NCBI GenBank assembly: GCA_964574995.1
Contig: CAZNPF010000004.1
Span: 34,694-98,693, forward strand
DNA length: 64,000 bases
Source: an uncultured Pseudomonadales bacterium
GTDB lineage: Bacteria > Pseudomonadota > Gammaproteobacteria > Pseudomonadales > JADFDG01
Direction: 5' to 3'
This document shows positions 1 through 64,000 of this stretch, one piece after another (within the stretch, counting starts at the first letter, position 1; every line of letters starts with the position of its first letter). The translations under genes were made by a program, and so were the position numbers. Under the pieces are notes generated by a model. It was not told where the DNA came from and did not search any database. It saw only the letters and a list, made by a program, of their open reading frames with translations.

Positions 1-202
1 CGTGACAGCCTTCGCGGATGTAAATATCGCGGCCTTCCAACTCCACCGCGTTGTAAGGCTTGAGGCCTTCAATGGGTGTCGTGGTTTCTTTGATAAACAT
101 CAGCGGAACAATTTCCGCGAGGCCGCCAAAACTACACGCGATCAGCGTGAGCACGATCAGAAGGCCAACTTTCTTTTCGACGATAGCGTGGGAGTTTGCC
201 AT
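1..202 (-). CDS. ccoO: cbb3-type cytochrome c oxidase subunit CcoO, N-terminal 67 codons (gene runs off the left edge)
   Basis: Absent from the supplied track because it has no stop in the window. Reverse translation from the ATG at 202..200 gives MANSHAIVEKKVGLLIVLTLIACSFGGLAEIVPLMFIKETTTPIEGLKPYNAVELEGRDIYIREGCH. This is an N-terminal TM anchor followed by the start of the heme-c site. It lies 26 nt downstream of the ccoN stop. Confidence 0.85.
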   Translation of the reverse strand, partial: MANSHAIVEKKVGLLIVLTLIACSFGGLAEIVPLMFIKETTTPIEGLKPYNAVELEGRDIYIREGCH

Positions 203-228
203 GACTTGAAAATCCTCTGCTTATCGTC

Positions 229-1671
229 TCAGGCGTACTGGGTCTGACCAGCTGCCGGCTGTTTGTCACCGGACTGCTGAACAGTTTTCCATGTGTTGTA
301 GGCCATGATGATCATGCCGGCCAGATAGAGCAGGCCGCCGACCATGCGCATCACGTAATACGGCCAGTTAGCGTGTAGTGCTTCAACAAAGGAGTAGGTG
401 AGGGTGCCGTCTGGGTTAATTGCACGCCACATCAGACCTTGCTGAATACCGGCAATCCACATAGCCGTGATGTACAGAATGGTGCCGATCGTCGCGAGCC
501 AGAAATGCGCTTCAATCAACTTGATGCTGTACATCTGCTGAAGGCCCAGTACACGCGGCAGCATGACGTACAGGGAGCCAAAGGAAATCATGGCAACCCA
601 GCCCAGCGCGCCCGAGTGAACGTGACCAACAGTCCAGTCGGTGTAGTGTGAGAGTGCGTTGACAGTTTTGATGGCCATCATGGGGCCTTCAAAGGTCGAC
701 ATACCGTAGAAGGACAAAGCAACGATCATGAAACGTAGGATCGGATCGGTGCGCAATTTATGCCAAACGCCCGAGAGGGTCATGATGCCGTTGATCATGC
801 CGCCCCAGCTGGGTGCCAACAGAACCAACGAGAACACCATACCGACAGACTGCGTCCAGTTTGGCAGAGCGGTGTAGTGCAAGTGGTGTGAGCCGGCCCA
901 CATGTAAACCGAAATCAGCGCCCAGAAGTGAACGATCGACAGACGATAGGAGTAAACCGGGCGGCCTGCTTGCACAGGTACGAAGTAATACATCATCCCG
1001 AGGAAGCCGGCGGTCAGGAAGAAACCGACCGAGTTGTGCCCATACCACCACTGCACCATGGCATCGACGGCACCCGCGTAAGCCGAGTAAGACTTGGTGA
1101 GCGTGGCGGGAACTGCGGCGCTGTTGAAGATGTGCAGCAGCGCAACGGCGATGATGAAGCCACCATAGAACCAGTTGGCTACATAGATGTGCTCAACTTT
1201 GCGCTTGGCAATCGTGCCAAAGAACACCACGGCATAAGAAATCCACACGGCGGCGATCAACAGGTCAATCGGCCACTCGAGTTCTGCGTATTCCTTGCTG
1301 CTGGTCATGCCTAACGGCAGCGTGATGGCCGCAGCCACAATCACCGCTTGCCAGCCCCAGAAGGTGAACTCCGCCAGCCAAGGGAACGCGAGGCGTGCCT
1401 GGCTGGTGCGCTGCACCACGTAATAAGAGGTTGCGAATAATGCACAGCCGCCAAAGGCAAAGATCACGGCGTTGGTGTGCAGAGGACGTAAACGACCGAA
1501 ATGAGTCCAGGGCAGGTCAAAGTTCAGCGCAGGAAAAGCCAGTTGGGCGGCGATCCATACGCCCATGGCCATGCCGAACACACCCCAGACAACGGCCATG
1601 ATGCCGAAACGTCGTGGTATCGAATAGTTATAGTCAGAGTCAGCAAGCGGTGCTGCGTCAGAGTGGCTCAT
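229..1671 (-). CDS. ccoN: cbb3-type cytochrome c oxidase subunit I (CcoN)
   Basis: Polytopic heme-copper oxidase sequence ([53 protein letters not shown]) followed by ccoO. I chose the internal ATG at 1671 (MSHSD...), giving 480 aa. The track ORF extends to 1695. Confidence 0.9.
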
Positions 1672-2145
1672 GTGTCTGTCTTCCAGGTAAACCATCGGGA
1701 AGGCTCAAAAAAACCGTCTGAAGGCCGGTTTTTAGCGGGTGCGATCATACGAGCGCATGTCCCTACATTCAACCTGACTTTTGGCTAATTTTGAGTCTCT
1801 GCTTCAGAGTGGCAGCGGGCCGGAGCTAGGCGGCGTGCGGCTGGTATGGAGACCGGCGGCTTTAGATTGATTGTCGCGCGGTGTTGATCATTGATTGAAC
1901 TGGCTTGTTATAAAACGCGAAGCGTTTTTTTGTGTTACCTCGTCGGCGGTACGAAGGTTCAACAGATTCTTGGCCTGACGTGTTACTAGCGGTGCTGTAT
2001 TCCATGCTGATTGTCAGCACAAAGCTCTAGGGCTTCGCGTGATGTGCCTCGATGAAAAGCGCCGAGCCCCGAACTGAATCCTTTCGGGAAAAATGACCCC
2101 CAAAGGATTCGCATAATGTATATTATGTTAAATAAAATGACAGTC

Positions 2146-2358
2146 TTAACTGGCTGCCTTCGGCGACTGGTAATCCCCTTGAATCGGGTACGCACCTCCC
2201 TTGCCGTCCATCCACCGCACGCCGGTCGGCTTGCGGTACTTGAGCTGCACCAGTGCTGACGCCTCGACTCGGCCTTCGTCGCGGTAGAACTGTAACGGCT
2301 GCAGCTCGGCGATCTGTTCCGGCGTGATGCCCAGCTCGGCCGCCATCCTGCGCTGCAT
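2146..2358 (-). CDS. hypothetical small protein (70 aa)
   Basis: ORF only, with no recognisable motif. The in-frame upstream stretch has no ATG. It is flanked on both sides by AT-rich DNA. Confidence 0.3.
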   Translation of the reverse strand: MQRRMAAELGITPEQIAELQPLQFYRDEGRVEASALVQLKYRKPTGVRWMDGKGGAYPIQGDYQSPKAAS

Positions 2359-2550
2359 GGCCGCGCCTTTCTGATGACCGATGTGCTTAATGTGCGCGGA
2401 TCGACGTAGGCCTTGCTGACATCTCGCAGCGCGGAAGAAAATAGATAGATAATCTTCTTTTTATTCAAATGGTTAAAATTATTTTTTAAAGTAAAATAGC
2501 AGCATGTTTTGACGATGTCGCAGGCGCCTAGCAGCCATCAAAACTGTTTA

Positions 2551-3225
2551 TCAGGCGCGAAATGCCAGCCAGATCCAGTGCCGCGCGCCTTTATTACCGT
2601 GCGCGCGCACAGGGATCTCTTCGATCTTCATACCGGTTTGCCGTAAGCGCTTGGTAAAGCGGGCATCCGGGCCGGCCGACCATACTGCGAGGTAGCCACC
2701 GGAACGCAGTGCTGCTTTGGCAACGGCCAATCCCGCATCAGAGTAGAGCCAGTCGTTGGCGCGACGAGTCAGCCCCTCGGGGCCGTTGTCCACATCCAGC
2801 AGAATGCCGTCAAAACCACCCTGTTCTTCGCGCAGCACCTGCCCGACATCCTGCAACTTCACCTGCACGCGCGCATCCTGCAGCGGGTTGCCAGCGAACC
2901 CTCCGAGCACCCCACGATTCCATTCGACGACGCCAGGCACCAGCTCAGCGACTACCACTTCTGCGTTCTCACCGAGATGCTTGAGCGTGGCGGCCAGCGT
3001 AAAGCCTATGCCGAGCCCTCCGACCAGCACGCGCGGTTTGAGGCGGCCTGCGACTTTTGGGCAGACGATGCGCGCCAATGCGTCTTCAGAGCCATGCATT
3101 CGCGTCGACATCAATTCGCCGCCCAGCCCAGCAAGGCGTATCGAATAGTCATCGCCGCGACGGAATAAACGCAATTCGCCACCGCCTGGAATGGCGGCAA
3201 CGTCGATCAATTCCATGCGGTTCAT
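2551..3225 (-). CDS. spermidine-synthase-like (SpeE-fold) methyl/aminopropyltransferase family protein
   Basis: Rossmann GxGxG motif VLVGGLGIGFT, acidic motif LLDVDNGP, and size and N-terminal pattern typical of short SpeE-like proteins. Confidence 0.65.
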   Translation of the reverse strand: MNRMELIDVAAIPGGGELRLFRRGDDYSIRLAGLGGELMSTRMHGSEDALARIVCPKVAGRLKPRVLVGGLGIGFTLAATLKHLGENAEVVVAELVPGVVEWNRGVLGGFAGNPLQDARVQVKLQDVGQVLREEQGGFDGILLDVDNGPEGLTRRANDWLYSDAGLAVAKAALRSGGYLAVWSAGPDARFTKRLRQTGMKIEEIPVRAHGNKGARHWIWLAFRA

Positions 3226-3252
3226 ATCAGTGTGCTTTACGTGGTAAGAAAT

Positions 3253-3750
3253 TTAACGTGGCGAAAAATACGAAGTGCTGTCACTGCACAATAATTTTTC
3301 CAGGCGCAACGCATCAGCGCCATCCTCATAAAAACCGGGATAACGGCCAAAGACGTGATAACCGTGTCTTTCGTACAAGCGCAAGGCGCCGATGTTGTCC
3401 GGCCGAACTTCGAGTCGCAACGTGTTACGCCCTACCCTCATCGTCGCTTGTTCCGCCGCAGCCAAGAGCGCATCACCCACGCCAATGCCACGCGCGCTTG
3501 CGCTGACAGCAATGGAATACAAGCGACCGGCTTTCGTGTTGGCACGATAGAGAACCAGCACATAGCCTGCGAATACATCGGATTTTTCGGCGATCAACAA
3601 CGTGCTTCGCCCGTCGCGCAAGAATCGACGGAAATAACGTGCTGGAATCTGATCCGTAGTGAAGCTGTGTGTTTCCAGCGCTTCGAGTGCGGGTACATCA
3701 GAAAGCAAGGCAGGCCGTATCGTCAGGCCGGATGATGATGAAAAACTCAT
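3253..3750 (-). CDS. GNAT family N-acetyltransferase
   Basis: Acetyl-CoA binding motif IAVSASARGIGVGDALL followed by LEVRPDNIGALRLYERHGY. Its start overlaps the stop of the upstream gene (ATGA). Confidence 0.8.
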   Translation of the reverse strand: MSFSSSSGLTIRPALLSDVPALEALETHSFTTDQIPARYFRRFLRDGRSTLLIAEKSDVFAGYVLVLYRANTKAGRLYSIAVSASARGIGVGDALLAAAEQATMRVGRNTLRLEVRPDNIGALRLYERHGYHVFGRYPGFYEDGADALRLEKLLCSDSTSYFSPR

Positions 3751-4895
3751 GCGTCAGAAGCTTCCGCAGTGCCGAATTTTGCTAATCCTGCGAGCGCTTG
3801 CGCGATAACTTGACGCGCGCGAAACAGCACCAATTCGCGCCAATCTCGACGTGGTGGGCAGAAATGTTCCCGTAGTGCCTGCTTCACGTGTTGAACATGC
3901 GGATCGTTCCAGTCGACCGAGTTATGCGCATGAAGCAGATGATCGGCGCGCAGCACAGCGAGCATATTAGCGAAACTGTCGGTACCACATTCCAACGTCA
4001 CAAAGCACAACTTTTCACCGAATTCGCGCTCCCACCAGCTATCCACCAAGCCGTCCTTGACGCCAGAAATGGAATTGCCGCGATGAGGTTCAGTCACGGA
4101 TGGGCCAAAAACTTGCCGCGCCGTGGCGATACCGTGTGAACCGGGTGGATGATCACAGATCAATTCACCGTAACCATAGGGGCCGATGCCGGTATGTAAG
4201 TCGATATGCAACAGGCGTTGACGTTCATGCAATCCGTATCGTTTGACGATGTCAGCCAATGTTCGTCGCGACCAGCTCGGGCGGGTGCCGCCGTAATAAA
4301 ACCCCGACGGATGCTGGAACTGCCCACGTGATACGGCTGCTTCGTAGGCGGCCTGCCCCAATCGCTGCCGCGTGACTTCTAGTTTGGCGTCGGCCTCCAT
4401 CAGATCGCGTGTGTTCGAAGAGGCTGGCAGAAGTGCGTCGGCCAGCTCGTTGTAAAGCGCATTGACGGGCAGCGGCGCATCAAAATCGATGAAATTGCGA
4501 TTGAGGTCGACGCCCTCTTCGTTGCTGCGTCGCAGCCAAGCAAATCCCCAGGGATTGATGGCATGGATGCACAGCACGGCGACGTCGGCAGGTAATTGTG
4601 TTGCCGGGAACTGCAAAATCGCATCGCACTGTATCGCTGAGCCCGCAAAGCCCTCGACGCCGTGCAGGCCAGACTGAAGCACGAGCACCCGCGAGGCATT
4701 AGCTGGGCCAATCCAGGCGGTATCGGTTGCGAGTGCGCCGCCATCCGGTGCGGACAACGGGTGGGGAAACGAGTCACGAGTGGCGCCAGCCCGCTTAGCC
4801 AGCATCCCGAAACGCGCCCGCGACGTGGCGTAATTATCGGCAAACAGGTCGACGTTGAACGTGGCGACGGGTGTGGTCTGGGCTTCAAGAGACAT
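3747..4895 (-). CDS. M14 carboxypeptidase-fold metallopeptidase-like protein (DUF2817-like)
   Basis: Zinc-ligand-like motifs GLHGVEGFAG (HxxE) and HIDLHTG, plus DLNRNF. I chose the ATG at 4895 (MSLEAQ...). The longer track ORF to 4976 has an implausible N-terminus. Confidence 0.7.
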   Translation of the reverse strand: MSLEAQTTPVATFNVDLFADNYATSRARFGMLAKRAGATRDSFPHPLSAPDGGALATDTAWIGPANASRVLVLQSGLHGVEGFAGSAIQCDAILQFPATQLPADVAVLCIHAINPWGFAWLRRSNEEGVDLNRNFIDFDAPLPVNALYNELADALLPASSNTRDLMEADAKLEVTRQRLGQAAYEAAVSRGQFQHPSGFYYGGTRPSWSRRTLADIVKRYGLHERQRLLHIDLHTGIGPYGYGELICDHPPGSHGIATARQVFGPSVTEPHRGNSISGVKDGLVDSWWEREFGEKLCFVTLECGTDSFANMLAVLRADHLLHAHNSVDWNDPHVQHVKQALREHFCPPRRDWRELVLFRARQVIAQALAGLAKFGTAEASDA

Positions 4896-5033
4896 GTCGG
4901 AACGATAAGGGCGTGGCAGGAAATAATCGAGGCAAAGATAAACCGGATAGACGACGCTGACGCCTTGCCCCACCATACGCGCGCCGCAGGTTTATTGCGG
5001 CAGCATGGGCCACGGGGGGCCGCGCCAGCACAT

Positions 5034-6509
5034 ATGTCGAAACTCATTATCGTCGTCGACAACGTTCAGGACTGGAAGGCGTACTACCCCAGTGAAGACC
5101 TGATTACGGTTCAGGACTACATCGCGCGCAGCGGCACTTACGACGCGTCGCGCACACAGGTGATCAACCTCTGCAATAGTTACCGTTACCTCTCCAATGG
5201 TTACTACTGCTCGCTACTCGCGGAGGCACGCGATCAACGTGTTATTCCATCTGTACGCACCATCAACGATCTGCGTAACAAGAGCATCTATAGCTTAGAC
5301 ATCGAGGACCTAAACGAGGATCTCGGCAAGCTGCTGAAAAAGAATGAGCCGCAAGACAAATTCACGCTGAAGTTGTTTTTTGGGCAGACAGATTTCGAGC
5401 CGCTGGAAGATCTGGCTCGATCGTTATTCGAACAATATGCGTGCCCTATTCTGGTCGTCGAATTCAAGAAAACTGACGGTTGGATGATCGAATCAATCAA
5501 GTCAGGGGCATTAAGCGCACTTACCGAGCCAGAAGAAGATCGTTTCGCTGCTGCGTTGGATCATTTCTCACGGAAAATCTGGCGCAAACCGCGTTCGCGG
5601 AAAAAATATCGCTACGACCTGGCCATCCTCGTGAATCGCGAAGAAACGATGCCACCATCCGATGCCAAGGCGATTGCCACCTTCATGCGCGTAGGCCGCA
5701 CGTTGGGCATGGACATCGACTTGATTGAAAAGCGCGATTTTGCTCGGCTGGCCGAATATGACGCGCTGTTCATCCGCGAAACCACCGCGACCAATAACCA
5801 CACGTATCGCTTTGCTAAAAAGGCTGAAAGCGAAGACATGGTGGTGATCGATGATCCGGAATCCATTCTGAAATGCACCAATAAGGTGTATCTGGCAGAT
5901 TTGCTCAAGGCCAACGGGGTGCCGATACCCAAGACGTCAATCATCAGCCGTGATCGGCGCAAAGACTTGGATACGCTGGGCGGCGAGCTCGGGTTTCCGC
6001 TGGTACTGAAGATCCCTGACGGTTCTTTTTCGCGAGGTATCGTCAAGGTAAATAGTCAACAAGAGTTGGTTGAACAGGCGGATATTCTGTTCAAGCAATC
6101 ATCATTGATTCTGGCGCAGGAATTCTTTTACACCGAATACGATTGGCGTATCGGAGTTCTCAACCAGCGACCAATCTTTGCATGCCAATATCAAATGGCT
6201 CGTGGACACTGGCAAATCTATGCGCATCAGCCTTCAGGGAAAACCATCAGCGGCGATTCACGAACGATGCCGGTGCGTGATGCGCCCGCCGCCGTGGTGC
6301 GTGCCGCACTGAAAGCAGCCAACTTGATTGGCAGCGGTTTCTACGGTGTGGATGTGAAGCAGGCCGATAACAAAGTGGCCGTGATTGAGGTCAACGATAA
6401 CCCGAGTATTGATTTCGGGATTGAAGACGCTTACCTCGGAGAAGACCTCTACCGCATCATCCTTGAAGAATTCATTCGCCGGCTAGAACGCAAGCGAATG
6501 GGTTTCTAA
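5034..6509 (+). CDS. RimK-type ATP-grasp ligase with a RimK-like N-terminal domain
   Basis: ATP-grasp motifs GFPLVLKIPDGSFSRGI and VAVIEVNDNPS. The N-terminal domain reads MSKLIIVVDNVQDWKAYYP...NSYRYLSNGYYCSLLAE. The ATG at 5034 is confirmed in the DNA. The track ORF starting at 4662 would overlap the divergent M14 gene. Confidence 0.8.
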   Translation: MSKLIIVVDNVQDWKAYYPSEDLITVQDYIARSGTYDASRTQVINLCNSYRYLSNGYYCSLLAEARDQRVIPSVRTINDLRNKSIYSLDIEDLNEDLGKLLKKNEPQDKFTLKLFFGQTDFEPLEDLARSLFEQYACPILVVEFKKTDGWMIESIKSGALSALTEPEEDRFAAALDHFSRKIWRKPRSRKKYRYDLAILVNREETMPPSDAKAIATFMRVGRTLGMDIDLIEKRDFARLAEYDALFIRETTATNNHTYRFAKKAESEDMVVIDDPESILKCTNKVYLADLLKANGVPIPKTSIISRDRRKDLDTLGGELGFPLVLKIPDGSFSRGIVKVNSQQELVEQADILFKQSSLILAQEFFYTEYDWRIGVLNQRPIFACQYQMARGHWQIYAHQPSGKTISGDSRTMPVRDAPAAVVRAALKAANLIGSGFYGVDVKQADNKVAVIEVNDNPSIDFGIEDAYLGEDLYRIILEEFIRRLERKRMGF

Positions 6510-6524
6510 ATTGTTGGGAAGACT

Positions 6525-7367
6525 CTAACGCTTGCTGAGCGCGCGTCGCCACAGCGGCAGCGTATCGTCATTGGCACGGATGATCTTCATCTGCGCAATC
6601 ATCGATTCGATGGCGGCCTGCGTTTCACGACGCAGCTCCCACTGCACTTCCTTTTCGTCTGCGCGGCCCGCCCAGCGGGTAGTGTCGATAGGTTTTCCGA
6701 ACATGAAATAGAAGCGTTGCGGGCGAGGAAGCCTTGTTCCAAGCATTCCTTTGGTGACCGGCATGAAGATATCACCGTCGCGAAGAAACTTTGCCACGGC
6801 TTTGTTTTTTAGCAGCGCTTTTCCCCAGCGGGAAGCCATGAAGTCTTCTGCGTCATAGATGATATCGAACATGTCGTCAGCGCCCAGCGACGCAAAAGGA
6901 ATGATTGGGTACTGATGTTCAATGGCAATTTTTGCGAATCCGGTCCGCTGCTTCCAAGTTAAACGATTTTCTTCACCGCGCCGCTTGGCGACTTCGCGAG
7001 CGCCCCCGGGGAAAACCAACACATGTTGGCCGCTGCTCATCAGGGCATGACAATTTTCTGGCGTACCTGGCACGGATCCATATTTCAGTAATGCTTCCCC
7101 CCAGAGGGGAACTTTGAAATGGTAGTGATCGCCCAGCGAGCGCACGTAAACGCCCGTTTTTTCATACAGACCGCCAAATAGCACGGGCGAATCGATGATG
7201 CCGTAGATCGTGTGATTGCCTACATATAAACCGGGACGATCAGGATGCACGTTCTCCAAGCCAAACCAACGTGGCGAGAACCAACGATAAAGCGGACGTA
7301 AGCCGCGACGCACGAAGTCTTGTGGGGGTGGCGTAAACACGGTCAGATCATGCAGATGCTTTGACAT
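6525..7367 (-). CDS. lysophospholipid/glycerolipid acyltransferase family protein
   Basis: HX4D acyltransferase motif NHTIYGIID and FPGGAREV block. Confidence 0.7.
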   Translation of the reverse strand: MSKHLHDLTVFTPPPQDFVRRGLRPLYRWFSPRWFGLENVHPDRPGLYVGNHTIYGIIDSPVLFGGLYEKTGVYVRSLGDHYHFKVPLWGEALLKYGSVPGTPENCHALMSSGQHVLVFPGGAREVAKRRGEENRLTWKQRTGFAKIAIEHQYPIIPFASLGADDMFDIIYDAEDFMASRWGKALLKNKAVAKFLRDGDIFMPVTKGMLGTRLPRPQRFYFMFGKPIDTTRWAGRADEKEVQWELRRETQAAIESMIAQMKIIRANDDTLPLWRRALSKR

Positions 7368-7441
7368 GAAACGATACTTCCCATTATTCGTTTTCGCAAA
7401 ACGGGTACTAACAACTGATACGTCGCGGATGTCGTATATCG

Positions 7442-7636
7442 TCAGCGTTTCTTCTTGGGCTTTTTCTTTCGTGGGGCCGCCGGTTTATCTTTCCAGCCCA
7501 TGACATCGTGGAATCGTTTTGCTAATTCGCCTTCAGCGCGGTCTTGCCGAATGGCCATCATCTTGTCACGCGTGCGTGCGAGACTAATGATCTCAGCGGG
7601 TTGATCAGGGCTGTTCGTTTTCGACGCATCACTCAT
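7442..7636 (-). CDS. small basic hypothetical protein (64 aa, Lys-rich C-terminus)
   Basis: ORF whose start overlaps the MFS gene stop by 4 nt, suggesting translational coupling. No recognisable motif. Confidence 0.4.
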   Translation of the reverse strand: MSDASKTNSPDQPAEIISLARTRDKMMAIRQDRAEGELAKRFHDVMGWKDKPAAPRKKKPKKKR

Positions 7637-8847
7637 GGCGCGTTGGAATCCGATGGCTCGTGGCGAAAAACGCGAACGCTATAAACGATCAATGGCACAA
7701 AGCATACCGCAATAAATAAATAGGGCCAGCGCGCATCGGCTTGATACAGCGCAGTACCGGCCAGCGGCCCAACGATGTAACCCAATGCAGGTACTGCCGA
7801 CACCAGCCCGGCCACGGCACCCTGCTCATGCGCACCGACTGCGCGGCTGGCTGATGCGCTGTAACCGGGCCCTGCCAGCCCCACGCCACAACCGGTTGCA
7901 ATCATTGCCAGCGTCACCATCACAAGGCCGTTGGCCAGAACCATCAATAATGCGCCCACGAGAACCAGCGGCAACCCGACCAGAATCAGCCGCTGCGCTG
8001 ACCAGCGCTGTCGAACGGCGACAATCTGTGCTGATAACGATGCTGCCGCACCAGCCATCATGATCAGGCCCGCCATACGCGCCACGTCGCGTGTACTTTT
8101 TACCGATAACTGATCTTGTAAATAGAATCCCAGCGTTTGTTGCAACACCGAAAATGCGATGTAAATAAAAACGCCGATCAGAAGGTACGGAAATACTCGC
8201 GCATCAAAATACCCTGGCCCGTCTACCGTGCGTTTTATGTCATCTGATGACGATGCGATGCGTGGCGCTTCTGGGAGCCATTGCCACAGAGCAAATGCAG
8301 TCATCAGCGTAATGGCAGCGGCGATATACAACGGCGCCAGTAGGCTGAACATCGCCAGTAGGCCACCGATGGCGGGCCCTAAGATTGTTCCCAAATTATG
8401 GGCGGCACTCACGCGCCCCATGCCAGCGGTGCGTTCTTCGCGTGTGGTGATATCGGCGATGTAAGCCGTCGCGGCCGGTGATGTGGCGGCCATTACCGTT
8501 GACTGCAACATGCGCGCAATGATCAGCGCAATGAGTACGCTGCTGCCTACCAACCAGCCTTGCATACCGGCAAGAAAAACAGTCGCGAATAGCGTGGTAC
8601 CCACGCTATAGCCAATCAATCCGATCAACATGGTGCGTCGTCGCCCAAAGCGTTCACTGAAACGCCCCCATCGCGGGCTGGCGATGGAAAACACCACGCT
8701 GCTAGCGGCAATGATGAGGCCAACTCCAATCTCGGCCAACCCGACCTCGCGCGCCAGCGGTGCCAGAATTGCAAACACGATGGTCTGACCCATTCCGGTG
8801 GCAAAAAAGGCCAGCAATATCAACGGCAGTGGAGAAACGTTGGACAC
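7633..8847 (-). CDS. MFS transporter
   Basis: About 12 hydrophobic segments and the MFS loop motif GRFSERFGRRRTMLIG. Confidence 0.85.
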   Translation of the reverse strand: MSNVSPLPLILLAFFATGMGQTIVFAILAPLAREVGLAEIGVGLIIAASSVVFSIASPRWGRFSERFGRRRTMLIGLIGYSVGTTLFATVFLAGMQGWLVGSSVLIALIIARMLQSTVMAATSPAATAYIADITTREERTAGMGRVSAAHNLGTILGPAIGGLLAMFSLLAPLYIAAAITLMTAFALWQWLPEAPRIASSSDDIKRTVDGPGYFDARVFPYLLIGVFIYIAFSVLQQTLGFYLQDQLSVKSTRDVARMAGLIMMAGAAASLSAQIVAVRQRWSAQRLILVGLPLVLVGALLMVLANGLVMVTLAMIATGCGVGLAGPGYSASASRAVGAHEQGAVAGLVSAVPALGYIVGPLAGTALYQADARWPYLFIAVCFVPLIVYSVRVFRHEPSDSNAP

Positions 8848-8951
8848 GCAACAATTCCAGGATTCAGATCCGCAAGGCGCGCGATTATAGTCAGCCCTAT
8901 CATCAACCCGTGCGCTCTTTCACGACATCTTCGTCACGCCAAATAACCTGT

Positions 8952-9698
8952 ATGTCCCCTACCCTCACCGACTGGCTGGCCGACCAGCCATTTACGCTGA
9001 CGATGTCATCCGGCTTCTTTGGTTTCTTTGCGCACGCCGGCATGCTGTTGGCCTTGCATGAAGCGGGTCTCGTGCCGGCGCGCATCACCGGCTCCAGCGC
9101 CGGCGCACTGGTCGGCAGTTTGCGCGCGGCAGGTGTTAGTCCCCCCGCGATTGTTGAAGAGTTATGCAGACTGGATCGACGCGATTTTTGGGATCCGGCT
9201 TTGGGCTTAGGCCTGCTACGCGGTCAGTTGTTTCGCAAAAAACTGGCCTCGATTCTGCCGGTACAGCGTTTTGAAGATTGTGCGTTGCCGTTGGCGTTAT
9301 CCGTTCATCAATGGGCGGGACGACAAACACGCGTGATGACGCAAGGTGAGTTGGTGCCGGCCATCTATGCGTCTTGCGCTGTGCCCATTCTGTTTCAGCC
9401 GTTACGCATCGACGGCGTGCTCTGCGCGGATGGCGGCATTGCCGATCGTTGGGGGATGGCCGGCGTAACCGCGGGTGAGCGCGTTTTTTATCACCACCTC
9501 GGTTCGCGTTCACCGTGGCGGCGCGCGGATGATCCGGCTTTGAAAATGCCCATACGCAGCAATATGGCTACGCTGGAACTTCTGAGCCTTCCGCGCTCAG
9601 GGCCATCGAAATTGCAGCGCGGTCAAGAAATCATCGCACTGGCCCAGCAGAAAACCAGAACGGCACTGCAAGAACCTGTGAATACGAATTGCGGTTAA
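8952..9698 (+). CDS. patatin-like phospholipase
   Basis: Oxyanion and nucleophile motifs SSGFFGFFAHAG and GSSAG (GxSxG), plus the catalytic Asp in CADGGIAD. The ATG at 8952 is confirmed. The track ORF from 8760 overlaps the MFS gene. Confidence 0.8.
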   Translation: MSPTLTDWLADQPFTLTMSSGFFGFFAHAGMLLALHEAGLVPARITGSSAGALVGSLRAAGVSPPAIVEELCRLDRRDFWDPALGLGLLRGQLFRKKLASILPVQRFEDCALPLALSVHQWAGRQTRVMTQGELVPAIYASCAVPILFQPLRIDGVLCADGGIADRWGMAGVTAGERVFYHHLGSRSPWRRADDPALKMPIRSNMATLELLSLPRSGPSKLQRGQEIIALAQQKTRTALQEPVNTNCG

Positions 9699-9701
9699 GC
9701 A

Positions 9702-9731
9702 CCGTCACTACCGAATTATCGGTAGTGACGG
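9702..9731. terminator. perfect 13-bp stem-loop between convergent genes (no clear U-tract)
   Basis: CCGTCACTACCGA-ATTA-TCGGTAGTGACGG, located between the patatin stop (9698) and the di-iron gene stop (9749). Confidence 0.45.
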
Positions 9732-9748
9732 ATTGCTCATGTTAGTCG

Positions 9749-10843
9749 TCAGGCAGTTGCGCGATACAGCGGTGCCGACATGGCAGCCCAGTCGATCTGA
9801 CCGTCATCCACCAAATTTTCGTACTGCAACAAACCCAAGGCTTCGAACTTGGGCCGGACGCTGTCCGTGAGCAAGCCGATGCGACGTAGGTTGGGGACGA
9901 TGCGCGTGAATAGCAGATTGCGGAATTTTTCCATGACTTCGGATTCTAGAACTTTCGCCCGAGCCGCTTCGACGTCCCAGCCAAACTCGACAAAAACGTC
10001 GGTAGCAATCAATCGCTCGCGCATAACGATACATGCTTCATAAGCAAATTGAGCGCGGTCTTCTTTTTCCTGCTCAGAAAGATTTTTTACGTACTCTTCA
10101 AGATAATTGACACCAAACGTCACATGCCTCGCTTCGTCGCGAATGACAAGCTCAATGATGTCTTTCAGGAGATCATCACGTGTGACGATCTTCAGGGTGT
10201 TGAATGCAGCCAGCGCAAGCCCTTCAATGATGATCTGCATACCGATGAACTTGAGATCCCAGCGCGGATCGGTCATCACCTTGTCCAGCAGGGTTTTCAG
10301 GTTCTTGTTTATCGGATACATGAACTGCACTTTGTCGTGCAGGTACTTGTGAAAGGCTTCCACGTGCCGCGCTTCGTCAAATGTCTGGGACGCGGCATAC
10401 AGTTTTGCGTCAAAGGTTGGCGCACAGGAGGTTAGTTGCGACGCCACCAGCAGCGCACCCTGCTCGCCATGCAGAAACTGTGAGATGGTCCACGCATGGT
10501 TATGCCAGGAGAACGAAAGTTTTTGTTCGTCACTCATGGTCTCAAACGGCGCGTACCCCACAAAAGGGTTAAACATCGGATCGACCGGGTATTCTGTTTT
10601 TGGCAGCGTCTTGCGCCAATCGATATCAAGATCCGCGTTCCAGTTGAGCTCTTTTCCAAGTTTGTAGAGCTTGCGAATACGACCGTCGGCAGAGCCGTAA
10701 TCCCAGTTGTAATGACCGGTCAACGGTGTCTGAAAAATTTCGCAGATGTCATCGATATGTTTCTGCGTCATTTGTGCGGCGACATCGTCCTTGTCGTACC
10801 ACTGGATGGCTTGCGGGGGTTGCTTGACGTGGATGATGCCCAT
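9749..10843 (-). CDS. ferritin-like di-iron carboxylate oxygenase family protein (AurF-like fold)
   Basis: Two ExxH motifs (DEARHVEAF, DEARHVTF) with upstream Glu residues (HGEQGALL, IIIEGLAL). The ATG at 10843 is preceded by GGGAG. Confidence 0.65.
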   Translation of the reverse strand: MGIIHVKQPPQAIQWYDKDDVAAQMTQKHIDDICEIFQTPLTGHYNWDYGSADGRIRKLYKLGKELNWNADLDIDWRKTLPKTEYPVDPMFNPFVGYAPFETMSDEQKLSFSWHNHAWTISQFLHGEQGALLVASQLTSCAPTFDAKLYAASQTFDEARHVEAFHKYLHDKVQFMYPINKNLKTLLDKVMTDPRWDLKFIGMQIIIEGLALAAFNTLKIVTRDDLLKDIIELVIRDEARHVTFGVNYLEEYVKNLSEQEKEDRAQFAYEACIVMRERLIATDVFVEFGWDVEAARAKVLESEVMEKFRNLLFTRIVPNLRRIGLLTDSVRPKFEALGLLQYENLVDDGQIDWAAMSAPLYRATA

Positions 10844-11020
10844 GGCTGCTCCCTTGTTCTTGTTTTTGTTGTACCAAGACAGACCGCTCGCGCGCGCGGC
10901 GATGTAACTCTGTTGGACCGTAAAACGGCAGGCCCTAGGTGGCAATGTCGTGTAAAGACAATGCCCATCAACGGCTGTCGCCCAATCACAGGCTAATCCA
11001 GCTCGCGCAACGCCCCGCCT

Positions 11021-11818
11021 TTATTTACGGCGACGCGCTTCCAGCTCATCGAATAACGCAACGAAGGCTTGGGTCAGTTTGTGAGAGCCATCCAAGTGAA
11101 TCAGTGGTTTCCCCGTTTCATGGGATTCACGCATCAGCACCGAGCCCGGCAGCATGTTTTCCAGCAAGGGCAGGCCTTCACTTTTCAACTCGTTGACCAG
11201 TTGCTGCGGCAGGCTAGCGCGAGGTTGGAACTGATTGACGACAATGCCCTCGATCCGCAGTTCGTCATTGTGTTCGCCTGCGGTCTCTTCGATGTTCTCC
11301 ATCAGCGTGTAGAGCGCACGACGAGAGAATGCATCGCAATCGAAAGGAACCAAACAACTATCCGCTGCGATCAGCGCGGAAAGTGTGTAGAAATTGAAAG
11401 CCGGCGGTGTATCGATATAAATGGCATCGTATTTCTGGCTAAGAGTTTTCAGCATGCCGCGCAATTTGAATATCTTGTGCTTTGATTCGAGCAAATGCTC
11501 GATTTCTCTCAACTCTGGATTGGATGGAATGACCGAAAGGTTTTCCCACGGCGTGGCGTGAACGAAAGATTCCGGTGATTTTTCCACGAGTTTGAAAGAC
11601 AGCGTTTGCGCAAAAAATTGACCGATGTTCGGCTCCAATTCTTTGCCGTTTTTGGGGAACAGTGCATCATCGCCCAACAAGTACTGACTGGCATTGCACT
11701 GTGGATCAAGATCGACCACGAGCGTCTTGTAGCCACGTGCAGCACTGATCGCCGCCAGGTTCACTGCAATACTGGATTTGCCGACGCCGCCTTTCTGATT
11801 GAATACCACTCGCCGCAT
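11021..11818 (-). CDS. ParA/MinD-family ATPase (orphan)
   Basis: Deviant Walker A motif NQKGGVGKSS, plus VVDLDPQCNAS and IYIDTPP. The ATG at 11818 is confirmed. Confidence 0.85.
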   Translation of the reverse strand: MRRVVFNQKGGVGKSSIAVNLAAISAARGYKTLVVDLDPQCNASQYLLGDDALFPKNGKELEPNIGQFFAQTLSFKLVEKSPESFVHATPWENLSVIPSNPELREIEHLLESKHKIFKLRGMLKTLSQKYDAIYIDTPPAFNFYTLSALIAADSCLVPFDCDAFSRRALYTLMENIEETAGEHNDELRIEGIVVNQFQPRASLPQQLVNELKSEGLPLLENMLPGSVLMRESHETGKPLIHLDGSHKLTQAFVALFDELEARRRK

Positions 11819-11912
11819 GTCGTGCTCCTTCAATTTGCCGTGCGCATGGCCTGCGCTGCATGCTCGGATTCTAGGCAACTGGCGCTGGCAGGCACAGTCG
11901 CCAGATAAAAAA

Positions 11913-12785
11913 TCAGCGCATAAGAAAGTCCAGCGCAACGAGCAACAACATCGCCGCAAATACTCGCCTCAACGTTCCTGCGGGTAGCCGATGGGCAGCG
12001 TGAGCCCCGAGTGCGGCCATCGGTGTGCTGGCGATAACCAACAGTAACAAGCTGGGTAAGTGGACATAGCCCAAGGTCATGGCGGGCAGATCGTTGCGCA
12101 TCTGACCCACCACCATGTAGCCCGCTGCTGCGGCCAGCGCAATGGGTACGCCGCATGCGGCCGACGTTGCCACGGCATTCTGCATACGTAGTCCGCTTCG
12201 ATGCAACCAAGGCACGGTCAGTGAGCCACCGCCGATCCCAAAAACTGCTGAAGCAACGCCAATGACACCGCCCGCGACGACATGCCGTGACCCATTTTCT
12301 TCGCAGTCACTTCGGTGAGTCGGCAATTCAGGTGATGGCAGTTCGGTTAAATTTTTAGATTCTATTTCATGAGTATCTGCCGATGTTTTTGCATGGTTAT
12401 CGCGTGCAAACCACATGCGTGCAGCAATCAACACCGCAAAAATCCCGAATAGGCTCATCAGCCACGCGCTGCCTAGCGCATCAGCCAACCATGCGCCGGC
12501 AAATGCGCCAAAAACCAATGGAATAGCCATCAGACGCACGATATCCCAGCGCACTGCGCCGCGCGCGTGATGAGCGCGAGCTGAGCTCAGACCCGTAAAG
12601 AAAATACTGGCCAGTGATGTGGCCAGCGAAAACTGCATGATGGCGTCTATTGGGAAACCGCTTGAGGCATACACGTAAACCAATACGGGAACGATCACCA
12701 TGCCGCCACCGACTCCCAATAAGCCAGCAAGAAACCCCGCCAGTGCACCTGCCATGAGCACGACACTGAGCAACAGGATATCCAT
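11913..12785 (-). CDS. TauE/SafE (DUF81) family anion exporter-like permease
   Basis: Two repeated halves with LLGVGGGMVIVP and FGIGGGSLTVP. The start codon overlaps the gspM stop (TAATG at 12783..12787). Confidence 0.8.
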   Translation of the reverse strand: MDILLLSVVLMAGALAGFLAGLLGVGGGMVIVPVLVYVYASSGFPIDAIMQFSLATSLASIFFTGLSSARAHHARGAVRWDIVRLMAIPLVFGAFAGAWLADALGSAWLMSLFGIFAVLIAARMWFARDNHAKTSADTHEIESKNLTELPSPELPTHRSDCEENGSRHVVAGGVIGVASAVFGIGGGSLTVPWLHRSGLRMQNAVATSAACGVPIALAAAAGYMVVGQMRNDLPAMTLGYVHLPSLLLLVIASTPMAALGAHAAHRLPAGTLRRVFAAMLLLVALDFLMR

Positions 12786-13354
12786 TAGGGAGTAGCGGTC
12801 ATCGTTAGGCGAATATTGGCAAGGCCGGGCTGCGGTTGCGCTTCTGCTTGAAAGTGTTCCACCTGAATTCCGTAACGATTTTCCAGCCCGACAATCCAGC
12901 GCACCACATCAATGAAAACGGCGTTCTCAAGCGTGATCCGCACACGGCTTTCACCATCAGGCTCAAAACGCTGTAAATCGAGGTTGGCTTGGCGTGCGTC
13001 ACCATTGATGACGGCAAGTAGATTTTGTCCCGGAGGTAAGTTGCCCGCGTTATCCGCTTGCCGTGCAAGCACGGCATTGGCTTGCATCCAGGCAAGATCC
13101 TCGTGTGCCTTGGTCAGTGCCGCGCGACTGTCATTGGCGTACTGCATGACTGGAGATATCAGCAGCATCCAGCTTAGCGTCAACAGTAAAAAACATGACA
13201 TGACGATGAGTGCGCGCTGATCACGCTTAGACATCGTAGCCCAGCGCGATGCAAGCGGTGCTAGATACGGTTTCAGTGCCACAGACAATTGGTCGTATGT
13301 GTTACGCAATAAAGCCCGTGGCTTATCAAGCAAGGTGAAGGAAGGCCGTTTCAA
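12785..13354 (-). CDS. gspM: type II secretion system protein M
   Basis: 189 aa with a single TM segment (ALIVMSCFLLLTLSWMLLISPV). It is the last gene in the gsp order and overlaps the gspL stop. Confidence 0.8.
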   Translation of the reverse strand: MKRPSFTLLDKPRALLRNTYDQLSVALKPYLAPLASRWATMSKRDQRALIVMSCFLLLTLSWMLLISPVMQYANDSRAALTKAHEDLAWMQANAVLARQADNAGNLPPGQNLLAVINGDARQANLDLQRFEPDGESRVRITLENAVFIDVVRWIVGLENRYGIQVEHFQAEAQPQPGLANIRLTMTATP

Positions 13355-14607
13355 CGCACACCTCCCGTCACAGCAGATGCCATACCGATATTCAATCGAG
13401 CTTTGTAACCGCCAGGTTGCGAAACGCCAGCACCAATCTCAACGGCAAGGCCCGTTTTCTGCAACGCAGCGCGTAGTGGTTCAATATCATCTAAGCCGCG
13501 CGCCAGCACATCCACATGTAATTCACCTTGCGAGGTATCCCAACTGAGATTCTGCGGACGGTAACGGCCGGAATCCTTGCCGCTCAGCGCCATGAGTGTG
13601 TCTGCCGTCTTGGCTAAAATTTCGGTGAATGAAGCGCCACCCGCGCCTGCACGCAATTTTCCTTCCATTTGTGCGCGTGGATAACTGACGTTCTGCGCTT
13701 TCGGGAAAATACGTTTGTAAAACTCAACCTGTTGTGCACGAACTTGATTGGTCGCTTTGGTATAGGAGTAGCCCACAGCGATCTGATAGGCCAGCGCCAG
13801 CATGATCCACGCAGCCGCCAGCCACGCCAAGGGGTGCCAATTGAAACCCGGCGAAAACCCGCCGCTGCCGTTGAGAGCGAATTCGCCTTGGCGGAAGTTC
13901 ACTGGCGTGATTTGTGATGCGGCTAGAAATGCCAGGGCAGCATGCGGCGTTTCGTCGATGCTCACCGCGACATCGTCACTACCCGCGGCGAGCCATTCGC
14001 TTTCGAGTGCTCGCGCGGCAATCAAATCGCCTTTTAGGCCGAGGTGAATGTTGATGCGATCACCGCGTCGCGGCACAAAAAGTGTCGCGACGGCTGTCGC
14101 ATCGGCCTGATCGAACAGCAAAGCTTGGCCTTCTGCGGTGGCCAGCAAACTATTCTCTCCATCTAAAAAGATAGTTGCGCCTAATTCTGCATTTGGCAGT
14201 AACAATGATTCGGCGCTAACAACGGCGGGTTCAATACCGTGCTCTTTCAGCATGGACAGCGCAGCAGCCAATGTTGCGCGCTCGACAGATGCTAACTGCA
14301 AGCGCTGATCGTCAATGCGTCTGCCTGCAACAACATGACATTGCTCGATATCGCCCGCCAGACTTTCTTCCAATAAAAATGGATAAGCGGATTGCATTTG
14401 ACGTTGCTGACGCAATGGAACATTGGCGGCAACCGTTAACACCTGTGAAGCGGGTAGCAACAGCCACACTAACGAGATACCGGATGCGGCACGTTGTTGC
14501 GTAAAATTGGCCAGCGTTCCTGTCGCAACATCCTGCTGTTGCCCCGTTAGGCACCACTGCCAATAACTGTTGAGGGATTCAGGGGCACGCAGTAACCAAC
14601 GACTCAT
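13351..14607 (-). CDS. gspL: type II secretion system protein L
   Basis: 418 aa bitopic protein (TM segment LAWLAAAWIMLALAYQIAV) positioned between gspK and gspM, with 4-nt overlaps. Confidence 0.8.
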   Translation of the reverse strand: MSRWLLRAPESLNSYWQWCLTGQQQDVATGTLANFTQQRAASGISLVWLLLPASQVLTVAANVPLRQQRQMQSAYPFLLEESLAGDIEQCHVVAGRRIDDQRLQLASVERATLAAALSMLKEHGIEPAVVSAESLLLPNAELGATIFLDGENSLLATAEGQALLFDQADATAVATLFVPRRGDRINIHLGLKGDLIAARALESEWLAAGSDDVAVSIDETPHAALAFLAASQITPVNFRQGEFALNGSGGFSPGFNWHPLAWLAAAWIMLALAYQIAVGYSYTKATNQVRAQQVEFYKRIFPKAQNVSYPRAQMEGKLRAGAGGASFTEILAKTADTLMALSGKDSGRYRPQNLSWDTSQGELHVDVLARGLDDIEPLRAALQKTGLAVEIGAGVSQPGGYKARLNIGMASAVTGGVR

Positions 14608-15713
14608 GGATTAACCTCTGCGGCAGGGGTATCACTGATCACGGCCATGCCGGGATTGCATGCGTCTTCATCATCGCCAAACATATTGCCGAGATCACGC
14701 ATGATGACGCGTGCCTCACCTTTCTGTCGTGGTCGATAAACATAGCTCACCAGTTTCGCGGCGCGTTCACCAATGGCAACGCGTGAAACTACTTGAAAAT
14801 AATCGCTACTAACGCCGACGGCCGTTTTGAGTGCATTGCGATCTGTCTCGCCGAGTGCGGCGATAGCAGGTATGGCCATCACCTCATCGATGGAAGTAAA
14901 AGGCTTTTGCTTGCGTTGTTGGACAAGCGCATCAACGCCTGCACTGTCCAATTCAGGTAACAGTGCTTGCAGGACTTCGGCCGGTGCAGTGTTCACGTTG
15001 ATCGTCGTTCCTTCGGGAAGCACCGTAATATAGCGGCTGAATGGCTTTTGATCAGCCATTACCCGCCACTGTTCGCGCAAACCGGATTGCAGTGCTCGCA
15101 GTTCCGACACCGAACCAAAAAGCTGGTTCCCGGTTCGCCAGCCCTCGTAGTCGCTGTCTTCGGCGCCACCCAATCCATCAACCAGCGTGTTGCTATCGGT
15201 CCAGTCTCCCGCCTGCTCAACCAACGCATCGGCAGCCTCTTCTGTACCGTCTCTTGGCAAAGTCAAACGCAGCAAGCGTTTCAATCGCTCCATCTGTATG
15301 CGGTCTAGGCTACGTTGGCCATCGCTGTTGGCATGCGCAATATTGTTGAGATTGAAGCGCCCTTGCAGATCCTGAATGGATACCGAGAACTGACCTCGAT
15401 CCCACGGTAGTGGCCCTAATGCCACGGCCCAGTCTTTCTCGCCGCAATCATCGACTTCTTTATTCGCACGGCGGTCGCTGGTCAAATCGGCTGCCAAGGC
15501 GCGCACGCCCAACGCTTCTGCTGACAGCAAGTAGGCATACATTTGCTCCTGCAACAGCACATTCTCCGTGCGTGTTTGATCTTGCGACAGGCGCTCCATG
15601 ACTTGTGTGCCGATCAACACAGCCATCACCAGCAGGAACATCATCATGAGCAACGCCACGCCACGCTCACGTGTGACGACAAGCGGTGTTTGCAAAGGCC
15701 CGCTTTCGCGCAT
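14604..15713 (-). CDS. gspK: type II secretion minor pseudopilin K
   Basis: 369 aa with a pseudopilin-like hydrophobic N-terminus (RGVALLMMMFLLVMAVLIG). Size and position are typical of GspK. Confidence 0.8.
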   Translation of the reverse strand: MRESGPLQTPLVVTRERGVALLMMMFLLVMAVLIGTQVMERLSQDQTRTENVLLQEQMYAYLLSAEALGVRALAADLTSDRRANKEVDDCGEKDWAVALGPLPWDRGQFSVSIQDLQGRFNLNNIAHANSDGQRSLDRIQMERLKRLLRLTLPRDGTEEAADALVEQAGDWTDSNTLVDGLGGAEDSDYEGWRTGNQLFGSVSELRALQSGLREQWRVMADQKPFSRYITVLPEGTTINVNTAPAEVLQALLPELDSAGVDALVQQRKQKPFTSIDEVMAIPAIAALGETDRNALKTAVGVSSDYFQVVSRVAIGERAAKLVSYVYRPRQKGEARVIMRDLGNMFGDDEDACNPGMAVISDTPAAEVNP

Positions 15714-16420
15714 CAGGTTTCCCTCGCATTCGGATTGGCCGGCACACGAAAGAAACGTTCAATGGTTCCAAATCGCTTGGTGGTTATCCCAACGCGAACC
15801 GCTAACGGCGCGCGCTGAAATGCAGGCGATCTGTCCTGATCTTCCGGCAGTGGCCAGTCCTCATGCCAACGGTAATCACCGCCCTCGCCCCCATTTGTGT
15901 CAGAAGGTCTGGATAGAAACTCGACACGGAATTCGGTGACGCCTTGTAACAGCGTGCTGGCATACGGAGCCGAACCCACTGTGCGATCTGGGTGATCCCA
16001 GTACTCCCGACGCAACTCACCGTCGATCAGAGACCAGCGAATCCGTTGTAATTCACTGCGTTGTCGCGTTTGCAGGGGATTGATCCAGCCTGTACGTGTC
16101 AATTCAATGGCACCTTCTCGGTTGCGCCATAAAAAGCTCTGCGCATCGCCCAACTCATCACGTGCGCCACGCGGCACCACCTGCTCAAAATCTCTCTGCA
16201 TAAACAAAAAGGTTCGTTGCAGTTCTGCGAGCTCTTTTGCACGATCATTCACACGGTCACGATTGTCCAGCGCCTGACCAAAAATCATGGTGCCGGCCGT
16301 AGCGATGGCAACGAAGATGGCCATCGCTACCAATACTTCGATTAGCGTAAAGCCGCGTGATGAGCGTGAGCGTATTTGATCTGCCGGGCAGAAAATCGCA
16401 ACGCCTGATTTGCGATTCAT
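15713..16420 (-). CDS. gspJ: type II secretion minor pseudopilin J
   Basis: Prepilin motif RGFTLIEVLVAMAIF, plus position in the operon. Confidence 0.85.
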   Translation of the reverse strand: MNRKSGVAIFCPADQIRSRSSRGFTLIEVLVAMAIFVAIATAGTMIFGQALDNRDRVNDRAKELAELQRTFLFMQRDFEQVVPRGARDELGDAQSFLWRNREGAIELTRTGWINPLQTRQRSELQRIRWSLIDGELRREYWDHPDRTVGSAPYASTLLQGVTEFRVEFLSRPSDTNGGEGGDYRWHEDWPLPEDQDRSPAFQRAPLAVRVGITTKRFGTIERFFRVPANPNARET

Positions 16421-16836
16421 GATTTTCCACCGGGTTTAGCGGACGTAACGGATTCGGGTTGCGACAGCAGTGCGGTCAATGTGGCAGCTGAAGATTTCGG
16501 ATCAAAAGCGCCTTCTGTGCGTGGCCCTACGGAAATATCAACTCGCCGTGTACCTGGATATGGCCCTTCAGAAACAACGGTGCTGATAAACCAATCCCTG
16601 TTACCAAGCCGGGCTTCGTCGTCCTGGCGGCCGATGCCTGGCCAGCGCTGGTAGATCTGCAACTCCACCAACTTGTTGGATGCAACCCAAGTGGCCAAAG
16701 TTTTTTCTTCGAAACGCGACTGGCCACCGACATTGGCACCCATGGTGCTTTCCAGCGCCAGCGCAACTGCAACGAAAATCGCCAATGCCACTAGAACTTC
16801 GATCAAGGTAAAGCCGCGATCAACTCGCATGAGCAC
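16417..16836 (-). CDS. gspI: type II secretion minor pseudopilin I
   Basis: Prepilin motif RGFTLIEVLVALAIF. 139 aa. Confidence 0.85.
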   Translation of the reverse strand: MLMRVDRGFTLIEVLVALAIFVAVALALESTMGANVGGQSRFEEKTLATWVASNKLVELQIYQRWPGIGRQDDEARLGNRDWFISTVVSEGPYPGTRRVDISVGPRTEGAFDPKSSAATLTALLSQPESVTSAKPGGKS

Positions 16837-17467
16837 GATCCCTCATGGCGGGTGGCGCATCATCTTTCGGCGCTACTTTTGGCAGCACGCGATTGCCCAG
16901 TGGATCGATTTGTAATTCAAGCTTTTCATCGCTGCCTTCTGTTCCGAAAACAGCACGAAATGGCGTCACCTCACCACTGGAGAGTACATAAACCGAAGGT
17001 TGCCAGTCAGGTTCGTCACCTTTTTTGTCTGGCTGGTCACTGCCTGCTTCGGAGGTGTCTTTCTCTAGCGCACCTGTTTCATTTTCAGGTTTTTCCGGCA
17101 GGACGAGAATGGGATCGGTAACGTCAGCCAAGGCGCTTACCGTGACGGCGTTTTCAAAACGACGCAGCCCCCAAGATTTTTCTGGAGAAAGCGCTTCAAA
17201 TCGGTAATTTTTTTCATTCCATCGAACAAAGCGATAACCATCTGCGCTGAAGACTAAGCCGTATTCTTCGCCATACAACATGGCATCGTCTTGTGCCGTT
17301 TGTAGGCGCACCAACAACACACTAGCTTCACGCTCAAGATCCTTGCCGCGTGATTTTCCGGCAAAAAGATTCGGCACAGCGATAGCAGCCATCACGGCCA
17401 CAAGCAGCATGACCACCATGACTTCCAGCAAGGTAAACCCTTGCCAGCGAGCCGTAGCGTGATGCAT
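16820..17467 (-). CDS. gspH: type II secretion minor pseudopilin H
   Basis: Prepilin motif QGFTLLEVMVVMLLV. It contains an acidic insert (PEKPENETGALEKDTSEAGSDQPDKKGDEPD). Confidence 0.8.
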   Translation of the reverse strand: MHHATARWQGFTLLEVMVVMLLVAVMAAIAVPNLFAGKSRGKDLEREASVLLVRLQTAQDDAMLYGEEYGLVFSADGYRFVRWNEKNYRFEALSPEKSWGLRRFENAVTVSALADVTDPILVLPEKPENETGALEKDTSEAGSDQPDKKGDEPDWQPSVYVLSSGEVTPFRAVFGTEGSDEKLELQIDPLGNRVLPKVAPKDDAPPAMRDRAHAS

Positions 17468-17476
17468 GACGAGTGC

Positions 17477-17914
17477 TTAATTGCCGAATGCGTTGATGTC
17501 GGCGTTATTGCCCTCGCCGCCTTCTTGGCCGTCCGCACCCAGCGATTTCAAGTCATACGGCATATCGACGCCCGGCGACACATAAACATAGGCGTTACCC
17601 CAAGGATCTTTTGGCACTTCGGCACTACGCAAGTAACCACCTTGCGGCCAATTTTTCGCTTCCGTAGGTTGTTTTACCAGTGCTTCCAATCCTTGATCGG
17701 TGGTCGGGTAACGGAAATTGTCCAGTTTGTAGAGATCCAGTGCGCTGCGAATGCCCTGCAGATTTGTTTTGGCAGCCGTCACCCGCGCCTGCTCATCCTT
17801 GCCAAAAATATTAGGGCCAATAATCGCGGCAAGAATGCCGATAATGACCACCACCACCATGATTTCAATCAAAGTGAAACCGTGCTGATGATTGCGGCTC
17901 TGGATTCTGCTCAT
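17477..17914 (-). CDS. gspG: type II secretion major pseudopilin G
   Basis: HGFTLIEIMVVVVIIGILAAI, LDNFRYPTTDQGLEALV and DPWGNAYVY. Confidence 0.92.
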   Translation of the reverse strand: MSRIQSRNHQHGFTLIEIMVVVVIIGILAAIIGPNIFGKDEQARVTAAKTNLQGIRSALDLYKLDNFRYPTTDQGLEALVKQPTEAKNWPQGGYLRSAEVPKDPWGNAYVYVSPGVDMPYDLKSLGADGQEGGEGNNADINAFGN

Positions 17915-17928
17915 CGGTACTCCCGGCT

Positions 17929-19143
17929 TTAGCCGATCATGTTGTTCATATTGATAATAGGCAGCAGCATCGAAATGACGATGCCGAAAACAAAAACGGC
18001 CATCAGAACCAGCACTAACGGCCCAAACAGCGATAAAAATGTACTGATCATGACTTGTAGATCTTTTTCCTGCGACTGGGCTGCGCGTGACAACATCTCG
18101 TCCAGCTCTCCCGAATTCTCGCCACTGGCAATCATCTGAATCATCATCGGCGGAAAGTAACCGCCCTGCTCCAAGGCCCGAGCCAAACTGCCGCCTTCCT
18201 GCACTTTGACGGCAGCATGTTGGACAGCGTCACGGATGCAACGATTGGTCGTGACTTGCGCTGAAATGCGTAACGCCTCTACTAGCGGCACACCACTGGC
18301 CATCAAAATGCTCAACGTGCTGCCAAAGCGAGCAGCATCGGCACCGCGAACCAGACGACGAATCAAAGGGGTGCGCAGCAGAAACGCATCTACCTTGCGA
18401 CGGAATGCTTCGCCGCGCAGTGCGCGTGAAAACAGAATTACCGCGCCGACAATGACCAGCGCCAACAGCCACCACCAGTGCTGAAGAAAGTGGCTGATAG
18501 CGATCAATACCTGTGTGGATGTTGGAAGTTCCTGATGGGCGCGATCGAAAACTGTCACGATCTTCGGTACCGCCACCGTCATCAGCACGCCGACAATGAT
18601 CACCGCAAATAACACGAGAATGATGGGATAGACCAACGCGCCGCGAATGGTCCGTAGCAAGTCATATCGACGTTCGGTGTAGTCGGCTAATTGCTCGAGC
18701 ACCAGATCGAGGTGCCCGGACTTTTCACCGGCTGCCACGGTGGCTCGGTACAGCTCAGGAAAAGAGCCAGGAAACTGCTCTAAGGCCCAAGCCAGGGTGT
18801 GGCCTTCCACTACTTTCGCGCGTACCGCCAACATCATGCTGGAAATACGCGGGCTTTCGCTTTGGCGTGAAACGGCCCGCAATGCTTCTTCCACCGGTAG
18901 ACCGGCACGAATCAGCGTGGCCATCTGGCGTGTCACCAAGGCCAAATCAGCCGCGCTGATGGAGCGAGCAAACCATGCGCCACGTTCGGCACGTTTTTCT
19001 TTTTCGACGCTGGCTTCAACGCTCAGTGGCGTCCAACCTTTATCACGCAATTGCTGTCGAATCTGACGCGCACTATCGCCTTCCAACACACCGCTACGCT
19101 TGCGGCCACCGTCATCCAGTGCTTCGTAATCAAATGCGGCCAT
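17929..19143 (-). CDS. gspF: type II secretion inner-membrane platform protein F
   Basis: 404 aa with the duplicated GspF-type domain organisation and three TM segments, located between gspE and gspG. Confidence 0.9.
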   Translation of the reverse strand: MAAFDYEALDDGGRKRSGVLEGDSARQIRQQLRDKGWTPLSVEASVEKEKRAERGAWFARSISAADLALVTRQMATLIRAGLPVEEALRAVSRQSESPRISSMMLAVRAKVVEGHTLAWALEQFPGSFPELYRATVAAGEKSGHLDLVLEQLADYTERRYDLLRTIRGALVYPIILVLFAVIIVGVLMTVAVPKIVTVFDRAHQELPTSTQVLIAISHFLQHWWWLLALVIVGAVILFSRALRGEAFRRKVDAFLLRTPLIRRLVRGADAARFGSTLSILMASGVPLVEALRISAQVTTNRCIRDAVQHAAVKVQEGGSLARALEQGGYFPPMMIQMIASGENSGELDEMLSRAAQSQEKDLQVMISTFLSLFGPLVLVLMAVFVFGIVISMLLPIINMNNMIG

Positions 19144-19149
19144 TGCTAT

Positions 19150-20682
19150 TTAGTCTTCTCGGGTTACGCGCAGAACTTCTTCCACCGTAGTTCGGCCGGC
19201 AAGAATATTTCGTAGGCCATCCTGCCGAATGCCCGGTGTTGCCTGACGTGCAAGTTCTTCGAGTGCCGCCTCTGAGGCATTGCCATGAACGAGGCCACGC
19301 ATGTCGTGACCCACCACCACCAACTCATAAATACCGGTACGTCCACGGTAGCCCGTGTTATTGCAGTCGGGACATCCTTTGGCATGGAAGAAACGAGGCG
19401 ATTGTTTTGGGTCGATGCCAAATAACGCACATTCGCTAGCATCTGGCACATAAGCTTGCTTGCAGTTGTCGCACAGCACACGCACCAAGCGCTGCGCCAA
19501 CATGCCCAGCAATGAACTCGACAGCAGAAAAGGTTCGATACCCATGTCGTGCAGTCGCGTAACTGCGCCAACGGCCGTGTTGGTGTGCAGTGTCGACAAC
19601 ACTAAATGGCCGGTGAGCGATGCTTGCACGGCGATCTCAGCGGTTTCCAAATCACGAATTTCACCGACCATGACCACATCCGGATCTTGTCGAAGAATGG
19701 CTCGCAAGCCGCGCGCAAACGTCATCTCCACTTTGGTGTTGACTTGTGTTTGGCCAATACCGTCGATTTGATATTCGATCGGATCTTCCACGGTCAGAAT
19801 ATTGCGAGACCGATCATTCAATCGGCCCAAACCGGCATAGAGCGTGGTGGTTTTACCCGAGCCGGTAGGTCCGGTGACCAGAATAATGCCGTGCGGTTTA
19901 TGGATGAGCTCATCGAGCAACGCCAGCGTGCGTGGCTCCATCCCTAACTGAGACAAGTCCAATCGGCCTGCTTTCTTATCCAGCAAACGCAAAACGACGC
20001 GTTCGCCATTGGATGAAGGCATGGTGGAGACGCGCACATCGACTTCGCGCCCGGCGAGGCGCAATGAAATGCGACCATCCTGCGGCACGCGCTTCTCAGC
20101 GATGTCGAGTTTTGCCATGACTTTGATACGTGATACCAACAACGGTGCCAACTCCCGCCGTGGTTGCACGATTTCGCGCAGAACGCCATCAACGCGCATG
20201 CGCACGACGAGACGTTTTTCATATGTTTCGATATGAATATCGGAAGCGTTACTGCGTACCGCTTCGGTGAGCAACGCGTTGATCAATCGGATGATCGGCG
20301 CATCATCTTCTTGTTCCATCAGATCTTCGGTCTGAGGCACCGATTCCGCGAGACTCGCGAGATCCAAGCTGTCGCCGAGACCTTCGACCACTTGCATCGC
20401 ATCCGAAGAGTTGTCTTGGTAGGCGCTGGCCAGTCGAGCCAGAAAATCTTCGGGACTGGCGGTGACGATGCGCGTCGGGCGTCCAAGATATCGGCGCGCT
20501 TCAGCCAGTGCTGACAGCGATAGCCCAGCGCGTGCCAGAAGTACTGCTGCGTCACCCTCAAAACGATCAACCAGCACGCCGTGACGACGGGCAAAACCGA
20601 ATGGCAGCCGTACGGGGCGATTGACACCCCCAGCCTCGATGGGTGCGGTATCAGGGCTTACGCCAGAAGAAGGCAGGGTCAT
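19150..20682 (-). CDS. gspE: type II secretion ATPase E
   Basis: N-terminal [13 protein letters not shown], Walker [10 protein letters not shown], the Asp and His boxes, and the tetracysteine motif CDNC...CPDC. Confidence 0.92.
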
Positions 20683-20720
20683 AAGGTCAGCTCGGGCGTC
20701 CTGCGGGCGGTTATCCGGTG

Positions 20721-20754
20721 AAAAACGGGCACATCAACGCCGCCCGGTGCGGGC
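20721..20754 (-). terminator. possible weak terminator or attenuator with two mutually exclusive hairpins
   Basis: The minus-strand transcript reads GCCCG-CAC-CGGGC-GGCGUUGAUGU-GCCCG-UUUUU. The central CGGGC can pair with either flanking GCCCG, and the second hairpin is followed by U5. It lies between the GGDEF-EAL stop (20774) and the gspE start (20682). Confidence 0.3.
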
Positions 20755-20773
20755 AGGAGTCTAATGGACCCGC

Positions 20774-22909
20774 TCAGACGGAAAAAGTTTGGCTACGTAA
20801 CCGTGGAAGTTCGGCTATCAGCTGCTCGGCGGTCATCGGCCTACACAGACAGAACCCCTGCAGGGCATCCACCCCCAGTAGGCACAGTGCGTCCCGTTGA
20901 TCGGTGGTCTCCACCGCCTCGGCAATCACCTGTACTCCTAGGCTGCGCCCTAGGCCGGTAATCGCACGCACCACGTCGCGTGTGCGCGCCGATTCAGCGA
21001 CATCACTCACGAATGATCGGTCGATTTTGAGTGCATCGATGGGCATTCGCCGCAAATTACCAAACGAGGAATAGCCCGCGCCGAAATCATCCAATGCAAT
21101 ACGAACGCCCATAGCTCGGATGTCCTTGATCAAGGCCAGCATGGCTTCGATGTTGTCGTGGATCATGTGCTCGGTAATTTCCAGCACCAATTGATTAGGA
21201 TGAATATCAATGCGTTTCAGAATATCGCGCAAAGTCTCCAGCACGCTGTGACCACGGACTTGACGAATCGACAAATTGACGGAGACCGATACCGGCACAT
21301 CCAGAATACCTTGAGCATGCCAAAGCGATGCTTGCTTTGCCGCTTCATGCAACACCCAAGCGCCCATCTCGATGATCAGACCGGTTTCTTCGGCACGTGG
21401 GATAAACGTGGAAGGTTCTTGCAGCACACCATCGGGTGTACGCCAGCGCAGCAACGCCTCCATGCCGCAGATGCCACCATTTTTCGCACTGAATTGTGGC
21501 TGGTACCACAATTCAAACTCCCCATCTCTCAAGGCTCGACGCAGGTTGCTTTCCAATTGCTGCGCTTGATAAACCTCATCTTGCATCCGTGCTGTGAAGA
21601 ACTGGAAATTATTTCTTCCCCGATTTTTTGCCTGATACATAGCAATATCGGCGCAACGCAATAGCGTATTCGGATCACCCTCTGTTTCTGGGAATGTGGC
21701 AATGCCGATACTGACGCCGATGAACTGTTGGCTGCCGTGTAGTTGAAACGGCTCTCCAATTGACTGAATGATTTTTTCGGCCACGAAGGCGGCCTGTGTG
21801 CCGACATTCAATCCTTCGATCAGAATGACGAATTCATCGCCACCTAACCGGCATACGGTGTCACCTTCTCGTACGCAAGACCGTAAACGCTGTGCAACTT
21901 CACACAATAATTCATCGCCAGCAGCATGGCCCATCGTGTCATTGATTTGTTTGAAGCGATCGAGATCCAGAAACAACACGCCGACGCGAGCTCCGGTACG
22001 TGCGGCACGCGCGGTGGCTTGGCCCATGATGTTCAAGCAGAGATAGCGATTGGCCAAACCGGTCAGCGCATCGTACTCCGCCAGTTTCACCAGTTTGGTT
22101 TCGTACTCTCGGCGACGACCCACATCTTGGAAAACCAATGCTGTACCAGCAATGCTACCGGCCTCGTTGTAAACGGCAGAGGCTGTGACTTCCGCTTCAG
22201 CGCGCTCACCGTCAGCACAAAGTAAAAAACCGGATACGCCTTGCAGAGATACGGTATTGGAAAGGCAGGCGCGCCACAGCGCGGTTTCAGACCAGACCAT
22301 GCCGGCGGGTGCTTCAGCCAATTCCAGAAAGTCGGTAACACGACGGCCAATAAGTTCGTTGGCGCTAAACCCCAACATGCCAGCAGCCGCAGGATTGGAA
22401 TAAGTAATGAGGCCGTTCTGCCCGACGCTGAGGATGCCCTCACCCACACTTCGCATCAACGATTCACTGTTGCCGCGCAAGGCTTGTATTTCAGCGAGTG
22501 TCCGCTCTAGATGCCGAGTTTTGCGATCCAGCTCGAGAAAGAATGCGATTTTTGCCAACAACACCGTTGGCTCAAAAGGCTTAAAGATGTAATCAACTGC
22601 GCCAGATTTATACCCTTGGAAAACGTGATGCGCCTCACGATTCACCGCAGTCAGAAAGATGATGGGAATGTGCTGAGAGCGGCGATGACGGCGCATCAGT
22701 TCGGCCACTTCATAGCCGTCCATTTCTGCCATCTGCACGTCCAGCAAAGCCAACGCAATATCTTCGTGCTCTAACAAAAGCTCCAACGCTTCAGCGCCGG
22801 AAGTTGCTGTTAACAAGACCACATTAGGTAATGCGATGACCTCTTCCAGAGCCCGTAAATTGGCTGGTTGGTCATCGACGCACAGGATTTTTTGTACTCG
22901 CTCATCCAT
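20774..22909 (-). CDS. response regulator with REC-PAS-GGDEF-EAL architecture
   Basis: REC domain (ILCVDDQPANL...LLDVQMAEMDG), PAS region, GGDEF (RLGGDEFVIL), and EAL (EALLRW, DDFGAGYSS). Confidence 0.9.
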   Translation of the reverse strand: MDERVQKILCVDDQPANLRALEEVIALPNVVLLTATSGAEALELLLEHEDIALALLDVQMAEMDGYEVAELMRRHRRSQHIPIIFLTAVNREAHHVFQGYKSGAVDYIFKPFEPTVLLAKIAFFLELDRKTRHLERTLAEIQALRGNSESLMRSVGEGILSVGQNGLITYSNPAAAGMLGFSANELIGRRVTDFLELAEAPAGMVWSETALWRACLSNTVSLQGVSGFLLCADGERAEAEVTASAVYNEAGSIAGTALVFQDVGRRREYETKLVKLAEYDALTGLANRYLCLNIMGQATARAARTGARVGVLFLDLDRFKQINDTMGHAAGDELLCEVAQRLRSCVREGDTVCRLGGDEFVILIEGLNVGTQAAFVAEKIIQSIGEPFQLHGSQQFIGVSIGIATFPETEGDPNTLLRCADIAMYQAKNRGRNNFQFFTARMQDEVYQAQQLESNLRRALRDGEFELWYQPQFSAKNGGICGMEALLRWRTPDGVLQEPSTFIPRAEETGLIIEMGAWVLHEAAKQASLWHAQGILDVPVSVSVNLSIRQVRGHSVLETLRDILKRIDIHPNQLVLEITEHMIHDNIEAMLALIKDIRAMGVRIALDDFGAGYSSFGNLRRMPIDALKIDRSFVSDVAESARTRDVVRAITGLGRSLGVQVIAEAVETTDQRDALCLLGVDALQGFCLCRPMTAEQLIAELPRLRSQTFSV

Positions 22910-22921
22910 GGCGGACTCCGA

Positions 22922-24085
22922 TCAATATTTCTCGAGCAGGTAACGAACCAGCTCCAAAGCTTCAGGGCGTAAATCGGTAAATCGGAACCCAGCAACCACA
23001 TCTCCGTTTTGAGCGGCAGGCTGCACCCAAACTACGGCAGCGTCAAAACTCATCGTGGTGCTTCCACGAATCATCTGTGGTAGTACGAGGCTAAAAGTCA
23101 CGCGGTGTCCTTCGATGAAAGATTTCTTGGCAATCAGACGAATACCGCCTTCAGACAGGTTGGCCAGTCGGCCGACATTTGCGCCCGTAGATCGATCAAA
23201 TACCGTCAAATCGGTGGAGAGTCTCCGGCGTGGATGTTTGCGGCGCTCCTGAGTAACTTGTTGTGTCCGTTCGCGCGCTCCCTCACGAACAACCAGCACC
23301 GCGCCAATGAAGGCAGCACCCTTGTCATTCAATGCCGTTGCCGTTACTTCTAACGCTAAACCAGCGCTGTCTCGCCGACAAAATAGCTCGTTGGAATTCC
23401 ACGATTCGCTTTGGCTGACCGCACGCAAGAGCGGCGAATCCGCCCAACTCCACTGCGGCTTGCCATTAGCATCTAAAAATAAAAGCTTCTCGGCGCGCAT
23501 ACCGACTAGCCGCGAGGCTTCAATGCCCAACAGATTGGCGGCCGTTGGATTAGCTGAAGTGATGACGCCGGCTTTATCAACGCCGATCACGCCTTCGCCC
23601 ATCGCACGGAGCAGGCGATCGTTTTCCTGTTGCAACCTATGCAGTTGCGTTAGCGTGTGCTGCAACTTTCGGCGTTGCAGATCGAGCTCCAGAAAAACTT
23701 TGACTTTAGCCGTCAGTAAATCAGGGTCTATGGGCTTGAATAAATAATCAGCGGCTCCCGATTCGAAGCCACGCGCAATGTATTTCTTTTCTTTGCTGAT
23801 CGCGGTGCAGAAAATGAGTGGGACTTGCTTGGTCTTGGCATTACGCCGCAACAAGTCCGCCACTTCAAAACCGTCCATATCCGGCATCTGGACGTCTAGC
23901 AAAATTAACGAAACGTCGTGCTTCAGGGCCATCGTCAAGGCTTCAGTACCGTTATTTGCCATCAACAGGCGGCGGTCTGGGCCTTCCAAAATAGCCTCAA
24001 GCGCGATGAGATTCTCTGGTCGATCATCGACCAGAAGAATCGTCTGTATGAATTGTTGTTGTGTCGGTGTTTGCGTCGTCGTCAT
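22922..24085 (-). CDS. response regulator with REC-PAS-PilZ architecture
   Basis: REC domain (ILLVDDRPENL...LLDVQMPDMDG), PAS region, and canonical PilZ motifs RRKHPRRR (RxxxR) and NLSEGG (D/NxSxxG). I chose the ATG at 24085 (MTTTQ...). Confidence 0.85.
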   Translation of the reverse strand: MTTTQTPTQQQFIQTILLVDDRPENLIALEAILEGPDRRLLMANNGTEALTMALKHDVSLILLDVQMPDMDGFEVADLLRRNAKTKQVPLIFCTAISKEKKYIARGFESGAADYLFKPIDPDLLTAKVKVFLELDLQRRKLQHTLTQLHRLQQENDRLLRAMGEGVIGVDKAGVITSANPTAANLLGIEASRLVGMRAEKLLFLDANGKPQWSWADSPLLRAVSQSESWNSNELFCRRDSAGLALEVTATALNDKGAAFIGAVLVVREGARERTQQVTQERRKHPRRRLSTDLTVFDRSTGANVGRLANLSEGGIRLIAKKSFIEGHRVTFSLVLPQMIRGSTTMSFDAAVVWVQPAAQNGDVVAGFRFTDLRPEALELVRYLLEKY

Positions 24086-24089
24086 TGCT

Positions 24090-24668
24090 TCATGCTGCCG
24101 CCAAGCTGGCCACAAACTCTCCGATTTCGCCCAATGACATGACATGCGCCCAAGGGACTCGTGCCAATGCTGCCTCCGGCATCACGGGCACTTCCGCTGT
24201 TTTTGGCGTTTGAATAATGGGCATGCCGCCGCAGCGTGCTAAATGATAGAGCCCGGCCGATCCATCTTCGTTAGCGCCCGTCAAAACAATACCGGCTAGC
24301 CGATCACCGTAGGCCTCGGCTGCTGATTCAAACAAAACATCGACAGCTGGCCGACAGTACATCACTGGCGGATCAATATTGAGTGCAAAAACGCGATCAC
24401 GCTCAATCAAGGTGTGGTAATTGGGTGGACAAACATAAAGTACGCCAGGTTCGATTGGCATTTTGTCCTCCACCTCAGTCACTTTGAGCCGCGTTCTATT
24501 GCGTAACACCTGAGACAGCGTGCTGATAGCGTGCGGATATTGATGTTGGCAAAGCACGATGGAGGCATTGATGCGCCATGGCACATTGGTCAGGATCGTC
24601 GAAACTGCTCCCAAACCACCCCAAGATGCACCGATGACAACTGCGTCTATCCCTGCCCGCTCGTTCAT
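24090..24668 (-). CDS. cheB: CheB-type protein-glutamate methylesterase/deamidase, catalytic domain only (no receiver)
   Basis: 192 aa with AVVIGASWGG (nucleophile Ser), LCQH and GANEDGSAG blocks. Confidence 0.85.
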   Translation of the reverse strand: MNERAGIDAVVIGASWGGLGAVSTILTNVPWRINASIVLCQHQYPHAISTLSQVLRNRTRLKVTEVEDKMPIEPGVLYVCPPNYHTLIERDRVFALNIDPPVMYCRPAVDVLFESAAEAYGDRLAGIVLTGANEDGSAGLYHLARCGGMPIIQTPKTAEVPVMPEAALARVPWAHVMSLGEIGEFVASLAAA

Positions 24669-24682
24669 TACCTAAACTTGCC

Positions 24683-25198
24683 TTAATGCTTGCCCGTGTT
24701 CGGTGCTTGCCCAGCAGCGCGTGCTGCTTTCTCGCGCTCATAAGCAGCACGATGCTGCTGAGCTTCGCGAATTTTCCGTTCCAGATCACGGCGTTGCTTG
24801 TCGAGTGACAGAAAGAAATCAATCTTGCTGGCCAAAATCACCGGGTCTAGCGGTTTGAACAAGTAATCGACCGCACCGGTTTGATAGCCCTTGAATACAT
24901 ATTTTTGGTCTTTATTGATGGCCGTCACGAAAACGATAGGCACGTTTTTCGTTTTGGGGTTAGAGCGCATAATTTCGGCAACTTCAAAGCCGTCCATGCC
25001 CGGCATTTGCACATCTAGCAATACCAGTGACACATCCGATTTCAGCAAGACTTTGAGTGCTTCGGGGCCAGAATTAGCTTTCACCAACGTACGGCCGGGC
25101 GCCTCGAGAATGGCTTCCAGCGAGTAAAGGTTTTCCGGCGTGTCATCGACCATCAAGATGGTCTGGCCTTCGTCGGTAGGGAGTTCGGATTCGCTCAT
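24683..25198 (-). CDS. single-domain CheY-like response regulator with a C-terminal helical tail
   Basis: ILMVDDTPENL...LLDVQMPGMDG...KP, then a charged coiled tail. Confidence 0.85.
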   Translation of the reverse strand: MSESELPTDEGQTILMVDDTPENLYSLEAILEAPGRTLVKANSGPEALKVLLKSDVSLVLLDVQMPGMDGFEVAEIMRSNPKTKNVPIVFVTAINKDQKYVFKGYQTGAVDYLFKPLDPVILASKIDFFLSLDKQRRDLERKIREAQQHRAAYEREKAARAAGQAPNTGKH

Positions 25199-25207
25199 GG
25201 CGGTAAC

Positions 25208-26065
25208 TCAGATCCGGGTTTTCTTGCGATAAATACGGGATTCCCTAGCCATTACCTCAAACTCGCTCTCACAACCAGAAAACCGCATGGTTTCCTTGCT
25301 GCCCAAGCAGAGAATTCCGCCCATATCGAGGCTGTCGCGGAATAATGAGAACACGCGTCGTTGCAGTTCTCGGTCAAAATAAATAATCACGTTACGACAC
25401 ACTACTACCTGCATTTCGCCAAAGACCTGATCGGTAGCAAGATCGTGGTCCGCAAACACAATGTTCTTCTTCAGCCGTTGATCCATGATCACACTGTCGT
25501 ACTTGGCTGTGTAGTAGTTCGACAGTTGTGACTTTCCGCCTGCTTTTAGGTAGTTTTCACTGTACTGCTTAAAGGAAGCCAAGGGATAAATACCCTTGCG
25601 TGCCTTTTCCAACACCACTTTATCGATATCCGTGGCATAGATCTGAGTGCGGTCGTACAGGCCTTCCTCCGTCAGCAAGACGGCCATCGAATAGATTTCT
25701 TCACCGGTAGAGCAGCCGGCGTGCCAGATTTTGATAAAGGGATAACTACGCAGTTGTGGCACGACCTCTTCGCGGAAGGTCTTGTAAAACCACGGATCGC
25801 GAAACATCTCGGTCACGTTGACCGTCATATCGTTGAGCAGCAACACAAAGAATTCGCGGTCATGCACGACGCGTTCAATCATCTGTGAAATGTTTTCCAA
25901 ACCCGACATGCTCATTCGGTGTTGGACGCGGCGCTTCACGGATGCCTTGCTGTAGGCCCGAAAATCGTAGCCATACATCAAGTAGATTGCCTCCAGCAGC
26001 AGTTTGAGCTCGATCTCTTGACGATCGAGGTCTTCTTCGCTGATGACGGGCAACTGCTCACTCAT
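25208..26065 (-). CDS. cheR: CheR-type protein-glutamate O-methyltransferase
   Basis: MFRDPWFY and the SAM-binding block IWHAGCSTGEEIYSMA. 285 aa. Confidence 0.9.
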   Translation of the reverse strand: MSEQLPVISEEDLDRQEIELKLLLEAIYLMYGYDFRAYSKASVKRRVQHRMSMSGLENISQMIERVVHDREFFVLLLNDMTVNVTEMFRDPWFYKTFREEVVPQLRSYPFIKIWHAGCSTGEEIYSMAVLLTEEGLYDRTQIYATDIDKVVLEKARKGIYPLASFKQYSENYLKAGGKSQLSNYYTAKYDSVIMDQRLKKNIVFADHDLATDQVFGEMQVVVCRNVIIYFDRELQRRVFSLFRDSLDMGGILCLGSKETMRFSGCESEFEVMARESRIYRKKTRI

Positions 26066-26069
26066 TGGC

Positions 26070-29000
26070 TCAACCCTTGTGCAGCCAAACGCGCATGAGG
26101 GCCGTCAGTTTTTCCATATCGACGGGCTTGGAACAGTAGTCATTGGCGCCAGCCTCAATGCACTTGGCACGATCTTCCTTCATGGCTTTGGCGGTCAGCG
26201 CGATAATGGGCAGCTCTTTGAAGTGCTCCTGAGCGCGAATGCGACGCATGGCTTCGTAGCCATCCATCTCCGGCATCATGATATCCATCAGCACCAAATC
26301 AAAATTCGGATTTTCTGCCAGTGCCTCTAATGACTCCACGCCATTGTTAGCGATGGTGGTTTCAAAGCCCATCTCTTCCAGAGAAGCGGACATGGCGTAG
26401 ATATTGCGCATGTCATCATCGACGACTAGCACTTTCTTACCGGCAAAAATGTCTTCGCGATGCTCGACCTTCTCAACCTTCCGCCCCGCTGCACCGGCTG
26501 GCATGTTCGATTCCAGCCAATGCAGGAACAATGATGCCTCATTGAGTAGGCGTTCAGCCGAGCGATCCGTTTTCAGAATCACGCGGTCAGCATACTTGCG
26601 TAATTGCTGATCTTCTTCGCGCGTCAAATCTTTGCCTGTGTAAACAATGACCGGCATCGCCGATGCCGATGCGTCAGCATGCAATTTTTCCAGCAACTGC
26701 AACCCGTTGATGTCCGGCAAGGTTAAATCGAGAATCATGCAGTCAAACACTTCGGCACGAAGCGCCTCAAAGGCTTCTTCTCCCGTGGTGACCATCCGGA
26801 TCTCAACGCCTTTCTGATCGAACAATTCACGCAGGCCTGCGTGGGCGTATTCGTTGTCCTCGACCACCAACAACTTGCGAACATTCTTGCTGATCGCGCC
26901 TTCAATTTTATGGAAGGCATTGACGATCTGATCTTTGCTTACCGGCTTGGTCAGGAAGTCGATAGCGCCCATCTTCAAGGCTTTGCCGCGCTGATCGTCG
27001 CCGGACAGGAAATGCACCGGGATGCCGCGTGTGCGCGGATCGTCCTTCAATTTTTCCATGACCTCCCAGCCATTGATGCCAGGCAGACCCACATCAAGAA
27101 TGATGGCGCTGGGCCGATACTTGCGGGCGTACTCCAAGCCTTTTTCACCATCTTCACAGATGACGCTTTCGAGGCCGTAATCTTCGGCCAACTGCCCCAG
27201 TACACCGGCAAAGTCGGCATCGTCCTCAATAATCAGAACGGTTTTTTCTTTGACCGAGAAATGCTCTTCGCCGGTTTCAGCTGATTCGGCTTTCTTCTCG
27301 TTTTTCTCGTATTGCTGCGCCAGCGCAGCCAATTTGGCTTCGAACGTTCCCTGCTCTTCGTCTTTCTGAACCTGCTCCGACGAACCGATCGGCACATAAA
27401 TGATGAACGTGGAGCCTTGATTCTCGGCAGAAACCAACTGGATTTCGCCACCCAATAAATGAGACAGCTCGCGAGAAATCGTTAAGCCCAAGCCCGTGCC
27501 GCCATATTTGCGTGACGTGGTGCCATCAGCCTGCTGGAAAGCTTCAAAAATGACTTGCTGTTTGTCTTTGGGAATACCAATCCCGGTATCGCGCACTTCG
27601 AAGGCCAGCATACGGTCGACATCGATACGCGATTGCAGGCCACCTTCGGCCAGCTTCGCCGGATCGGGTTTGCGAATGGTGAGCGTGACGCCACCTTTAT
27701 GCGTGAACTTGAATGCGTTGGAGAACATGTTGCGCAGCACCTGCTCCAAGCGCTGACGATCCGTAAAGATGGCTTCTGCGGGTAAAGGCTCCTGCACTTC
27801 AACATCGAAGGTGATGCCGCGGTTTTCTGCTACGTGACGGAACGAGCGAATCATGTGCTGCGACAATTCTTGCAGGTTGATCTCGTCGATCACGAGACTC
27901 ATCTTGCCGGATTCGACTTTTGACAGGTCGAGAATGTCGTTGATCAAGGACAGCAGGTCTGAACCTGCGGAGTGGATGACCTTGGCGTGTTCAACTTGTT
28001 TGTCCGCCAGATTACCCTTTTTGTTTTCAGCCAAAGCGTTGGACAAGATTAGAATCGAGTTCAACGGCGTGCGTAATTCGTGCGACATGGTCGACAGGAA
28101 TTCGGACTTGTAACGGCTGGATTCTTCCAGCGCCGAGTTCTTGTCTTGCAGAATTTGCTTGGCTTGCTCCAACTGCTCGTTCTGGCGAGCCATTTCTTGT
28201 TTTTGCTCGGCGAGCAAGCGGGCTTGCTCCTCCAATTCTTCGTTGGTGACGCGCAATTCTTCTTGCTGGGCTTGCAGGCTTTCTTCGGAGGCACGCAGAG
28301 CTTGCGCTTGAGCCTCTAGCTCTTCGTTAGTCGCACGCAGTTCTTCTTGCTGAGCCTGCAGTTTGGCTTCCGAAGAAGACAATTCCATCGCCTGCCGTTC
28401 GAGATCTTCATTGACCTTATGCAAGGAGGCTTTTTGCACCTCCAACTCGTCCGTCTTGCCTTGCAACTCTTCAACGAACGAAGCCAGTTTGACGCGCGAT
28501 TGCGCCGTGCCCAATGAAATGGCGATGGCATTCACCGCGCTGGCCAACAGCCCCAAATCCTCATCGGCAAAAGGACGCAGCGAGGCAATTTCAATCAGGC
28601 CTTTGAGTTCTTGGTCGTGAACGATCGGTGTAACCACCACGTTACGTGGCGTGGTTTCGCCAAGCCCGGAACTCACCGTGATGTATCCGTCGGGAACACT
28701 GGTCAGCAAGATTTGTTTCTGCTCAAGCGCAGACTGCCCGACCAGCGATTCACCCAGCGCGTATTCGTTGGATACGTTTTTGCGTCGAGTAAATGCGTAA
28801 CTACTGGTCAGACGCAAGCGACGATCCGCTTCTTCATACAGATAAAATGCGCCCACTTGCGCGTCTAGCGCCTGCACCAGATACGTCAGTACATTATTGG
28901 ACAATTGTTCCGTCGTCAGATCACCGCGCATGCGGTCATTGAGTTCTGCCAACTGACTCTTGCTGCGTTCTACGCGGCGATCTTCATCACGCTTGCGTTT

Positions 29001-29804
29001 GAGCGCATCGCGCATGTGGTCCATGGCTTGCAATAATTTGCCTGTCTCGTCGCGAGTCAGTATCTGAATATCGAAATCCCAATCGCCGCCCGCAATGCGT
29101 TCCGCCGTACCCATGGCATTGCTTAGGTTACGCGTCACTCCGCGAATGGTGGTGTAAGACAGCCATACGAGAAACAGAATGCCCACGGCGCCGATTGCCA
29201 AACCAAACAAGCGCATTCGATCGGTATACGTAGCGACACTGGCTAGATTGTCGGTGAACTGTTTGTTCTGCTTTGCACGTAGATCAGACTGTGCGGCAGA
29301 AAACACGTCCAGCAGAGAGTTCATGCTGGCACTTGCGCTGTACAACTGATCGGACGTGATGCTGCCATCCAACATGCCTTGCGCGAGGCCGGTCGCCGCT
29401 TTCACATAAGCATCAAACTTGTCCGCCAGGTCGGTGGCATTGCGCTGTAAATCCGGATCAATCGCGCCTAACGTGGCGATCCGTTCACGCATCTGCTTGG
29501 ATAATTCAGTAACGTCGTTCAGGACATCCTGATCTTGTTCTGTGATGGCTGCATAGAACTTTTCACGAATGCCGCTAATGGCTAGTTCGTTCTGATTCAA
29601 CACCTCGATGACGGCGTAGTTCACCTGATAGATGCGGGTGACTGAAGCCGAGGTGTGCGTGGCCGAAATAAACGAAAATCCGTAGTAGATGCCAAAGAGC
29701 ACGATGCCTGTGCCGGCAATCAACAGCACCTTGCTGCGTATGGAGAGGTGATGCAGCCATTGCCACATGAGAGAGAACTCCGGAGAAATCGGGCTGGACG
29801 GCAC
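26070..29804 (-). CDS. hybrid sensor histidine kinase: 2 TM + helical periplasmic domain, HAMP, GAF, long coiled coil, HisKA/HATPase, three receiver domains
   Basis: H-box SHELRTPLNS, G-boxes DTGIGIP and GGTGLGLTIS, and three REC domains (LIIEDDADF, LVVEDNEYA, LVVDDDMRN). A GAF-like segment precedes the coiled coil. Confidence 0.9.
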   Translation of the reverse strand: MPSSPISPEFSLMWQWLHHLSIRSKVLLIAGTGIVLFGIYYGFSFISATHTSASVTRIYQVNYAVIEVLNQNELAISGIREKFYAAITEQDQDVLNDVTELSKQMRERIATLGAIDPDLQRNATDLADKFDAYVKAATGLAQGMLDGSITSDQLYSASASMNSLLDVFSAAQSDLRAKQNKQFTDNLASVATYTDRMRLFGLAIGAVGILFLVWLSYTTIRGVTRNLSNAMGTAERIAGGDWDFDIQILTRDETGKLLQAMDHMRDALKRKRDEDRRVERSKSQLAELNDRMRGDLTTEQLSNNVLTYLVQALDAQVGAFYLYEEADRRLRLTSSYAFTRRKNVSNEYALGESLVGQSALEQKQILLTSVPDGYITVSSGLGETTPRNVVVTPIVHDQELKGLIEIASLRPFADEDLGLLASAVNAIAISLGTAQSRVKLASFVEELQGKTDELEVQKASLHKVNEDLERQAMELSSSEAKLQAQQEELRATNEELEAQAQALRASEESLQAQQEELRVTNEELEEQARLLAEQKQEMARQNEQLEQAKQILQDKNSALEESSRYKSEFLSTMSHELRTPLNSILILSNALAENKKGNLADKQVEHAKVIHSAGSDLLSLINDILDLSKVESGKMSLVIDEINLQELSQHMIRSFRHVAENRGITFDVEVQEPLPAEAIFTDRQRLEQVLRNMFSNAFKFTHKGGVTLTIRKPDPAKLAEGGLQSRIDVDRMLAFEVRDTGIGIPKDKQQVIFEAFQQADGTTSRKYGGTGLGLTISRELSHLLGGEIQLVSAENQGSTFIIYVPIGSSEQVQKDEEQGTFEAKLAALAQQYEKNEKKAESAETGEEHFSVKEKTVLIIEDDADFAGVLGQLAEDYGLESVICEDGEKGLEYARKYRPSAIILDVGLPGINGWEVMEKLKDDPRTRGIPVHFLSGDDQRGKALKMGAIDFLTKPVSKDQIVNAFHKIEGAISKNVRKLLVVEDNEYAHAGLRELFDQKGVEIRMVTTGEEAFEALRAEVFDCMILDLTLPDINGLQLLEKLHADASASAMPVIVYTGKDLTREEDQQLRKYADRVILKTDRSAERLLNEASLFLHWLESNMPAGAAGRKVEKVEHREDIFAGKKVLVVDDDMRNIYAMSASLEEMGFETTIANNGVESLEALAENPNFDLVLMDIMMPEMDGYEAMRRIRAQEHFKELPIIALTAKAMKEDRAKCIEAGANDYCSKPVDMEKLTALMRVWLHKG
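28227..28364 (-). repeat. duplicated coiled-coil module encoding LQAQQEELR(A/V)TNEELE within the kinase
   Basis: Two copies of about 50 nt each (28314..28364 and 28227..28280) encode KLQAQQEELRATNEELE and SLQAQQEELRVTNEELEE. Confidence 0.85.
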
Positions 29805-30134
29805 CGATGCCTGAATAATGGTTATTTGCGATCAAACCTACCAACTTCCCCGTTATGCGACAACAAGTTACGGCATGTACCTGCAGTAACCTCACAGCCA
29901 TCCGATACGGGTCGGCTGCCAGTCTATGAGGCCATCCCGGTGGGTGTCGTCCGTAATGGTGTTGGCAATTACCGAAACGCCGCAGGGAATATTTTCCCGT
30001 GGTGAGGACCAGCGGCGTTGTATGGCGGATCGACGGCTAGCCCACACTCGCGCCAGAGACATCCGGACGAAAACTGATCGGCCCATCTCGCACCGTGTTG
30101 CGATGCGGGATGGGTACCGTATGTCTGCGGAGGG

Positions 30135-31007
30135 TTATTCGAGGATATTGCGCAGCGGAATTCGATCCGTCGGGCGGCTGGCCATGCTTCGCTCGAAGTT
30201 GTCGAAATCAAATAGCGAACGGTCCGCCAGTTGCGAGGGGGCCACGTTGGCAACGGCTGAGAAGATGGACTCAATCCGGCCCGGGTGCTGGCGATCCCAA
30301 TCAGCCAGCATCTGCTTGATGACCTTGCGCTGGGCGTTCTCCTGGGAGCCGCACAGATTGCAGGGAATGATCGGGAATGCTTTTTGTTGCGCGTATTCGA
30401 CGATATCGGCCTCGGTGCAGTAGGCCAAGGGGCGTATCACCACGTTCTTGCCATCATCCGAACGCAACTTGGGTGGCATGGCTTTCAGCGAACCACCGTA
30501 AAACATATTGAGAAACAGGGTTTCGATGATGTCCTCGCGGTGATGTCCGAGCGCAATTTTGTTGGCGCCGATTTCTTCGGCATAACCATACAACGTACCG
30601 CGACGCAGCCGAGAACAGAGCGCGCAGGTGGTTTTCCCTTCGGGCACTTTCTCCTTCACCACGCTGTAGGTGTCACGCTCGATGACATGAAACGGCACGC
30701 CAATGCCGGCCAAATATTCTGGCAACACATGTTCCGGGAAACCGGGCTGCTTTTGATCCATATTGACGGCAACCAGCTCGAAATGGATCGGCGCATGTTT
30801 TTGCAGGCTCATCAGAATATCGAGCATGGTGTAACTGTCCTTGCCGCCAGACAGGCACACCATCACCTTGTCGCCGTCCTCGATCATGTTGAAATCCATG
30901 ATCGCCTTGCCGGCCGCGTGACGAAGCCGTTTTTGCAGCTTATTGAATTCGGTCTTTTCTTTCTTCGACCGATCCGGCGGGACGTAATTTTCGACGATGC
31001 TCATCAC
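30135..31007 (-). CDS. ttcA: tRNA 2-thiocytidine(32) synthetase
   Basis: PP-loop [12 protein letters not shown], and Cys motifs [10 protein letters not shown] and CNLCGS. Confidence 0.9.
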
Positions 31008-31804
31008 GTGACCTTTGCTCGACGAATAAGACGTCGGTACACCGAGGGAAAGAAACGGTACAACGGCGCCACCAGCGCCTCGCGGCCTGCCACAACGACG
31101 AGGGGCTTATCGCTTTCCATGGCGGACAACATCTGACGCGCGCACTCAGCGGGAGAAAGTCCTTTTTCCTGCAAAGGATCCATCACGCCGTGTTCACTGC
31201 CGTCACCGGACAACGCATGCACGGAGACTTCTGTGGCAATACCGCCAGGGCAAACCATCAGCACACGAATGCCATTGTCATATTCTTCGGCGCGCAGCGA
31301 TTCAAAAAATCCGTGTAGTGCATGTTTCGTGGCTGCGTAAGTGGAACGCATCGGTGTACTGACCAATCCCACCAGACTGGATACCACAACGAACTGCCCA
31401 CCTTTTTGCCGCTGCATCACCGGCAATACCGCCTTGGTGAGCCCGACGACACCGAAATAGTTCACTTCCATCAAGCGGCGATCCACCGCCAACACGGTAT
31501 CGGCCACTCGCGAGCGCTGTGAAATGCCCGCATTGTTGACCAAGACGTCGATACGACCGAATCGTGCCAACACTTCTGCCGTTGCGTGAGAGAAATCGGC
31601 GCCTGCCATGTCCAGCGGCAATACCAAATGATCCGCAGGGCGCTCACAACGAGCGCGTACCTTTTCTAATTCGTCGATGCGACGCGCACTGAGCACCAAC
31701 CGCGCACCGCGCCGACTCATGGCCTCGGCCAATGCAGCGCCAATACCGGAAGACGCGCCAGTGATCCAAACCACTTTGTTATGCCAAGCATTTGATGAAG
31801 ACAT
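31004..31804 (-). CDS. short-chain dehydrogenase/reductase (SDR)
   Basis: [14 protein letters not shown] and YAATKHAL (YxxxK). There is a 4-nt overlap with the ttcA start. Confidence 0.85.
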
Positions 31805-31871
31805 GAGGCAGGCCCGGGCTACAAACGGGCTGGCATTCTATCACCCTTATTTCGCGGGTTCGGCCAATAAC

Positions 31872-31899
31872 AAAAAGGCCGGCATAGGCCGGCCTTTTT
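31872..31899 (-). terminator. rho-independent (bidirectional-type) terminator
   Basis: AAAAA-GGCCGGC-ATAG-GCCGGCC-TTTTT, 15 nt beyond the acyl-CoA dehydrogenase stop. Confidence 0.8.
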
Positions 31900-31913
31900 G
31901 CACCCTTGCGAAC

Positions 31914-33122
31914 TTACTTGAGCTCTTTCGAACTCAGGCCTAGCACCATGCGGGCAACGATCAACTGCTGGATTTGCTGCGTACCTTCAAAGATGTCGAG
32001 AATCTTGGAATCACGCGCAAACTTCTCAACCAGCTCTTGCTCGCTGTAGCCCAAGCTGCCCAGTATTTCCACGCAACGCAACGTGACGTAGTTACCGGTA
32101 CGGCCGGCCTTCGCTTTGCAGATCGCCGCCTCTTTGGAGTTGCCCTGACCGTTATCGGCCATCCATGCGGCCTTGAGGGCCAGCAAGAGCGACGCTTCGA
32201 TATCGGCCTCCATGCGATACAACTCAGCCTCAATGGCGCCAACGCTCCAGACGTTGCCGGTGTAGCGCATCTCGATGCCTTCTTTTTTCAGCACATCCAG
32301 CGTGATTTCCAACGCTGCACGTGCAACACCGATACCCATGGCCGCTACTTGCGGACGGGTGTTATCAAACGTCTGCATCACACCGCCAAACGCTTTCTTA
32401 CGCGCTTCTTCGGTATCTGCGATATCCGGCGAGCCAAGGATGTTTTCTTTCGGAATACGACAGTTATCAAACAACAACGCTGCCGTATCGGAAATACGCA
32501 AGCCCATTTTGTGCTCGACGCGCACCAAAATCAGGCCCGGCGTTCCTTGCTCCACGATGAAGGATTTAATCGCTGCCTTGCCTTTGCTCTTGTCGAGCGT
32601 GGCCCAGACCACGATGGCATCACCACGCTGGCCGGCGGTGCAGAAAATCTTCTCGCCGTTGAGCACCCAGTGATCGCCATCAAGCTTGGCCGTGGTTTGC
32701 ACGTTGGCGGAGTCAGAGCCAGTGCCCGGCTCGGTGATCGCCATGGCGCAATATTTGCTGCCCCACTTTTCTTTTTGCTCTGGGGTTCCCACGGCCGCGA
32801 TCGCGGCGTTACCCAAACCAACTCCAGGGATGGACAACATCAGGCCGCAACAACCACCTGCCATTTCCATGGTGGAAACAATGCCCATCATGTTGTTGGC
32901 GTTGCGGATGCCGGCTTCTTTTTTGCCGGCCGCCGTTGCTGCCGTCGCTGCATTACCACTGCGACCGGAAATCATCGCTGCTAGTGGCTGCAATTCCGGC
33001 ACGCCATCGGCATGCTCCAGTTTGTCGTATTTGCGAGCGATAGGACGAATCATCGTTTGCACAGCCATGCGGCTCATCTGTTGCATGGCTTGCACTTTTT
33101 GTGGCAGTTCGAGGTTAATCAT
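31914..33122 (-). CDS. acyl-CoA dehydrogenase family protein
   Basis: ITEPGTGSD, the typical three-domain ACAD layout, and C-terminal IFEGTQQIQ. Confidence 0.85.
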   Translation of the reverse strand: MINLELPQKVQAMQQMSRMAVQTMIRPIARKYDKLEHADGVPELQPLAAMISGRSGNAATAATAAGKKEAGIRNANNMMGIVSTMEMAGGCCGLMLSIPGVGLGNAAIAAVGTPEQKEKWGSKYCAMAITEPGTGSDSANVQTTAKLDGDHWVLNGEKIFCTAGQRGDAIVVWATLDKSKGKAAIKSFIVEQGTPGLILVRVEHKMGLRISDTAALLFDNCRIPKENILGSPDIADTEEARKKAFGGVMQTFDNTRPQVAAMGIGVARAALEITLDVLKKEGIEMRYTGNVWSVGAIEAELYRMEADIEASLLLALKAAWMADNGQGNSKEAAICKAKAGRTGNYVTLRCVEILGSLGYSEQELVEKFARDSKILDIFEGTQQIQQLIVARMVLGLSSKELK

Positions 33123-33146
33123 GTCATTGGCTCCTTCGTTTCTGCC

Positions 33147-34301
33147 TTAAACCGCTGCCGCGCCTTCAAGCACGGCGACTGCTCGCAGGTTGCGATACCA
33201 CTGCTCAACCGGGTGTTCACGGGTGAAGCCGTGTCCGCCGAGCAGTTGTACGCCATTGGTGCCGATTTCCATCGACTTCTCTGCGCATAACACACGCGCC
33301 AGATACGTTTCTTTGTGGAAATCCAGTCCTTGCTCGGCGCGTGAAGCGGCACGCCAAACCAGCAAACGCATGGCGTCGACTTCGATGGCCATATTGGCCA
33401 CCATGAATGCCACCGCCTGACGATGCGAAATCGGTTCACCGAACGCGATGCGCTCGTTGACGTACGGCACCACATAATCCAAAACCGCTTGGCACGTACC
33501 AACCGCCAGCGCGCAGGTTCCCAAACGGGAAAGATCAACCAGTCGCTGCAGATTGAATGCTTTATCGCTTTCGCCCAGCTTTGCAGCTGCACTCACCTTT
33601 ACGTCTTTCAGCGTCATTCGGCTGACTTCGATCGGCTTGAGCCCCATGAACTCTTCTTTCGTCCAACTCACACCGGCCGCACCTTGCTCGACGACGAACG
33701 CCTGCGGGCCTTCGCTACCGGCATCGGCAACAACCAGCACAAGCTTTGCGCTTTGACCAAGGATCACCATGGTCTTTTCACCATTGAGCAGGTAATCATT
33801 GCCCTGCTTGCTGGCTTTTGTCTGAAGTTGTTCTGGAGTAAACGTGGCGCGCGGCTCCATCAGTGCAACAGTGGCCGGCACAAAACTTTCACTGGCCAGC
33901 ATCGGCAAGTATTTTTCTTGCTGCGCTTTCGAGCCGAGATCAACAAGCAAATTGACAAACGATTGAGGTGTGAGCATGGCCAACGCAATTGCAAAATCGC
34001 CGTAACCAAGATCTTCGGCATTGAGCACATTGGAAATTGGCGAACGCGGCATACCCGCACCACCGAAATCTTCGGGGATAGGTAGCAACGCCAAGCCGAG
34101 TTCAGCCGCTTTGCGCGGAAATTCCGCAGGCAATGACTGATCAAGATCGGATTTTTTTGCGATGCTGCGAATTTCTGCTTGCGCAAAACGACGCATGCTT
34201 TCGCGGGTGATTCGCTGCTCTTCGCTCAACGTGAGATCAAATAACTGCTCGCCGGCCATCGGGGGCTCCTCGTTCGGTGGAAACGGCTCACGCGCTGACA
34301 T
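33147..34301 (-). CDS. acyl-CoA dehydrogenase family protein (paralogue, tandem)
   Basis: ACAD-like throughout (LSEEQRITRESMRRFA, LMEPRATF, GGHGFTREHPVEQWYRN). An alternative start lies at 34259 (MAGEQ...). Confidence 0.8.
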   Translation of the reverse strand: MSAREPFPPNEEPPMAGEQLFDLTLSEEQRITRESMRRFAQAEIRSIAKKSDLDQSLPAEFPRKAAELGLALLPIPEDFGGAGMPRSPISNVLNAEDLGYGDFAIALAMLTPQSFVNLLVDLGSKAQQEKYLPMLASESFVPATVALMEPRATFTPEQLQTKASKQGNDYLLNGEKTMVILGQSAKLVLVVADAGSEGPQAFVVEQGAAGVSWTKEEFMGLKPIEVSRMTLKDVKVSAAAKLGESDKAFNLQRLVDLSRLGTCALAVGTCQAVLDYVVPYVNERIAFGEPISHRQAVAFMVANMAIEVDAMRLLVWRAASRAEQGLDFHKETYLARVLCAEKSMEIGTNGVQLLGGHGFTREHPVEQWYRNLRAVAVLEGAAAV

Positions 34302-34398
34302 CGGCCATGATCAAGCCAGGTGCGCGGAGGCCACGGATGCTGGCACGGTGCCCGCCGGCTTCACATGTCTTTTTGGATCAGCCGCATGAGTGGAACGG

Positions 34399-35208
34399 TC
34401 AGCCGTGTTCGGACTCATCGGTCACAGGAAACAGCCGCCGCGCCCACGCCGTCAACAGGGCGTCGTGCTCCCGCCATTGCGGATCGAGCTTTGCCAATCG
34501 GCGATAGAACGCGGCACTGTGATTCATGTGTTCGATGTGCGCCAGCTCATGCAGGAGCACGCTATCCATCAGCGCCGGCGGCAACGCGGCCAACCACGGG
34601 TTGAGACGGAGCACCACATCGCGGCGGCCGTCGGCAGCGCGACGTCCACCACAGGTCCCCCACGTCACGCGCATCCAGCGGAACTTCACAGCATGAAGCC
34701 GGTGATCTCCACCGTGCTGATCGAACAGTGCGTGCACACGTTCTTGCAGCAATGTCTGCGCGTGTGTGCGGTGCCAGCGAAACAACGCGCGACGCCATTC
34801 TGCCGCCGGCGCGTCCGCCGCCAGTGGTAGATAAAGTTGTCCATGCTCGAGATGCGATCTTCCCGGCTGACCCACGGCCAACAACACCCGCTCGCCCTGC
34901 CAGAACCAGTCGCCCCCGGCTTGCCAACGTGGGTACCAAGCAGGCGACTCTTTCGCCGCATCCACTTTGCGACGAATCCAGTCGTAATGGCGTTCAACAA
35001 ACGCGCGCACTTCGGCATGGGCCACCCACAGCGGCGCACGCACTTCGACACGTCCCCGCGCATCGACATGAATGGCCAATGTACGGCGGCGCGCAGAACG
35101 CACCAGATTTATGCCCGGCTCGGCCAACGGTAATTCCTGCTGCACGGACACTGCCCCCGGACTGCTACTATTCGCACCCGCATTCGCTCTCACCGGAAAT
35201 TCCCGCAT
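34399..35208 (-). CDS. YgjP-like (DUF45/M48-type) metal-dependent hydrolase
   Basis: HELAHIEHMNHS (HExxH) near the C-terminus, plus RRRTLAIHVD. The start is uncertain. The track ORF runs to 35277, and the ATG at 35208 shares its CATG with the divergent gene. Confidence 0.65.
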   Translation of the reverse strand: MREFPVRANAGANSSSPGAVSVQQELPLAEPGINLVRSARRRTLAIHVDARGRVEVRAPLWVAHAEVRAFVERHYDWIRRKVDAAKESPAWYPRWQAGGDWFWQGERVLLAVGQPGRSHLEHGQLYLPLAADAPAAEWRRALFRWHRTHAQTLLQERVHALFDQHGGDHRLHAVKFRWMRVTWGTCGGRRAADGRRDVVLRLNPWLAALPPALMDSVLLHELAHIEHMNHSAAFYRRLAKLDPQWREHDALLTAWARRLFPVTDESEHG

Positions 35209-35782
35209 GAAAGACTTCACAGCCGACGACGAACAGACACTGACTCTGCTGCTCGACGAACTGGCGGGTGAAGACACGCTGGATTTTGCAGCGACTCACG
35301 GTTTGCTCTGCGCGATTGTCGCAGGCCCGGAGGTCAACGAGGAAGCATGGTTGGAAGCGGTGTTCGACGGTGCGCCGGACTTCGAAGACCCTGCTCAGGG
35401 GCAACGCTGTGTCGAGCTGCTGAAACTGATGTATGCCCGATTGACTCACGACTTTTACGGCAACGTGCGCCCACCGCTACCCTGCCCCTTGCGCCCCGGC
35501 CACGAGCGGCTGGAGAGCTGGTGCGTTGGCTTTATGGAAGGCGTCTTTTTGAATGAAGAAGACTGGCTGGGCGATGACACCGACCCGGAGATTGCCCATC
35601 TACTGTTGCCCATGATGGTTGAGTCCGATTTGATCGATCTGCCAGAAACCCGAGAGCTCCGCCGTGACCGCGCCCTGCGTGACACCATGGTCCGCGAGCT
35701 CCCCGAAAACTTGATCGACCTCTATCTGATCTTTCATGGCGGCAAAGAAGACGGCGCTGACGACGAGGCCGATGACGCCTGA
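35207..35782 (+). CDS. UPF0149/YecA-N-like family protein
   Basis: MKDFTADDEQTLTLLLDELAGEDTLDFAATHGLLCAIVAGPE and an acidic C-terminus. The ATG at 35207 is confirmed. Confidence 0.6.
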   Translation: MKDFTADDEQTLTLLLDELAGEDTLDFAATHGLLCAIVAGPEVNEEAWLEAVFDGAPDFEDPAQGQRCVELLKLMYARLTHDFYGNVRPPLPCPLRPGHERLESWCVGFMEGVFLNEEDWLGDDTDPEIAHLLLPMMVESDLIDLPETRELRRDRALRDTMVRELPENLIDLYLIFHGGKEDGADDEADDA

Positions 35783-35876
35783 AAATCGACCATTTGGCTG
35801 GGTAAGCGCTTCAAGTATTCGCTATAACCCTTTAATTCGCCTAGTATTTAACTGTCTATGCCATGAGCATGCCTTC

Positions 35877-36500
35877 ATGCGCCCTGCCGTTTTTGCCTTG
35901 ATTCCGCTACTTGCCAGTCTGGCCTTACCTGCCAGCGCTGAGCAGGTGCAGGTCTATCGCAAAGCCGACGGCACCCTGCTGTTTACCAACCGTGCCCCCG
36001 CCATGGTTCGAGAACCAGGTATGCGCTTGTTAGAAACTCGCGTCTTCAAGGATTCGCATTACTCGCACAAGCCGCGCGCACTCACCGCCGCTCGCCGCGA
36101 TGCCTACGACGATCTGATTGCCAGCGCATCGCGTCGCTGGAGTGTCGACTTCTCACTGATCAAAGCCGTCATGCACGCGGAATCCGCGTTCGACAAAGAT
36201 GCTGTTTCACGTGCGGGCGCTCGCGGCCTCATGCAACTGATGCCCGCCACTGCGGCCATGCTACAAGTGCACGACATCCACGATCCGTACGACAACATCA
36301 ATGCCGGTGCCAACTACCTCGGCATGCTGCTCAAAAAGTACAAAGGCAACATCAAAAACGCGCTGGCTGCATACAACGCCGGCGAAGCCAACGTGAAAAA
36401 GTACGGTGGCATTCCACCGTTCCCGGAAACGCAGGACTACGTCACCAAAGTGGTCCGGCTTTCTGAGCAATACCGGGAATTGATGGTCGCTCAACGCTGA
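35877..36500 (+). CDS. lytic transglycosylase (SLT domain), secreted
   Basis: Signal peptide MRPAVFALIPLLASLALPASA, plus HAESAFDKDAVSRAGARGLMQLMPATA and AYNAGEANV. Confidence 0.85.
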   Translation: MRPAVFALIPLLASLALPASAEQVQVYRKADGTLLFTNRAPAMVREPGMRLLETRVFKDSHYSHKPRALTAARRDAYDDLIASASRRWSVDFSLIKAVMHAESAFDKDAVSRAGARGLMQLMPATAAMLQVHDIHDPYDNINAGANYLGMLLKKYKGNIKNALAAYNAGEANVKKYGGIPPFPETQDYVTKVVRLSEQYRELMVAQR

Positions 36501-36522
36501 GCGCACCGCTGAATAAGCGACG

Positions 36523-38670
36523 TCAGAACCCACTCTCGCGCAGCAACACGCCGCCGAGGTATGCGCCAAAACGCAGCAGCAAACTGCGGTCGTCGCCCCC
36601 CAGCCTTAATTCACCACGCATAACATGCGAAGGAATTTGCGCATCATCCGCATGAATGCGGACTCGCACGCGGTAAATGGCCTGCTCGGGCACCAGTTCA
36701 TCTTTTTGACCATGACGTACGTCGATTCCACCACCGTGCGTGGCGGCCAGATACGCATCCGGCAGAACGCGTGTATCGACACCGTCTACCGTTTCGACGA
36801 TGCCGGTGCGCACCGACGCGCCAATATCGTCCGGATAGAAACGTGCAGGATCTCCGGGTTTCACAAACCGTAAATAATCTTCCGTCACGTAAGCATCCAC
36901 GACGACACCACTGGCATGGCCGATCAGAATGCCCAAGGGTTGTGTCGCCGAAACCCAAAGCCCCGCACGCAACGACGGTGGCATATCGCTCACCACGCCA
37001 TCAAAGGGAGCTGTGATGCGTTGACGTTCACGCCGCGCTTCAAGACCTGCGAGTTGTGCCGTGGCCTGCGCCAGCGTTTGTTCCGCGACCAGACGATCTT
37101 TGGATGTGTCTTGGCTGGACATGACGCGTTCTAAATCGTGCGTGGCACTACTGACCGTGGCTCGGCCAGCAGCGATCTCTGCTTCGAGGTCCGGTGACGA
37201 CAACTCCAACAGCAAATCACCTCGGTGTACACGCATGCCGTTATGCGCAGCCACACCCAACACCTGCGAAGGCTCCGCAGCAAATAACTTTTGTTGCTCG
37301 CCAGCCTTTAGTACACCCGGAGCGAAGAATGACGACTCCCACGGCACCAGAAAAATCAACAACAGTACGCCGCCGCCGATGCCATACGCCCGTTTGCGCG
37401 ACGCACTGATTGATGTCGTCAAACTCTTCCACTGGCTAACTTCCCGCCAAATCGGCGCCGCAATAAACCACCAGATCTCAACGGCAAAAAGAAAAATGCC
37501 AAGCGCCTTGAAGAAGAAGGCGTATACCAGAAAAGCGATGCCGAGAAATAAGAAGAATCGATATATCCACGTTGCAAAGGCCCAAACGATGGCAATCCGT
37601 TCCTCGTGAGGTAACAAGTTAGGGTCATGAATTTTATCGACACCAAAAATCCAGCCGCGCAGGCGGTTCCGTGCCAATGCAAACCCACGATCTTGAAGAT
37701 TGGGAATATCAAAAATATCCGAGAAAAGGTAGTAACCGTCGAACTTCATCAACGGATTGAGATTGACCGCCAAACTCATGATCCACGTGGTAGTCGCCAG
37801 CAAAAATACAGCGCTGCGCAGCAGACCATCCGGCAGCAGCACCCATAACAACGTGGCGTAACAGGCAATGCTGAGTTCGGTGAGCATGCCGGCAGCCGCA
37901 ATGGCCACGCGTGCTCGTCGATTGGTCAGGCGCCACGCTTCGGTTGCGTCGGTGTACATCACCGGCCACATAACAATAAAGGCAACGCCGATACTCGGAA
38001 CACGCAGGCCAAAGTGTCGGCATGCTAACGCGTGCCCGCATTCATGCAGCACCTTGACCATACCCAGCGTCACTCCGAATGCCACCGCGCCCTGCCAGTT
38101 CAAAAATCCCATGAACGTCGCCAAAAACAGGTCGAGCTGACGCAGCACTAAAAACAATGAAAACAAACCGACAATGGCGGTGACCTGAAAAAATCGTCGC
38201 GACAGCAGCGTCCGCAACAGCGGATAGAAACGGTCTAAGAATGGATCTGGGCGAACCAGAGGCACTCGCAGAAACAGATAATTGTGCAATAGCGATTGCC
38301 ACCAGGCATGTTTACGCGATTGGTGTGCAGCAAGCAGGCTTTTAACGGCGTTGGGAGCCCCCTGCGTCAATTCAGCACGATGCAAAAATTCGGAAAATTC
38401 CAGCACTTCGGAGAAGCTGGTGACAATTCCCTCTTGCTCCGCAAGAGCTGCAAGGCTCTGCATGCCTGGCGCACGCGGCCAACGCGTTAATAATTCGAAT
38501 TCACGTTCGCCGATACGAAAATAACGATTGCGCACAGGGTCGTGCAACGTCCACGTCGCTTCGCCTTTCGAGTTGCGCGGGCCTGGAAATAGGCCAAGAT
38601 CATCACGCAGCATCGGCAATGGCGGATCCTTAGGTGCCTCTTCAGCCGGTGAGATCACGACTTCCGACAT
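36523..38670 (-). CDS. fusion protein: N-terminal soluble domain + polytopic M50 (site-2-protease-type) metalloprotease + C-terminal HlyD-type membrane-fusion domain
   Basis: HECGH (HExxH inside a TM helix, nt 38032..38046), several TM segments, then a lipoyl/beta-barrel MFP-like C-terminal half (RVHRGDLLLELSSPDLEAEI...ITAPFDGVVSD). Confidence 0.75.
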   Translation of the reverse strand: MSEVVISPAEEAPKDPPLPMLRDDLGLFPGPRNSKGEATWTLHDPVRNRYFRIGEREFELLTRWPRAPGMQSLAALAEQEGIVTSFSEVLEFSEFLHRAELTQGAPNAVKSLLAAHQSRKHAWWQSLLHNYLFLRVPLVRPDPFLDRFYPLLRTLLSRRFFQVTAIVGLFSLFLVLRQLDLFLATFMGFLNWQGAVAFGVTLGMVKVLHECGHALACRHFGLRVPSIGVAFIVMWPVMYTDATEAWRLTNRRARVAIAAAGMLTELSIACYATLLWVLLPDGLLRSAVFLLATTTWIMSLAVNLNPLMKFDGYYLFSDIFDIPNLQDRGFALARNRLRGWIFGVDKIHDPNLLPHEERIAIVWAFATWIYRFFLFLGIAFLVYAFFFKALGIFLFAVEIWWFIAAPIWREVSQWKSLTTSISASRKRAYGIGGGVLLLIFLVPWESSFFAPGVLKAGEQQKLFAAEPSQVLGVAAHNGMRVHRGDLLLELSSPDLEAEIAAGRATVSSATHDLERVMSSQDTSKDRLVAEQTLAQATAQLAGLEARRERQRITAPFDGVVSDMPPSLRAGLWVSATQPLGILIGHASGVVVDAYVTEDYLRFVKPGDPARFYPDDIGASVRTGIVETVDGVDTRVLPDAYLAATHGGGIDVRHGQKDELVPEQAIYRVRVRIHADDAQIPSHVMRGELRLGGDDRSLLLRFGAYLGGVLLRESGF

Positions 38671-38674
38671 GGAA

Positions 38675-40012
38675 TCACACGCCCAAGCGCTGCCGCGCCA
38701 TCGCCAACGGACGGCGTAACAGGTAATAAATCAAAGGCACGCGGCTTCCATAGACACGCGCCGTACCTTTTAAACCGAGGCGCGGGCGCTCGCCGGGACT
38801 GAATTCCGCCATCAGCGTATATGCCAGCATATTTTGCGATGTGTTTTCGGCTTCGTAGCTGGTTTGTACCAACGTCGCATCGTAAGCCGCCAGCGGATCC
38901 ACATTCAGAAAGAAGCGCACATCCGCCCCGGACTCCAGCGTAATGGCATCCTCTACCGGAAGTTTTAGTTCCAGCCAGCTGTCATCCGGCTCCGCCAACA
39001 GCATGACGCGTTGACCAACGGATACGGGCCGGCCCAATAAATCATTGCGATCCTGAAATACCGCAGTACCGTCGATGGCTGCGCGAACGACGGCGCGCTC
39101 CTGCTGTGCCAATGCTTGCTGCAATTCGGCATCTTTTTGCTCTACTTGCGCGCGTAGTGTGGGTAATCGTGCGCGGCAATCGTCACAGCTATAAGCCAAT
39201 TGCGTGTTTTTCAAATACTCCGCTTGCGAAACATCTAGCGCTTTGCGCGCAACATCAACACGGCTATCGAGATCTGTATTGTCAAATGAGAACAGCGGTG
39301 TACCGGCAGTCACTTGTTGATTGGGCGCCACCAGTACTTCACGCACGACGCCATTGATCGGGGCCGCGACCACCACCGGATTTCGTGGCGACACCGATGC
39401 AGGTACAACCACCGACTGCCGCAACGGATAAATAAGTACCAACACAATGGCGACCAAAATTCGAAGCCGTTGCCGCGTAAACCAAGCGCGCATGTTTCGA
39501 CGGCGACGATCACCGCTCAGCGCTGACCACGCATGCGCATAGGCATCGGTCAGTCGCTCCAGAAGAATCGTATGACCTTCGTCCCACGCCATGTCACCGG
39601 CCAACAACACGCCGCCCAGCAAAACCCCTCGGGGCGAAATCAGTGGCACCAACAACACATGCGGCGCTAGAAACTCGTTCCAGCCCGCCTGCAATTCAAC
39701 ATCTACTTTCGCGGCTGATAATGGGGTGATTTCACGTAATCCCGCCGCTTGGCATGCATGCAAAAATCGCTGCATCCACACCACATACGGTGAATGCGGC
39801 TCGATTTCTGATGACCCGGATGCCGCCGCGATGCGTAGCAATCCGGCATCATCCATTTCCCACATCACTGCTTGGCGATAAGGCAGCAACTTTCGTGAAT
39901 CATTGACGATCAGGAATCCCAATTCGATCAGCGATTCCGCATGACGCGCATCACGCTCAAGCTGCAACAACGCGCTGAGACCGGCAACGCGGGGATCCGC
40001 CTCTCCTGCCAT
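38675..40012 (-). CDS. GAF-like domain + TM + HlyD-type membrane-fusion protein
   Basis: About 170 aa of cytoplasmic GAF-like pattern (LVPLISPRGVLLGGVLLAG), a TM segment (LRILVAIVLVLIYPL), then MFP motifs (APINGVVREVLVAPNQQVTAGTPLFSFD). Confidence 0.7.
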   Translation of the reverse strand: MAGEADPRVAGLSALLQLERDARHAESLIELGFLIVNDSRKLLPYRQAVMWEMDDAGLLRIAAASGSSEIEPHSPYVVWMQRFLHACQAAGLREITPLSAAKVDVELQAGWNEFLAPHVLLVPLISPRGVLLGGVLLAGDMAWDEGHTILLERLTDAYAHAWSALSGDRRRRNMRAWFTRQRLRILVAIVLVLIYPLRQSVVVPASVSPRNPVVVAAPINGVVREVLVAPNQQVTAGTPLFSFDNTDLDSRVDVARKALDVSQAEYLKNTQLAYSCDDCRARLPTLRAQVEQKDAELQQALAQQERAVVRAAIDGTAVFQDRNDLLGRPVSVGQRVMLLAEPDDSWLELKLPVEDAITLESGADVRFFLNVDPLAAYDATLVQTSYEAENTSQNMLAYTLMAEFSPGERPRLGLKGTARVYGSRVPLIYYLLRRPLAMARQRLGV

Positions 40013-40013
40013 A

Positions 40014-40826
40014 TCAATGCGTCCCGAAATCTGCCGTACCGCTCATGCCCGGCAATAAGCCCGGCGCAGAGCCCAAAATTTCCGCACGGATGTCGATCGT
40101 CTGGCTGGCGGCATCCACGCGCGCGCCCAGCGAGGTCACGCGGCCTTTTACATCACTGCCGAGCTCATCGACATGGATACGAAATTCAGTGCCTTTCTTC
40201 AGCCAGCGCAGCCAACTTGAGGGCACCAGCAATTCCAGTTTCAGTACGCCGCTTTCAACGATTTGCATCAGCGGCGCACCGACCGTCATGTGTTCGTGCT
40301 GATTAGCGATGCGACGGACCACGCGCCCCGCGTAAGGCGCCATGATGTAGCACTGACTGACTTGTGATTGCGCCATGGCAACGTCTGCTTGCGCTTCACG
40401 CAGCGTTGCCCGAGCGATGTCGTAGTCGAGATCGCTGATCGCCTTGAGGTCGCGCATTTGCTTTTGCGCCACCTCTGTTTTTTCAGCTTTATCTTGCGCC
40501 GCGCGCGTCTTGTCGAGCTGCGCCTTACGTTCAGCGCAATCAAACTCGGCCAGTTTGTCGCCCCGACGGAAAGAGGCACCTTCCGTAAACAAGAAACGCT
40601 CAAGCCGCCCGCTCATCTGGCTGGCCAGCTTGGCCTCCTGCGGAGCCTCGATGACGAAACGTACCGTTGCCGGTTTTCCGGCGGGCGCAGCAGGTTTTGC
40701 AGCAGGCTTGGTGGCCGCAGTCGTCGCCGGCTTTGCCGGCGCCTCACCCGCCAACACGGGCGAGCAACAAACGATCGCGGAGATCAACAGCAGAGCGCGC
40801 CCATACTGACTTCTCATAACACGCAC
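40014..40826 (-). CDS. short HlyD/RND-adaptor-type membrane-fusion protein with a signal peptide and an Ala/Pro/Lys-rich linker
   Basis: Signal-like N-terminus LLLISAIVCCSPVLAG, linker AKPATTAATKPAAKPAAPAGKPA, and MFP motifs (IMAPYAGRVVRR). Confidence 0.7.
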   Translation of the reverse strand: MRVMRSQYGRALLLISAIVCCSPVLAGEAPAKPATTAATKPAAKPAAPAGKPATVRFVIEAPQEAKLASQMSGRLERFLFTEGASFRRGDKLAEFDCAERKAQLDKTRAAQDKAEKTEVAQKQMRDLKAISDLDYDIARATLREAQADVAMAQSQVSQCYIMAPYAGRVVRRIANQHEHMTVGAPLMQIVESGVLKLELLVPSSWLRWLKKGTEFRIHVDELGSDVKGRVTSLGARVDAASQTIDIRAEILGSAPGLLPGMSGTADFGTH

Positions 40827-42400
40827 ATCTCCTCCAACGACTTCAGTGCAGGCGCTGTGTTCTCACCTTCGGTACGCGGCCCGAGTTCATCCGCTTCTTG
40901 CTGCAATTTCGTACGCAGTCCGGTCGCTTGGTATGACCGCAATTCAACCGCAACGTCTCCCGGCGATTTACGCGGCAGATCTTGCGGATACGGATCCACG
41001 CCCAGCGTGCTCAGCAACATGGCATGGCTCGCCTCCAGATCGGCAAACGAGAATGCGCCCTCCAAGCCCGCAAGCACTGCTTCTACTTCGGTACGAATCT
41101 GCGTCAGTTCATCACCACTGGCACTGGCGGCGCGCGCATTGGCTCGGGACTCTCGCTCATCGGCCACGCGGCCCAGCTCACGCGATAAACACCAACCGCG
41201 ACGATCCGTTTCAACCGCACGCAGAGCAATATTCAATTGCGATACGACGGCGACCGTCATCGCATCTGCACGCAAACTTTCGGCGGCTTCTGCCGCTTTA
41301 CCATAACGGCGTGCAGATGGCAGTGCCGCCAAATTGAGCAAGTTAAACGAGAACTGAGCACTGCCCTCGTTCCAATCGTTGTGCTCTAGAAATTTGTTAC
41401 TGTCATAACGCGGACCTGCCGACAACTGCAGCGACGGCAGCAGGCTGGCCACGGCAATGCGGCCTTCCAGACGCGCCATACGTTGACGGTAACCCTGCTC
41501 GCGCAACTCGGGACGATTGGCCAAGGCGATACGCAATAACTGCTCGTGGCTAAGATTGGGCAACCACTGCGGCTCAGAGAGTTCTTCGGGCTCTTTCAAC
41601 ACCAGTGCCGTGCCCGCCGGCAAAGACACCAGACGCGCCAGATCGTTGCTGGCATTCAAAACTTCTTCCTGCAACTGCACTAGGCGCTTCAAAGAAAGCA
41701 ACAGGTCTCGACGATATTCCAGTGGCGGCGTCTGCCCCTGCAATCGCAATTCTTCCAGCTTCCGCGAGCGCACCAACGCAGATTCAACGCGCTCCCGCAG
41801 AGCCTGCAAACGGGGTTGCATCCGCTGTGCTGCCAAGGCGCGCCACCAGGCAAGCGTGACTTCTTGATTGATCGCCTGAAAAGCTTTCCTGCGTTGCTCA
41901 CTCGCAGCCAGCAGCGCATTACCTTTTTGTTTGGCGCGCAAATAACCCAAACCAAAATCCAGCGCATTCCAACTCAGTTGCAACTGAGCCGTGCTCGATT
42001 GCTTTTCCGAAGAAATGGAAGGTTCCAGTGTTTGCTGACCCGTCGTGGGGTTATAGCTCACCGATGATGCGTATTCGTCACGCGTGGTGTAGCCAGCACC
42101 CAGTGCCAATTGCGGCCACAAGGCATAACTACTGCGGCTGACATCCTCTCGCGCCATCGCCTCGTTCATAAACGCGGCGCGATAATCGAGGTTGTACATC
42201 AGAGCGCGAGCCACGGCATCTGCCAAATCCATTGGCTCGGATACGGCGGATTGTTCGTTGCGAATTCGCTGCAGTCGTTCCTCACTCGCGGCAAGACTGT
42301 CGTCACGATCCAGCGTCGAAACGCGAACCGTACATGCAGACAACAGCAAGAAGGAACCAACAAGCAAAAGCCAGATCGGCTGGCGGATGACGGGCTTCAA
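40814..42400 (-). CDS. TolC/OMF-family outer-membrane channel lipoprotein
   Basis: Lipobox LLLSAC and duplicated OEP-type helical repeats. The start codon at 42400 is TTG in the DNA. Confidence 0.8.
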   Translation of the reverse strand: MKPVIRQPIWLLLVGSFLLLSACTVRVSTLDRDDSLAASEERLQRIRNEQSAVSEPMDLADAVARALMYNLDYRAAFMNEAMAREDVSRSSYALWPQLALGAGYTTRDEYASSVSYNPTTGQQTLEPSISSEKQSSTAQLQLSWNALDFGLGYLRAKQKGNALLAASEQRRKAFQAINQEVTLAWWRALAAQRMQPRLQALRERVESALVRSRKLEELRLQGQTPPLEYRRDLLLSLKRLVQLQEEVLNASNDLARLVSLPAGTALVLKEPEELSEPQWLPNLSHEQLLRIALANRPELREQGYRQRMARLEGRIAVASLLPSLQLSAGPRYDSNKFLEHNDWNEGSAQFSFNLLNLAALPSARRYGKAAEAAESLRADAMTVAVVSQLNIALRAVETDRRGWCLSRELGRVADERESRANARAASASGDELTQIRTEVEAVLAGLEGAFSFADLEASHAMLLSTLGVDPYPQDLPRKSPGDVAVELRSYQATGLRTKLQQEADELGPRTEGENTAPALKSLEEMCVL

Positions 42401-42420
42401 AGTTGCATATCCCGGTTAAT

Positions 42421-42510
42421 TCAATTCTCGTTCAAGTCGGGGTTCATGTCGGCGTCTTTAGGTTCTGCCCGGAAGTTGTTGTTTTTACGAGCTGCCGATG
42501 TGCGAATCAT
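42421..42510 (-). CDS. candidate 29-codon ORF (MIRTSAARKNNNFRAEPKDADMNPDLNEN) at the head of the TolC/MFP/M50 operon
   Basis: ATG at 42510 with GGAGG (42525..42521) 10 nt upstream. The stop lies 20 nt before the TolC start. I translated it by hand from the DNA. No homology is known to me. Confidence 0.3.
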   Translation of the reverse strand: MIRTSAARKNNNFRAEPKDADMNPDLNEN

Positions 42511-42562
42511 TATCCACGCGCCTCCCAAGAAGGTAAACCGACGGAGCCGCCATCGTGCAAAG

Positions 42563-42590
42563 AAAAAGCCCGCTAAAAAGCGGGCTTTTT
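42563..42590 (-). terminator. rho-independent terminator after the giant gene
   Basis: AAAAAGCCCGC-TAAAAA-GCGGGCTTTTT, 18 nt beyond the giant-protein stop. Confidence 0.85.
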
Positions 42591-42607
42591 CAACACACGT
42601 CAACGGT

Positions 42608-45600
42608 TCACGCTACGTTCTGGAAGTGACGCAGCAAGGCGTCCATATCGGCACGACGATCCAAGACCTCGCGAGTGAGCGTCGCCGACAGACCCAACTT
42701 ACCGACAGGCACTGTTGCATCAGCCGCCGCAGACGCCGCTTGGTCAGCTGCCGCAGGCTCAGCCGCTGCGGCATGCTCAGCTTCAGCCATCTCGACCATG
42801 CCATCCAATGCCAACTGCGCAACTTTGTCGGCTTGCGCGCCGGTATTCGCCAGCGCCGGCATTTCTACAGACGGTAAGGCCAGTGCTTCACCATTGATGA
42901 AACTGCTTTCCACCAAAGCGAATCGCTCTTCTTCGTCATCCAGCACCGGCACTGTGAACTGGCCGTTGACATAGACGCGCAACGTAGCACTACCCACCGA
43001 ACCATCTGCGTACTGAACGCTGTAGAAGAACGTGTCGACATACACCGAACCCAGCGGCAAGCGTGTCAGTGCGGCACCTGGCGTGTACACCACAGATCCG
43101 TTTGCATCGAGCGATAGACTGCCGCCATTGCCAACCCCACTAACACCGGTCACGGCCGTAACGCCTACGTCGTTGCCAGTCAGTGCAATCGTTGTTGGCG
43201 ACATGCCACGCACCACGGCGACATCATCCACGGCGATGTTGCTGGGCACGCCGCCCGGATAATTGACATACACGGTCGCGATCGACGTGTTGCCGAGACT
43301 GTCGATCACCTCATACGAGAAACGATCCAGCGATGCATCTGATGTTGCGGTGTAACTGATCGTGCCATCGGGATTGAGCGCAGCCGTGCCGTGCGTTCCC
43401 GTCGTCACCAAACGCAGCACGCGCAGCGTGCCACCTTCAGGATCAACGTCATTGGCGAGCACATTGACGTTGGCCGTGGCATTAGCCGCCACACTGACGC
43501 CATCGGCAAACGCAACCGGCGCATCATCCACACCGACGACCGTGACAGTCAGCATTGCGGTAGATACGTTGCCCGTTTTGTCGCGCACCGTGTACACCAG
43601 CGTGTCTGTCGCGGTTTCGCCTGCGCGCAGATAATCAAACGCACTGCCGGGCACGTAACTGATCGTGCCATCGGCATTGATCATCGCACTGCCGCGCGCG
43701 GCTGAATCGTCAATGCTCACCACCGTGAACGTGTCTGCGCCATCACGATCCACATCGTTGGCGCGTACATCAACCACGGCAACCGCATTGGATTTCACCG
43801 CGACAGCATCATCCACTGCGATGACGGGATCATCGGTTCCCGTGATGACCAGCGTGACCATGCCACTGCTGGTTTGGCCATTGCTGCTGGTCAGCGTGTA
43901 GTGGAACGTTTCGGAAACGCTTTCACCGGCGACCAAGTAATCAAACTTGCCGCGCGGATCGTAGACCAACGTTGAGCCGTTGTTATACAGACGTCCCTGT
44001 ACACCATCCGTTGCCAGCGACTGAATCGACAACGTGTTGACCGTATTCGGATTGGTGTCGTTGGCCAGCACATCCAAACGAGTCGGTGCCGTAGACGATA
44101 CCGAGAAGACATCGTTGCCCGCTTCGGCCAAGCGATCCATGCCGTGCACCGTCACCGTCACCGTCGTCGAGTAGGTGATGCCGCCCTGCTCAGTCAGATA
44201 CGTGAAGGAATCGGTAGCCGTCTGCCCTGCGCCCAACGTTTTGAATGCGGCGCCTGGCGTGTAAACCATGCGGCCATCCGTTGCAAAAGAAATGCTGCCT
44301 TGTGTGCCGGTGGTATCGAGTGCCACGACATCCATTTCATCCGCAGGCAAGAAGAACGATTCTGCCGATGTGGTTTCCGCCGACAGCACGGTGCTGTAGT
44401 TGCCTTGCGTCAGCAAGTTGGCCCAGTAGACGGCGCCGTCATTGAGCTGACCACCCGTATCACGCCAACGCGCACCAATGATGGCGCGTGTATCCGCAAC
44501 TGCCACGGAGCTACCGAAGAATTCTGACGTACCTACAGAGCCACCTTGCGGTGCATTGCTATAGAACTTTTCTGGCAACCAACTGCCCGCCACATGCTTG
44601 TACGCATACGCCGCGCCGGAGTAGAGACCGTTGGTATCTTCAAATTGCGCACCCACCAACAAGCGCGTACCGCCCGTGCCCTCATCGTAATCAACGGCAA
44701 CATCACTGCCGTAATAATCACTGGCCGTCGTATCGAATGATGTCAGTTTGGATTCTAATCGCCAGGTGCCATTGCCGAGGCCACCGTTATTTTCAGCACC
44801 ACTTTGCTGGCTGACGGAACGCCAGATATATACCGCGCCACCATCTGTCGCGGCACCATCGTTAAACACCGACGACGCCACGATGATGCCACCCTGACGG
44901 GCCGTGCCCCCGATCGTGTAAATATCGAGATCCAGTGCCCAGCCCAGCATGTCACCGGATTTTCCATCTGGCGCATACAACTTGGCCACTTGCTTGAGGC
45001 CTTGGTCGGTCGAGAAAACGTAGATGCTGCCCGTGTCACCGTAGTTGGAATCCGGTGCATCTTCGCCGCTGTAGATGTTGCGGATTTCAGACTGACTCAA
45101 CGCGCGGTTGTAAACGCGGAAATCATCGATGTAATCCGCAAAGCGTTGCGTACCACTTTGATAATTACCCACTGCAATGATGTCGTCAGTGGCCAAGAAG
45201 TTGGACACACCCACTTTCACGCCATCGATGTAGTAGAACGTGCGCGCATTGACACCCGTGCCATCGGCTACGGCCGTCACCATGTGCCAGCCCGTTTTTT
45301 GTGCGGCCGTCAGTGCGTAATTGCTGTTGGCTGCAGCGATGCGCGTGGCGGTCATCGCACGGCCAGTCGCGCTGAGATTGTTATAACCATACGCATTATT
45401 GAACTGCACGACATAGGTGTCAGCGCCACTGGCACCATCGACGTTGGTCGTCACCGTGACAGCACCCGCACCCATCAGCGTATTCAGCGCATTCTGAATA
45501 TTGGTGGCTTGCGTTGCACCGGTATCACTGTAGGTAATACTGGCCGTCGTACCGACGCCTGGCACCGAGAGTGTGAAGTTAGTGTTGCCAGTAAATGCCA

Positions 45601-48600
45601 ACAATTGCGCTTCACGCGAAGCCGACACACCAGCACGGCTGGACGCCATCACGTCAAAATTGATGGCGGAATTATTAAAGGTAATCCGCAGCACATCACT
45701 ACGCGCCGCCTCCGTGACTACCGTGACCGTTGCCGTACCCAGGCCTTGCGTTGCCAGTAATGTGTTCAGCGCTGCTTGGACGCTGGCCGCCACCGTGGTG
45801 CCGGTTACGTTGTGAGTAATTGCAGCAGTCGTACCCAGACCCGGAATCGTCAACGTAAATGTAGTGACTGTTGCGCTATCGATGACCAGCAATTGCTGCT
45901 CGTAGACGTTGGCGGGGTTGAAGCCCGGCACACCCAGCGCCGTGTTGTTCCAAGCGCCCAGATCGTCAGTACCGGCATTGACGATGATCTGATGGTTGTC
46001 ACCACTGCCAAAGCTGCCACGCGTCAGCGTGTTGTACGCGGCATCTGTTAGCAAATCTTTATACCAAGACGAAATTGTCCACGTCTGTCCTAGATCGATG
46101 GCGCTATCCATCGTGAGCACGCCATTGGTTCCCGCCATGTACAGCACATTGCCGCGCTGACCGTCGTAGAAGAACTGTGCATCGGTCGACAGGGTACCGC
46201 CCACACTTCCAAATTGAGCAGGCGCGTAAGAACCCGTGCCGTCGAATTCGATGCGCGACACCATGCCTTGTGAGTTGTCGTCACGCGCAGAAGCAACAGC
46301 CAAGATGTTTTCGTCAAACGATACGCTGCTGCCGAACAGATCAAAATCCGCCGGATCTTTAGGAATGACGTTGGCCGTCAACGATCCATTGGCCCCTGGG
46401 AACGCCGCGAAAAATGCCGCGCCAGAATCCGTGAAACTGCCGTAATCAAAATGACTCGCACCGACCAAGATAACAGTGCCAGCCTCGTTGATGGCAACCG
46501 ATGAACCGAAGTGATCATCCGGATTGTTCGCATTAGCGGTCAACTTGTAGAACGTCGCGAATGAACTCCCGCTCCGGTCGTAGCAGTACACGGCACCGCG
46601 CCCGCCATTCTCGCTGCGCGCACCCACAATCAGTTTGTCGCCGTCGTTGCTCCAGTCGAGGCTGTAGCCAAATTGAGCGCCGTTACCCGCAGGTGCCGTC
46701 GGTGCAAGCCCCGTGATGTAGGTCCAACCTGAACCGTTCCATTGATAGATCCAAGCTGCGCCAGGAGACGAACTATCACCGGGCGCACCCACTGCAAGCC
46801 AGTTGCCGTCTTCAGAAATGGCTGAAGCAAAACCAAAGTTGGCATTGTTGATGGGGCCATCCAGAACGGGGGCCAGCGTTTTTTCTGATGGGTTGACGAT
46901 GGTCAGTAAAAAGTCATCGAAAACCGTGGCCGGACCACCACGCGATGCAGCGGCATTGTCATTGGCGGTTACGCGAACGGAAATCGCGCCCACATCACCG
47001 GCCGCCGGCGTGCCGGAGAACGTGCGCGAAACAGAATCAAAACTCAACCACGCAGGCAAGGCGCCACCACCGCTCAACGTCGCGGTGTACGTCACGTTGT
47101 CGAACGGTGCCGGGTCGGGATCCGCAAAGGCTGTCGATGGCACCGTGAAGCCATACTGATAACCGGCAAGCGCCACTTGATCGGACAGCGGTGCAGCTAC
47201 GAAAGGTGCGTTATTGGCACTATCCACGCGAATCACAAACGTGCGTGTACCACTCACTGCGCTGTAGGGATCGGTCACTCGTACCGTGACGCTGTAATCA
47301 CCTGCAGCCGTGCCTGCTGGAATCGTGACCCGCAGCAAGGTGCCATCCGCCACGGCACTCCAGCCGCCCGGCAAAGCCGTTGCGCTCGGAATCAAGCCGT
47401 TGATGTCTGCCGAGTCGGTATCCGTGAAATACGCGCTGAAATCGTATGCGTTGGTCGAGCCGGATTGCTGATACGCATAGGGAGACAGCGGAACCAGTGC
47501 TGTCGTAAAGGGCGCATCGTTGGCGCCGTTGATCGTCACCGTCAGCAGTTGGTTGGTTGAACCGCCCTGCCCGTCGCTGACAGTCACGCTGAATGTATCG
47601 GTGGTTGATTGGCCGACTGCAAGCGATTGCAGATATGAAGATGTGGTCGGGTTATAGGTGATATTTCCTGAACCCAGCGTAATCGTGGCGCCCACGCTGC
47701 TGGTACCCACCGCCGTCACCGACAGCACATCACCAAATATCCCATATTGAGTGATGTTGTAATCCGAATCGTTGGCCAAGATGCTGGCACCGGTAATAAC
47801 GACAGACGTGTCTTCGTTCGTTACACCGAGCACATCGTCTGCGGCATTAGGATCCCAATTGAAGTGATACGACGCGGCTCTGGTGCCGTTGGCCGTCAAT
47901 GCATCCAATGACCAGTTGTAACCATTCTGCAATGTGCTGGCCGTAATGAGGTTATTCGATGCTTTGATTTGTGGCTGGTTGGTATTCGCGTTGAATACCA
48001 CGAGGAACGTATCGACTGCGCCATCTACCGAGCACGTTACCGTGACCGCGCCGGCACCCACCACCGCATTGATTGCCGCCTGAATATTGGCGGCCATCGT
48101 CGCTCCCGTCGCGCTGTATGTAATGTCAGCGGTATCTGGGAAGCCCGGAATGCTTATCGTAAATGTGGTGTCAGGAGAAATATCGGGAATGATCAGTTGT
48201 TGCTGCTCATAGGCACCGGCCGGGCCATTACGCCACAGCGCAACGGCGACTTCCTGCACCGTATTAATCAACTGACCACTGCCCCATGTGCCATCGGGCT
48301 GCATTTCAGCCACGTAGGTGTACGGGTTGCCGCTGATCGTTCCGCTATACAACAGGAAAGCGCTATTGGTGTTATCGCCGTTAGCCGTTTGATCCAAGTC
48401 ATTGACCATGACCACCGCGCCACCGGCACCGAATAATCCACCCAGCGCGCTCCAACTCGTGCTACCGGCATCCAGTTTGTACGTTTGAATACCACCGCTG
48501 TTGGCGACCACCATGTAGTCGTCATCCATCGAGATATCGTTATTGCCGGCGCTGTCCCACGAGAACTGATTGGTGTAAGTCGCATAATTGACAATGCCGA

Positions 48601-50158
48601 CGCCGGGCGCATCGTAGGTGCGCAGTTCCGTACCCGCCGGCCGGCCATCACCGCCTACGGCATACCACCAGTTGGCATTGTCTTGATCGTAACCAACCGC
48701 CACGACACCACCGAAGCGGTAGGCGTCTTCCCCGCCTGTCGGTGTTTGGTTTTCAATTTGGATGATGTTGGTCCAACCCGTGGTGTCCACACCGAAATTA
48801 CCGTGCGCGGTCGCCGACAACACGAACGCAACGCCGACGTCATCACGTTCGTAGCGAGTGACTGAACTGCCACCCCAGGCGCCATCTTTGTCATCGTTGT
48901 CGTACTGCCACCAGTCTTCGTAGGGGTTACCCATAATCAGGCGGTAGTTGCCGGCACCGTCATGAGCGATGTCTACGCTGTAGCCAAACTGATCCGCCGT
49001 CGCGCGATAGTCGTTGACATCAGTGCTGCCACCATTGAATCCCGTGCGGCCGGAGTAACGGGCATTGAACTGCGCAATGGTTTGCGGCGCAGTCGTCCAG
49101 TTGGTGCCGTTCCACGTATACACGTACACCCGGCCATCACTGCCGCCGGCGTTATTGTAAGTAGGCGCACCCACCACCAGTTTGTTGCCGGCGGCGGCGA
49201 TGTCAAAACCAAAGCCACCACTGCCATCACCGGTGACGGTCGCATTTAACGCCCAAACGCCAGTGGTGGCGTTACGCTGATAAATATCCACTTTGTTGGA
49301 CCCGGAAGTTCCAACAAATTTCCAGTCTTTGTTGTCGGTGGTACGGGTAATGGCAACAGCCGATGTGCCCGCAGAAATTTCCGTATCTTGCACCCATCCA
49401 TCGGCGAGCAAGCCAAGGAAATCATTGCCAGCGCCCCCCGCAAACAGCGACCGATTCGATACATCACCGATGCTGCGTTCCAGATCCCAGTCGCCGCCCA
49501 AACTGGCCACGCCCGTCAGATCCGACGATGCCGCCACATCCGCACCAGTTTTTTCGGCGAGCGCCTCGATGAATTGCTGCCCGCTTTCTCCGGCAGCCAC
49601 ATCACAACCGTAGATCAGCAAATCGCCTTCCGGCGACAAGGCTTGCCGCATCGCGGCCCACGCACGCTCATTTTTATCCAAGCTGGTGATGCTGACGGAT
49701 TCGCCACCTAACGATAAATGCCCGGCACCGCCGTGACTCACTAAGTGAATGGCATCAACGTCACCTTCGCGACGGCCCAATACAGATTGGATCTGCGACG
49801 CCCAGTCGCTGCCTTGAAGGACGTGGACTTCTACGCTTGGCCCGATATTGCGGATCAACGATTCAAAATCGCTCACACCCGCATCGACAAAAAGAATTTC
49901 TCGGCTACCACCCGCAGCTGACAGAGGGCTGACAACAACATCGCCCAAAAAGGCTGCAGCAAGCGCATGCCCATCCTGCGCATTTACCACTGCATCAGCG
50001 GATGCCGTGGCCAGAACTTTCTCGGCCGTCTCAACGGCGGCTGCATCGAGCAATACGCGCTGCTCCAGAGCAAGGAAGCGGCTCAATGCTTGCTTGGAAG
50101 ACACCGCAGATTGGCCAATAGGTTGCTGACCACCCTTACGGGAATTGTCCTTGCTCAT
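42608..50158 (-). CDS. 2516-aa adhesin-like giant protein: DUF4347-like N-terminal domain, FG-GAP-like beta-propeller repeats, cadherin/VCBS-like and He_PIG-like Ig domains, LamG-like domain
   Basis: N-terminal LEQRVLLDAAAV followed by ILFVDAGV...HLVSHGGAGHLSLGG...IYGCDVAAG...GDWDLE (nt 49481..49903). FG-GAP-like FGYS/FGSS...VGA repeats. ANDxD...TDTF..Y.V.D...V.V.G.DDAP modules. LamG-like ...DDFRVYNRALSQSEIRNIY. Confidence 0.85.
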   Translation of the reverse strand: MSKDNSRKGGQQPIGQSAVSSKQALSRFLALEQRVLLDAAAVETAEKVLATASADAVVNAQDGHALAAAFLGDVVVSPLSAAGGSREILFVDAGVSDFESLIRNIGPSVEVHVLQGSDWASQIQSVLGRREGDVDAIHLVSHGGAGHLSLGGESVSITSLDKNERAWAAMRQALSPEGDLLIYGCDVAAGESGQQFIEALAEKTGADVAASSDLTGVASLGGDWDLERSIGDVSNRSLFAGGAGNDFLGLLADGWVQDTEISAGTSAVAITRTTDNKDWKFVGTSGSNKVDIYQRNATTGVWALNATVTGDGSGGFGFDIAAAGNKLVVGAPTYNNAGGSDGRVYVYTWNGTNWTTAPQTIAQFNARYSGRTGFNGGSTDVNDYRATADQFGYSVDIAHDGAGNYRLIMGNPYEDWWQYDNDDKDGAWGGSSVTRYERDDVGVAFVLSATAHGNFGVDTTGWTNIIQIENQTPTGGEDAYRFGGVVAVGYDQDNANWWYAVGGDGRPAGTELRTYDAPGVGIVNYATYTNQFSWDSAGNNDISMDDDYMVVANSGGIQTYKLDAGSTSWSALGGLFGAGGAVVMVNDLDQTANGDNTNSAFLLYSGTISGNPYTYVAEMQPDGTWGSGQLINTVQEVAVALWRNGPAGAYEQQQLIIPDISPDTTFTISIPGFPDTADITYSATGATMAANIQAAINAVVGAGAVTVTCSVDGAVDTFLVVFNANTNQPQIKASNNLITASTLQNGYNWSLDALTANGTRAASYHFNWDPNAADDVLGVTNEDTSVVITGASILANDSDYNITQYGIFGDVLSVTAVGTSSVGATITLGSGNITYNPTTSSYLQSLAVGQSTTDTFSVTVSDGQGGSTNQLLTVTINGANDAPFTTALVPLSPYAYQQSGSTNAYDFSAYFTDTDSADINGLIPSATALPGGWSAVADGTLLRVTIPAGTAAGDYSVTVRVTDPYSAVSGTRTFVIRVDSANNAPFVAAPLSDQVALAGYQYGFTVPSTAFADPDPAPFDNVTYTATLSGGGALPAWLSFDSVSRTFSGTPAAGDVGAISVRVTANDNAAASRGGPATVFDDFLLTIVNPSEKTLAPVLDGPINNANFGFASAISEDGNWLAVGAPGDSSSPGAAWIYQWNGSGWTYITGLAPTAPAGNGAQFGYSLDWSNDGDKLIVGARSENGGRGAVYCYDRSGSSFATFYKLTANANNPDDHFGSSVAINEAGTVILVGASHFDYGSFTDSGAAFFAAFPGANGSLTANVIPKDPADFDLFGSSVSFDENILAVASARDDNSQGMVSRIEFDGTGSYAPAQFGSVGGTLSTDAQFFYDGQRGNVLYMAGTNGVLTMDSAIDLGQTWTISSWYKDLLTDAAYNTLTRGSFGSGDNHQIIVNAGTDDLGAWNNTALGVPGFNPANVYEQQLLVIDSATVTTFTLTIPGLGTTAAITHNVTGTTVAASVQAALNTLLATQGLGTATVTVVTEAARSDVLRITFNNSAINFDVMASSRAGVSASREAQLLAFTGNTNFTLSVPGVGTTASITYSDTGATQATNIQNALNTLMGAGAVTVTTNVDGASGADTYVVQFNNAYGYNNLSATGRAMTATRIAAANSNYALTAAQKTGWHMVTAVADGTGVNARTFYYIDGVKVGVSNFLATDDIIAVGNYQSGTQRFADYIDDFRVYNRALSQSEIRNIYSGEDAPDSNYGDTGSIYVFSTDQGLKQVAKLYAPDGKSGDMLGWALDLDIYTIGGTARQGGIIVASSVFNDGAATDGGAVYIWRSVSQQSGAENNGGLGNGTWRLESKLTSFDTTASDYYGSDVAVDYDEGTGGTRLLVGAQFEDTNGLYSGAAYAYKHVAGSWLPEKFYSNAPQGGSVGTSEFFGSSVAVADTRAIIGARWRDTGGQLNDGAVYWANLLTQGNYSTVLSAETTSAESFFLPADEMDVVALDTTGTQGSISFATDGRMVYTPGAAFKTLGAGQTATDSFTYLTEQGGITYSTTVTVTVHGMDRLAEAGNDVFSVSSTAPTRLDVLANDTNPNTVNTLSIQSLATDGVQGRLYNNGSTLVYDPRGKFDYLVAGESVSETFHYTLTSSNGQTSSGMVTLVITGTDDPVIAVDDAVAVKSNAVAVVDVRANDVDRDGADTFTVVSIDDSAARGSAMINADGTISYVPGSAFDYLRAGETATDTLVYTVRDKTGNVSTAMLTVTVVGVDDAPVAFADGVSVAANATANVNVLANDVDPEGGTLRVLRLVTTGTHGTAALNPDGTISYTATSDASLDRFSYEVIDSLGNTSIATVYVNYPGGVPSNIAVDDVAVVRGMSPTTIALTGNDVGVTAVTGVSGVGNGGSLSLDANGSVVYTPGAALTRLPLGSVYVDTFFYSVQYADGSVGSATLRVYVNGQFTVPVLDDEEERFALVESSFINGEALALPSVEMPALANTGAQADKVAQLALDGMVEMAEAEHAAAAEPAAADQAASAAADATVPVGKLGLSATLTREVLDRRADMDALLRHFQNVA
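45362..45613 (-). repeat. copy 3 of the ~85-aa module (EAQLLAFTGNTNFTLSVPGVGTTASITYSDTGATQATNIQNALNTLMGAGAVTVT...)
   Basis: Lies directly after copy 2 and has the same motif order. Confidence 0.8.
45638..45904 (-). repeat. copy 2 of the ~85-aa module (YEQQLLVIDS...TFTLTIPGLGTTAAITHNVTGTTVAASVQAALNTLLATQGLGTATVTVV...)
   Basis: Same motif order as copy 1. Confidence 0.8.
47951..48211 (-). repeat. copy 1 of an ~85-aa intragenic module (YEQQQLIIPD...TFTISIPGFPDTADITYSATGATMAANIQAAINAVVGAGAVTVT...)
   Basis: Aligned by eye with the two copies below. Coordinates were derived from the DNA and are in frame with the start at 50158. Confidence 0.8.
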
Positions 50159-50337
50159 GACAGCCTCTTCATTGTTGTTCTATGGGCTCGCACGAATACG
50201 GGGCATGGCACGCTCCTCGAAAAATCGATAGAGTCAGCCCAATTTCGTAGGTGAAGCATAGACTTACCCCCTGCCGGTGACAACGGGCCCACCCGCCACC
50301 GGTCGTCCGGGACAGACCGGAACGCGGATAACCTTAA

Positions 50338-50358
50338 GAAGAGTTCAGGAAGAGTTCA
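50338..50358 (+). repeat. tandem 11-bp direct repeat GAAGAGTTCA(G)GAAGAGTTCA immediately upstream of the 50365 start codon
   Basis: Read directly from the sequence. The second copy ends 6 nt before the ATG. It may simply contain the RBS (AGGAAG). Confidence 0.6.
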
Positions 50359-50364
50359 AACAGC

Positions 50365-51171
50365 ATGACTATGCCCCGCCGAAGCTTGGCGAGCGCTGTT
50401 CTCGGCATGATTGACCAGCACGGCTCACCAGAAGAGCGGCGGCTCGCCTCTACCAATCAGGACGCCCTGAAAGCTTTTCTCGATCATCCTGACTGTCAAC
50501 CGCGGCCGGGCAGCAACACGCTCGACATTGGGCTGGAAAATCGGCTAACCCTAAAATTCAACCTCATTGCCAATAAACGGCGTTCCCCCTGGGGAATGAT
50601 CGAGCAGATCGGAAATTACTCCCCAGCACTAAGGGCGACTGCCGACGAAGTCATACGTCACCGGATACGCTGCCATGCAGGCATCAAAATTACCCCAGCC
50701 AGTGCCGAGTTCGAGCTATACCCCTACGAAACCCATGAAGGCCCCCTCGCCAGCCAGCTAGGTATCCAAGCGGATTTCACCCAAACCGGCTTACCAGCGA
50801 CGCCGTACTGTTATGGCCTGTCATCCGACGACACTTTGAGTGCTTACGCTCAACTGGAGTCGGTCTCCGCCTCAGAACTTGAGCAGGCCGTTGGCTTTCC
50901 ATTGCCTGCTGCAAACCTTAAAACGCTCGCACTCTTTCACAGCAAACGCAGTCCAGATGGGCGCTGGACTCCCAGCAAAGCCGGAATCGAGTTCCTCCCT
51001 TTTCCATCTCACCTGTTAAACAACGTCCTAACGCACTTCCAGTTGAATTTTGCCTATCTAATTCACCGAGGCGGCTTTAGGCCGTACGGCGTCATTGGAT
51101 CGCAAGGGTCACGACAAGTGCTTTACACAACACTTCTACCCACTATCCGCCCCACTCGGTCCGACTTATGA
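50365..51171 (+). CDS. hypothetical protein (268 aa), no recognisable motif
   Basis: Long ORF whose stop overlaps the next start (ATGA at 51168). Confidence 0.6.
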   Translation: MTMPRRSLASAVLGMIDQHGSPEERRLASTNQDALKAFLDHPDCQPRPGSNTLDIGLENRLTLKFNLIANKRRSPWGMIEQIGNYSPALRATADEVIRHRIRCHAGIKITPASAEFELYPYETHEGPLASQLGIQADFTQTGLPATPYCYGLSSDDTLSAYAQLESVSASELEQAVGFPLPAANLKTLALFHSKRSPDGRWTPSKAGIEFLPFPSHLLNNVLTHFQLNFAYLIHRGGFRPYGVIGSQGSRQVLYTTLLPTIRPTRSDL

Positions 51172-52079
51172 ATCCCATCATGACGGCCATCTCACGTGGC
51201 CTTGCCAGGCCCACGCAAATTCTGCCCGGAGAGTACGGCGCCCGCTTCGTTCGTCGGCTCTATGATGAAGCCGCTCGCGAACTTGAACCCACAGAAAATA
51301 GACGTTTTCACTGGGTTAGATCGGCCGTGGCCGCCGCCATCGATGCTGCAAATCGAGGCAATCAGAAGGATGCCGATACGTGGATCGCACTGGCGCAAAG
51401 GGTATTGTCCACGCAAAAAGATGCGGCGCAGATATTCTCCTTTAGTTGCATTCAAGCCGCCGATGCTTACGTGCTTTATGCGCGGAACCAATATGAATTA
51501 GCCATTGAGCGAATCCATTCTGCCGATCAAATGGATAAAAAACTTTCAGAAAAACAATTTCCTGTAGTACGTGCACAGCGCCTGCATTACAAGCATCTAA
51601 TTTCAAGAATATTGTATGCGCAGCATAAGCATACCGAAGCGATCACATTGCTGACCGATACACTGCGAGAAGCCGGGGATCTTGCCGCATCCAACTATTG
51701 CCATCCCGAACTCTTGAGTTATGCCTGCTCTCGTATCGTTGGCGAATTAGCCATTATTGCCGGCGGCGGCATCCCAATAAATTTGTATATGGATATGACC
51801 CAATCAATCCAAAACGCAACGAACAATGAAGGTAGCGTGGCGGAATATCTTCTTTATCGAGATTCTCTTTTTGAATTCAGAGAAACAAAAAGCACAAACC
51901 AGCTTCTTTCAATCGTCAGCGACGGCCGTATGAAAACTATTTGCTGGTACGCTGCCGTTACCGATCTTGTCACCGATCTCGATTTAGAGGGCCGCTGCCA
52001 AGTTGCACTTGCGGCCAGCGAATGGCGCGACATGCCCGCAGCATTGCGTGGCCGACTGCTAAATCAGCTCACGCCGTAG
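51168..52079 (+). CDS. hypothetical all-helical (TPR-like?) protein (303 aa)
   Basis: ORF translationally coupled to the previous gene. It is visibly more AT-rich and uses rarer codons (tta, ata, aaa runs) than its neighbours. Confidence 0.55.
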   Translation: MNPIMTAISRGLARPTQILPGEYGARFVRRLYDEAARELEPTENRRFHWVRSAVAAAIDAANRGNQKDADTWIALAQRVLSTQKDAAQIFSFSCIQAADAYVLYARNQYELAIERIHSADQMDKKLSEKQFPVVRAQRLHYKHLISRILYAQHKHTEAITLLTDTLREAGDLAASNYCHPELLSYACSRIVGELAIIAGGGIPINLYMDMTQSIQNATNNEGSVAEYLLYRDSLFEFRETKSTNQLLSIVSDGRMKTICWYAAVTDLVTDLDLEGRCQVALAASEWRDMPAALRGRLLNQLTP

Positions 52080-54363
52080 AGGCCACAGCCTCGCACAAGA
52101 CGCCGGCACAATAAGCAGAAACGCTGGCAGCCTGATGGCCACCATAGTTATTAGTCTTGCTTTCAGTGCCGATATCAACGACGCGATAGTCGTCACTTGC
52201 GGCTGCAACCAGACACGACCACGCCATCAACCATAGCCCAGCACCCACCATGCCATGAGTGTCCTGATACAGGGTCAACTCATAGCGACCACGCGGCAGC
52301 ACGATCACGTCACCGAACGCATGAAACGGCAGCCCTCTCGGCCGACGTGTCAGCAACCGGCTTGAGCAAAACGGATATTCGCCGCCGGGCAGGTTTTGCA
52401 AGAGCGCTTGAGTCAGCGAGACCGCGACTGTGCTCGACAACGCTTTCAATTCAGCCAAAGCAATCACCGCACAAGCAGTCGACAGACTGGGGCTGAAAGA
52501 ACCGGGCGCATTTCTGCCCGCGCAGGCGGTCAGCAGATCACCAGCCAGCGCATCGCGTGCAGCGGATGCTTGCTCGCCGGCCAATACCGGCAAGGCATGG
52601 GCAAGCGCCAGTTGCCATAAAAAAGGGTTAGCAACAAAAAGTCCGCCACTGGCGGTGAGCAGCCGCCGGGTGACTGCCGGCGCAAATGCCACTGACGTTG
52701 CCCCCGCCCGTTGCCGCAACGCCGCACACAAAACGGACGTGAACGCATCAGGGTCACACCAGTGCGCATTGCCGCTGTCCACCTGCATCACACGCGCGCC
52801 GTGATGTGCCGCGCTGTGCAACTGCGCAACAACGCCGGCGGGGCTTTCGTACTGCGGCAAGTATGCGAGCCACTCACATTCAGGGACAAAAAAGCTGACC
52901 AGTGCGGAATCGGTGGCCGTAGGCAACGCACCTAGGGTGTAAGGCCACATGCCATCGCTGCGCGCCGATTGCAGCCAGCCAAGAGCATCCTTGATAAGGG
53001 TTTGATGCTGGCGCCCGGCCACAGCACGCAAGCCAGCTATGGCAGCCGCGACAGCCACCACATCACCGCAGGCGCGTGGCATTGCCCAAGGCGAATGCGC
53101 CGTCATCGCATCGGTTGTGTCGCCACGCAACACACGGGAAAGGCGAGTGGCGAGTGTCCGAGCCACGTAAGCGCACGCGTCCTCACCAGCAGCCTCGAAT
53201 TTGACCAAGGCGGCTTTTACTCGTTCACCAGCCTGCACTCCGCTGATAAACGCAGGTTCGACCCCATGACTGATGCCCGGGTAAAGGTAATCACCGGCCA
53301 GAGCGACAGTGGCAGCCGGCATTACCACCCCGGCAGACCAGTGGACGAGAGCGCTGTCATCCGCCAACACCGCCGCAATGGGCCACTGTCGGCGGGCCAG
53401 CAAGGAAATCGCCTCGGCTGCCGGCTTCAAACCAGCCTCGGTAAGAGCGTCTCTCAACGCTGACACAACGGCGACATCCGTCGCTGCCGCCATGCCACTG
53501 CCGGGCGAATAGGCCGTAACTAGACAGACACCGTCAGACTTGCCGGCAAAGACGACCGTGCCGATATCCTCTCTTTCGGTAAACACGATATAGCCCGGCA
53601 GCGACACAGGCAGGCCGCGAACCTCAGCAACCATGACATGCGCGGCCTGCTCGTGCAGGTTCTCAAGATAAGGCGCAACAACAATTCCAGCATCGCGCAG
53701 CAAAGTGCGACTGCTGTCTGGTCCACACGCCAGCACCACGCGGCGAGCTCGCCAGCGGCACGGGCCGTTCACGTCATAGCCTGTCAACGACACGCCATCG
53801 ACTCCAACACTCAGCCCCGTCACGGTCGTGGCGGTCACCACCCGAGACGTTGTCGCCAGAGCATCGACGAGCGAGGACATACCGCCGGCCAAGTGGACAC
53901 GGCCGGGGTCGGCCTCGACCATGTGAGTAACATGTCGGTTTACGGCAGCGACGCCAGCAAAGTGGGTCGCCGCCATCAGCGCATCACGAATAGCGGCCAA
54001 ATCAGGCCGGTCTTTGGCCATAGCCAGCAGCGACTGGCGCGAGGCGGCTCGCAGCACATCGCCACCGGCAACGACGACGACATCGGTACCTCCGGGCTCT
54101 AAAACGAAACGCCCTGCTTGCCCGTCGCTATTCTGGCGATTTTCTGCTTCCAGCCAACGGCACACTTGGCGGGATGGAAACATGGCGCCGAGTTCGAAGT
54201 GGCTATTTGCATGCACAGCGCTGAGCACGCGCCCTCCGGGCTGGGCCGCCGCTTCGATGACCAGACAACGTAACCCGGCCAAACGTTTTGCAGCGGCCAA
54301 GCCAGCAACACCACCACCAACGATTACAACATCCAGTTCAGTTGCATCATCAGCGAGCGCCAT
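52069..54363 (-). CDS. fusion protein: N-terminal FAD/NAD(P)-binding amine-oxidase/desaturase-like domain + ~370-aa uncharacterised Ala-rich helical C-terminal domain
   Basis: Dinucleotide-binding motif DVVIVGGGVAGLAAAKRL...EAAAQPGGRV. In the C-terminal half, LQSARSDGMWPY resembles toroid-repeat (QW-like) motifs only weakly. GGAG lies 7 nt upstream of the ATG. Confidence 0.7.
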   Translation of the reverse strand: MALADDATELDVVIVGGGVAGLAAAKRLAGLRCLVIEAAAQPGGRVLSAVHANSHFELGAMFPSRQVCRWLEAENRQNSDGQAGRFVLEPGGTDVVVVAGGDVLRAASRQSLLAMAKDRPDLAAIRDALMAATHFAGVAAVNRHVTHMVEADPGRVHLAGGMSSLVDALATTSRVVTATTVTGLSVGVDGVSLTGYDVNGPCRWRARRVVLACGPDSSRTLLRDAGIVVAPYLENLHEQAAHVMVAEVRGLPVSLPGYIVFTEREDIGTVVFAGKSDGVCLVTAYSPGSGMAAATDVAVVSALRDALTEAGLKPAAEAISLLARRQWPIAAVLADDSALVHWSAGVVMPAATVALAGDYLYPGISHGVEPAFISGVQAGERVKAALVKFEAAGEDACAYVARTLATRLSRVLRGDTTDAMTAHSPWAMPRACGDVVAVAAAIAGLRAVAGRQHQTLIKDALGWLQSARSDGMWPYTLGALPTATDSALVSFFVPECEWLAYLPQYESPAGVVAQLHSAAHHGARVMQVDSGNAHWCDPDAFTSVLCAALRQRAGATSVAFAPAVTRRLLTASGGLFVANPFLWQLALAHALPVLAGEQASAARDALAGDLLTACAGRNAPGSFSPSLSTACAVIALAELKALSSTVAVSLTQALLQNLPGGEYPFCSSRLLTRRPRGLPFHAFGDVIVLPRGRYELTLYQDTHGMVGAGLWLMAWSCLVAAASDDYRVVDIGTESKTNNYGGHQAASVSAYCAGVLCEAVASTA

Positions 54364-54375
54364 TACAACTCCGCC

Positions 54376-56772
54376 TCAACCGCCCTGCTTCTCCGCCAAG
54401 AAGAACCAAGTATCCATCACCGAATCCGGATTCAGCGAAATCGATTCGATACCTTGATCCATCAGCCACTGCGCAAAATCCGGGTGGTCAGACGGACCTT
54501 GGCCGCAGATGCCGATGTATTTCTGATGTTTGCGGCAAGCGCTGATCGCCATCGCCAACAGCGTTTTTACGGCTTCATCACGCTCATCAAACAACTGCGA
54601 CACGATGCCCGAATCGCGATCAAGCCCCAACGTGAGCTGGGTCAGGTCATTGGAACCAATCGAGAAGCCGTCGAAGTGCTTGAGGAACTGCTCGGCCAAC
54701 AGCGCGTTGGTCGGCAATTCGCACATCATGATGACGCGCAAGCCGTTCTCGCCGCGCTTGAGACCGTTATGGCCCAACTGTTTGATGACTTGCTCGGCTT
54801 CACCCACGGTGCGCACGAACGGAATCATGATTTCGACGTTGGTGAAACCCATGACATCGCGCACACGCTTGAGCGCACGGCACTCTAGCTCAAAGCAGTC
54901 ACGGAAATTATCAGACACATAACGTGACGCGCCCCGGAAGCCCAACATCGGGTTTTCTTCTTCCGGCTCGTACAACTTGCCGCCGATCAGGTTGGCGTAT
55001 TCATTGGATTTGAAATCCGACATCCGCACGATGACTTTTTCAGGGAAGAACGCACCGGCAATAGTCGCGATACCTTCAACCAACTTGTCCACATAGAAAT
55101 CAACCGGGCTCTTGTAACCCGCCATGCGTTTTTCAACGGTGGCTTTTACATCACGCGGCAACGTATCGAAATTGAGCAGCGCCTTCGGGTGCACGCCGAT
55201 CATGCGGTTGATGATGAATTCGAGACGTGCCAAGCCGACACCCTGATTAGGGATCATCGCAAAGTCAAAGGCGCGATCGGGGTTACCGACGTTCATCATC
55301 ACTTTGAATTTCAATTTCGGCATGTTGTCGATCGAGCTCTTTTGCACGTCGAACGCCAACTGCCCGGCATAGATGTGGCCGGTATCGCCTTCAGCACAAG
55401 ACACCGTCACGGGCTGGCCATCTTTCAACACTTCCGTGGCATTGCCGCAACCGACAATGGCCGGCACGCCCAACTCGCGCGCGATGATCGCCGCGTGGCA
55501 CGTACGACCACCGCGATTGGTCACGATGGCTGCCGCGCGCTTCATGACCGGCTCCCAATCCGGGTCAGTCATGTCGGTAACAAGTACGTCACCCGGCTGC
55601 ACACGTTCCATTTCTTTGATGTTGGTGATGATGCGCACTGGACCAGACCCCACGCGCTGGCCAATGGCACGGCCCTCGCACAAGACCTGCCCTTTTTCAC
55701 GCAGCATGTAACGTTCCATCACGTTGCTCTGCGCGCGGCTCTTCACCGTTTCTGGACGCGCCTGCACGATGTACAACTTGCCATCATCACCATCCAGCGC
55801 CCATTCGATATCCATCGGTGCGCCATAATGTTTTTCGATGATAAGTGCTTGGCGGGCGAGCTCGGCTACTTGCTCGTCCGTAATGCAGTAACGATTCCGA
55901 TCAGACGGAGATACTTCAATGGTTTCAGTCGATTTGCCGGCAACGCCCGTCTTGGCGTAAACCATTTTGATTGCCTTGCTACCCAGGCCGCGACGCAACA
56001 CCGCCGGACGGCCAGCAGATAGCGTTTTCTTATGCACGTAAAACTCATCCGGATTCACTGCGCCTTGCACAACGGTTTCACCCAAACCGTAAGATGCCGT
56101 GATGAAAACTACTTCGCGGAAACCACTCTCGGTATCCATGCTGAACATCACGCCAGCACAACCAGTTTCGCTACGCACCATCCGTTGAATGCCGGCAGAC
56201 AGCGCCACGAGTTTGTGATCGAAGCCTTGATGCACACGGTAGGCAATCGCCCGGTCGTTGAACAACGAGGCGAATACTTCGCGAATCGCGATCAATACGT
56301 TCTCGATGCCACGAATGTTGAGAAAAGTTTCTTGCTGGCCTGCAAAGGATGCATCCGGCAAATCTTCTGCCGTCGCCGAAGAGCGCACGGCCAGCGGCAT
56401 GTCGGCATTGCCATTGGATAGTTTTGCGTAAGCGTCGCGAACGGCTTTTTCCAGCGCAGGCTGCAGTGGCGCCTCGATGATCCAGCCGCGGATTTTTTTG
56501 CCAGCCTCCGCCAACGCAACCACGTCATCCACATCCAAGGTGTCCAGAATCTTGTGGATCTTGGCGTTCAAGCCGCTGCCTTCCAAAAATTCACGGTACG
56601 CCGAGGCCGTGGTAGCAAAGCCACCGGGTACACTCACACCCGCGCCGCCAAGTTGGCTGATCATCTCGCCCAGCGAAGCGTTCTTGCCGCCCACCCGGTC
56701 AACGGCATGGCGATTCAGATCTTGGAACCACACCACGTAGTCATTGGCGGCCTTGGCTGCGGAATCTTTCAC
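54376..56772 (-). CDS. ppsA: phosphoenolpyruvate synthase
   Basis: [11 protein letters not shown], the phosphohistidine motif [21 protein letters not shown], and a C-terminal PEP-utilising domain. 798 aa. Confidence 0.95.
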
Positions 56773-56904
56773 GGCAAATCTCCTGATGCAGGATGGCGAT
56801 GGCCGAGGATTCTACTGGAAAATATTTGCCTCACTCCCGATATGCCCGGAACGAATACCATCCATATCCGTAAAAAATAAACATTACATTTCATAGAGAT
56901 AGCC

Positions 56905-57726
56905 ATGCCAAAGCGTTATGCCTACTTTGTATCTGACGGCACCGGCCTGACTGCCGAAGCATTAGGACAAAGCCTGATCAGCCAGTTTGACCAAGTGGAG
57001 TTTGTCCAAGTCACTCTGCCCTTCATCGACAGCGTGGACAAAGCCCGAGACGCCGTTTCTCGCATCAACAAGAGCCGCGAAGACAGTGACGACCGCCCTC
57101 TCGTCTTCGACACCATCGTCGATCGCGCCGTGCGCACCGAGTTAGCCCGAGCCGACGCCTTCTTTGTCGACATCTTCGGCACGTTTCTCAACCCACTAGA
57201 AAGCGAGCTCAAGGCGGATTCTTCCTACCGCGTCGGCAAGTCCCACGCCATCAGCGACCGCAAAGCCTACAAGACGCGCATCGATGCCGTGCAGTTCGCC
57301 CTCGATAACGACGACGGTGCGCGCATCCGCCACTACGACCAAGCAGACATCCTGCTGATTGGGGTCTCTCGTTCTGGTAAAACGCCCACCAGCCTCTACT
57401 TGGCACTTCAGTACGGCTTACGGGCCGCCAACTACCCGCTCACCGAGGACGACCTCGACGGTGAAGGGCTACCCAAGAACATCAAACCGTGGAAAGCCAA
57501 GATGTTTGGCCTGCTGGTAGACCCCGACCGGCTGGCGGCCATCCGTAACGAGCGTATGCCGGGCAGCCGGTATGCCTCTATCCACCAATGCCAGCTGGAG
57601 GTTCGGGCTGCCGAGCTCATCTATAAGCGGGAGAACATTCCCTTTTTGGATGTGACGGAACTGTCCATCGAGGAGATTTCCAGCCGGATCCTCGCCGCCA
57701 CAAACATCCAGCGAAAGATCAACTGA
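56905..57726 (+). CDS. ppsR: PEP synthase regulatory protein (bifunctional kinase/pyrophosphorylase, DUF299)
   Basis: P-loop GVSRSGKTPTSLYLA. It is divergent from ppsA, which is the canonical arrangement. Confidence 0.9.
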   Translation: MPKRYAYFVSDGTGLTAEALGQSLISQFDQVEFVQVTLPFIDSVDKARDAVSRINKSREDSDDRPLVFDTIVDRAVRTELARADAFFVDIFGTFLNPLESELKADSSYRVGKSHAISDRKAYKTRIDAVQFALDNDDGARIRHYDQADILLIGVSRSGKTPTSLYLALQYGLRAANYPLTEDDLDGEGLPKNIKPWKAKMFGLLVDPDRLAAIRNERMPGSRYASIHQCQLEVRAAELIYKRENIPFLDVTELSIEEISSRILAATNIQRKIN

Positions 57727-57750
57727 CCAATCACTCAGCAGCCGCTCAAC

Positions 57751-57790
57751 CCCCGGCGAGGACCGCCCAGCCCTTACGGCCTCCCCGGGG
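57751..57790 (+). other. GC-rich imperfect hairpin downstream of ppsR (no U-tract)
   Basis: CCCCGGCGAGG-N18-CCTCCCCGGGG, which gives 10 bp with one mismatch. Confidence 0.3.
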
Positions 57791-58099
57791 TGTCACAGCC
57801 CACATTGCTCACACCCAAGCCCTTGATTCCAAAGGCCTGCCGGCTGTTGCATTTTTGTAACCCACCACTCCCTCACATTCCCCTTACCGTGCCCAACCGC
57901 TACCATCCGGATGTCGGATTACTCCCGTTATTTCACGGAGTTACAGGCAAATAGCCGGTCCGAATACAAGAACAAAAACAAACACGTTGCGCGCCGTCTG
58001 CAAGTGCACATCGAGCAGACGACGTAACAGAACAAAAAAACAGAACAGCGACGGATGATGGCAGTGCCTCGAATCCATTCAGCAAATTTCCTGCAACGC

Positions 58100-59989
58100 A
58101 TGGCGTGCATTTCGCGTTATGCGTTCTCTTGTCTGTTCGCTTCCCTGCTCATGCTGTCAGCAGCGAGCGCGTATGCCTCGCTGACCGAACTCGACGACAG
58201 CGAAATGACTGGCGTCACGGGTGAGGGTTTGACGTTTACGTGGACCAACTTCCGGATGATGTTTGATCCGAGCAGTTATCTGGAACAAGCAGGCTCACCC
58301 AACGGCAACACCTGTACATCTACTGGCAATACAGCGGGCAATTACAGTTGCTGGCGCCGCGCTGATTTGCGTTGGTATGGCGGCAACGCATCATCACTGG
58401 GCACCACCGTAGGTCAAGCCGTTACTGCGGGCCCGTGGAATACCACGTGGGATAACTCGCAGTGCACGGTTGCCGGTATTCGTGGTCTCGGTTGCCCACG
58501 CGGCGGCCCCATCGCCATTTTTGCCGCGCACGACAACCCGTACATTCTTCGCGTTCAACCCTTTGCAGGTGACGGCACGGCCGCCACCGCAATCGGCAAC
58601 GGTGTTGTGACTTATCAAGGCAACAACGGTACCGGTGATTGGAACAGTGGTTTGGGCAGCGGCTCGCGGCAAACGGCCCTCGAGTGGATTGCGCCAACTG
58701 CACAAGATCAATATCGCGTGTCGTTCTGGGGTGAAGCCGAAGTCGGTCGCGGTGGTTCGGGTGGCGGCCTGCTGCAGAGCCAAACCATTTTGCAAGGCAA
58801 CGCATCCGGCAGCTTGTTGCGTTTCTTTAAATTTACGCAGACCAGCACGTCTCCAGGTTTGCAGTCAGCGTTCGACCCAATGCTCGGTGCTGCTGGTTGT
58901 ACCAACGCAGGTTGTGCCAACGTCGATGGTGCCGGATCGGCGTACAACAACCGCACACTGGCCATTCAATATTCGAGCCGCTTACGCGCTGATTTCCGAT
59001 TTAGCGTCGCGCAGGCCAATGCCATCCCCAACATCGGAACGCCCACCATTTTCGAGGCCAACGAAGGCATCTACTACTTGAACGCCGATGTTTATTTTCC
59101 GCTGGGCCAACCCTTCTATCAGGCGCTGACGCTCAACTTGCCGCGCAACACCGTAACCAACGCGCCGATTCAAGACGGTAACTTCACGCTAGAAATTCCG
59201 TTACTGCCCAACCGCACGGCCGTATTTACCCGCTTCTACAGTTTGATCACCGGTGGTACTGCCACATCGGTACCTAGTGCTTGGGATGGTGGTTATGCCA
59301 CGTTGCTCTCCGCCATGTTGCGCTCGGAAGCGCTGACTGACGACGCCATCAACTACATGCCAGATGCCGATGTCACCACGGCACCCTTCCCAACCAACTA
59401 TCCGGCACCAGACGCCAACTGGTACAAAACGCACGGTTTCGCGCACTGGGGTGACTGGCACCCCTGCACGTCCCGTAACTGCATTTTCCCTAACGCAACG
59501 AATACGGTTGCGCAGGCGGATGGTACCGGCGTCAACGTCACTTATTCAGATGGCAGCGTGCGCTCCGTTACCGGGCGCAACTCGTGGCGCTCCAACGGCG
59601 ATGGCGTGTTCTTTAAAAACATCGCGTCTTATAACGCGTACTCCTATCGCCCATGGGCTGTTGACGTACGCGCGCCCGGCGTCGCCAATGACAACCAATT
59701 CACGCAGATCAGTTACATGTCGAACTACGCGGCGTGTACGGCGGGCACCGCTGTCAACTGCGGCTATGGCGGCTATTACAGAGGCGCTGCCGATTTTGGC
59801 AACCCCGTCTCTTCGCAAAATATCGTGGCACCAGAAATGTCGTGGTATAGCGATACCGGCATGGGCGGTGCTGTTGCGCGCAACGTGATCGTCGTGCCGG
59901 CAAACGGCACGCTGAATCTGGGCGATGCGCGTATCGAAGGCATCCAGCTCAACTACTTGCGGTTCACCAGTTTCGGGGCGAATTTCTAA
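58100..59989 (+). CDS. secreted paralogue A (629 aa) of an uncharacterised family
   Basis: Signal peptide MACISRYAFSCLFASLLMLSAASAYA, then SLTELDDSEMTGVTGEGL. The C-terminus reads ...IQLNYLRFTSFGANF. The track ORF starts at 58055 and the ATG at 58100 is confirmed. Confidence 0.75.
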   Translation: MACISRYAFSCLFASLLMLSAASAYASLTELDDSEMTGVTGEGLTFTWTNFRMMFDPSSYLEQAGSPNGNTCTSTGNTAGNYSCWRRADLRWYGGNASSLGTTVGQAVTAGPWNTTWDNSQCTVAGIRGLGCPRGGPIAIFAAHDNPYILRVQPFAGDGTAATAIGNGVVTYQGNNGTGDWNSGLGSGSRQTALEWIAPTAQDQYRVSFWGEAEVGRGGSGGGLLQSQTILQGNASGSLLRFFKFTQTSTSPGLQSAFDPMLGAAGCTNAGCANVDGAGSAYNNRTLAIQYSSRLRADFRFSVAQANAIPNIGTPTIFEANEGIYYLNADVYFPLGQPFYQALTLNLPRNTVTNAPIQDGNFTLEIPLLPNRTAVFTRFYSLITGGTATSVPSAWDGGYATLLSAMLRSEALTDDAINYMPDADVTTAPFPTNYPAPDANWYKTHGFAHWGDWHPCTSRNCIFPNATNTVAQADGTGVNVTYSDGSVRSVTGRNSWRSNGDGVFFKNIASYNAYSYRPWAVDVRAPGVANDNQFTQISYMSNYAACTAGTAVNCGYGGYYRGAADFGNPVSSQNIVAPEMSWYSDTGMGGAVARNVIVVPANGTLNLGDARIEGIQLNYLRFTSFGANF

Positions 59990-59990
59990 T

Positions 59991-60725
59991 ATGAAAATTT
60001 CGCGCACACTTCCCCTGATTTTTCTTGCCGGCTTGCTGCCAACCATGGCGGCCGCCGTCATCAATGACATGCAGCCGCTCAGTGAAGAAGCCATGAGCGG
60101 CATTTCTGGTCAGCAAGGTGTTGCGCTCAACATCGAACTTCGCATCAACATGAAAGAAGACGGGCAGCCCGTCGATCCTTCCGAGTGCCCGAACGTCGGC
60201 GCACTCACAGGCGGCAGCAGCTGCCGCCTTGGCTTGATGCTTTCTGATTTGCCCGGTGCCTGGATCACCCTCAAGGGTTTTCGTGGCATGAATAAATTCA
60301 CCAACATTCGTTTGGATGCGTCGACGTTTGGTGGCAATTCGATACATCGCGACATCACCACCTACATGGGCGGCTATAACCCGAACAACAAACCCGCCAT
60401 TGCGGTAACTGCCGGTAACTGGGCGACCGCTTGCACACCGTTGGCCACTGCGGCTTGCAACACCTATCTCAATACCCCGTTGTATTTGGACTACATCACC
60501 GGACTGAGCTTGGAGCGCTTGTCTGCCGAATTCGATCTCGGCGCCACACCCGGCTACATGCGTGATGCTGTCGCCGGTGCGCCTATTTCGCTGCGGCTTG
60601 CGCACGGCAACAGCCTAGTGCCAGATCCAAACAACCCACCCAACGTGATCTTTGGCCCGTACGGCAACGAGCCGGCCAAGATTCGTCTGGATGGGCAATT
60701 CCAATTGCATGGCTTCGGCTATTGA
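59991..60725 (+). CDS. secreted paralogue B (244 aa)
   Basis: The start lies 1 nt after the gene A stop. Signal peptide MKISRTLPLIFLAGLLPTMAAA, then VINDMQPLSEEAMSGISGQQGVALNIEL. The C-terminus reads ...GQFQLHGFGY. Confidence 0.8.
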   Translation: MKISRTLPLIFLAGLLPTMAAAVINDMQPLSEEAMSGISGQQGVALNIELRINMKEDGQPVDPSECPNVGALTGGSSCRLGLMLSDLPGAWITLKGFRGMNKFTNIRLDASTFGGNSIHRDITTYMGGYNPNNKPAIAVTAGNWATACTPLATAACNTYLNTPLYLDYITGLSLERLSAEFDLGATPGYMRDAVAGAPISLRLAHGNSLVPDPNNPPNVIFGPYGNEPAKIRLDGQFQLHGFGY

Positions 60726-60768
60726 GGCATCAGATATGTCTGGATATCCGGATAGAGGAATACTGCGG

Positions 60769-62112
60769 ATGAATCACATTTTTCATCGTCGATCACCTTC
60801 CGCCCTCTGGCGCACATTCTTTGCTGCGTTGCTGGTCGCCCTTTATGCGTCACCGTCAACAGCATCCATGGTGGCCATGGATGAAACCGAACTGGAAAAC
60901 GTCTCCGGTCAGGGTCTGTTCTGGTCTGACAAAATCACCGGTAGCGAATTGGCCGGCAGCAACGCCTACTCCACACCGTTTACGTTCTATCGCATGGGCC
61001 TTGATGGCGAATTGGCACTCAACGCCAACTTGGGCAAAATGCAACTTGGTTGTGGTGGCGTCAACGATTTCATCAACGCACCTGCCGCTTGTGATATCGA
61101 CATCGATTACGCGAGTTTGATGGGCCGTAACGGTACCAACCCCGGCAACCCGCTCAGTTCATTCAAACTGACACGCCCCTATCTCGAGTTAGCCATCAAA
61201 AATGATGGGACGGCCAACCGCGAGATCGTCGGCCTCAAGATCGGTGCGCAAGCAGCGGACGGCGCGATCACGTCCGGTCGTCGCTATACGGTTAATGGTG
61301 CCGTCAACCAAGAAAACTCGCTGGGTTGGAGCGAGCCCACAAACGCCAACACACAGCCTGTACGTACGGCCGGCGCTAACTGCAACACCGGCGCGTCAGT
61401 TAATTCAGGCGTGTTGGGTTGCCACTCAGGCATCAACTCGGTGAGCGGATTCCTCGGCGCCGAAATGTCGATCTCCTTGCGTGTACAGGGTCGCGTCTGC
61501 GTCTTTATTTGCATCGGTCTCGATGCCTGGGGTTGCACCGGCCGTACCACCTTTGGCGGCGACAATTGCGGTACTGCCAAGGGCGACGCTCTGTTTGTCG
61601 ATATGGGCGGTACACGTATGCAGGGTCTGGGCTTGCGCTCCGCATTGCTGAACTTGAATGACGGTGGTGTTCTCACCAGCATCATCACGGAAGGCTATGC
61701 CTCACTGAATCTCGACTTACGATTGGTGCATAAGCTCACCTTCGATAACGGCGGTGATTTTGGTATTTCTTTCCAACGTGAGCCGGTGGCTTACCCGCGC
61801 TACAGCAAGATGACCCCCACCGCAGAAATGACTGCCAACGGCACCTATCCAAGCGCCATGGATGCGTGCGCCACAGCCAACTACGACACCACGCGTTGCG
61901 CTAGCGCCTACGCCGTGCCCACCAACACCGGTTGGTGGCTCAATGCACCACAAGTCAAATTGCTGGATGTCATCAACCCGTCCATCAACGTGGGTGACTT
62001 GAGTTTGGGCGATGCGCTGGCGCTGTTCGGTGCGCCAGGTTTGGTGGTGAACCAAGGTGAATTCAATATGACGCCGTACAAGAACTGCTACGGCGCAGCG
62101 CGCTTCTGCTGA
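60769..62112 (+). CDS. secreted paralogue C (447 aa), Cys-rich
   Basis: AGGA lies 9 nt upstream of the ATG at 60769, with an alternative ATG at 60736. Signal peptide ...ALWRTFFAALLVALYASPSTAS, then MVAMDETELENVSGQGLFW. Confidence 0.75.
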   Translation: MNHIFHRRSPSALWRTFFAALLVALYASPSTASMVAMDETELENVSGQGLFWSDKITGSELAGSNAYSTPFTFYRMGLDGELALNANLGKMQLGCGGVNDFINAPAACDIDIDYASLMGRNGTNPGNPLSSFKLTRPYLELAIKNDGTANREIVGLKIGAQAADGAITSGRRYTVNGAVNQENSLGWSEPTNANTQPVRTAGANCNTGASVNSGVLGCHSGINSVSGFLGAEMSISLRVQGRVCVFICIGLDAWGCTGRTTFGGDNCGTAKGDALFVDMGGTRMQGLGLRSALLNLNDGGVLTSIITEGYASLNLDLRLVHKLTFDNGGDFGISFQREPVAYPRYSKMTPTAEMTANGTYPSAMDACATANYDTTRCASAYAVPTNTGWWLNAPQVKLLDVINPSINVGDLSLGDALALFGAPGLVVNQGEFNMTPYKNCYGAARFC

Positions 62113-62137
62113 TCCCATGAAACGGAACACAGTTCGT

Positions 62138-64000
62138 ATGACAACCAATCATTTGCGACCCGCTCATCGAAACCTGCATCGCTTGATGCTGGCGAGTGCG
62201 CTGGTCTCTGTTTCTGCTTGGGCAAGCGCCGCCATGCAATCGTTGACTGAAGGTGAAATGTCTTCGGTGAATGGCCAAGCCGGTGTCGAAATCAATCTGG
62301 AATCAGCCGGTGTGTCCCTTGGCGGTTTCCGTCTCTCGTCCGATAACACCAACACCGTGACAGCGCTGGGTGATCCTTGCACCGGCGGCAATTGCGGTGG
62401 CATTTGGGCCAGCGGCCTTTACATGACACCTGTGGGTGCTGCGCAAGGTACCGGCTACATAAAACTGGACACCGGTGCCGACAGCAACACCGCCATTCCG
62501 TGGTTTTCTTATCAACTGCACCTCGACACGCTCAGAACGGGTGGTGCCGGCACCAACACCGGGTATGCCATCGGCGGCGTCGGCAGCACCACACGAGACA
62601 TCGGCCAAGTTGCGCTGATCATGCCACTGGATTTCAGCTTTGCCGGTCAGCCGTTCTATGGCCTGCCGAATGGCAATGTGGACGTCAATCTGCAAATCAA
62701 CAATGGTGCCCTGTTCTATCGTCAATTGGGCCCCGGGCACTCGCAGATTGCGGGTAGAAATGTTTACTTCCAGTGGTCGTCGCCCACCGACATTGCCGAC
62801 TACACGGTGGAAGGCTTTCGCATGTCGGGGCCAGCGTCGTACTTTCGCGTTGCTTTCAACGGCTACTACAAATTCCACGCCGATCAAGATATGGCGACCT
62901 TCACCGCCAATGACCGCCCCGGCATGAGTTTCAGTTGGGGCGGGCAACTCTATGACACGCTGCTCTTTAATCGCGGCGGCGGCCTCTGGAACACAACCAT
63001 CACGCAGGCCACCAATGTGGCATTCAATGCGGCAGGCACCGCCACAACGAACCTACCCACCGTCGCGCAAGGTCTGACGCAAGGATTGAATCTGGGTTTA
63101 CGTTGGAACTATCGCAATCCATTGACTCCCGCTGTTCCTGGCAATTTCCTGTGGAGTATCGGCCACCCGGAAGGTGACCAAGAAAACGTACAGTTCGGCG
63201 ACTGGCAGAATCTGCAACAAGCCACCGGTGCTGTGCCCAACCGTTATGGTTTTGATATTCCGATGATGGTCATCGATGCGGTTGCCGCACCGACTGCGAC
63301 GAACGCGGCAGGCAGTCTGTGCTGGGGCAACACGATGACGGGTGCGGCATGTAGCCCCGATGTCGACGGCAACAGCAACGGCGTATTCACCGATGTGCAC
63401 TATGACAACAAAGGCACACTGCTCACGTTGCGCGCCGGCACGATCGAGGGCTATCCCGCGCCATTGAGCAGCATCAACACACCAACTGCCGTGACCGCCA
63501 TTCGTAACGGCAATCTTTTGGCTTGGTCCAATCAAGTCACGATGTTGACTGGCGGCCCGAGCGGCACATTGGATTACCCAGCTCAATCTTGGGGATTGAC
63601 ATACACCCTGCCCAACATCAACTCCAACGTCTATACCTACGCCGGCGGCAACGAAGATGACACCGCCGGTGGCAGCCGCAACCACGGCTTGATCCTTGAC
63701 CTGCTGACCATGACGCAAAGTTATGGCCAATGGCAGTCGAACTACACGATTGCTGCTGGCGGTACTTGTGACCCCGTTTCAGGTGCTGGCTGCGTCAACA
63801 CCACACGTTGGAGCCAAGGCGGTCACATCATGATTGCCGATACCGCTGCGCAAATGGGTATCGGCTTTTTGGGTGGTAGCGCGCTGATCGCTATCGACGA
63901 TATGCGCTTGTGGATCAAGGACACCACGCTCGGCCAGGTGTATCCAAACAACCTCACAGGCGGTATTGATCTGTTTTCGCCGCGCACACGCATCAACATT
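62138..64000 (+). CDS. secreted paralogue D, at least 621 codons, open at the right edge of the window
   Basis: Not in the supplied track. I translated it by hand from the ATG at 62138 (alternative in-frame ATG at 62117) to 64000 and saw no stop. Signal peptide ...HRLMLASALVSVSAWASAA, then MQSLTEGEMSSVNGQAGVEINLE. Confidence 0.8.
   Translation, partial: MTTNHLRPAHRNLHRLMLASALVSVSAWASAAMQSLTEGEMSSVNGQAGVEINLESAGVSLGGFRLSSDNTNTVTALGDPCTGGNCGGIWASGLYMTPVGAAQGTGYIKLDTGADSNTAIPWFSYQLHLDTLRTGGAGTNTGYAIGGVGSTTRDIGQVALIMPLDFSFAGQPFYGLPNGNVDVNLQINNGALFYRQLGPGHSQIAGRNVYFQWSSPTDIADYTVEGFRMSGPASYFRVAFNGYYKFHADQDMATFTANDRPGMSFSWGGQLYDTLLFNRGGGLWNTTITQATNVAFNAAGTATTNLPTVAQGLTQGLNLGLRWNYRNPLTPAVPGNFLWSIGHPEGDQENVQFGDWQNLQQATGAVPNRYGFDIPMMVIDAVAAPTATNAAGSLCWGNTMTGAACSPDVDGNSNGVFTDVHYDNKGTLLTLRAGTIEGYPAPLSSINTPTAVTAIRNGNLLAWSNQVTMLTGGPSGTLDYPAQSWGLTYTLPNINSNVYTYAGGNEDDTAGGSRNHGLILDLLTMTQSYGQWQSNYTIAAGGTCDPVSGAGCVNTTRWSQGGHIMIADTAAQMGIGFLGGSALIAIDDMRLWIKDTTLGQVYPNNLTGGIDLFSPRTRINI

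Follow-up and report, generated by a model that had tools for sequence, protein, structure and literature searches.

The window analysed here, a stretch of DNA of 64,000 nucleotides, harbors an operon-like module of five genes: a giant cargo, an OMF, the adaptors MFP1 and GAF-MFP2, and M50-MFP, in which an M50 protease is fused to a third adaptor. We propose that this module is a dedicated type-1-like apparatus spanning the envelope, which would export the adjacent giant LEPR-XLL protein and process it N-terminally. We give this proposal, which we infer from the data below, a probability of about 0.5. Gene content, domain identities, intact protease motifs, synteny of the giant gene, the cargo motifs and the lack of a linked pump were observed directly. 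If the module does export the giant, it would represent a path, not described so far, by which surface proteins of giant size are exported and trimmed. A reading of the same DNA made earlier from the letters alone (the sequence-only reading) knew of no experimental description of such a cassette, and we also found none for such a system in the full-text literature. The genes of the module are:

36523..38670, minus strand: M50-MFP fusion protein, 715 aa (Pfam Peptidase_M50, AlphaFold, invariant motifs)
38675..40012, minus strand: MFP2, 445 aa, with a cytoplasmic GAF-like domain, a TM segment, an adaptor domain in the periplasm and a conserved helix at the C-terminus (Pfam HlyD_3, 51.9 bits)
40014..40826, minus strand: MFP1, 270 aa, a short periplasmic adaptor with a signal peptide and an Ala/Pro/Lys linker (HlyD_3, HlyD_D23, TIGR01730)
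40814..42400, minus strand: OMF, 528 aa, a lipoprotein of the TolC/OprM type that starts with TTG and has the lipobox LLSAC (Pfam OEP)
42608..50158, minus strand: giant adhesin-like protein, the proposed cargo, 2516 aa (Pfam and NCBIfam domains, hydropathy scan, synteny)

The four cassette ORFs are all on the minus strand and are separated by a 13-nt overlap, a 1-nt gap and a 4-nt gap. Our ORF check reproduced the coordinates and spacing given by the sequence-only reading. An alternative start of MFP1 (ATG at 40817) would shorten the protein to 267 aa and reduce the overlap with the OMF gene to a 4-nt ATGA. The OMF lipoprotein was correctly recognized: it matched Pfam OEP in two stretches with 101.8 bits (cut-off 22) and has the lipobox. 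The three MFP domains were confirmed as well, as MFP1, MFP2 and the C-terminal part of the 715-aa protein all matched HlyD_3 and HlyD_D23; MFP1 additionally reached 130.6 bits with TIGR01730 (cut-off 94.9). Databases label the cassette proteins as efflux adaptor subunits.

The module is found in hundreds of bacterial species, and the family comprises 3548 clusters at 50% identity. Its carriers include Azospirillum brasilense Sp7 (on plasmid p2, AMK58_RS22620-22640), Pseudomonas syringae and P. cichorii. We compared 80 related loci in genomes of alpha-, beta-, gamma- and deltaproteobacteria. All four cassette genes were present in 65 of them, and 9 of the remaining 15 loci were truncated by contig ends. 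The compact order OMF, MFP1, GAF-MFP2, M50-MFP was kept in 61 of the 80 loci, and the recurrence is therefore beyond chance. Where the flanking DNA was long enough, a giant ORF on the same strand was almost always located immediately upstream of the OMF gene; in non-canonical loci, it was found just downstream of the cassette. The giants measure between about 1000 and more than 2000 aa, and most run past the 10-kb flank. When all neighbouring ORFs of the 80 loci were clustered, conservation was confined to the giant, OMF and MFPs. The boundary drawn by the sequence-only reading was thus one gene short, as it missed the conserved giant directly upstream. We concluded that the giant LEPR-XLL/DUF4347 protein is part of the conserved module and the obvious cargo of its putative export activity.

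No ABC ATPase was detected in the cluster or in the 64-kb window, either by phmmer with an ABC query or as an ABC signature motif, and the window contains no RND-sized ORF. Its sole MFS gene (7633..8847) is 28 kb away from the cassette. The absence of a pump or ATPase, which had been claimed for the four genes, was confirmed for the cluster and extends to the entire window. Neighbour clustering of the 80 related loci revealed no conserved ABC, RND or MFS gene near the cassette, and the ABC query gave sporadic, non-conserved phmmer matches there. Homologous cassettes are therefore not regularly accompanied by an ABC or RND gene that was simply displaced in our window, a possibility that the sequence-only reading had raised. 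The lack of a linked energiser is conserved along with the module and does not reflect a local displacement. These searches covered the window and the 80 loci, and an unlinked ABC partner may exist elsewhere in the genome. To our knowledge, there is no case of protein export through TolC without an inner-membrane energiser, and we know of no M50 protease that acts as a translocase.

MFP2 fits the plan of type 1 MFPs, in which a single TM segment joins an N-terminus in the cytoplasm to a periplasmic hairpin/lipoyl/barrel part:

39503..40012, minus strand: GAF-like domain of MFP2, residues 1-170 (family matches, AlphaFold)
39404..39466, minus strand: single TM segment of MFP2, residues 183-203

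The AlphaFold model of MFP2 (pLDDT 90) had MacA, MexA and ZneB as top Foldseek matches, and EmrA was also found. The periplasmic parts of both MFP2 and M50-MFP were grouped by Foldseek with MacA, EmrA, MexA, AcrA and ZneB. The GAF-like domain, as assigned by the sequence-only reading, found support only in the family as a whole. GAF (PF01590) matched 10 of 21 MFP2 family members (best E 2e-5) and GAF_2 matched five, and the secondary-structure elements of the modeled N-domain follow the GAF order, but the MFP2 of the window itself showed no Pfam GAF match. Comparison of the N-domain with PDB profiles also gave no GAF match, and hhalign gave a probability of 1.4%.

The M50-MFP fusion combines a soluble domain, a protease core and an adaptor domain:

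38296..38613, minus strand: cytoplasmic N-domain, residues ~20-125
38032..38046, minus strand: HECGH, residues 209-213, in the polytopic site-2-protease core
37735..37764, minus strand: second S2P motif NLNPLMKFDG, residues 303-312
Residues 423-441: TM segment
36526..37332, minus strand: periplasmic adaptor domain, residues 447-715

The HECGH motif lies exactly where the sequence-only reading had placed an M50 signature, and the protein did match the Peptidase_M50 profile (PF02163), with 31.7 bits (gathering cut-off 27.2) in a partial alignment over profile positions 2-119 of 221. H209, E210 and H213 were invariant in 75 homologues, as were N303, P306, D311 and G312 of the second motif. In site-2 proteases, the NxxPxxxxDG motif is the source of the third zinc ligand. 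In the AlphaFold model (pLDDT 88.8), HECGH is located within the helix 192-219, and PDB profiles of MjS2P and RseP (3b4r, 7w6x) matched on this HExxH helix. The best family match was NCBIfam daptide_HExxH (NF041824; E 3e-47), which covered residues 37-400 and thereby included the N-domain. YydH/LiaK (NF058609) matched as well. Both matches were below the curated cut-offs for these RiPP proteases (161.6 versus 300 bits and 31.5 versus 225 bits), and by these scores M50-MFP is related to the RiPP leader M50 proteases, not a member of them. Judged from the profile comparisons, the N-domain and M50 core together most resemble RiPP leader peptidases. The N-domain was modeled by AlphaFold as three strands followed by three helices (residues 26-98) and had no match among PDB profiles. 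Sequence comparison did not confirm it as a RiPP recognition element (RRE, PqqD-like winged-helix fold): the PqqD profile matched 1 of 23 family members (E 0.15), and hhalign of the N-domain against a PqqD sequence gave a probability of 1.7%.

An S2P-type core with intact motifs, together with cytoplasmic domains on two of the proteins, would also suit a trans-envelope signalling device, the second of the two functions that the sequence-only reading had considered. Events at the outer membrane would then trigger RseP-style regulated intramembrane proteolysis, which would set a cytoplasmic regulator free. We regard this as highly improbable and disfavour it because no sigma factor, anti-sigma factor, regulator or DNA-binding gene is conserved beside the cassette. 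Furthermore, Pfam did not reveal a PDZ domain in M50-MFP, and the conserved partner is a giant protein of extracellular type.

This giant contains DUF4347, cadherin-like, VCBS, FG-GAP, Big_9 and tandem-95 domains (Pfam, NCBIfam), which are of extracellular type. The hydropathy scan showed no Sec-type hydrophobic segment, and RTX repeats were absent in the Pfam and NCBIfam domain search. Its most informative elements are:

50024..50080, minus strand: LEPR-XLL motif, cargo residues 27-45, RFLALEQRVLLDAAAVETA (NCBIfam NF012209)
49412..49897, minus strand: DUF4347 domain, cargo residues 88-249 (Pfam PF14252, E 1e-46)
42623..42703, minus strand: C-terminal motif GKLGLSATLTREVLDRRADMDALLRHF, 4 residues from the C-terminus (HMM from 20 seeds)

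DUF4347 is present in many cargo proteins, not in all, and is missing from that of Pseudomonas cichorii L020. The LEPR-XLL match of the window cargo (LEQRVLL) is marginal (17.1 bits for a cut-off of 17, passed by just 0.1 bit); relatives are clearer, with LEPRMMFDAA and similar sequences. The N-terminal LEPRxxFDAA form was found in 10 of 12 full-length neighbouring giants, and it also occurs in Azospirillum brasilense Sp7 (MALEPRFMFDAAG) and Pseudomonas syringae. A regular expression for the LEPR motif matched 19 of 4664 locus ORFs, and all 19 were giants. An Ala-rich sequence follows the N-terminal motif.

The C-terminal motif has a consensus of about 27 aa, G[LF]SxQL...LLxxL. The HMM built from 20 seeds matched 33-37 locus ORFs, always at the C-terminus of a giant adjacent to the cassette, and nothing else among the 4664 locus ORFs. 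Within the window, the giant was the only ORF with an E-value below 1. Only about half of the loci showed the motif, and a Rhizobiaceae-like subgroup lacked it. The C-terminal motif is a candidate secretion or docking signal. Since the N- and C-terminal motifs are kept while the internal domains vary, they resemble a cargo signal.

The cassette might instead serve for efflux of a peptide (RiPP-like or other) or a small molecule, with M50 maturing a small unannotated peptide and the giant being merely a frequent neighbour. RiPP leader peptidases as the closest protease families and the annotation of the cassette proteins in databases would be in line with such a role. We consider it very unlikely: neighbour clustering found no small ORF or modification enzyme conserved with the cassette, and the family-specific terminal motifs of the giant persist despite varying internal domains, as would be expected of a cargo signal. 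Of the two functions considered by the sequence-only reading, processing-coupled export is favoured because a leader-like motif at the N-terminus and a conserved one at the C-terminus mark the cargo and because the M50 core and N-domain resemble RiPP leader peptidases.

Alternatively, an unlinked type 1 ABC system of the canonical kind could export the giant, and the cassette would retain it, in the style of Lap. The cassette would hold the N-terminus of the giant at the envelope, M50 cleavage at LEPR/DAAA would control its release, and the GAF-like domain of MFP2 would sense a second messenger (inside-out signalling). The cargo does look like a type 1 adhesin, including a conserved C-terminal motif as in type 1 substrates and the Ala-rich stretch after the N-terminal motif. 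The GAF-like cytoplasmic domain on MFP2, the lack of an energiser in the module, the c-di-GMP genes within the 64-kb window and an RR-PAS-GGDEF-EAL gene immediately upstream of the cassette in Pseudomonas syringae also point in this direction. However, this GGDEF-EAL neighbour is not conserved over the loci. Known type 1 adhesin genes usually come with linked ABC and MFP genes of their own, whereas in about 60 loci the cassette represents the only linked envelope genes. A tether would need fewer parts than the OMF and three adaptors, which make up a complete conduit. Finally, the active site of S2P/M50 proteases is expected near the cytoplasmic face (general S2P knowledge), while LapG acts in the periplasm. 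Altogether, we consider retention and release unlikely, though less so than the efflux of a small product.

For export and processing of the giant by the module itself, we suggest the following course, in which export, cleavage, topology, stoichiometry and energy source are what we infer. The cargo would be made in the cytoplasm without a Sec signal. MFP2 and the M50 fusion, the two adaptors anchored in the membrane, would offer docking sites for the C-terminal motif and/or the N-terminal LEPRxxFDAA of the cargo on their cytoplasmic parts, MFP2 with its GAF-like domain and the M50 fusion with its winged-helix-like N-domain. The three paralogous adaptors would form a periplasmic sleeve that engages the OMF trimer, through which the polypeptide would leave. 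Removal of the N-terminal leader would fall to the M50 metalloprotease, which would act within the membrane and close to its cytoplasmic face. The protease would take the role of the C39 peptidase domain in peptidase-containing ABC exporters, with the M50-MFP fusion occupying the usual place of the ABC transporter. The driving force may come from the proton-motive force, from a folding ratchet of the cadherin/VCBS repeats dependent on extracellular Ca, or from an unlinked ATPase. The M50 protease EpeP of Bacillus subtilis is thought to both cleave and export its own peptide (reviewed in PMC10885120). Only tentatively, we extend the proposal to an unrecognised Gram-negative secretion pathway that would be TolC-dependent and ABC-independent. 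The M50 adaptor and the GAF adaptor would recognise giants by a RiPP-like N-terminal LEPR leader and the C-terminal motif, translocate them and cleave the leader, with power not supplied by a linked ATPase.

Several known systems share parts of this architecture. As in LapA/LapG/LapD, the N-terminus of a giant adhesin would be the proteolytic target, and a putative cytoplasmic sensor domain is present on an inner-membrane partner, but the protease of the module is intramembrane. Neither a LapG-type cysteine protease nor a LapD-type GGDEF-EAL receptor was found among the Pfam-scanned neighbours, and none is conserved in related loci. With the site-2 proteases RseP, MjS2P and SpoIVFB, M50-MFP shares the HExxH helix, the beta-hairpin and NxxPxxxxDG; it differs in having no PDZ or CBS domain and no anti-sigma partner, and in its extra N-domain and adaptor fusion. 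The RiPP leader M50 proteases (NF041824; YydH/EpeP/LiaK, NF058609; TglG/TmoG) also have a soluble N-domain in front of an M50 core, whereas the M50 of the module is fused to a periplasmic adaptor and occurs in Gram-negative bacteria alongside an OMF, and its candidate substrate is the giant neighbour, with no modification enzymes.

TriABC-OpmH of Pseudomonas aeruginosa is a tripartite pump with two different adaptors and, like the module, uses more than one paralogous adaptor per assembly; the TriA-TriB fusion (6vej) was among the PDB sequence matches. TriABC includes an RND pump, while the pump-less module has three adaptors. The logic proposed for the module, a leader peptidase inside the inner-membrane export component of a TolC/MFP route, is also that of peptidase-containing ABC exporters (C39 double-glycine; CvaB and PCAT1 type), but with a cysteine protease instead of an M50 metalloprotease, with an ATP-binding cassette that the module lacks, and with a peptide as cargo instead of a protein of thousands of residues. 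Type 1 secretion (HlyBD-TolC, LapBCE-LapA, SiiCDF-SiiE) shares the OMF, a membrane-anchored adaptor with a cytoplasmic N-domain and an adjacent gene for a giant, repeat-rich cargo that has no Sec signal and carries a conserved element at the extreme C-terminus. In contrast to type 1 secretion, the module and the 64-kb window have no ABC transporter, three different adaptors replace the single one, an M50 protease is fused to one of them, and the cargo has a conserved N-terminal LEPR motif and no RTX repeats.

The four cassette genes and the giant gene, which encodes a 2516-aa adhesin-like protein, are arranged head to tail:

42608..50158, minus strand: giant gene (2516 aa), next gene upstream of OMF, 207 nt away
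40814..42400, minus strand: OMF (528 aa), lipoprotein signal LLSAC, OEP match of 101.8 bits
40014..40826, minus strand: MFP1 (270 aa), signal peptide followed by an Ala/Pro/Lys linker, TIGR01730 above cut-off
38675..40012, minus strand: MFP2 (445 aa), HlyD_3 and HlyD_D23 matches in the adaptor region
36523..38670, minus strand: M50-MFP (715 aa), Peptidase_M50 and HlyD_3/HlyD_D23

A sequence-only reading had described four genes for a TolC-type lipoprotein and three membrane-fusion proteins. The junctions (13-nt overlap, 1-nt gap, 4-nt gap) were found as claimed, and an ATG at 40817 offers an alternative MFP1 start, which would overlap the OMF stop codon as ATGA. The OEP match and the LLSAC signal bear out the OMF lipoprotein, and the linker predicted for the 270-aa protein is present. 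HlyD_3 and HlyD_D23 matched all three adaptor regions in the profile search. The HECGH motif of M50-MFP lies exactly at 38032..38046, and the protein scored 31.7 bits against Peptidase_M50 (gathering score 27.2). Since profile searches and coordinates agreed, we regard the observation as confirmed. The proposed GAF-like domain of MFP2 was supported for the family, as GAF profiles matched 10 of 21 members, and not for the window copy, which had no match. Long ORFs on the opposite strand within the cassette (e.g., 40368..41306) were dismissed as GC-rich artefacts, similar ORFs clustering only among Azospirillum loci. A promoter and terminator scan gave counts not above those of shuffled sequence.

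A word-indexed search returned more than 2200 relatives of the 715-aa protein, mostly of 700-740 aa; their database names are limited to "HlyD family efflux transporter periplasmic adaptor subunit" and "putative peptide zinc metalloprotease". When representatives at 50% identity were searched exhaustively, the family comprised 3548 clusters at E <= 1e-30, and at least 544 genomes carried a relative in a scan of one genome per species. Carriers included Azospirillum, Pseudomonas syringae, P. cichorii, Methylobacter and many uncultured lineages. For the best 80 loci of these genomes, ORFs were called and searched with the window proteins. All four cassette genes were present in 65 of the 80 loci, and 61 of these kept the compact order of the window; of the 15 loci without the full set, 9 were cut by contig ends.

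Genome mining for the cassette, which the sequence-only reading had proposed, revealed the giant gene as its regular companion. Among loci with sufficient upstream DNA, nearly all had a giant same-strand ORF directly before OMF, most of these ORFs extending past the 10-kb flank examined, and in loci with a differing gene order a giant gene was found just downstream. Annotated examples of the module occur in Pseudomonas sp. ABC1 and Novispirillum. On plasmid p2 of Azospirillum brasilense Sp7, a 4195-aa DUF4347 protein is followed by a TolC family protein, an RND adaptor and two HlyD proteins. Pseudomonas syringae has the three adaptor genes without OMF; its DUF4347 giant lies 3 kb downstream of them. 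When neighbouring ORFs were clustered all against all, nothing beyond the giant and the cassette proved conserved. The giant gene is a fifth member of the module, which the sequence-only reading had missed. Peptide efflux fits poorly with this conserved partner and is very unlikely; signalling by regulated intramembrane proteolysis meets the same difficulty, and we give it hardly any weight.

The claim that the cassette has no pump or ATPase held across the 80 related loci, where none was conserved. In the whole 64-kb window we found neither an ABC ATPase nor an RND-sized ORF. A displaced ABC gene was rejected because ABC matches in the related loci were sporadic and parts of other clusters. 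Cassettes that are always next to a pump had been named as evidence against the sequence-only reading; since no pump was a conserved neighbour, this was not the case. The module as such is pump-less.

In the simplest reading, to which we assign a probability of about 0.5, the module is a putative type-1-like apparatus whose dedicated task is to export and process the giant next to it. The M50-MFP fusion would occupy the usual position of the ABC transporter and serve as leader peptidase, MFP2 would be a HlyD-like partner, its cytoplasmic domain serving for docking or sensing, and MFP1 would act as an additional periplasmic adaptor. A precedent for one M50 protease in both cleavage and export is EpeP of Bacillus subtilis, which was proposed to cleave and export its own substrate (PMC10885120). 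The main rival explanation is a Lap-like device for retaining and releasing an adhesin whose export depends on an unlinked ABC system; we consider it improbable. That the module represents a new, ABC-independent secretion pathway is a tentative proposal, less likely than not yet with an appreciable chance of being right.

The window giant harbors DUF4347, cadherin-like, VCBS, FG-GAP, Big_9 and tandem-95 domains. Domain profiles did not reveal RTX repeats in it, and a hydropathy scan did not reveal a hydrophobic N-terminal segment. Residues 27-45, RFLALEQRVLLDAAAVETA, matched the LEPR-XLL model (NF012209) at its cut-off (17.1 versus 17 bits). Among the giants the internal domains were variable and the ends conserved; DUF4347 was present in many and absent, e.g., in Pseudomonas cichorii. 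The motif LEPRxxFDAA was found in 10 of 12 full-length neighbouring giants, and also in the giants of A. brasilense Sp7 (MALEPRFMFDAAG, from residue 3) and P. syringae (MIMSLEPRMLFDGA). Only 19 of the 4664 locus ORFs matched the LEPR regular expression, all of them giants with the match close to the ORF start. A Sec or Tat signal was rejected for this region, which has no hydrophobic stretch and, in A. brasilense, where the motif starts at residue 3, no charged n-region.

Many giants also end in a common motif, G[LF]SxQL, about 13 residues and LLxxL, which lies 1-27 residues before the C-terminus. An HMM from 20 seed sequences matched 33-37 locus ORFs, about half of them the seeds themselves or close relatives, always at the C-terminus of a cassette-adjoining giant and never elsewhere. 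About 25 canonical loci, a Rhizobiaceae-like subgroup among them, yielded no match to the motif. In the window, both the LEPR and the C-terminal motif occur only in the giant ORF. Some loci have two LEPR-motif giants by one cassette, in tandem (L071, 320..6051) or as one complete and one truncated copy (L019, 12385..22086), which suggests that a single apparatus is able to serve several cargo proteins. The DUF4347 copies (49412..49897 in the window) share (I/V)SHG..G.L.LG and LL(Y/F)GC(D/N)(V/L)A, motifs reminiscent of the His/Cys dyad in caspase/CHAT-type peptidases; the Novispirillum copy has Ser for His. Judged from sequence, DUF4347 is possibly an autoprocessing or plug domain directly after the leader.

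The AlphaFold model of M50-MFP (pLDDT 88.8) comprises an N-domain (residues 26-98) in which three helices follow three strands, a polytopic core holding the HExxH helix (192-219) and a subsequent beta-hairpin, a last TM helix (423-441), a periplasmic lipoyl/hairpin/barrel adaptor and a conserved C-terminal helix. HExxH and NxxPxxxxDG (residues 303-312) were invariant in 75 homologues. The best curated family was the daptide leader peptidase (E 3e-47); a YydH/LiaK profile also matched, both scores being under the family cut-offs. As the daptide match spans residues 37-400, the N-domain is common to M50-MFP and RiPP M50 proteases. We suspect that it resembles a RiPP recognition element (RRE), which sequence tests did not confirm: a profile of the putative RRE domain alone had no match among PDB sequences, and hhalign against a single PqqD template gave a probability <2%. 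Besides the zinc ligands, K206, E265, K388 and E398 are invariant charged residues in predicted membrane helices and, speculatively, candidates for proton coupling or substrate handling.

In the MFP2 model (pLDDT 90), an N-domain whose elements follow the GAF order precedes one TM helix and the adaptor; a profile of the GAF-like domain alone gave only chance-level matches to PDB sequences, and hhalign against the window's own GAF domain as single template gave a probability <2%. Foldseek grouped the periplasmic parts of M50-MFP and MFP2 with MacA, EmrA, ZneB, MexA and AcrA. With whole models only adaptor proteins were among the 50 matches listed, so that neither of the two cytoplasmic N-domains nor the M50 core was identified by Foldseek. 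Conserved C-terminal helices ending YYLLRRPLAxLRQxLG in MFP2 (38675..38740) and VLIRESGF in M50-MFP (36526..36580) are absent from classical adaptors. They may return to the membrane or mediate adaptor-adaptor contacts.

The window further harbors:

11021..20682, minus strand: type II secretion gene cluster (this and its genes by Pfam)
13351..14607, minus strand: GspL
14604..15713, minus strand: GspK
17929..19143, minus strand: GspF
19150..20682, minus strand: GspE ATPase
20774..29804, minus strand: c-di-GMP/chemosensory-like signalling cluster
20774..22909, minus strand: RR-PAS-GGDEF-EAL
22922..24145, minus strand: RR-PAS-PilZ
25208..26065, minus strand: CheR-like
26070..29804, minus strand: hybrid histidine kinase with HAMP and GAF
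35736..36500, plus strand: SLT-domain lytic transglycosylase, converging on the cassette end
50365..52079, plus strand: two ORFs (268, 303 aa), divergent from the giant gene, without Pfam or NCBIfam match
58055..60725, plus strand: two adjoining ORFs (644, 266 aa; weak DUF6160 matches), then a 486-aa ORF without family match

The type II secretion cluster has no relation to the cassette, but it shows how much envelope machinery this region holds. Lytic transglycosylases often aid envelope-spanning machines in crossing peptidoglycan. The SLT gene was rejected as a conserved partner, as neighbour clustering did not find it conserved beside the cassette in other loci. In Pseudomonas syringae (L084, 7036..9153) the gene immediately upstream of the cassette encodes an RR-PAS-GGDEF-EAL-type protein with 34% identity to the window copy. 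Such a position might point to c-di-GMP control of the adhesin system, but proteins of this architecture are common, and other loci do not keep the gene next to the cassette.

Giant adhesins influence how bacteria form biofilms, colonise hosts and attach to surfaces. To our knowledge, the TolC-type channel routes known for them all require an ABC ATPase. The conserved and widespread module couples a giant protein to a channel, three adaptors and an intramembrane protease without a pump. As the sequence-only reading had presumed, no published description of the cassette was found in a full-text literature search, outside which most subscription journals lie; "M50" text matches in tripartite-pump reviews were spurious (a DOI string; residue M507). 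If the module exports its neighbour, it would be a new inner-membrane solution for type-1-like secretion, would connect leader peptidases of the RiPP type with protein secretion, and would assign a role to the LEPR-XLL motif, so far unexplained, as well as to thousands of proteins annotated "HlyD family efflux adaptor". Since tractable hosts are among the carriers, the export question is directly testable. Like type 1 systems, the module has an OMF, an adaptor and a giant, apparently Sec-independent candidate cargo, but not the ABC transporter that defines them. With S2P and RiPP M50 proteases it shares the protease core; unlike these, M50-MFP is fused to an adaptor and scores under their cut-offs.

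Follow-up and report, generated by a model that had tools for sequence, protein, structure and literature searches.

Four secreted proteins behind a FilA-type leader as candidate cargo of a Fil (Fap-like) pathway in an uncultured Pseudomonadales bacterium

Near the end of a 64-kb stretch of DNA from an uncultured Pseudomonadales bacterium (the window; 64,000 nucleotides), four neighbouring genes, here called A, B, C and D, encode proteins whose signal peptides are each followed by the same short motif. What is this motif for, and which machinery might read it? The original prediction took the four proteins to be secreted paralogues of an undescribed surface or fibre system, and the motif to be the tag by which a common machine recognises them. 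The arrangement that it described is borne out by ORF calls and motif searches, which place four co-directional plus-strand genes side by side, with gaps of 1, 43 and 25 nt in the ORF list, and find a signal peptide and then the shared motif at each N-terminus:

58026–58049, plus strand: (AAN)n A-rich tract, directly 5' of the earliest ATG at which gene A could start
58055 or 58100 to 59989, plus strand: gene A (ORF; 644 aa from ATG 58055 or 629 aa from ATG 58100)
58100–58177, plus strand: Sec-type signal peptide of A, MACISRYAFSCLFASLLMLSAASAYA (hydrophobic core and AYA; longer if the start is 58055)
58178–58231, plus strand: leader of A, Fil-type (DUF6160) and double-glycine-like, SLTELDDSEMTGVTGEGL (DUF6160 21.9 bits; motif HMM E 9.7e-7)
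59991–60725, plus strand: gene B (ORF; 244 aa; small subunit family; conserved C-terminus RLDGRLQIHGFGF)
59991–60056, plus strand: signal peptide of B, MKISRTLPLIFLAGLLPTMAAA (ORF and heuristic)
60057–60122, plus strand: leader of B, VINDMQPLSEEAMSGISGQQGV (DUF6160 29.6 bits; motif HMM E 8e-10)
60769–62112, plus strand: gene C (ORF; 447 aa; 12 Cys, 10 of them in five closely spaced pairs)
60769–60867, plus strand: signal peptide of C, MNHIFHRRSPSALWRTFFAALLVALYASPSTAS (ORF and heuristic)
60868–60918, plus strand: leader of C, MVAMDETELENVSGQGL (DUF6160 15.1 bits; motif HMM E 3.1e-8)
62138–64000, plus strand: gene D (translation; first 621 of 843 aa in the window; last gene of the module)
62138–62233, plus strand: signal peptide of D, MTTNHLRPAHRNLHRLMLASALVSVSAWASAA (translation and heuristic)
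62234–62287, plus strand: leader of D, MQSLTEGEMSSVNGQAGV (DUF6160 42.2 bits; motif HMM E 1.5e-9)

Gene D runs past 64000 and would end near 64669, about 669 bases outside the window; the full-length D protein P0001 (843 aa) is identical to the window's D across 621 aa. The cluster had been expected to continue further but does not, since the module ends with D in eight related loci. In 8 of 8 relatives with enough sequence to judge, it has these four genes and no others, always ordered A-B-C-D, a constancy which suggests that the four proteins work together as one assembly. Orthologues of A, always first in the module, are 46–59% identical and those of C 51–64%; D has 22 homologues (41–62% identity) and B has 19, none of them named. 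The A family is uncharacterised and holds at least 106 representative clusters (an exhaustive search gave 106 representatives). D relatives are rare, occurring in 6 of 185,579 species genomes, whereas FilD, encoded in the fil operon described below, has more than 1,000 homologues. The A-rich tract, which has no Rfam family match, aligns with GAAAACAACAAGAACGACAG 5' of gene A in L001, L002, L004, L008, L010 and L011, and is a possible translational control site.

By our own heuristic for calling signal peptides, each of the four N-termini opens with a positively charged n-region, continues into a hydrophobic core whose mean Kyte-Doolittle value exceeds 2.2 across 10 residues, and reaches a small-x-small site (AYA in A, AAA in B, TAS in C, SAA in D); the leader motif starts 0–7 residues past the cleavage site predicted in this way. 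The same N-termini match Pfam DUF6160 (PF19657). D (42.2 bits) and B (29.6 bits) exceed the gathering cut-off of 27 bits and are thus DUF6160 members; A (21.9 bits, profile columns 10–73) and C (15.1 bits, columns 10–38) score below it. Matches to the NCBIfam FilA model NF050077 are confined to the N-terminal regions of D (26.7 bits, residues 14–121) and B (11.7 bits), and A and C have none; these scores of 12–27 bits against a cut-off of 220 show that A–D are not full-length FilA proteins. The likeness to FilA and DUF6160 proteins put forward in the original prediction was correct, as FilA proteins from three fil operons carry the same leader (E 1e-6 to 6e-10 with a motif HMM built from 62 distinct orthologous leaders). 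Each of the four thus has, by heuristic, DUF6160 profile and motif HMM, a Sec signal peptide followed by a FilA-type leader.

The leader motif is not in A–D by chance. The HMM finds A–D at E 1e-6 to 8e-10 among 6,034 ORFs and nothing else in the 64-kb window or in 80 control loci (L013–L092), and a loose regular expression run over six frames of the window hits the four N-termini and, as a chance match, one internal site in GspE. All orthologues of the four proteins keep the leader, including 22 of 22 aligned D-family sequences (D and 21 homologues). Beyond the first ~50 residues, however, "paralogues" is the wrong word: the mature parts of A, B, C, D and FilA have no mutual homology (hhalign probability at most 1.2%), and only the leader is shared. 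Non-homologous mature parts behind one leader, here on five unrelated families of presumed cargo (240–840 aa, including the A-like family of at least 106 clusters), are the pattern expected for a sorting tag, and the sequences in this respect support the predicted recognition by a common machine.

Which machine this might be is indicated by gene neighbourhoods in relatives. There, a fil operon encoding FilA (two to four copies), FilB, FilC, FilD, FilE and FilF lies 1–15 kb from A–D on the same contig in 5 of 5 relatives whose contigs reach far enough (L002; L001 with L094; L005; L008 with L096; L010 with L093), in three different arrangements. FilB is a stand-alone protein of 270–280 aa with a hydrophobic N-terminal anchor, a Pfam Peptidase_C39 match and the retained motifs QxxDxSCG, HFVV and DP (NF050078 388 bits; FapD NF058616 118.8 bits). 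FilC resembles the Pseudomonas amyloid channel FapF (NF050079 392 bits; FapF NF058560 79.5 bits). Neither FilB against FapD nor FilC against FapF reaches the equivalog cut-off. FilD belongs to the FadL family, with weak PorV-family matches, and FilF is a lipoprotein. The short contigs L004, L011 and L012 have no fil genes within reach. The 64-kb window holds none either, as the original prediction had noted in seeing no assembly machine, so that for this genome linkage rests on synteny in relatives; judged by the synteny with L001, the machinery should lie ~9 kb beyond D. A–D have no usher, chaperone or fimbrial Pfam matches, nor do any such matches appear in the gene tables of L001–L003, L010–L012 and L093–L096 (precomputed Pfam). 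Chaperone-usher donor-strand and sortase mechanisms, to which the prediction had likened the motif, are unsupported, the associated machine being a C39 peptidase with a FapF-like channel. Nor is the system wholly undescribed, as A–D join the Fil pilus of Acinetobacter and Moraxellaceae, a named system with an uncharacterised mechanism (filA–F; NF050077–NF050081, NF033645; DUF6160, FilE_C). Their N-terminal address is identical to that of FilA, whereas their mature domains are unrelated to it and far larger (up to 843 versus ~280 aa) and they form a rare, fixed four-gene module of their own. FilA is given as a surface fibre subunit of Acinetobacter sp. Tol 5 in PMC11784438, which cites Hori 2011 for it.

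C39 peptidases are known to cut behind double-glycine leaders with Gly, Ala or Ser at position -1, and the Fil leader has, judged by sequence, the register of such leaders (LSxxELxxIxGG). Column counts over the 62 leaders give M/L at -15, L at -12, D/E at -10 to -8, L/M at -7, V/I at -4, G/A at -2 and Q/E at -1, that is, the hydrophobic spacing -4, -7, -12, -15 with Gly at -2; in A the register reads L-12, E-8, M-7, V-4, G-2, E-1. Position -1 is where A–D depart from known C39 substrates, having E in A and Q in the other three (Q/E in FilA too); a canonical GA, GG or GS occupies -2/-1 in 40 of the 88 leaders from the wider A family. When 25-aa leader fragments were compared with ~43,700 Pfam and NCBIfam models, the only matches other than DUF6160 were to double-glycine leader families (TIGR03898, TIGR03949, ComC, Lactococcin; weak, E 0.02–0.16), and this also held for the fragment from C. 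Conversely, when 16 textbook GG leaders were scored with the Fil-leader HMM, 9 exceeded the 95th percentile of 1,600 shuffles. The similarity is short, and convergence on an amphipathic helix followed by Gly is conceivable. As with the leaders of bacteriocins, microcins and quorum peptides, which are read by ABC-exporter C39 domains, a modular leader with acidic -8 stands on unrelated cargo and a C39 peptidase gene lies nearby. Unlike those leaders, with which a cytoplasmic precursor begins at its extreme N-terminus, the Fil leader comes after a Sec signal peptide; its recognition would take place in the periplasm, by a stand-alone peptidase that is not ABC-fused, and its cargo is a protein of 240–840 aa rather than a peptide. 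To our knowledge, no cleavage site of a periplasmic C39 peptidase has ever been mapped. Given this resemblance, trimming of the leader by a dedicated periplasmic protease is probable.

Taken together, these data lead us to propose, with a probability of a little under 0.6, that the N-termini of A–D form one portable address in two parts, with the Sec signal peptide first and FilA's DUF6160 leader second, and that the four proteins are unrelated extra cargo of the Fil (Fap-like) pathway, with Sec export, leader cleavage by FilB and export by FilC. A–D would pass through Sec and be cut by signal peptidase. In the periplasm, the exposed leader would be recognised by FilB, a FapD-related C39 cysteine peptidase that stands alone and is anchored in the membrane; FilB would probably cut at or just past the G/A(-2)-Q/E(-1) pair. 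On the grounds of homology and gene linkage, the unfolded cargo, holding short-range disulfides only, would then cross the outer membrane via FilC, a relative of FapF, with FilD (FadL family), FilE and the lipoprotein FilF as putative helpers. Outside the cell, A–D may fold into beta-rich structures and serve Fil fibres or the biofilm matrix as accessory or alternative parts. Both processing and surface location are predictions here.

The closest mechanistic parallel is Fap of Pseudomonas, whose partner machinery likewise pairs a stand-alone C39 peptidase with a channel, the trimeric FapF; substrates are first exported by Sec, and the catalytic activity of periplasmic FapD, whose target is unknown, is required for secretion of FapC (PMC5557850). 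The Fil system differs in adding FilD, FilE and FilF, and in that each presumed Fil substrate has a clear leader, whereas Fap proteins have no canonical C39 site. A–D also differ from the Fap subunits FapB/C/E: no NCBIfam Fap subunit model matches them, and they have neither imperfect Asn/Gln-rich amyloid repeats nor, by self-BLAST, any internal repeats. By analogy only, the pathway recalls the type IX CTD with PorV, where a portable tag on many unrelated Sec-exported cargos is removed by proteolysis and a FadL-family outer-membrane protein takes part; the Fil tag is N-terminal and ~18 aa long rather than a C-terminal beta-sandwich domain, and the remaining machinery is unrelated.

What the mature proteins look like bears on whether they are cargo at all. 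Outside the leader, A–D have no Pfam, NCBIfam or PDB match (DUF6160 is A's sole Pfam match, and neither A nor C, the latter searched with a family profile, has a PDB relative), and the four are families without known fold or function. Their composition is Gly/Asn/Thr-rich and Lys-poor. The Cys pairs and the aromatic ends of A and B (F or Y) were correctly seen in the original prediction; the Cys are even-numbered and paired 4–13 residues apart, and such short-range pairs appear compatible with transport in an unfolded state. The AF2 model of B is unusable (pLDDT 39), while that of D (pLDDT 72, pTM 0.74) is all-beta, with antiparallel strands of 15–22 residues, and its top Foldseek matches, all non-significant, are the outer-membrane barrels of TonB-dependent receptors, LptD and BamA. 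With the aromatic ends and the composition, this would fit A–D being beta-barrels inserted by BAM, or subunits of an outer-membrane complex, and so belonging to the structure of the Fil machine instead of being carried by it. We regard this as unlikely, because Foldseek matches the D model to no PDB fold (best E 0.013, TM no higher than 0.12), the last residue is Cys in C and Gln in D, several Cys pairs would be unusual in a barrel protein, canonical fil operons work without A–D, and the leader is common to FilA, a protein recovered, according to the second-hand account above, from surface fibres.

Slightly less probable still is export of A–D by a neighbouring TolC-like system, in which an HExxH intramembrane protease-adaptor fusion would remove the signal anchor or leader and pass the cargo to a TolC-type duct. 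An operon for an OEP, a 270-aa adaptor, a 445-aa adaptor and an M50-adaptor fusion stands directly upstream of A–D on the same strand, across a gap of ~300 bp, in L004, L008 and L010, the window has a copy 16 kb from A–D (36523–42400, minus strand), and the best matches of the operon's M50 domain are RiPP leader-maturation proteases (daptide NF041824, 161.6 bits; YydH/LiaK). The operon is not beside A–D, however, in L001, L002, L005, L011 and L012. Moreover, it comes after a giant DUF4347 adhesin in the window, L013, L093 and L096, which makes this adhesin its likelier partner; none of 80 metagenomic loci with the operon has an A–D homologue, FilD or a leader-HMM match, and FilA has the same leader in fil operons without any such system. 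Least probable is that A–D are ordinary periplasmic or type II-secreted proteins, possibly enzymes, whose motif is a conserved N-terminal helix without a sorting role: the window does encode a T2SS (GspE, 19150–20682) and the D family has many invariant, enzyme-like polar residues, but A–D have no database match outside the leader, one leader stands on five unrelated families and the link between the module and a C39 peptidase operon is persistent, and T2SS dependence is neither needed nor indicated.

If A–D are cargo of the Fil pathway, Fil and Fap machines are not limited to one amyloid or pilin subunit, and a transferable tag admits large unrelated proteins. New here are the position-by-position match of the leader to double-glycine leaders and the fil operon near A–D in relatives. 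We put forward more tentatively, as a reading that is less likely than not, that periplasmic C39 peptidases of the FapD/FilB type recognise and cut at the DUF6160 leader, which would be the signal long sought for them, that Fil/Fap is a general two-step secretion pathway in which a portable address of Sec signal and double-glycine leader sends diverse large proteins across the outer membrane, and that A–D are its first multi-protein cargo module. The Fil branch would then be a clean candidate, with a leader of double-glycine geometry right behind the signal peptide of each presumed substrate, which makes the question testable by peptide-cleavage and mutant experiments. The leader address could also find use as a secretion tag. 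FilF has been studied as a vaccine antigen in Acinetobacter, and the proposed pathway would bear on biofilm and adhesion biology of the Moraxellaceae, Acinetobacter included.

Gene calling at the 3' end of the window yielded four tightly packed open reading frames, referred to as A to D.

Genes of the module, from ORF calls
58055 or 58100 to 59989, plus strand: gene A, with two candidate ATG starts
59991-60725, plus strand: gene B, 1 nt after A
60769-62112, plus strand: gene C, 43 nt after B
62138 to beyond 64000, plus strand: gene D, 25 nt after C

By a heuristic of our own, each N-terminus opens with a charged n-region, followed by a hydrophobic core and then a small-x-small site; a short acidic motif, the leader, begins 0-7 residues further on. 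Together with a hidden Markov model (HMM) of the motif, these calls bear out the original prediction of four packed, co-directional reading frames with Sec-type signal peptides and a common motif. The database copy of full-length D (P0001) is 843 aa long and identical to D across the 621 residues inside the window, so D would end about 669 bases beyond it.

A scan of 57600-64000 for promoters and terminators gave no promoters beyond the shuffled expectation. Directly 5' of the gene A start lies an A-rich (AAN)n tract (58026-58049, consensus GAAAACAACAAGAACGACAG), which we take to resemble A-rich binding sites of the Hfq/Crc type. The tract is also found 5' of gene A in the related loci L001, L002, L004, L008, L010 and L011, preceded in L002, L008 and L010 by an inverted repeat (GGCAAGGGA...CCCCTTGC). 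An Rfam scan of the region upstream of gene A returned no credible family, and none for the tract. A hairpin of 13 pairs at 58095-58125 (AACGCATGGCGTG...CGCGTTATGCGTT) spans the second candidate start of gene A (58100) and could influence the choice between this start and 58055, or translation.

Searched against all six frames of the window, a permissive regular expression matched the four N-termini, one internal site in GspE and nothing else. An HMM of 62 distinct leaders from orthologues recovered A-D at E-values of 1e-6 to 8e-10 among 6,034 ORFs, with no other match in the window or in 80 control loci (L013-L092). Pfam DUF6160 matched all four N-termini, with D (42.2 bits) and B (29.6 bits) above its cut-off of 27 bits and A (21.9 bits) and C (15.1 bits) below it; the NCBIfam FilA model matched D weakly (26.7 bits; cut-off 220). 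The same leader was found on the FilA proteins of three fil operons (for example, AFA followed by AESLDDATLSGVTGQDGI), the filA-filF operon encoding the Fil pilus system of Acinetobacter and Moraxellaceae. The motif is no product of chance and occurs beyond these four genes, and the suggested resemblance to FilA/DUF6160 proteins holds for the leader but not for the whole proteins, none of which is a FilA. All four carry a leader address identical in kind to that of FilA; the giant adhesin, when checked, had none. In Acinetobacter sp. Tol 5, the surface fibres contain FilA as a subunit, according to PMC11784438, which cites Hori 2011.

Beyond the leader, the four proteins proved unrelated. BLASTP similarity was confined to the first ~50 residues, and when family alignments were cut after the leader, hhalign gave a probability of at most 1.2% for all pairs among A, B, C, D and FilA. 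This rules out A-D being paralogues, as had been proposed; only the leader is common to them. Each gene has its own separate orthologues (41-70% identity), and the order A-B-C-D recurs in every related locus long enough to contain it (L001, L002, L004, L005, L008, L010, L011 and L012), with unrelated or convergent genes after D in all eight. Rather than a cluster of at least four genes running on past the window, the module consists of exactly four, of which D is the last.

When 185,579 species-representative genomes were scanned with the D alignment, a D relative was detected in six; the D sequence alone gave no match. All six are metagenome-assembled genomes: one carries the label Pedobacter but is probably mis-binned, and the others belong to Moraxellaceae or to unclassified Pseudomonadota. 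Word-indexed searches returned 19-23 proteins each for the B and D families. The A family is broader, with 106 representative clusters (P0163-P0268), mostly 400-630 aa, among 1.84 billion proteins; 88 of these representatives have a recognisable leader, and DUF6160 was the family's sole Pfam match. In A-like proteins, which probably also occur without B, C and D, the leader runs on into a conserved block, G-x-G-[LI]-A-F-x-[LF]-[ED]-[DN]-F-R-x-x-M-A-P-T-S-Y-[IF]-E.

The textbook consensus of double-glycine leaders is LSxxELxxIxGG. The columns of the Fil-type leader, numbered from the presumed cleavage site, fall in its register.

Conserved leader columns, from counts over 62 leaders
-15: M/L
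-12: L
-10 to -8: D/E
-7: L/M
-4: V/I
-2: G/A
-1: Q/E

In the wider A family, 40 of 88 leaders have a canonical GA, GG or GS at -2/-1. When 25-aa leader fragments were compared with ~43,700 models, four families matched besides DUF6160/FilA, all of them double-glycine leader families (TIGR03898, TIGR03949, ComC and Lactococcin; E 0.02-0.16). Conversely, among 16 classical double-glycine leaders, the Fil-leader HMM scored nine above the 95th and five above the 99th percentile of 1,600 shuffles; so short a motif keeps the absolute scores low. We regard this as a resemblance, a likeness of pattern rather than proven homology. For the double-glycine consensus, Dirix 2004 is cited in PMC5557850.

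A look-up of FilD homologues revealed that contigs bearing A-D also bear a fil operon.

Fil operon in the relatives, from gene tables and family models
FilA: two to four DUF6160 genes
FilB: Pfam Peptidase_C39; NF050078, 388 bits; FapD model NF058616, 118.8 bits
FilC: NF050079, 392 bits; FapF transporter model NF058560, 79.5 bits
FilD: OmpP1/FadL family
FilE
FilF: lipoprotein-like

FilB retains the C39 signature motifs (QAYDYSCGSAAL, FKHFVV and VADPA), and a hydrophobic anchor at its N-terminus is consistent with a periplasmic catalytic domain. In Fap, the functional-amyloid secretion system of Pseudomonas, FapD is a periplasmic C39 protease whose catalytic cysteine is needed for secretion of FapC via FapF; its substrate is unknown, and canonical C39 sites are absent from Fap proteins (PMC5557850). 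We found no open paper tying DUF6160 or FilA to C39 or Fap.

Distance from FilF to the A-D module, from coordinates
L002: about 1 kb, same strand
L005: about 7 kb, convergent, prp operon between
L001/L094: about 9 kb, convergent, prp operon between
L008/L096: about 14 kb, same strand, giant adhesin and TolC-type operon between
L010/L093: about 15 kb, same strand, giant adhesin and TolC-type operon between

Judged on these five contigs, the other three being too short, the link thus survives three different arrangements. A trio comprising a Zn-ribbon NUDIX gene on the minus strand, a NUDIX gene and a hexapeptide-repeat gene follows D in L012 (10851-12701) and filF in Alkanindiges (L095, 14984-16839), so A-D and the fil operon share a chromosomal slot across genomes. 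In a relative syntenic with the window, a 929-aa Calx-beta protein is encoded directly 5' of filA1 (L094, 3020-5809).

The 64-kb window itself holds no fil genes. It shares the arrangement ppsA-ppsR-A-B-C-D with L001, where the fil operon starts ~9 kb beyond D. In addition, the plus strand carries two genes at 50365-52079, of 268 and 303 aa, for which neither Pfam nor NCBIfam gave a match. L093 has homologues of both (52% and 30% identity) as a pair between filF and its giant adhesin, which suggests that a rearrangement breakpoint near 52.07 kb separated this genome's adhesin island from its fil operon. From this conserved gene order, a fil operon likely lies directly beyond the window; on the pattern of L001/L094 it would sit on the minus strand, past a glutaminase gene and the prp operon.

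Taken together, the best-supported reading is a four-step Fil route. A-D would be exported by Sec, FilB would then recognise the leader and probably cleave it, putatively at or just after the -2/-1 pair (near residue 43-48 of each precursor, A being counted from 58100), the unfolded chain would pass through FilC, and folding and assembly would follow outside the cell, where the four proteins may act jointly at the surface. The Cys residues of A-D lie in pairs 4-13 residues apart, a short range that is compatible with the threading of an otherwise unfolded chain.

The Fil route also accommodates the AlphaFold 2 model of D. At pLDDT 72 and pTM 0.74, this model is all-beta, its strands 15-22 residues long; Foldseek gave no significant match in the PDB, which leaves the fold unassigned. 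The model of B, from a 19-sequence alignment, reached a pLDDT of 39 and was not used. PDB profile searches with D, B, the A family, FilA and C gave no match. Searched as a single sequence, C matched 9xfv, 'bacteria pilus (like)' (E 0.084), but this match was lost with the family profile and was therefore treated as noise. The long strands of D and the aromatic C-terminal ends of A and B might mark outer-membrane barrels, but this is improbable given that C ends in Cys and D in Gln, that Cys pairs are present and that no fold match was found.

Slightly less probable again is handling of A-D by a TolC/adaptor/M50-protease operon, which lies directly upstream of them in L004, L008 and L010 and 16 kb off in the window, and whose M50 domain resembles RiPP leader proteases, most closely those of the daptide and YydH/LiaK types. 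However, of 80 other loci that carry the operon, none had A-D, FilD or the leader, ruling out its general coupling to the leader. The operon usually follows a DUF4347 adhesin, as it does in the window; DUF4347 is a neighbour in six of the 80 kept loci. The five genes concerned (36523-50158, minus strand) encode the 2,516-aa adhesin (DUF4347, cadherin-like, FG-GAP, Big_9), a TolC-like OEP, two periplasmic adaptors and a third adaptor fused to the M50/HExxH intramembrane protease; none is an ABC transporter, and the adaptor-M50 fusion is widespread (202 metagenomic matches). That A-D are ordinary periplasmic or T2SS proteins is the least probable of these readings.

Among other neighbours, an AraC-family regulator adjoins the module in L005 (4798-5838), L011 (7432-9751) and L012 (1509-4302), in the latter two beside MPAB_Lcp_cat and FMN_bind genes, and is a candidate dedicated regulator; in the window the module has no AraC regulator beside it, and the gene immediately 5' of A is ppsR. 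Upstream of the regulator, L005 also encodes a protein of 1,130 aa (1399-4791) whose MauG-like di-haem domain belongs to the His-Xaa-Ser-system-associated type; it is probably unrelated to A-D. Three further genes of the window, all within ~30-40 kb of the module, encode the T2SS ATPase GspE (19150-20682), a response regulator (20774-22909) that combines PAS, GGDEF and EAL domains, and a hybrid histidine kinase of 1,244 aa (26070-29804) that has three receiver domains; by its appearance, this neighbourhood serves surface and biofilm regulation.

Since the leader and the Fil system are already named in databases, the Fil route proposed for A-D is not a new kind of system. What appears to be new is threefold: a set of four large, mutually unrelated proteins that bear the Fil leader and are encoded as a conserved module; the recognition of that leader's double-glycine geometry; and its pairing with a periplasmic C39 peptidase that resembles FapD and a channel that resembles FapF.
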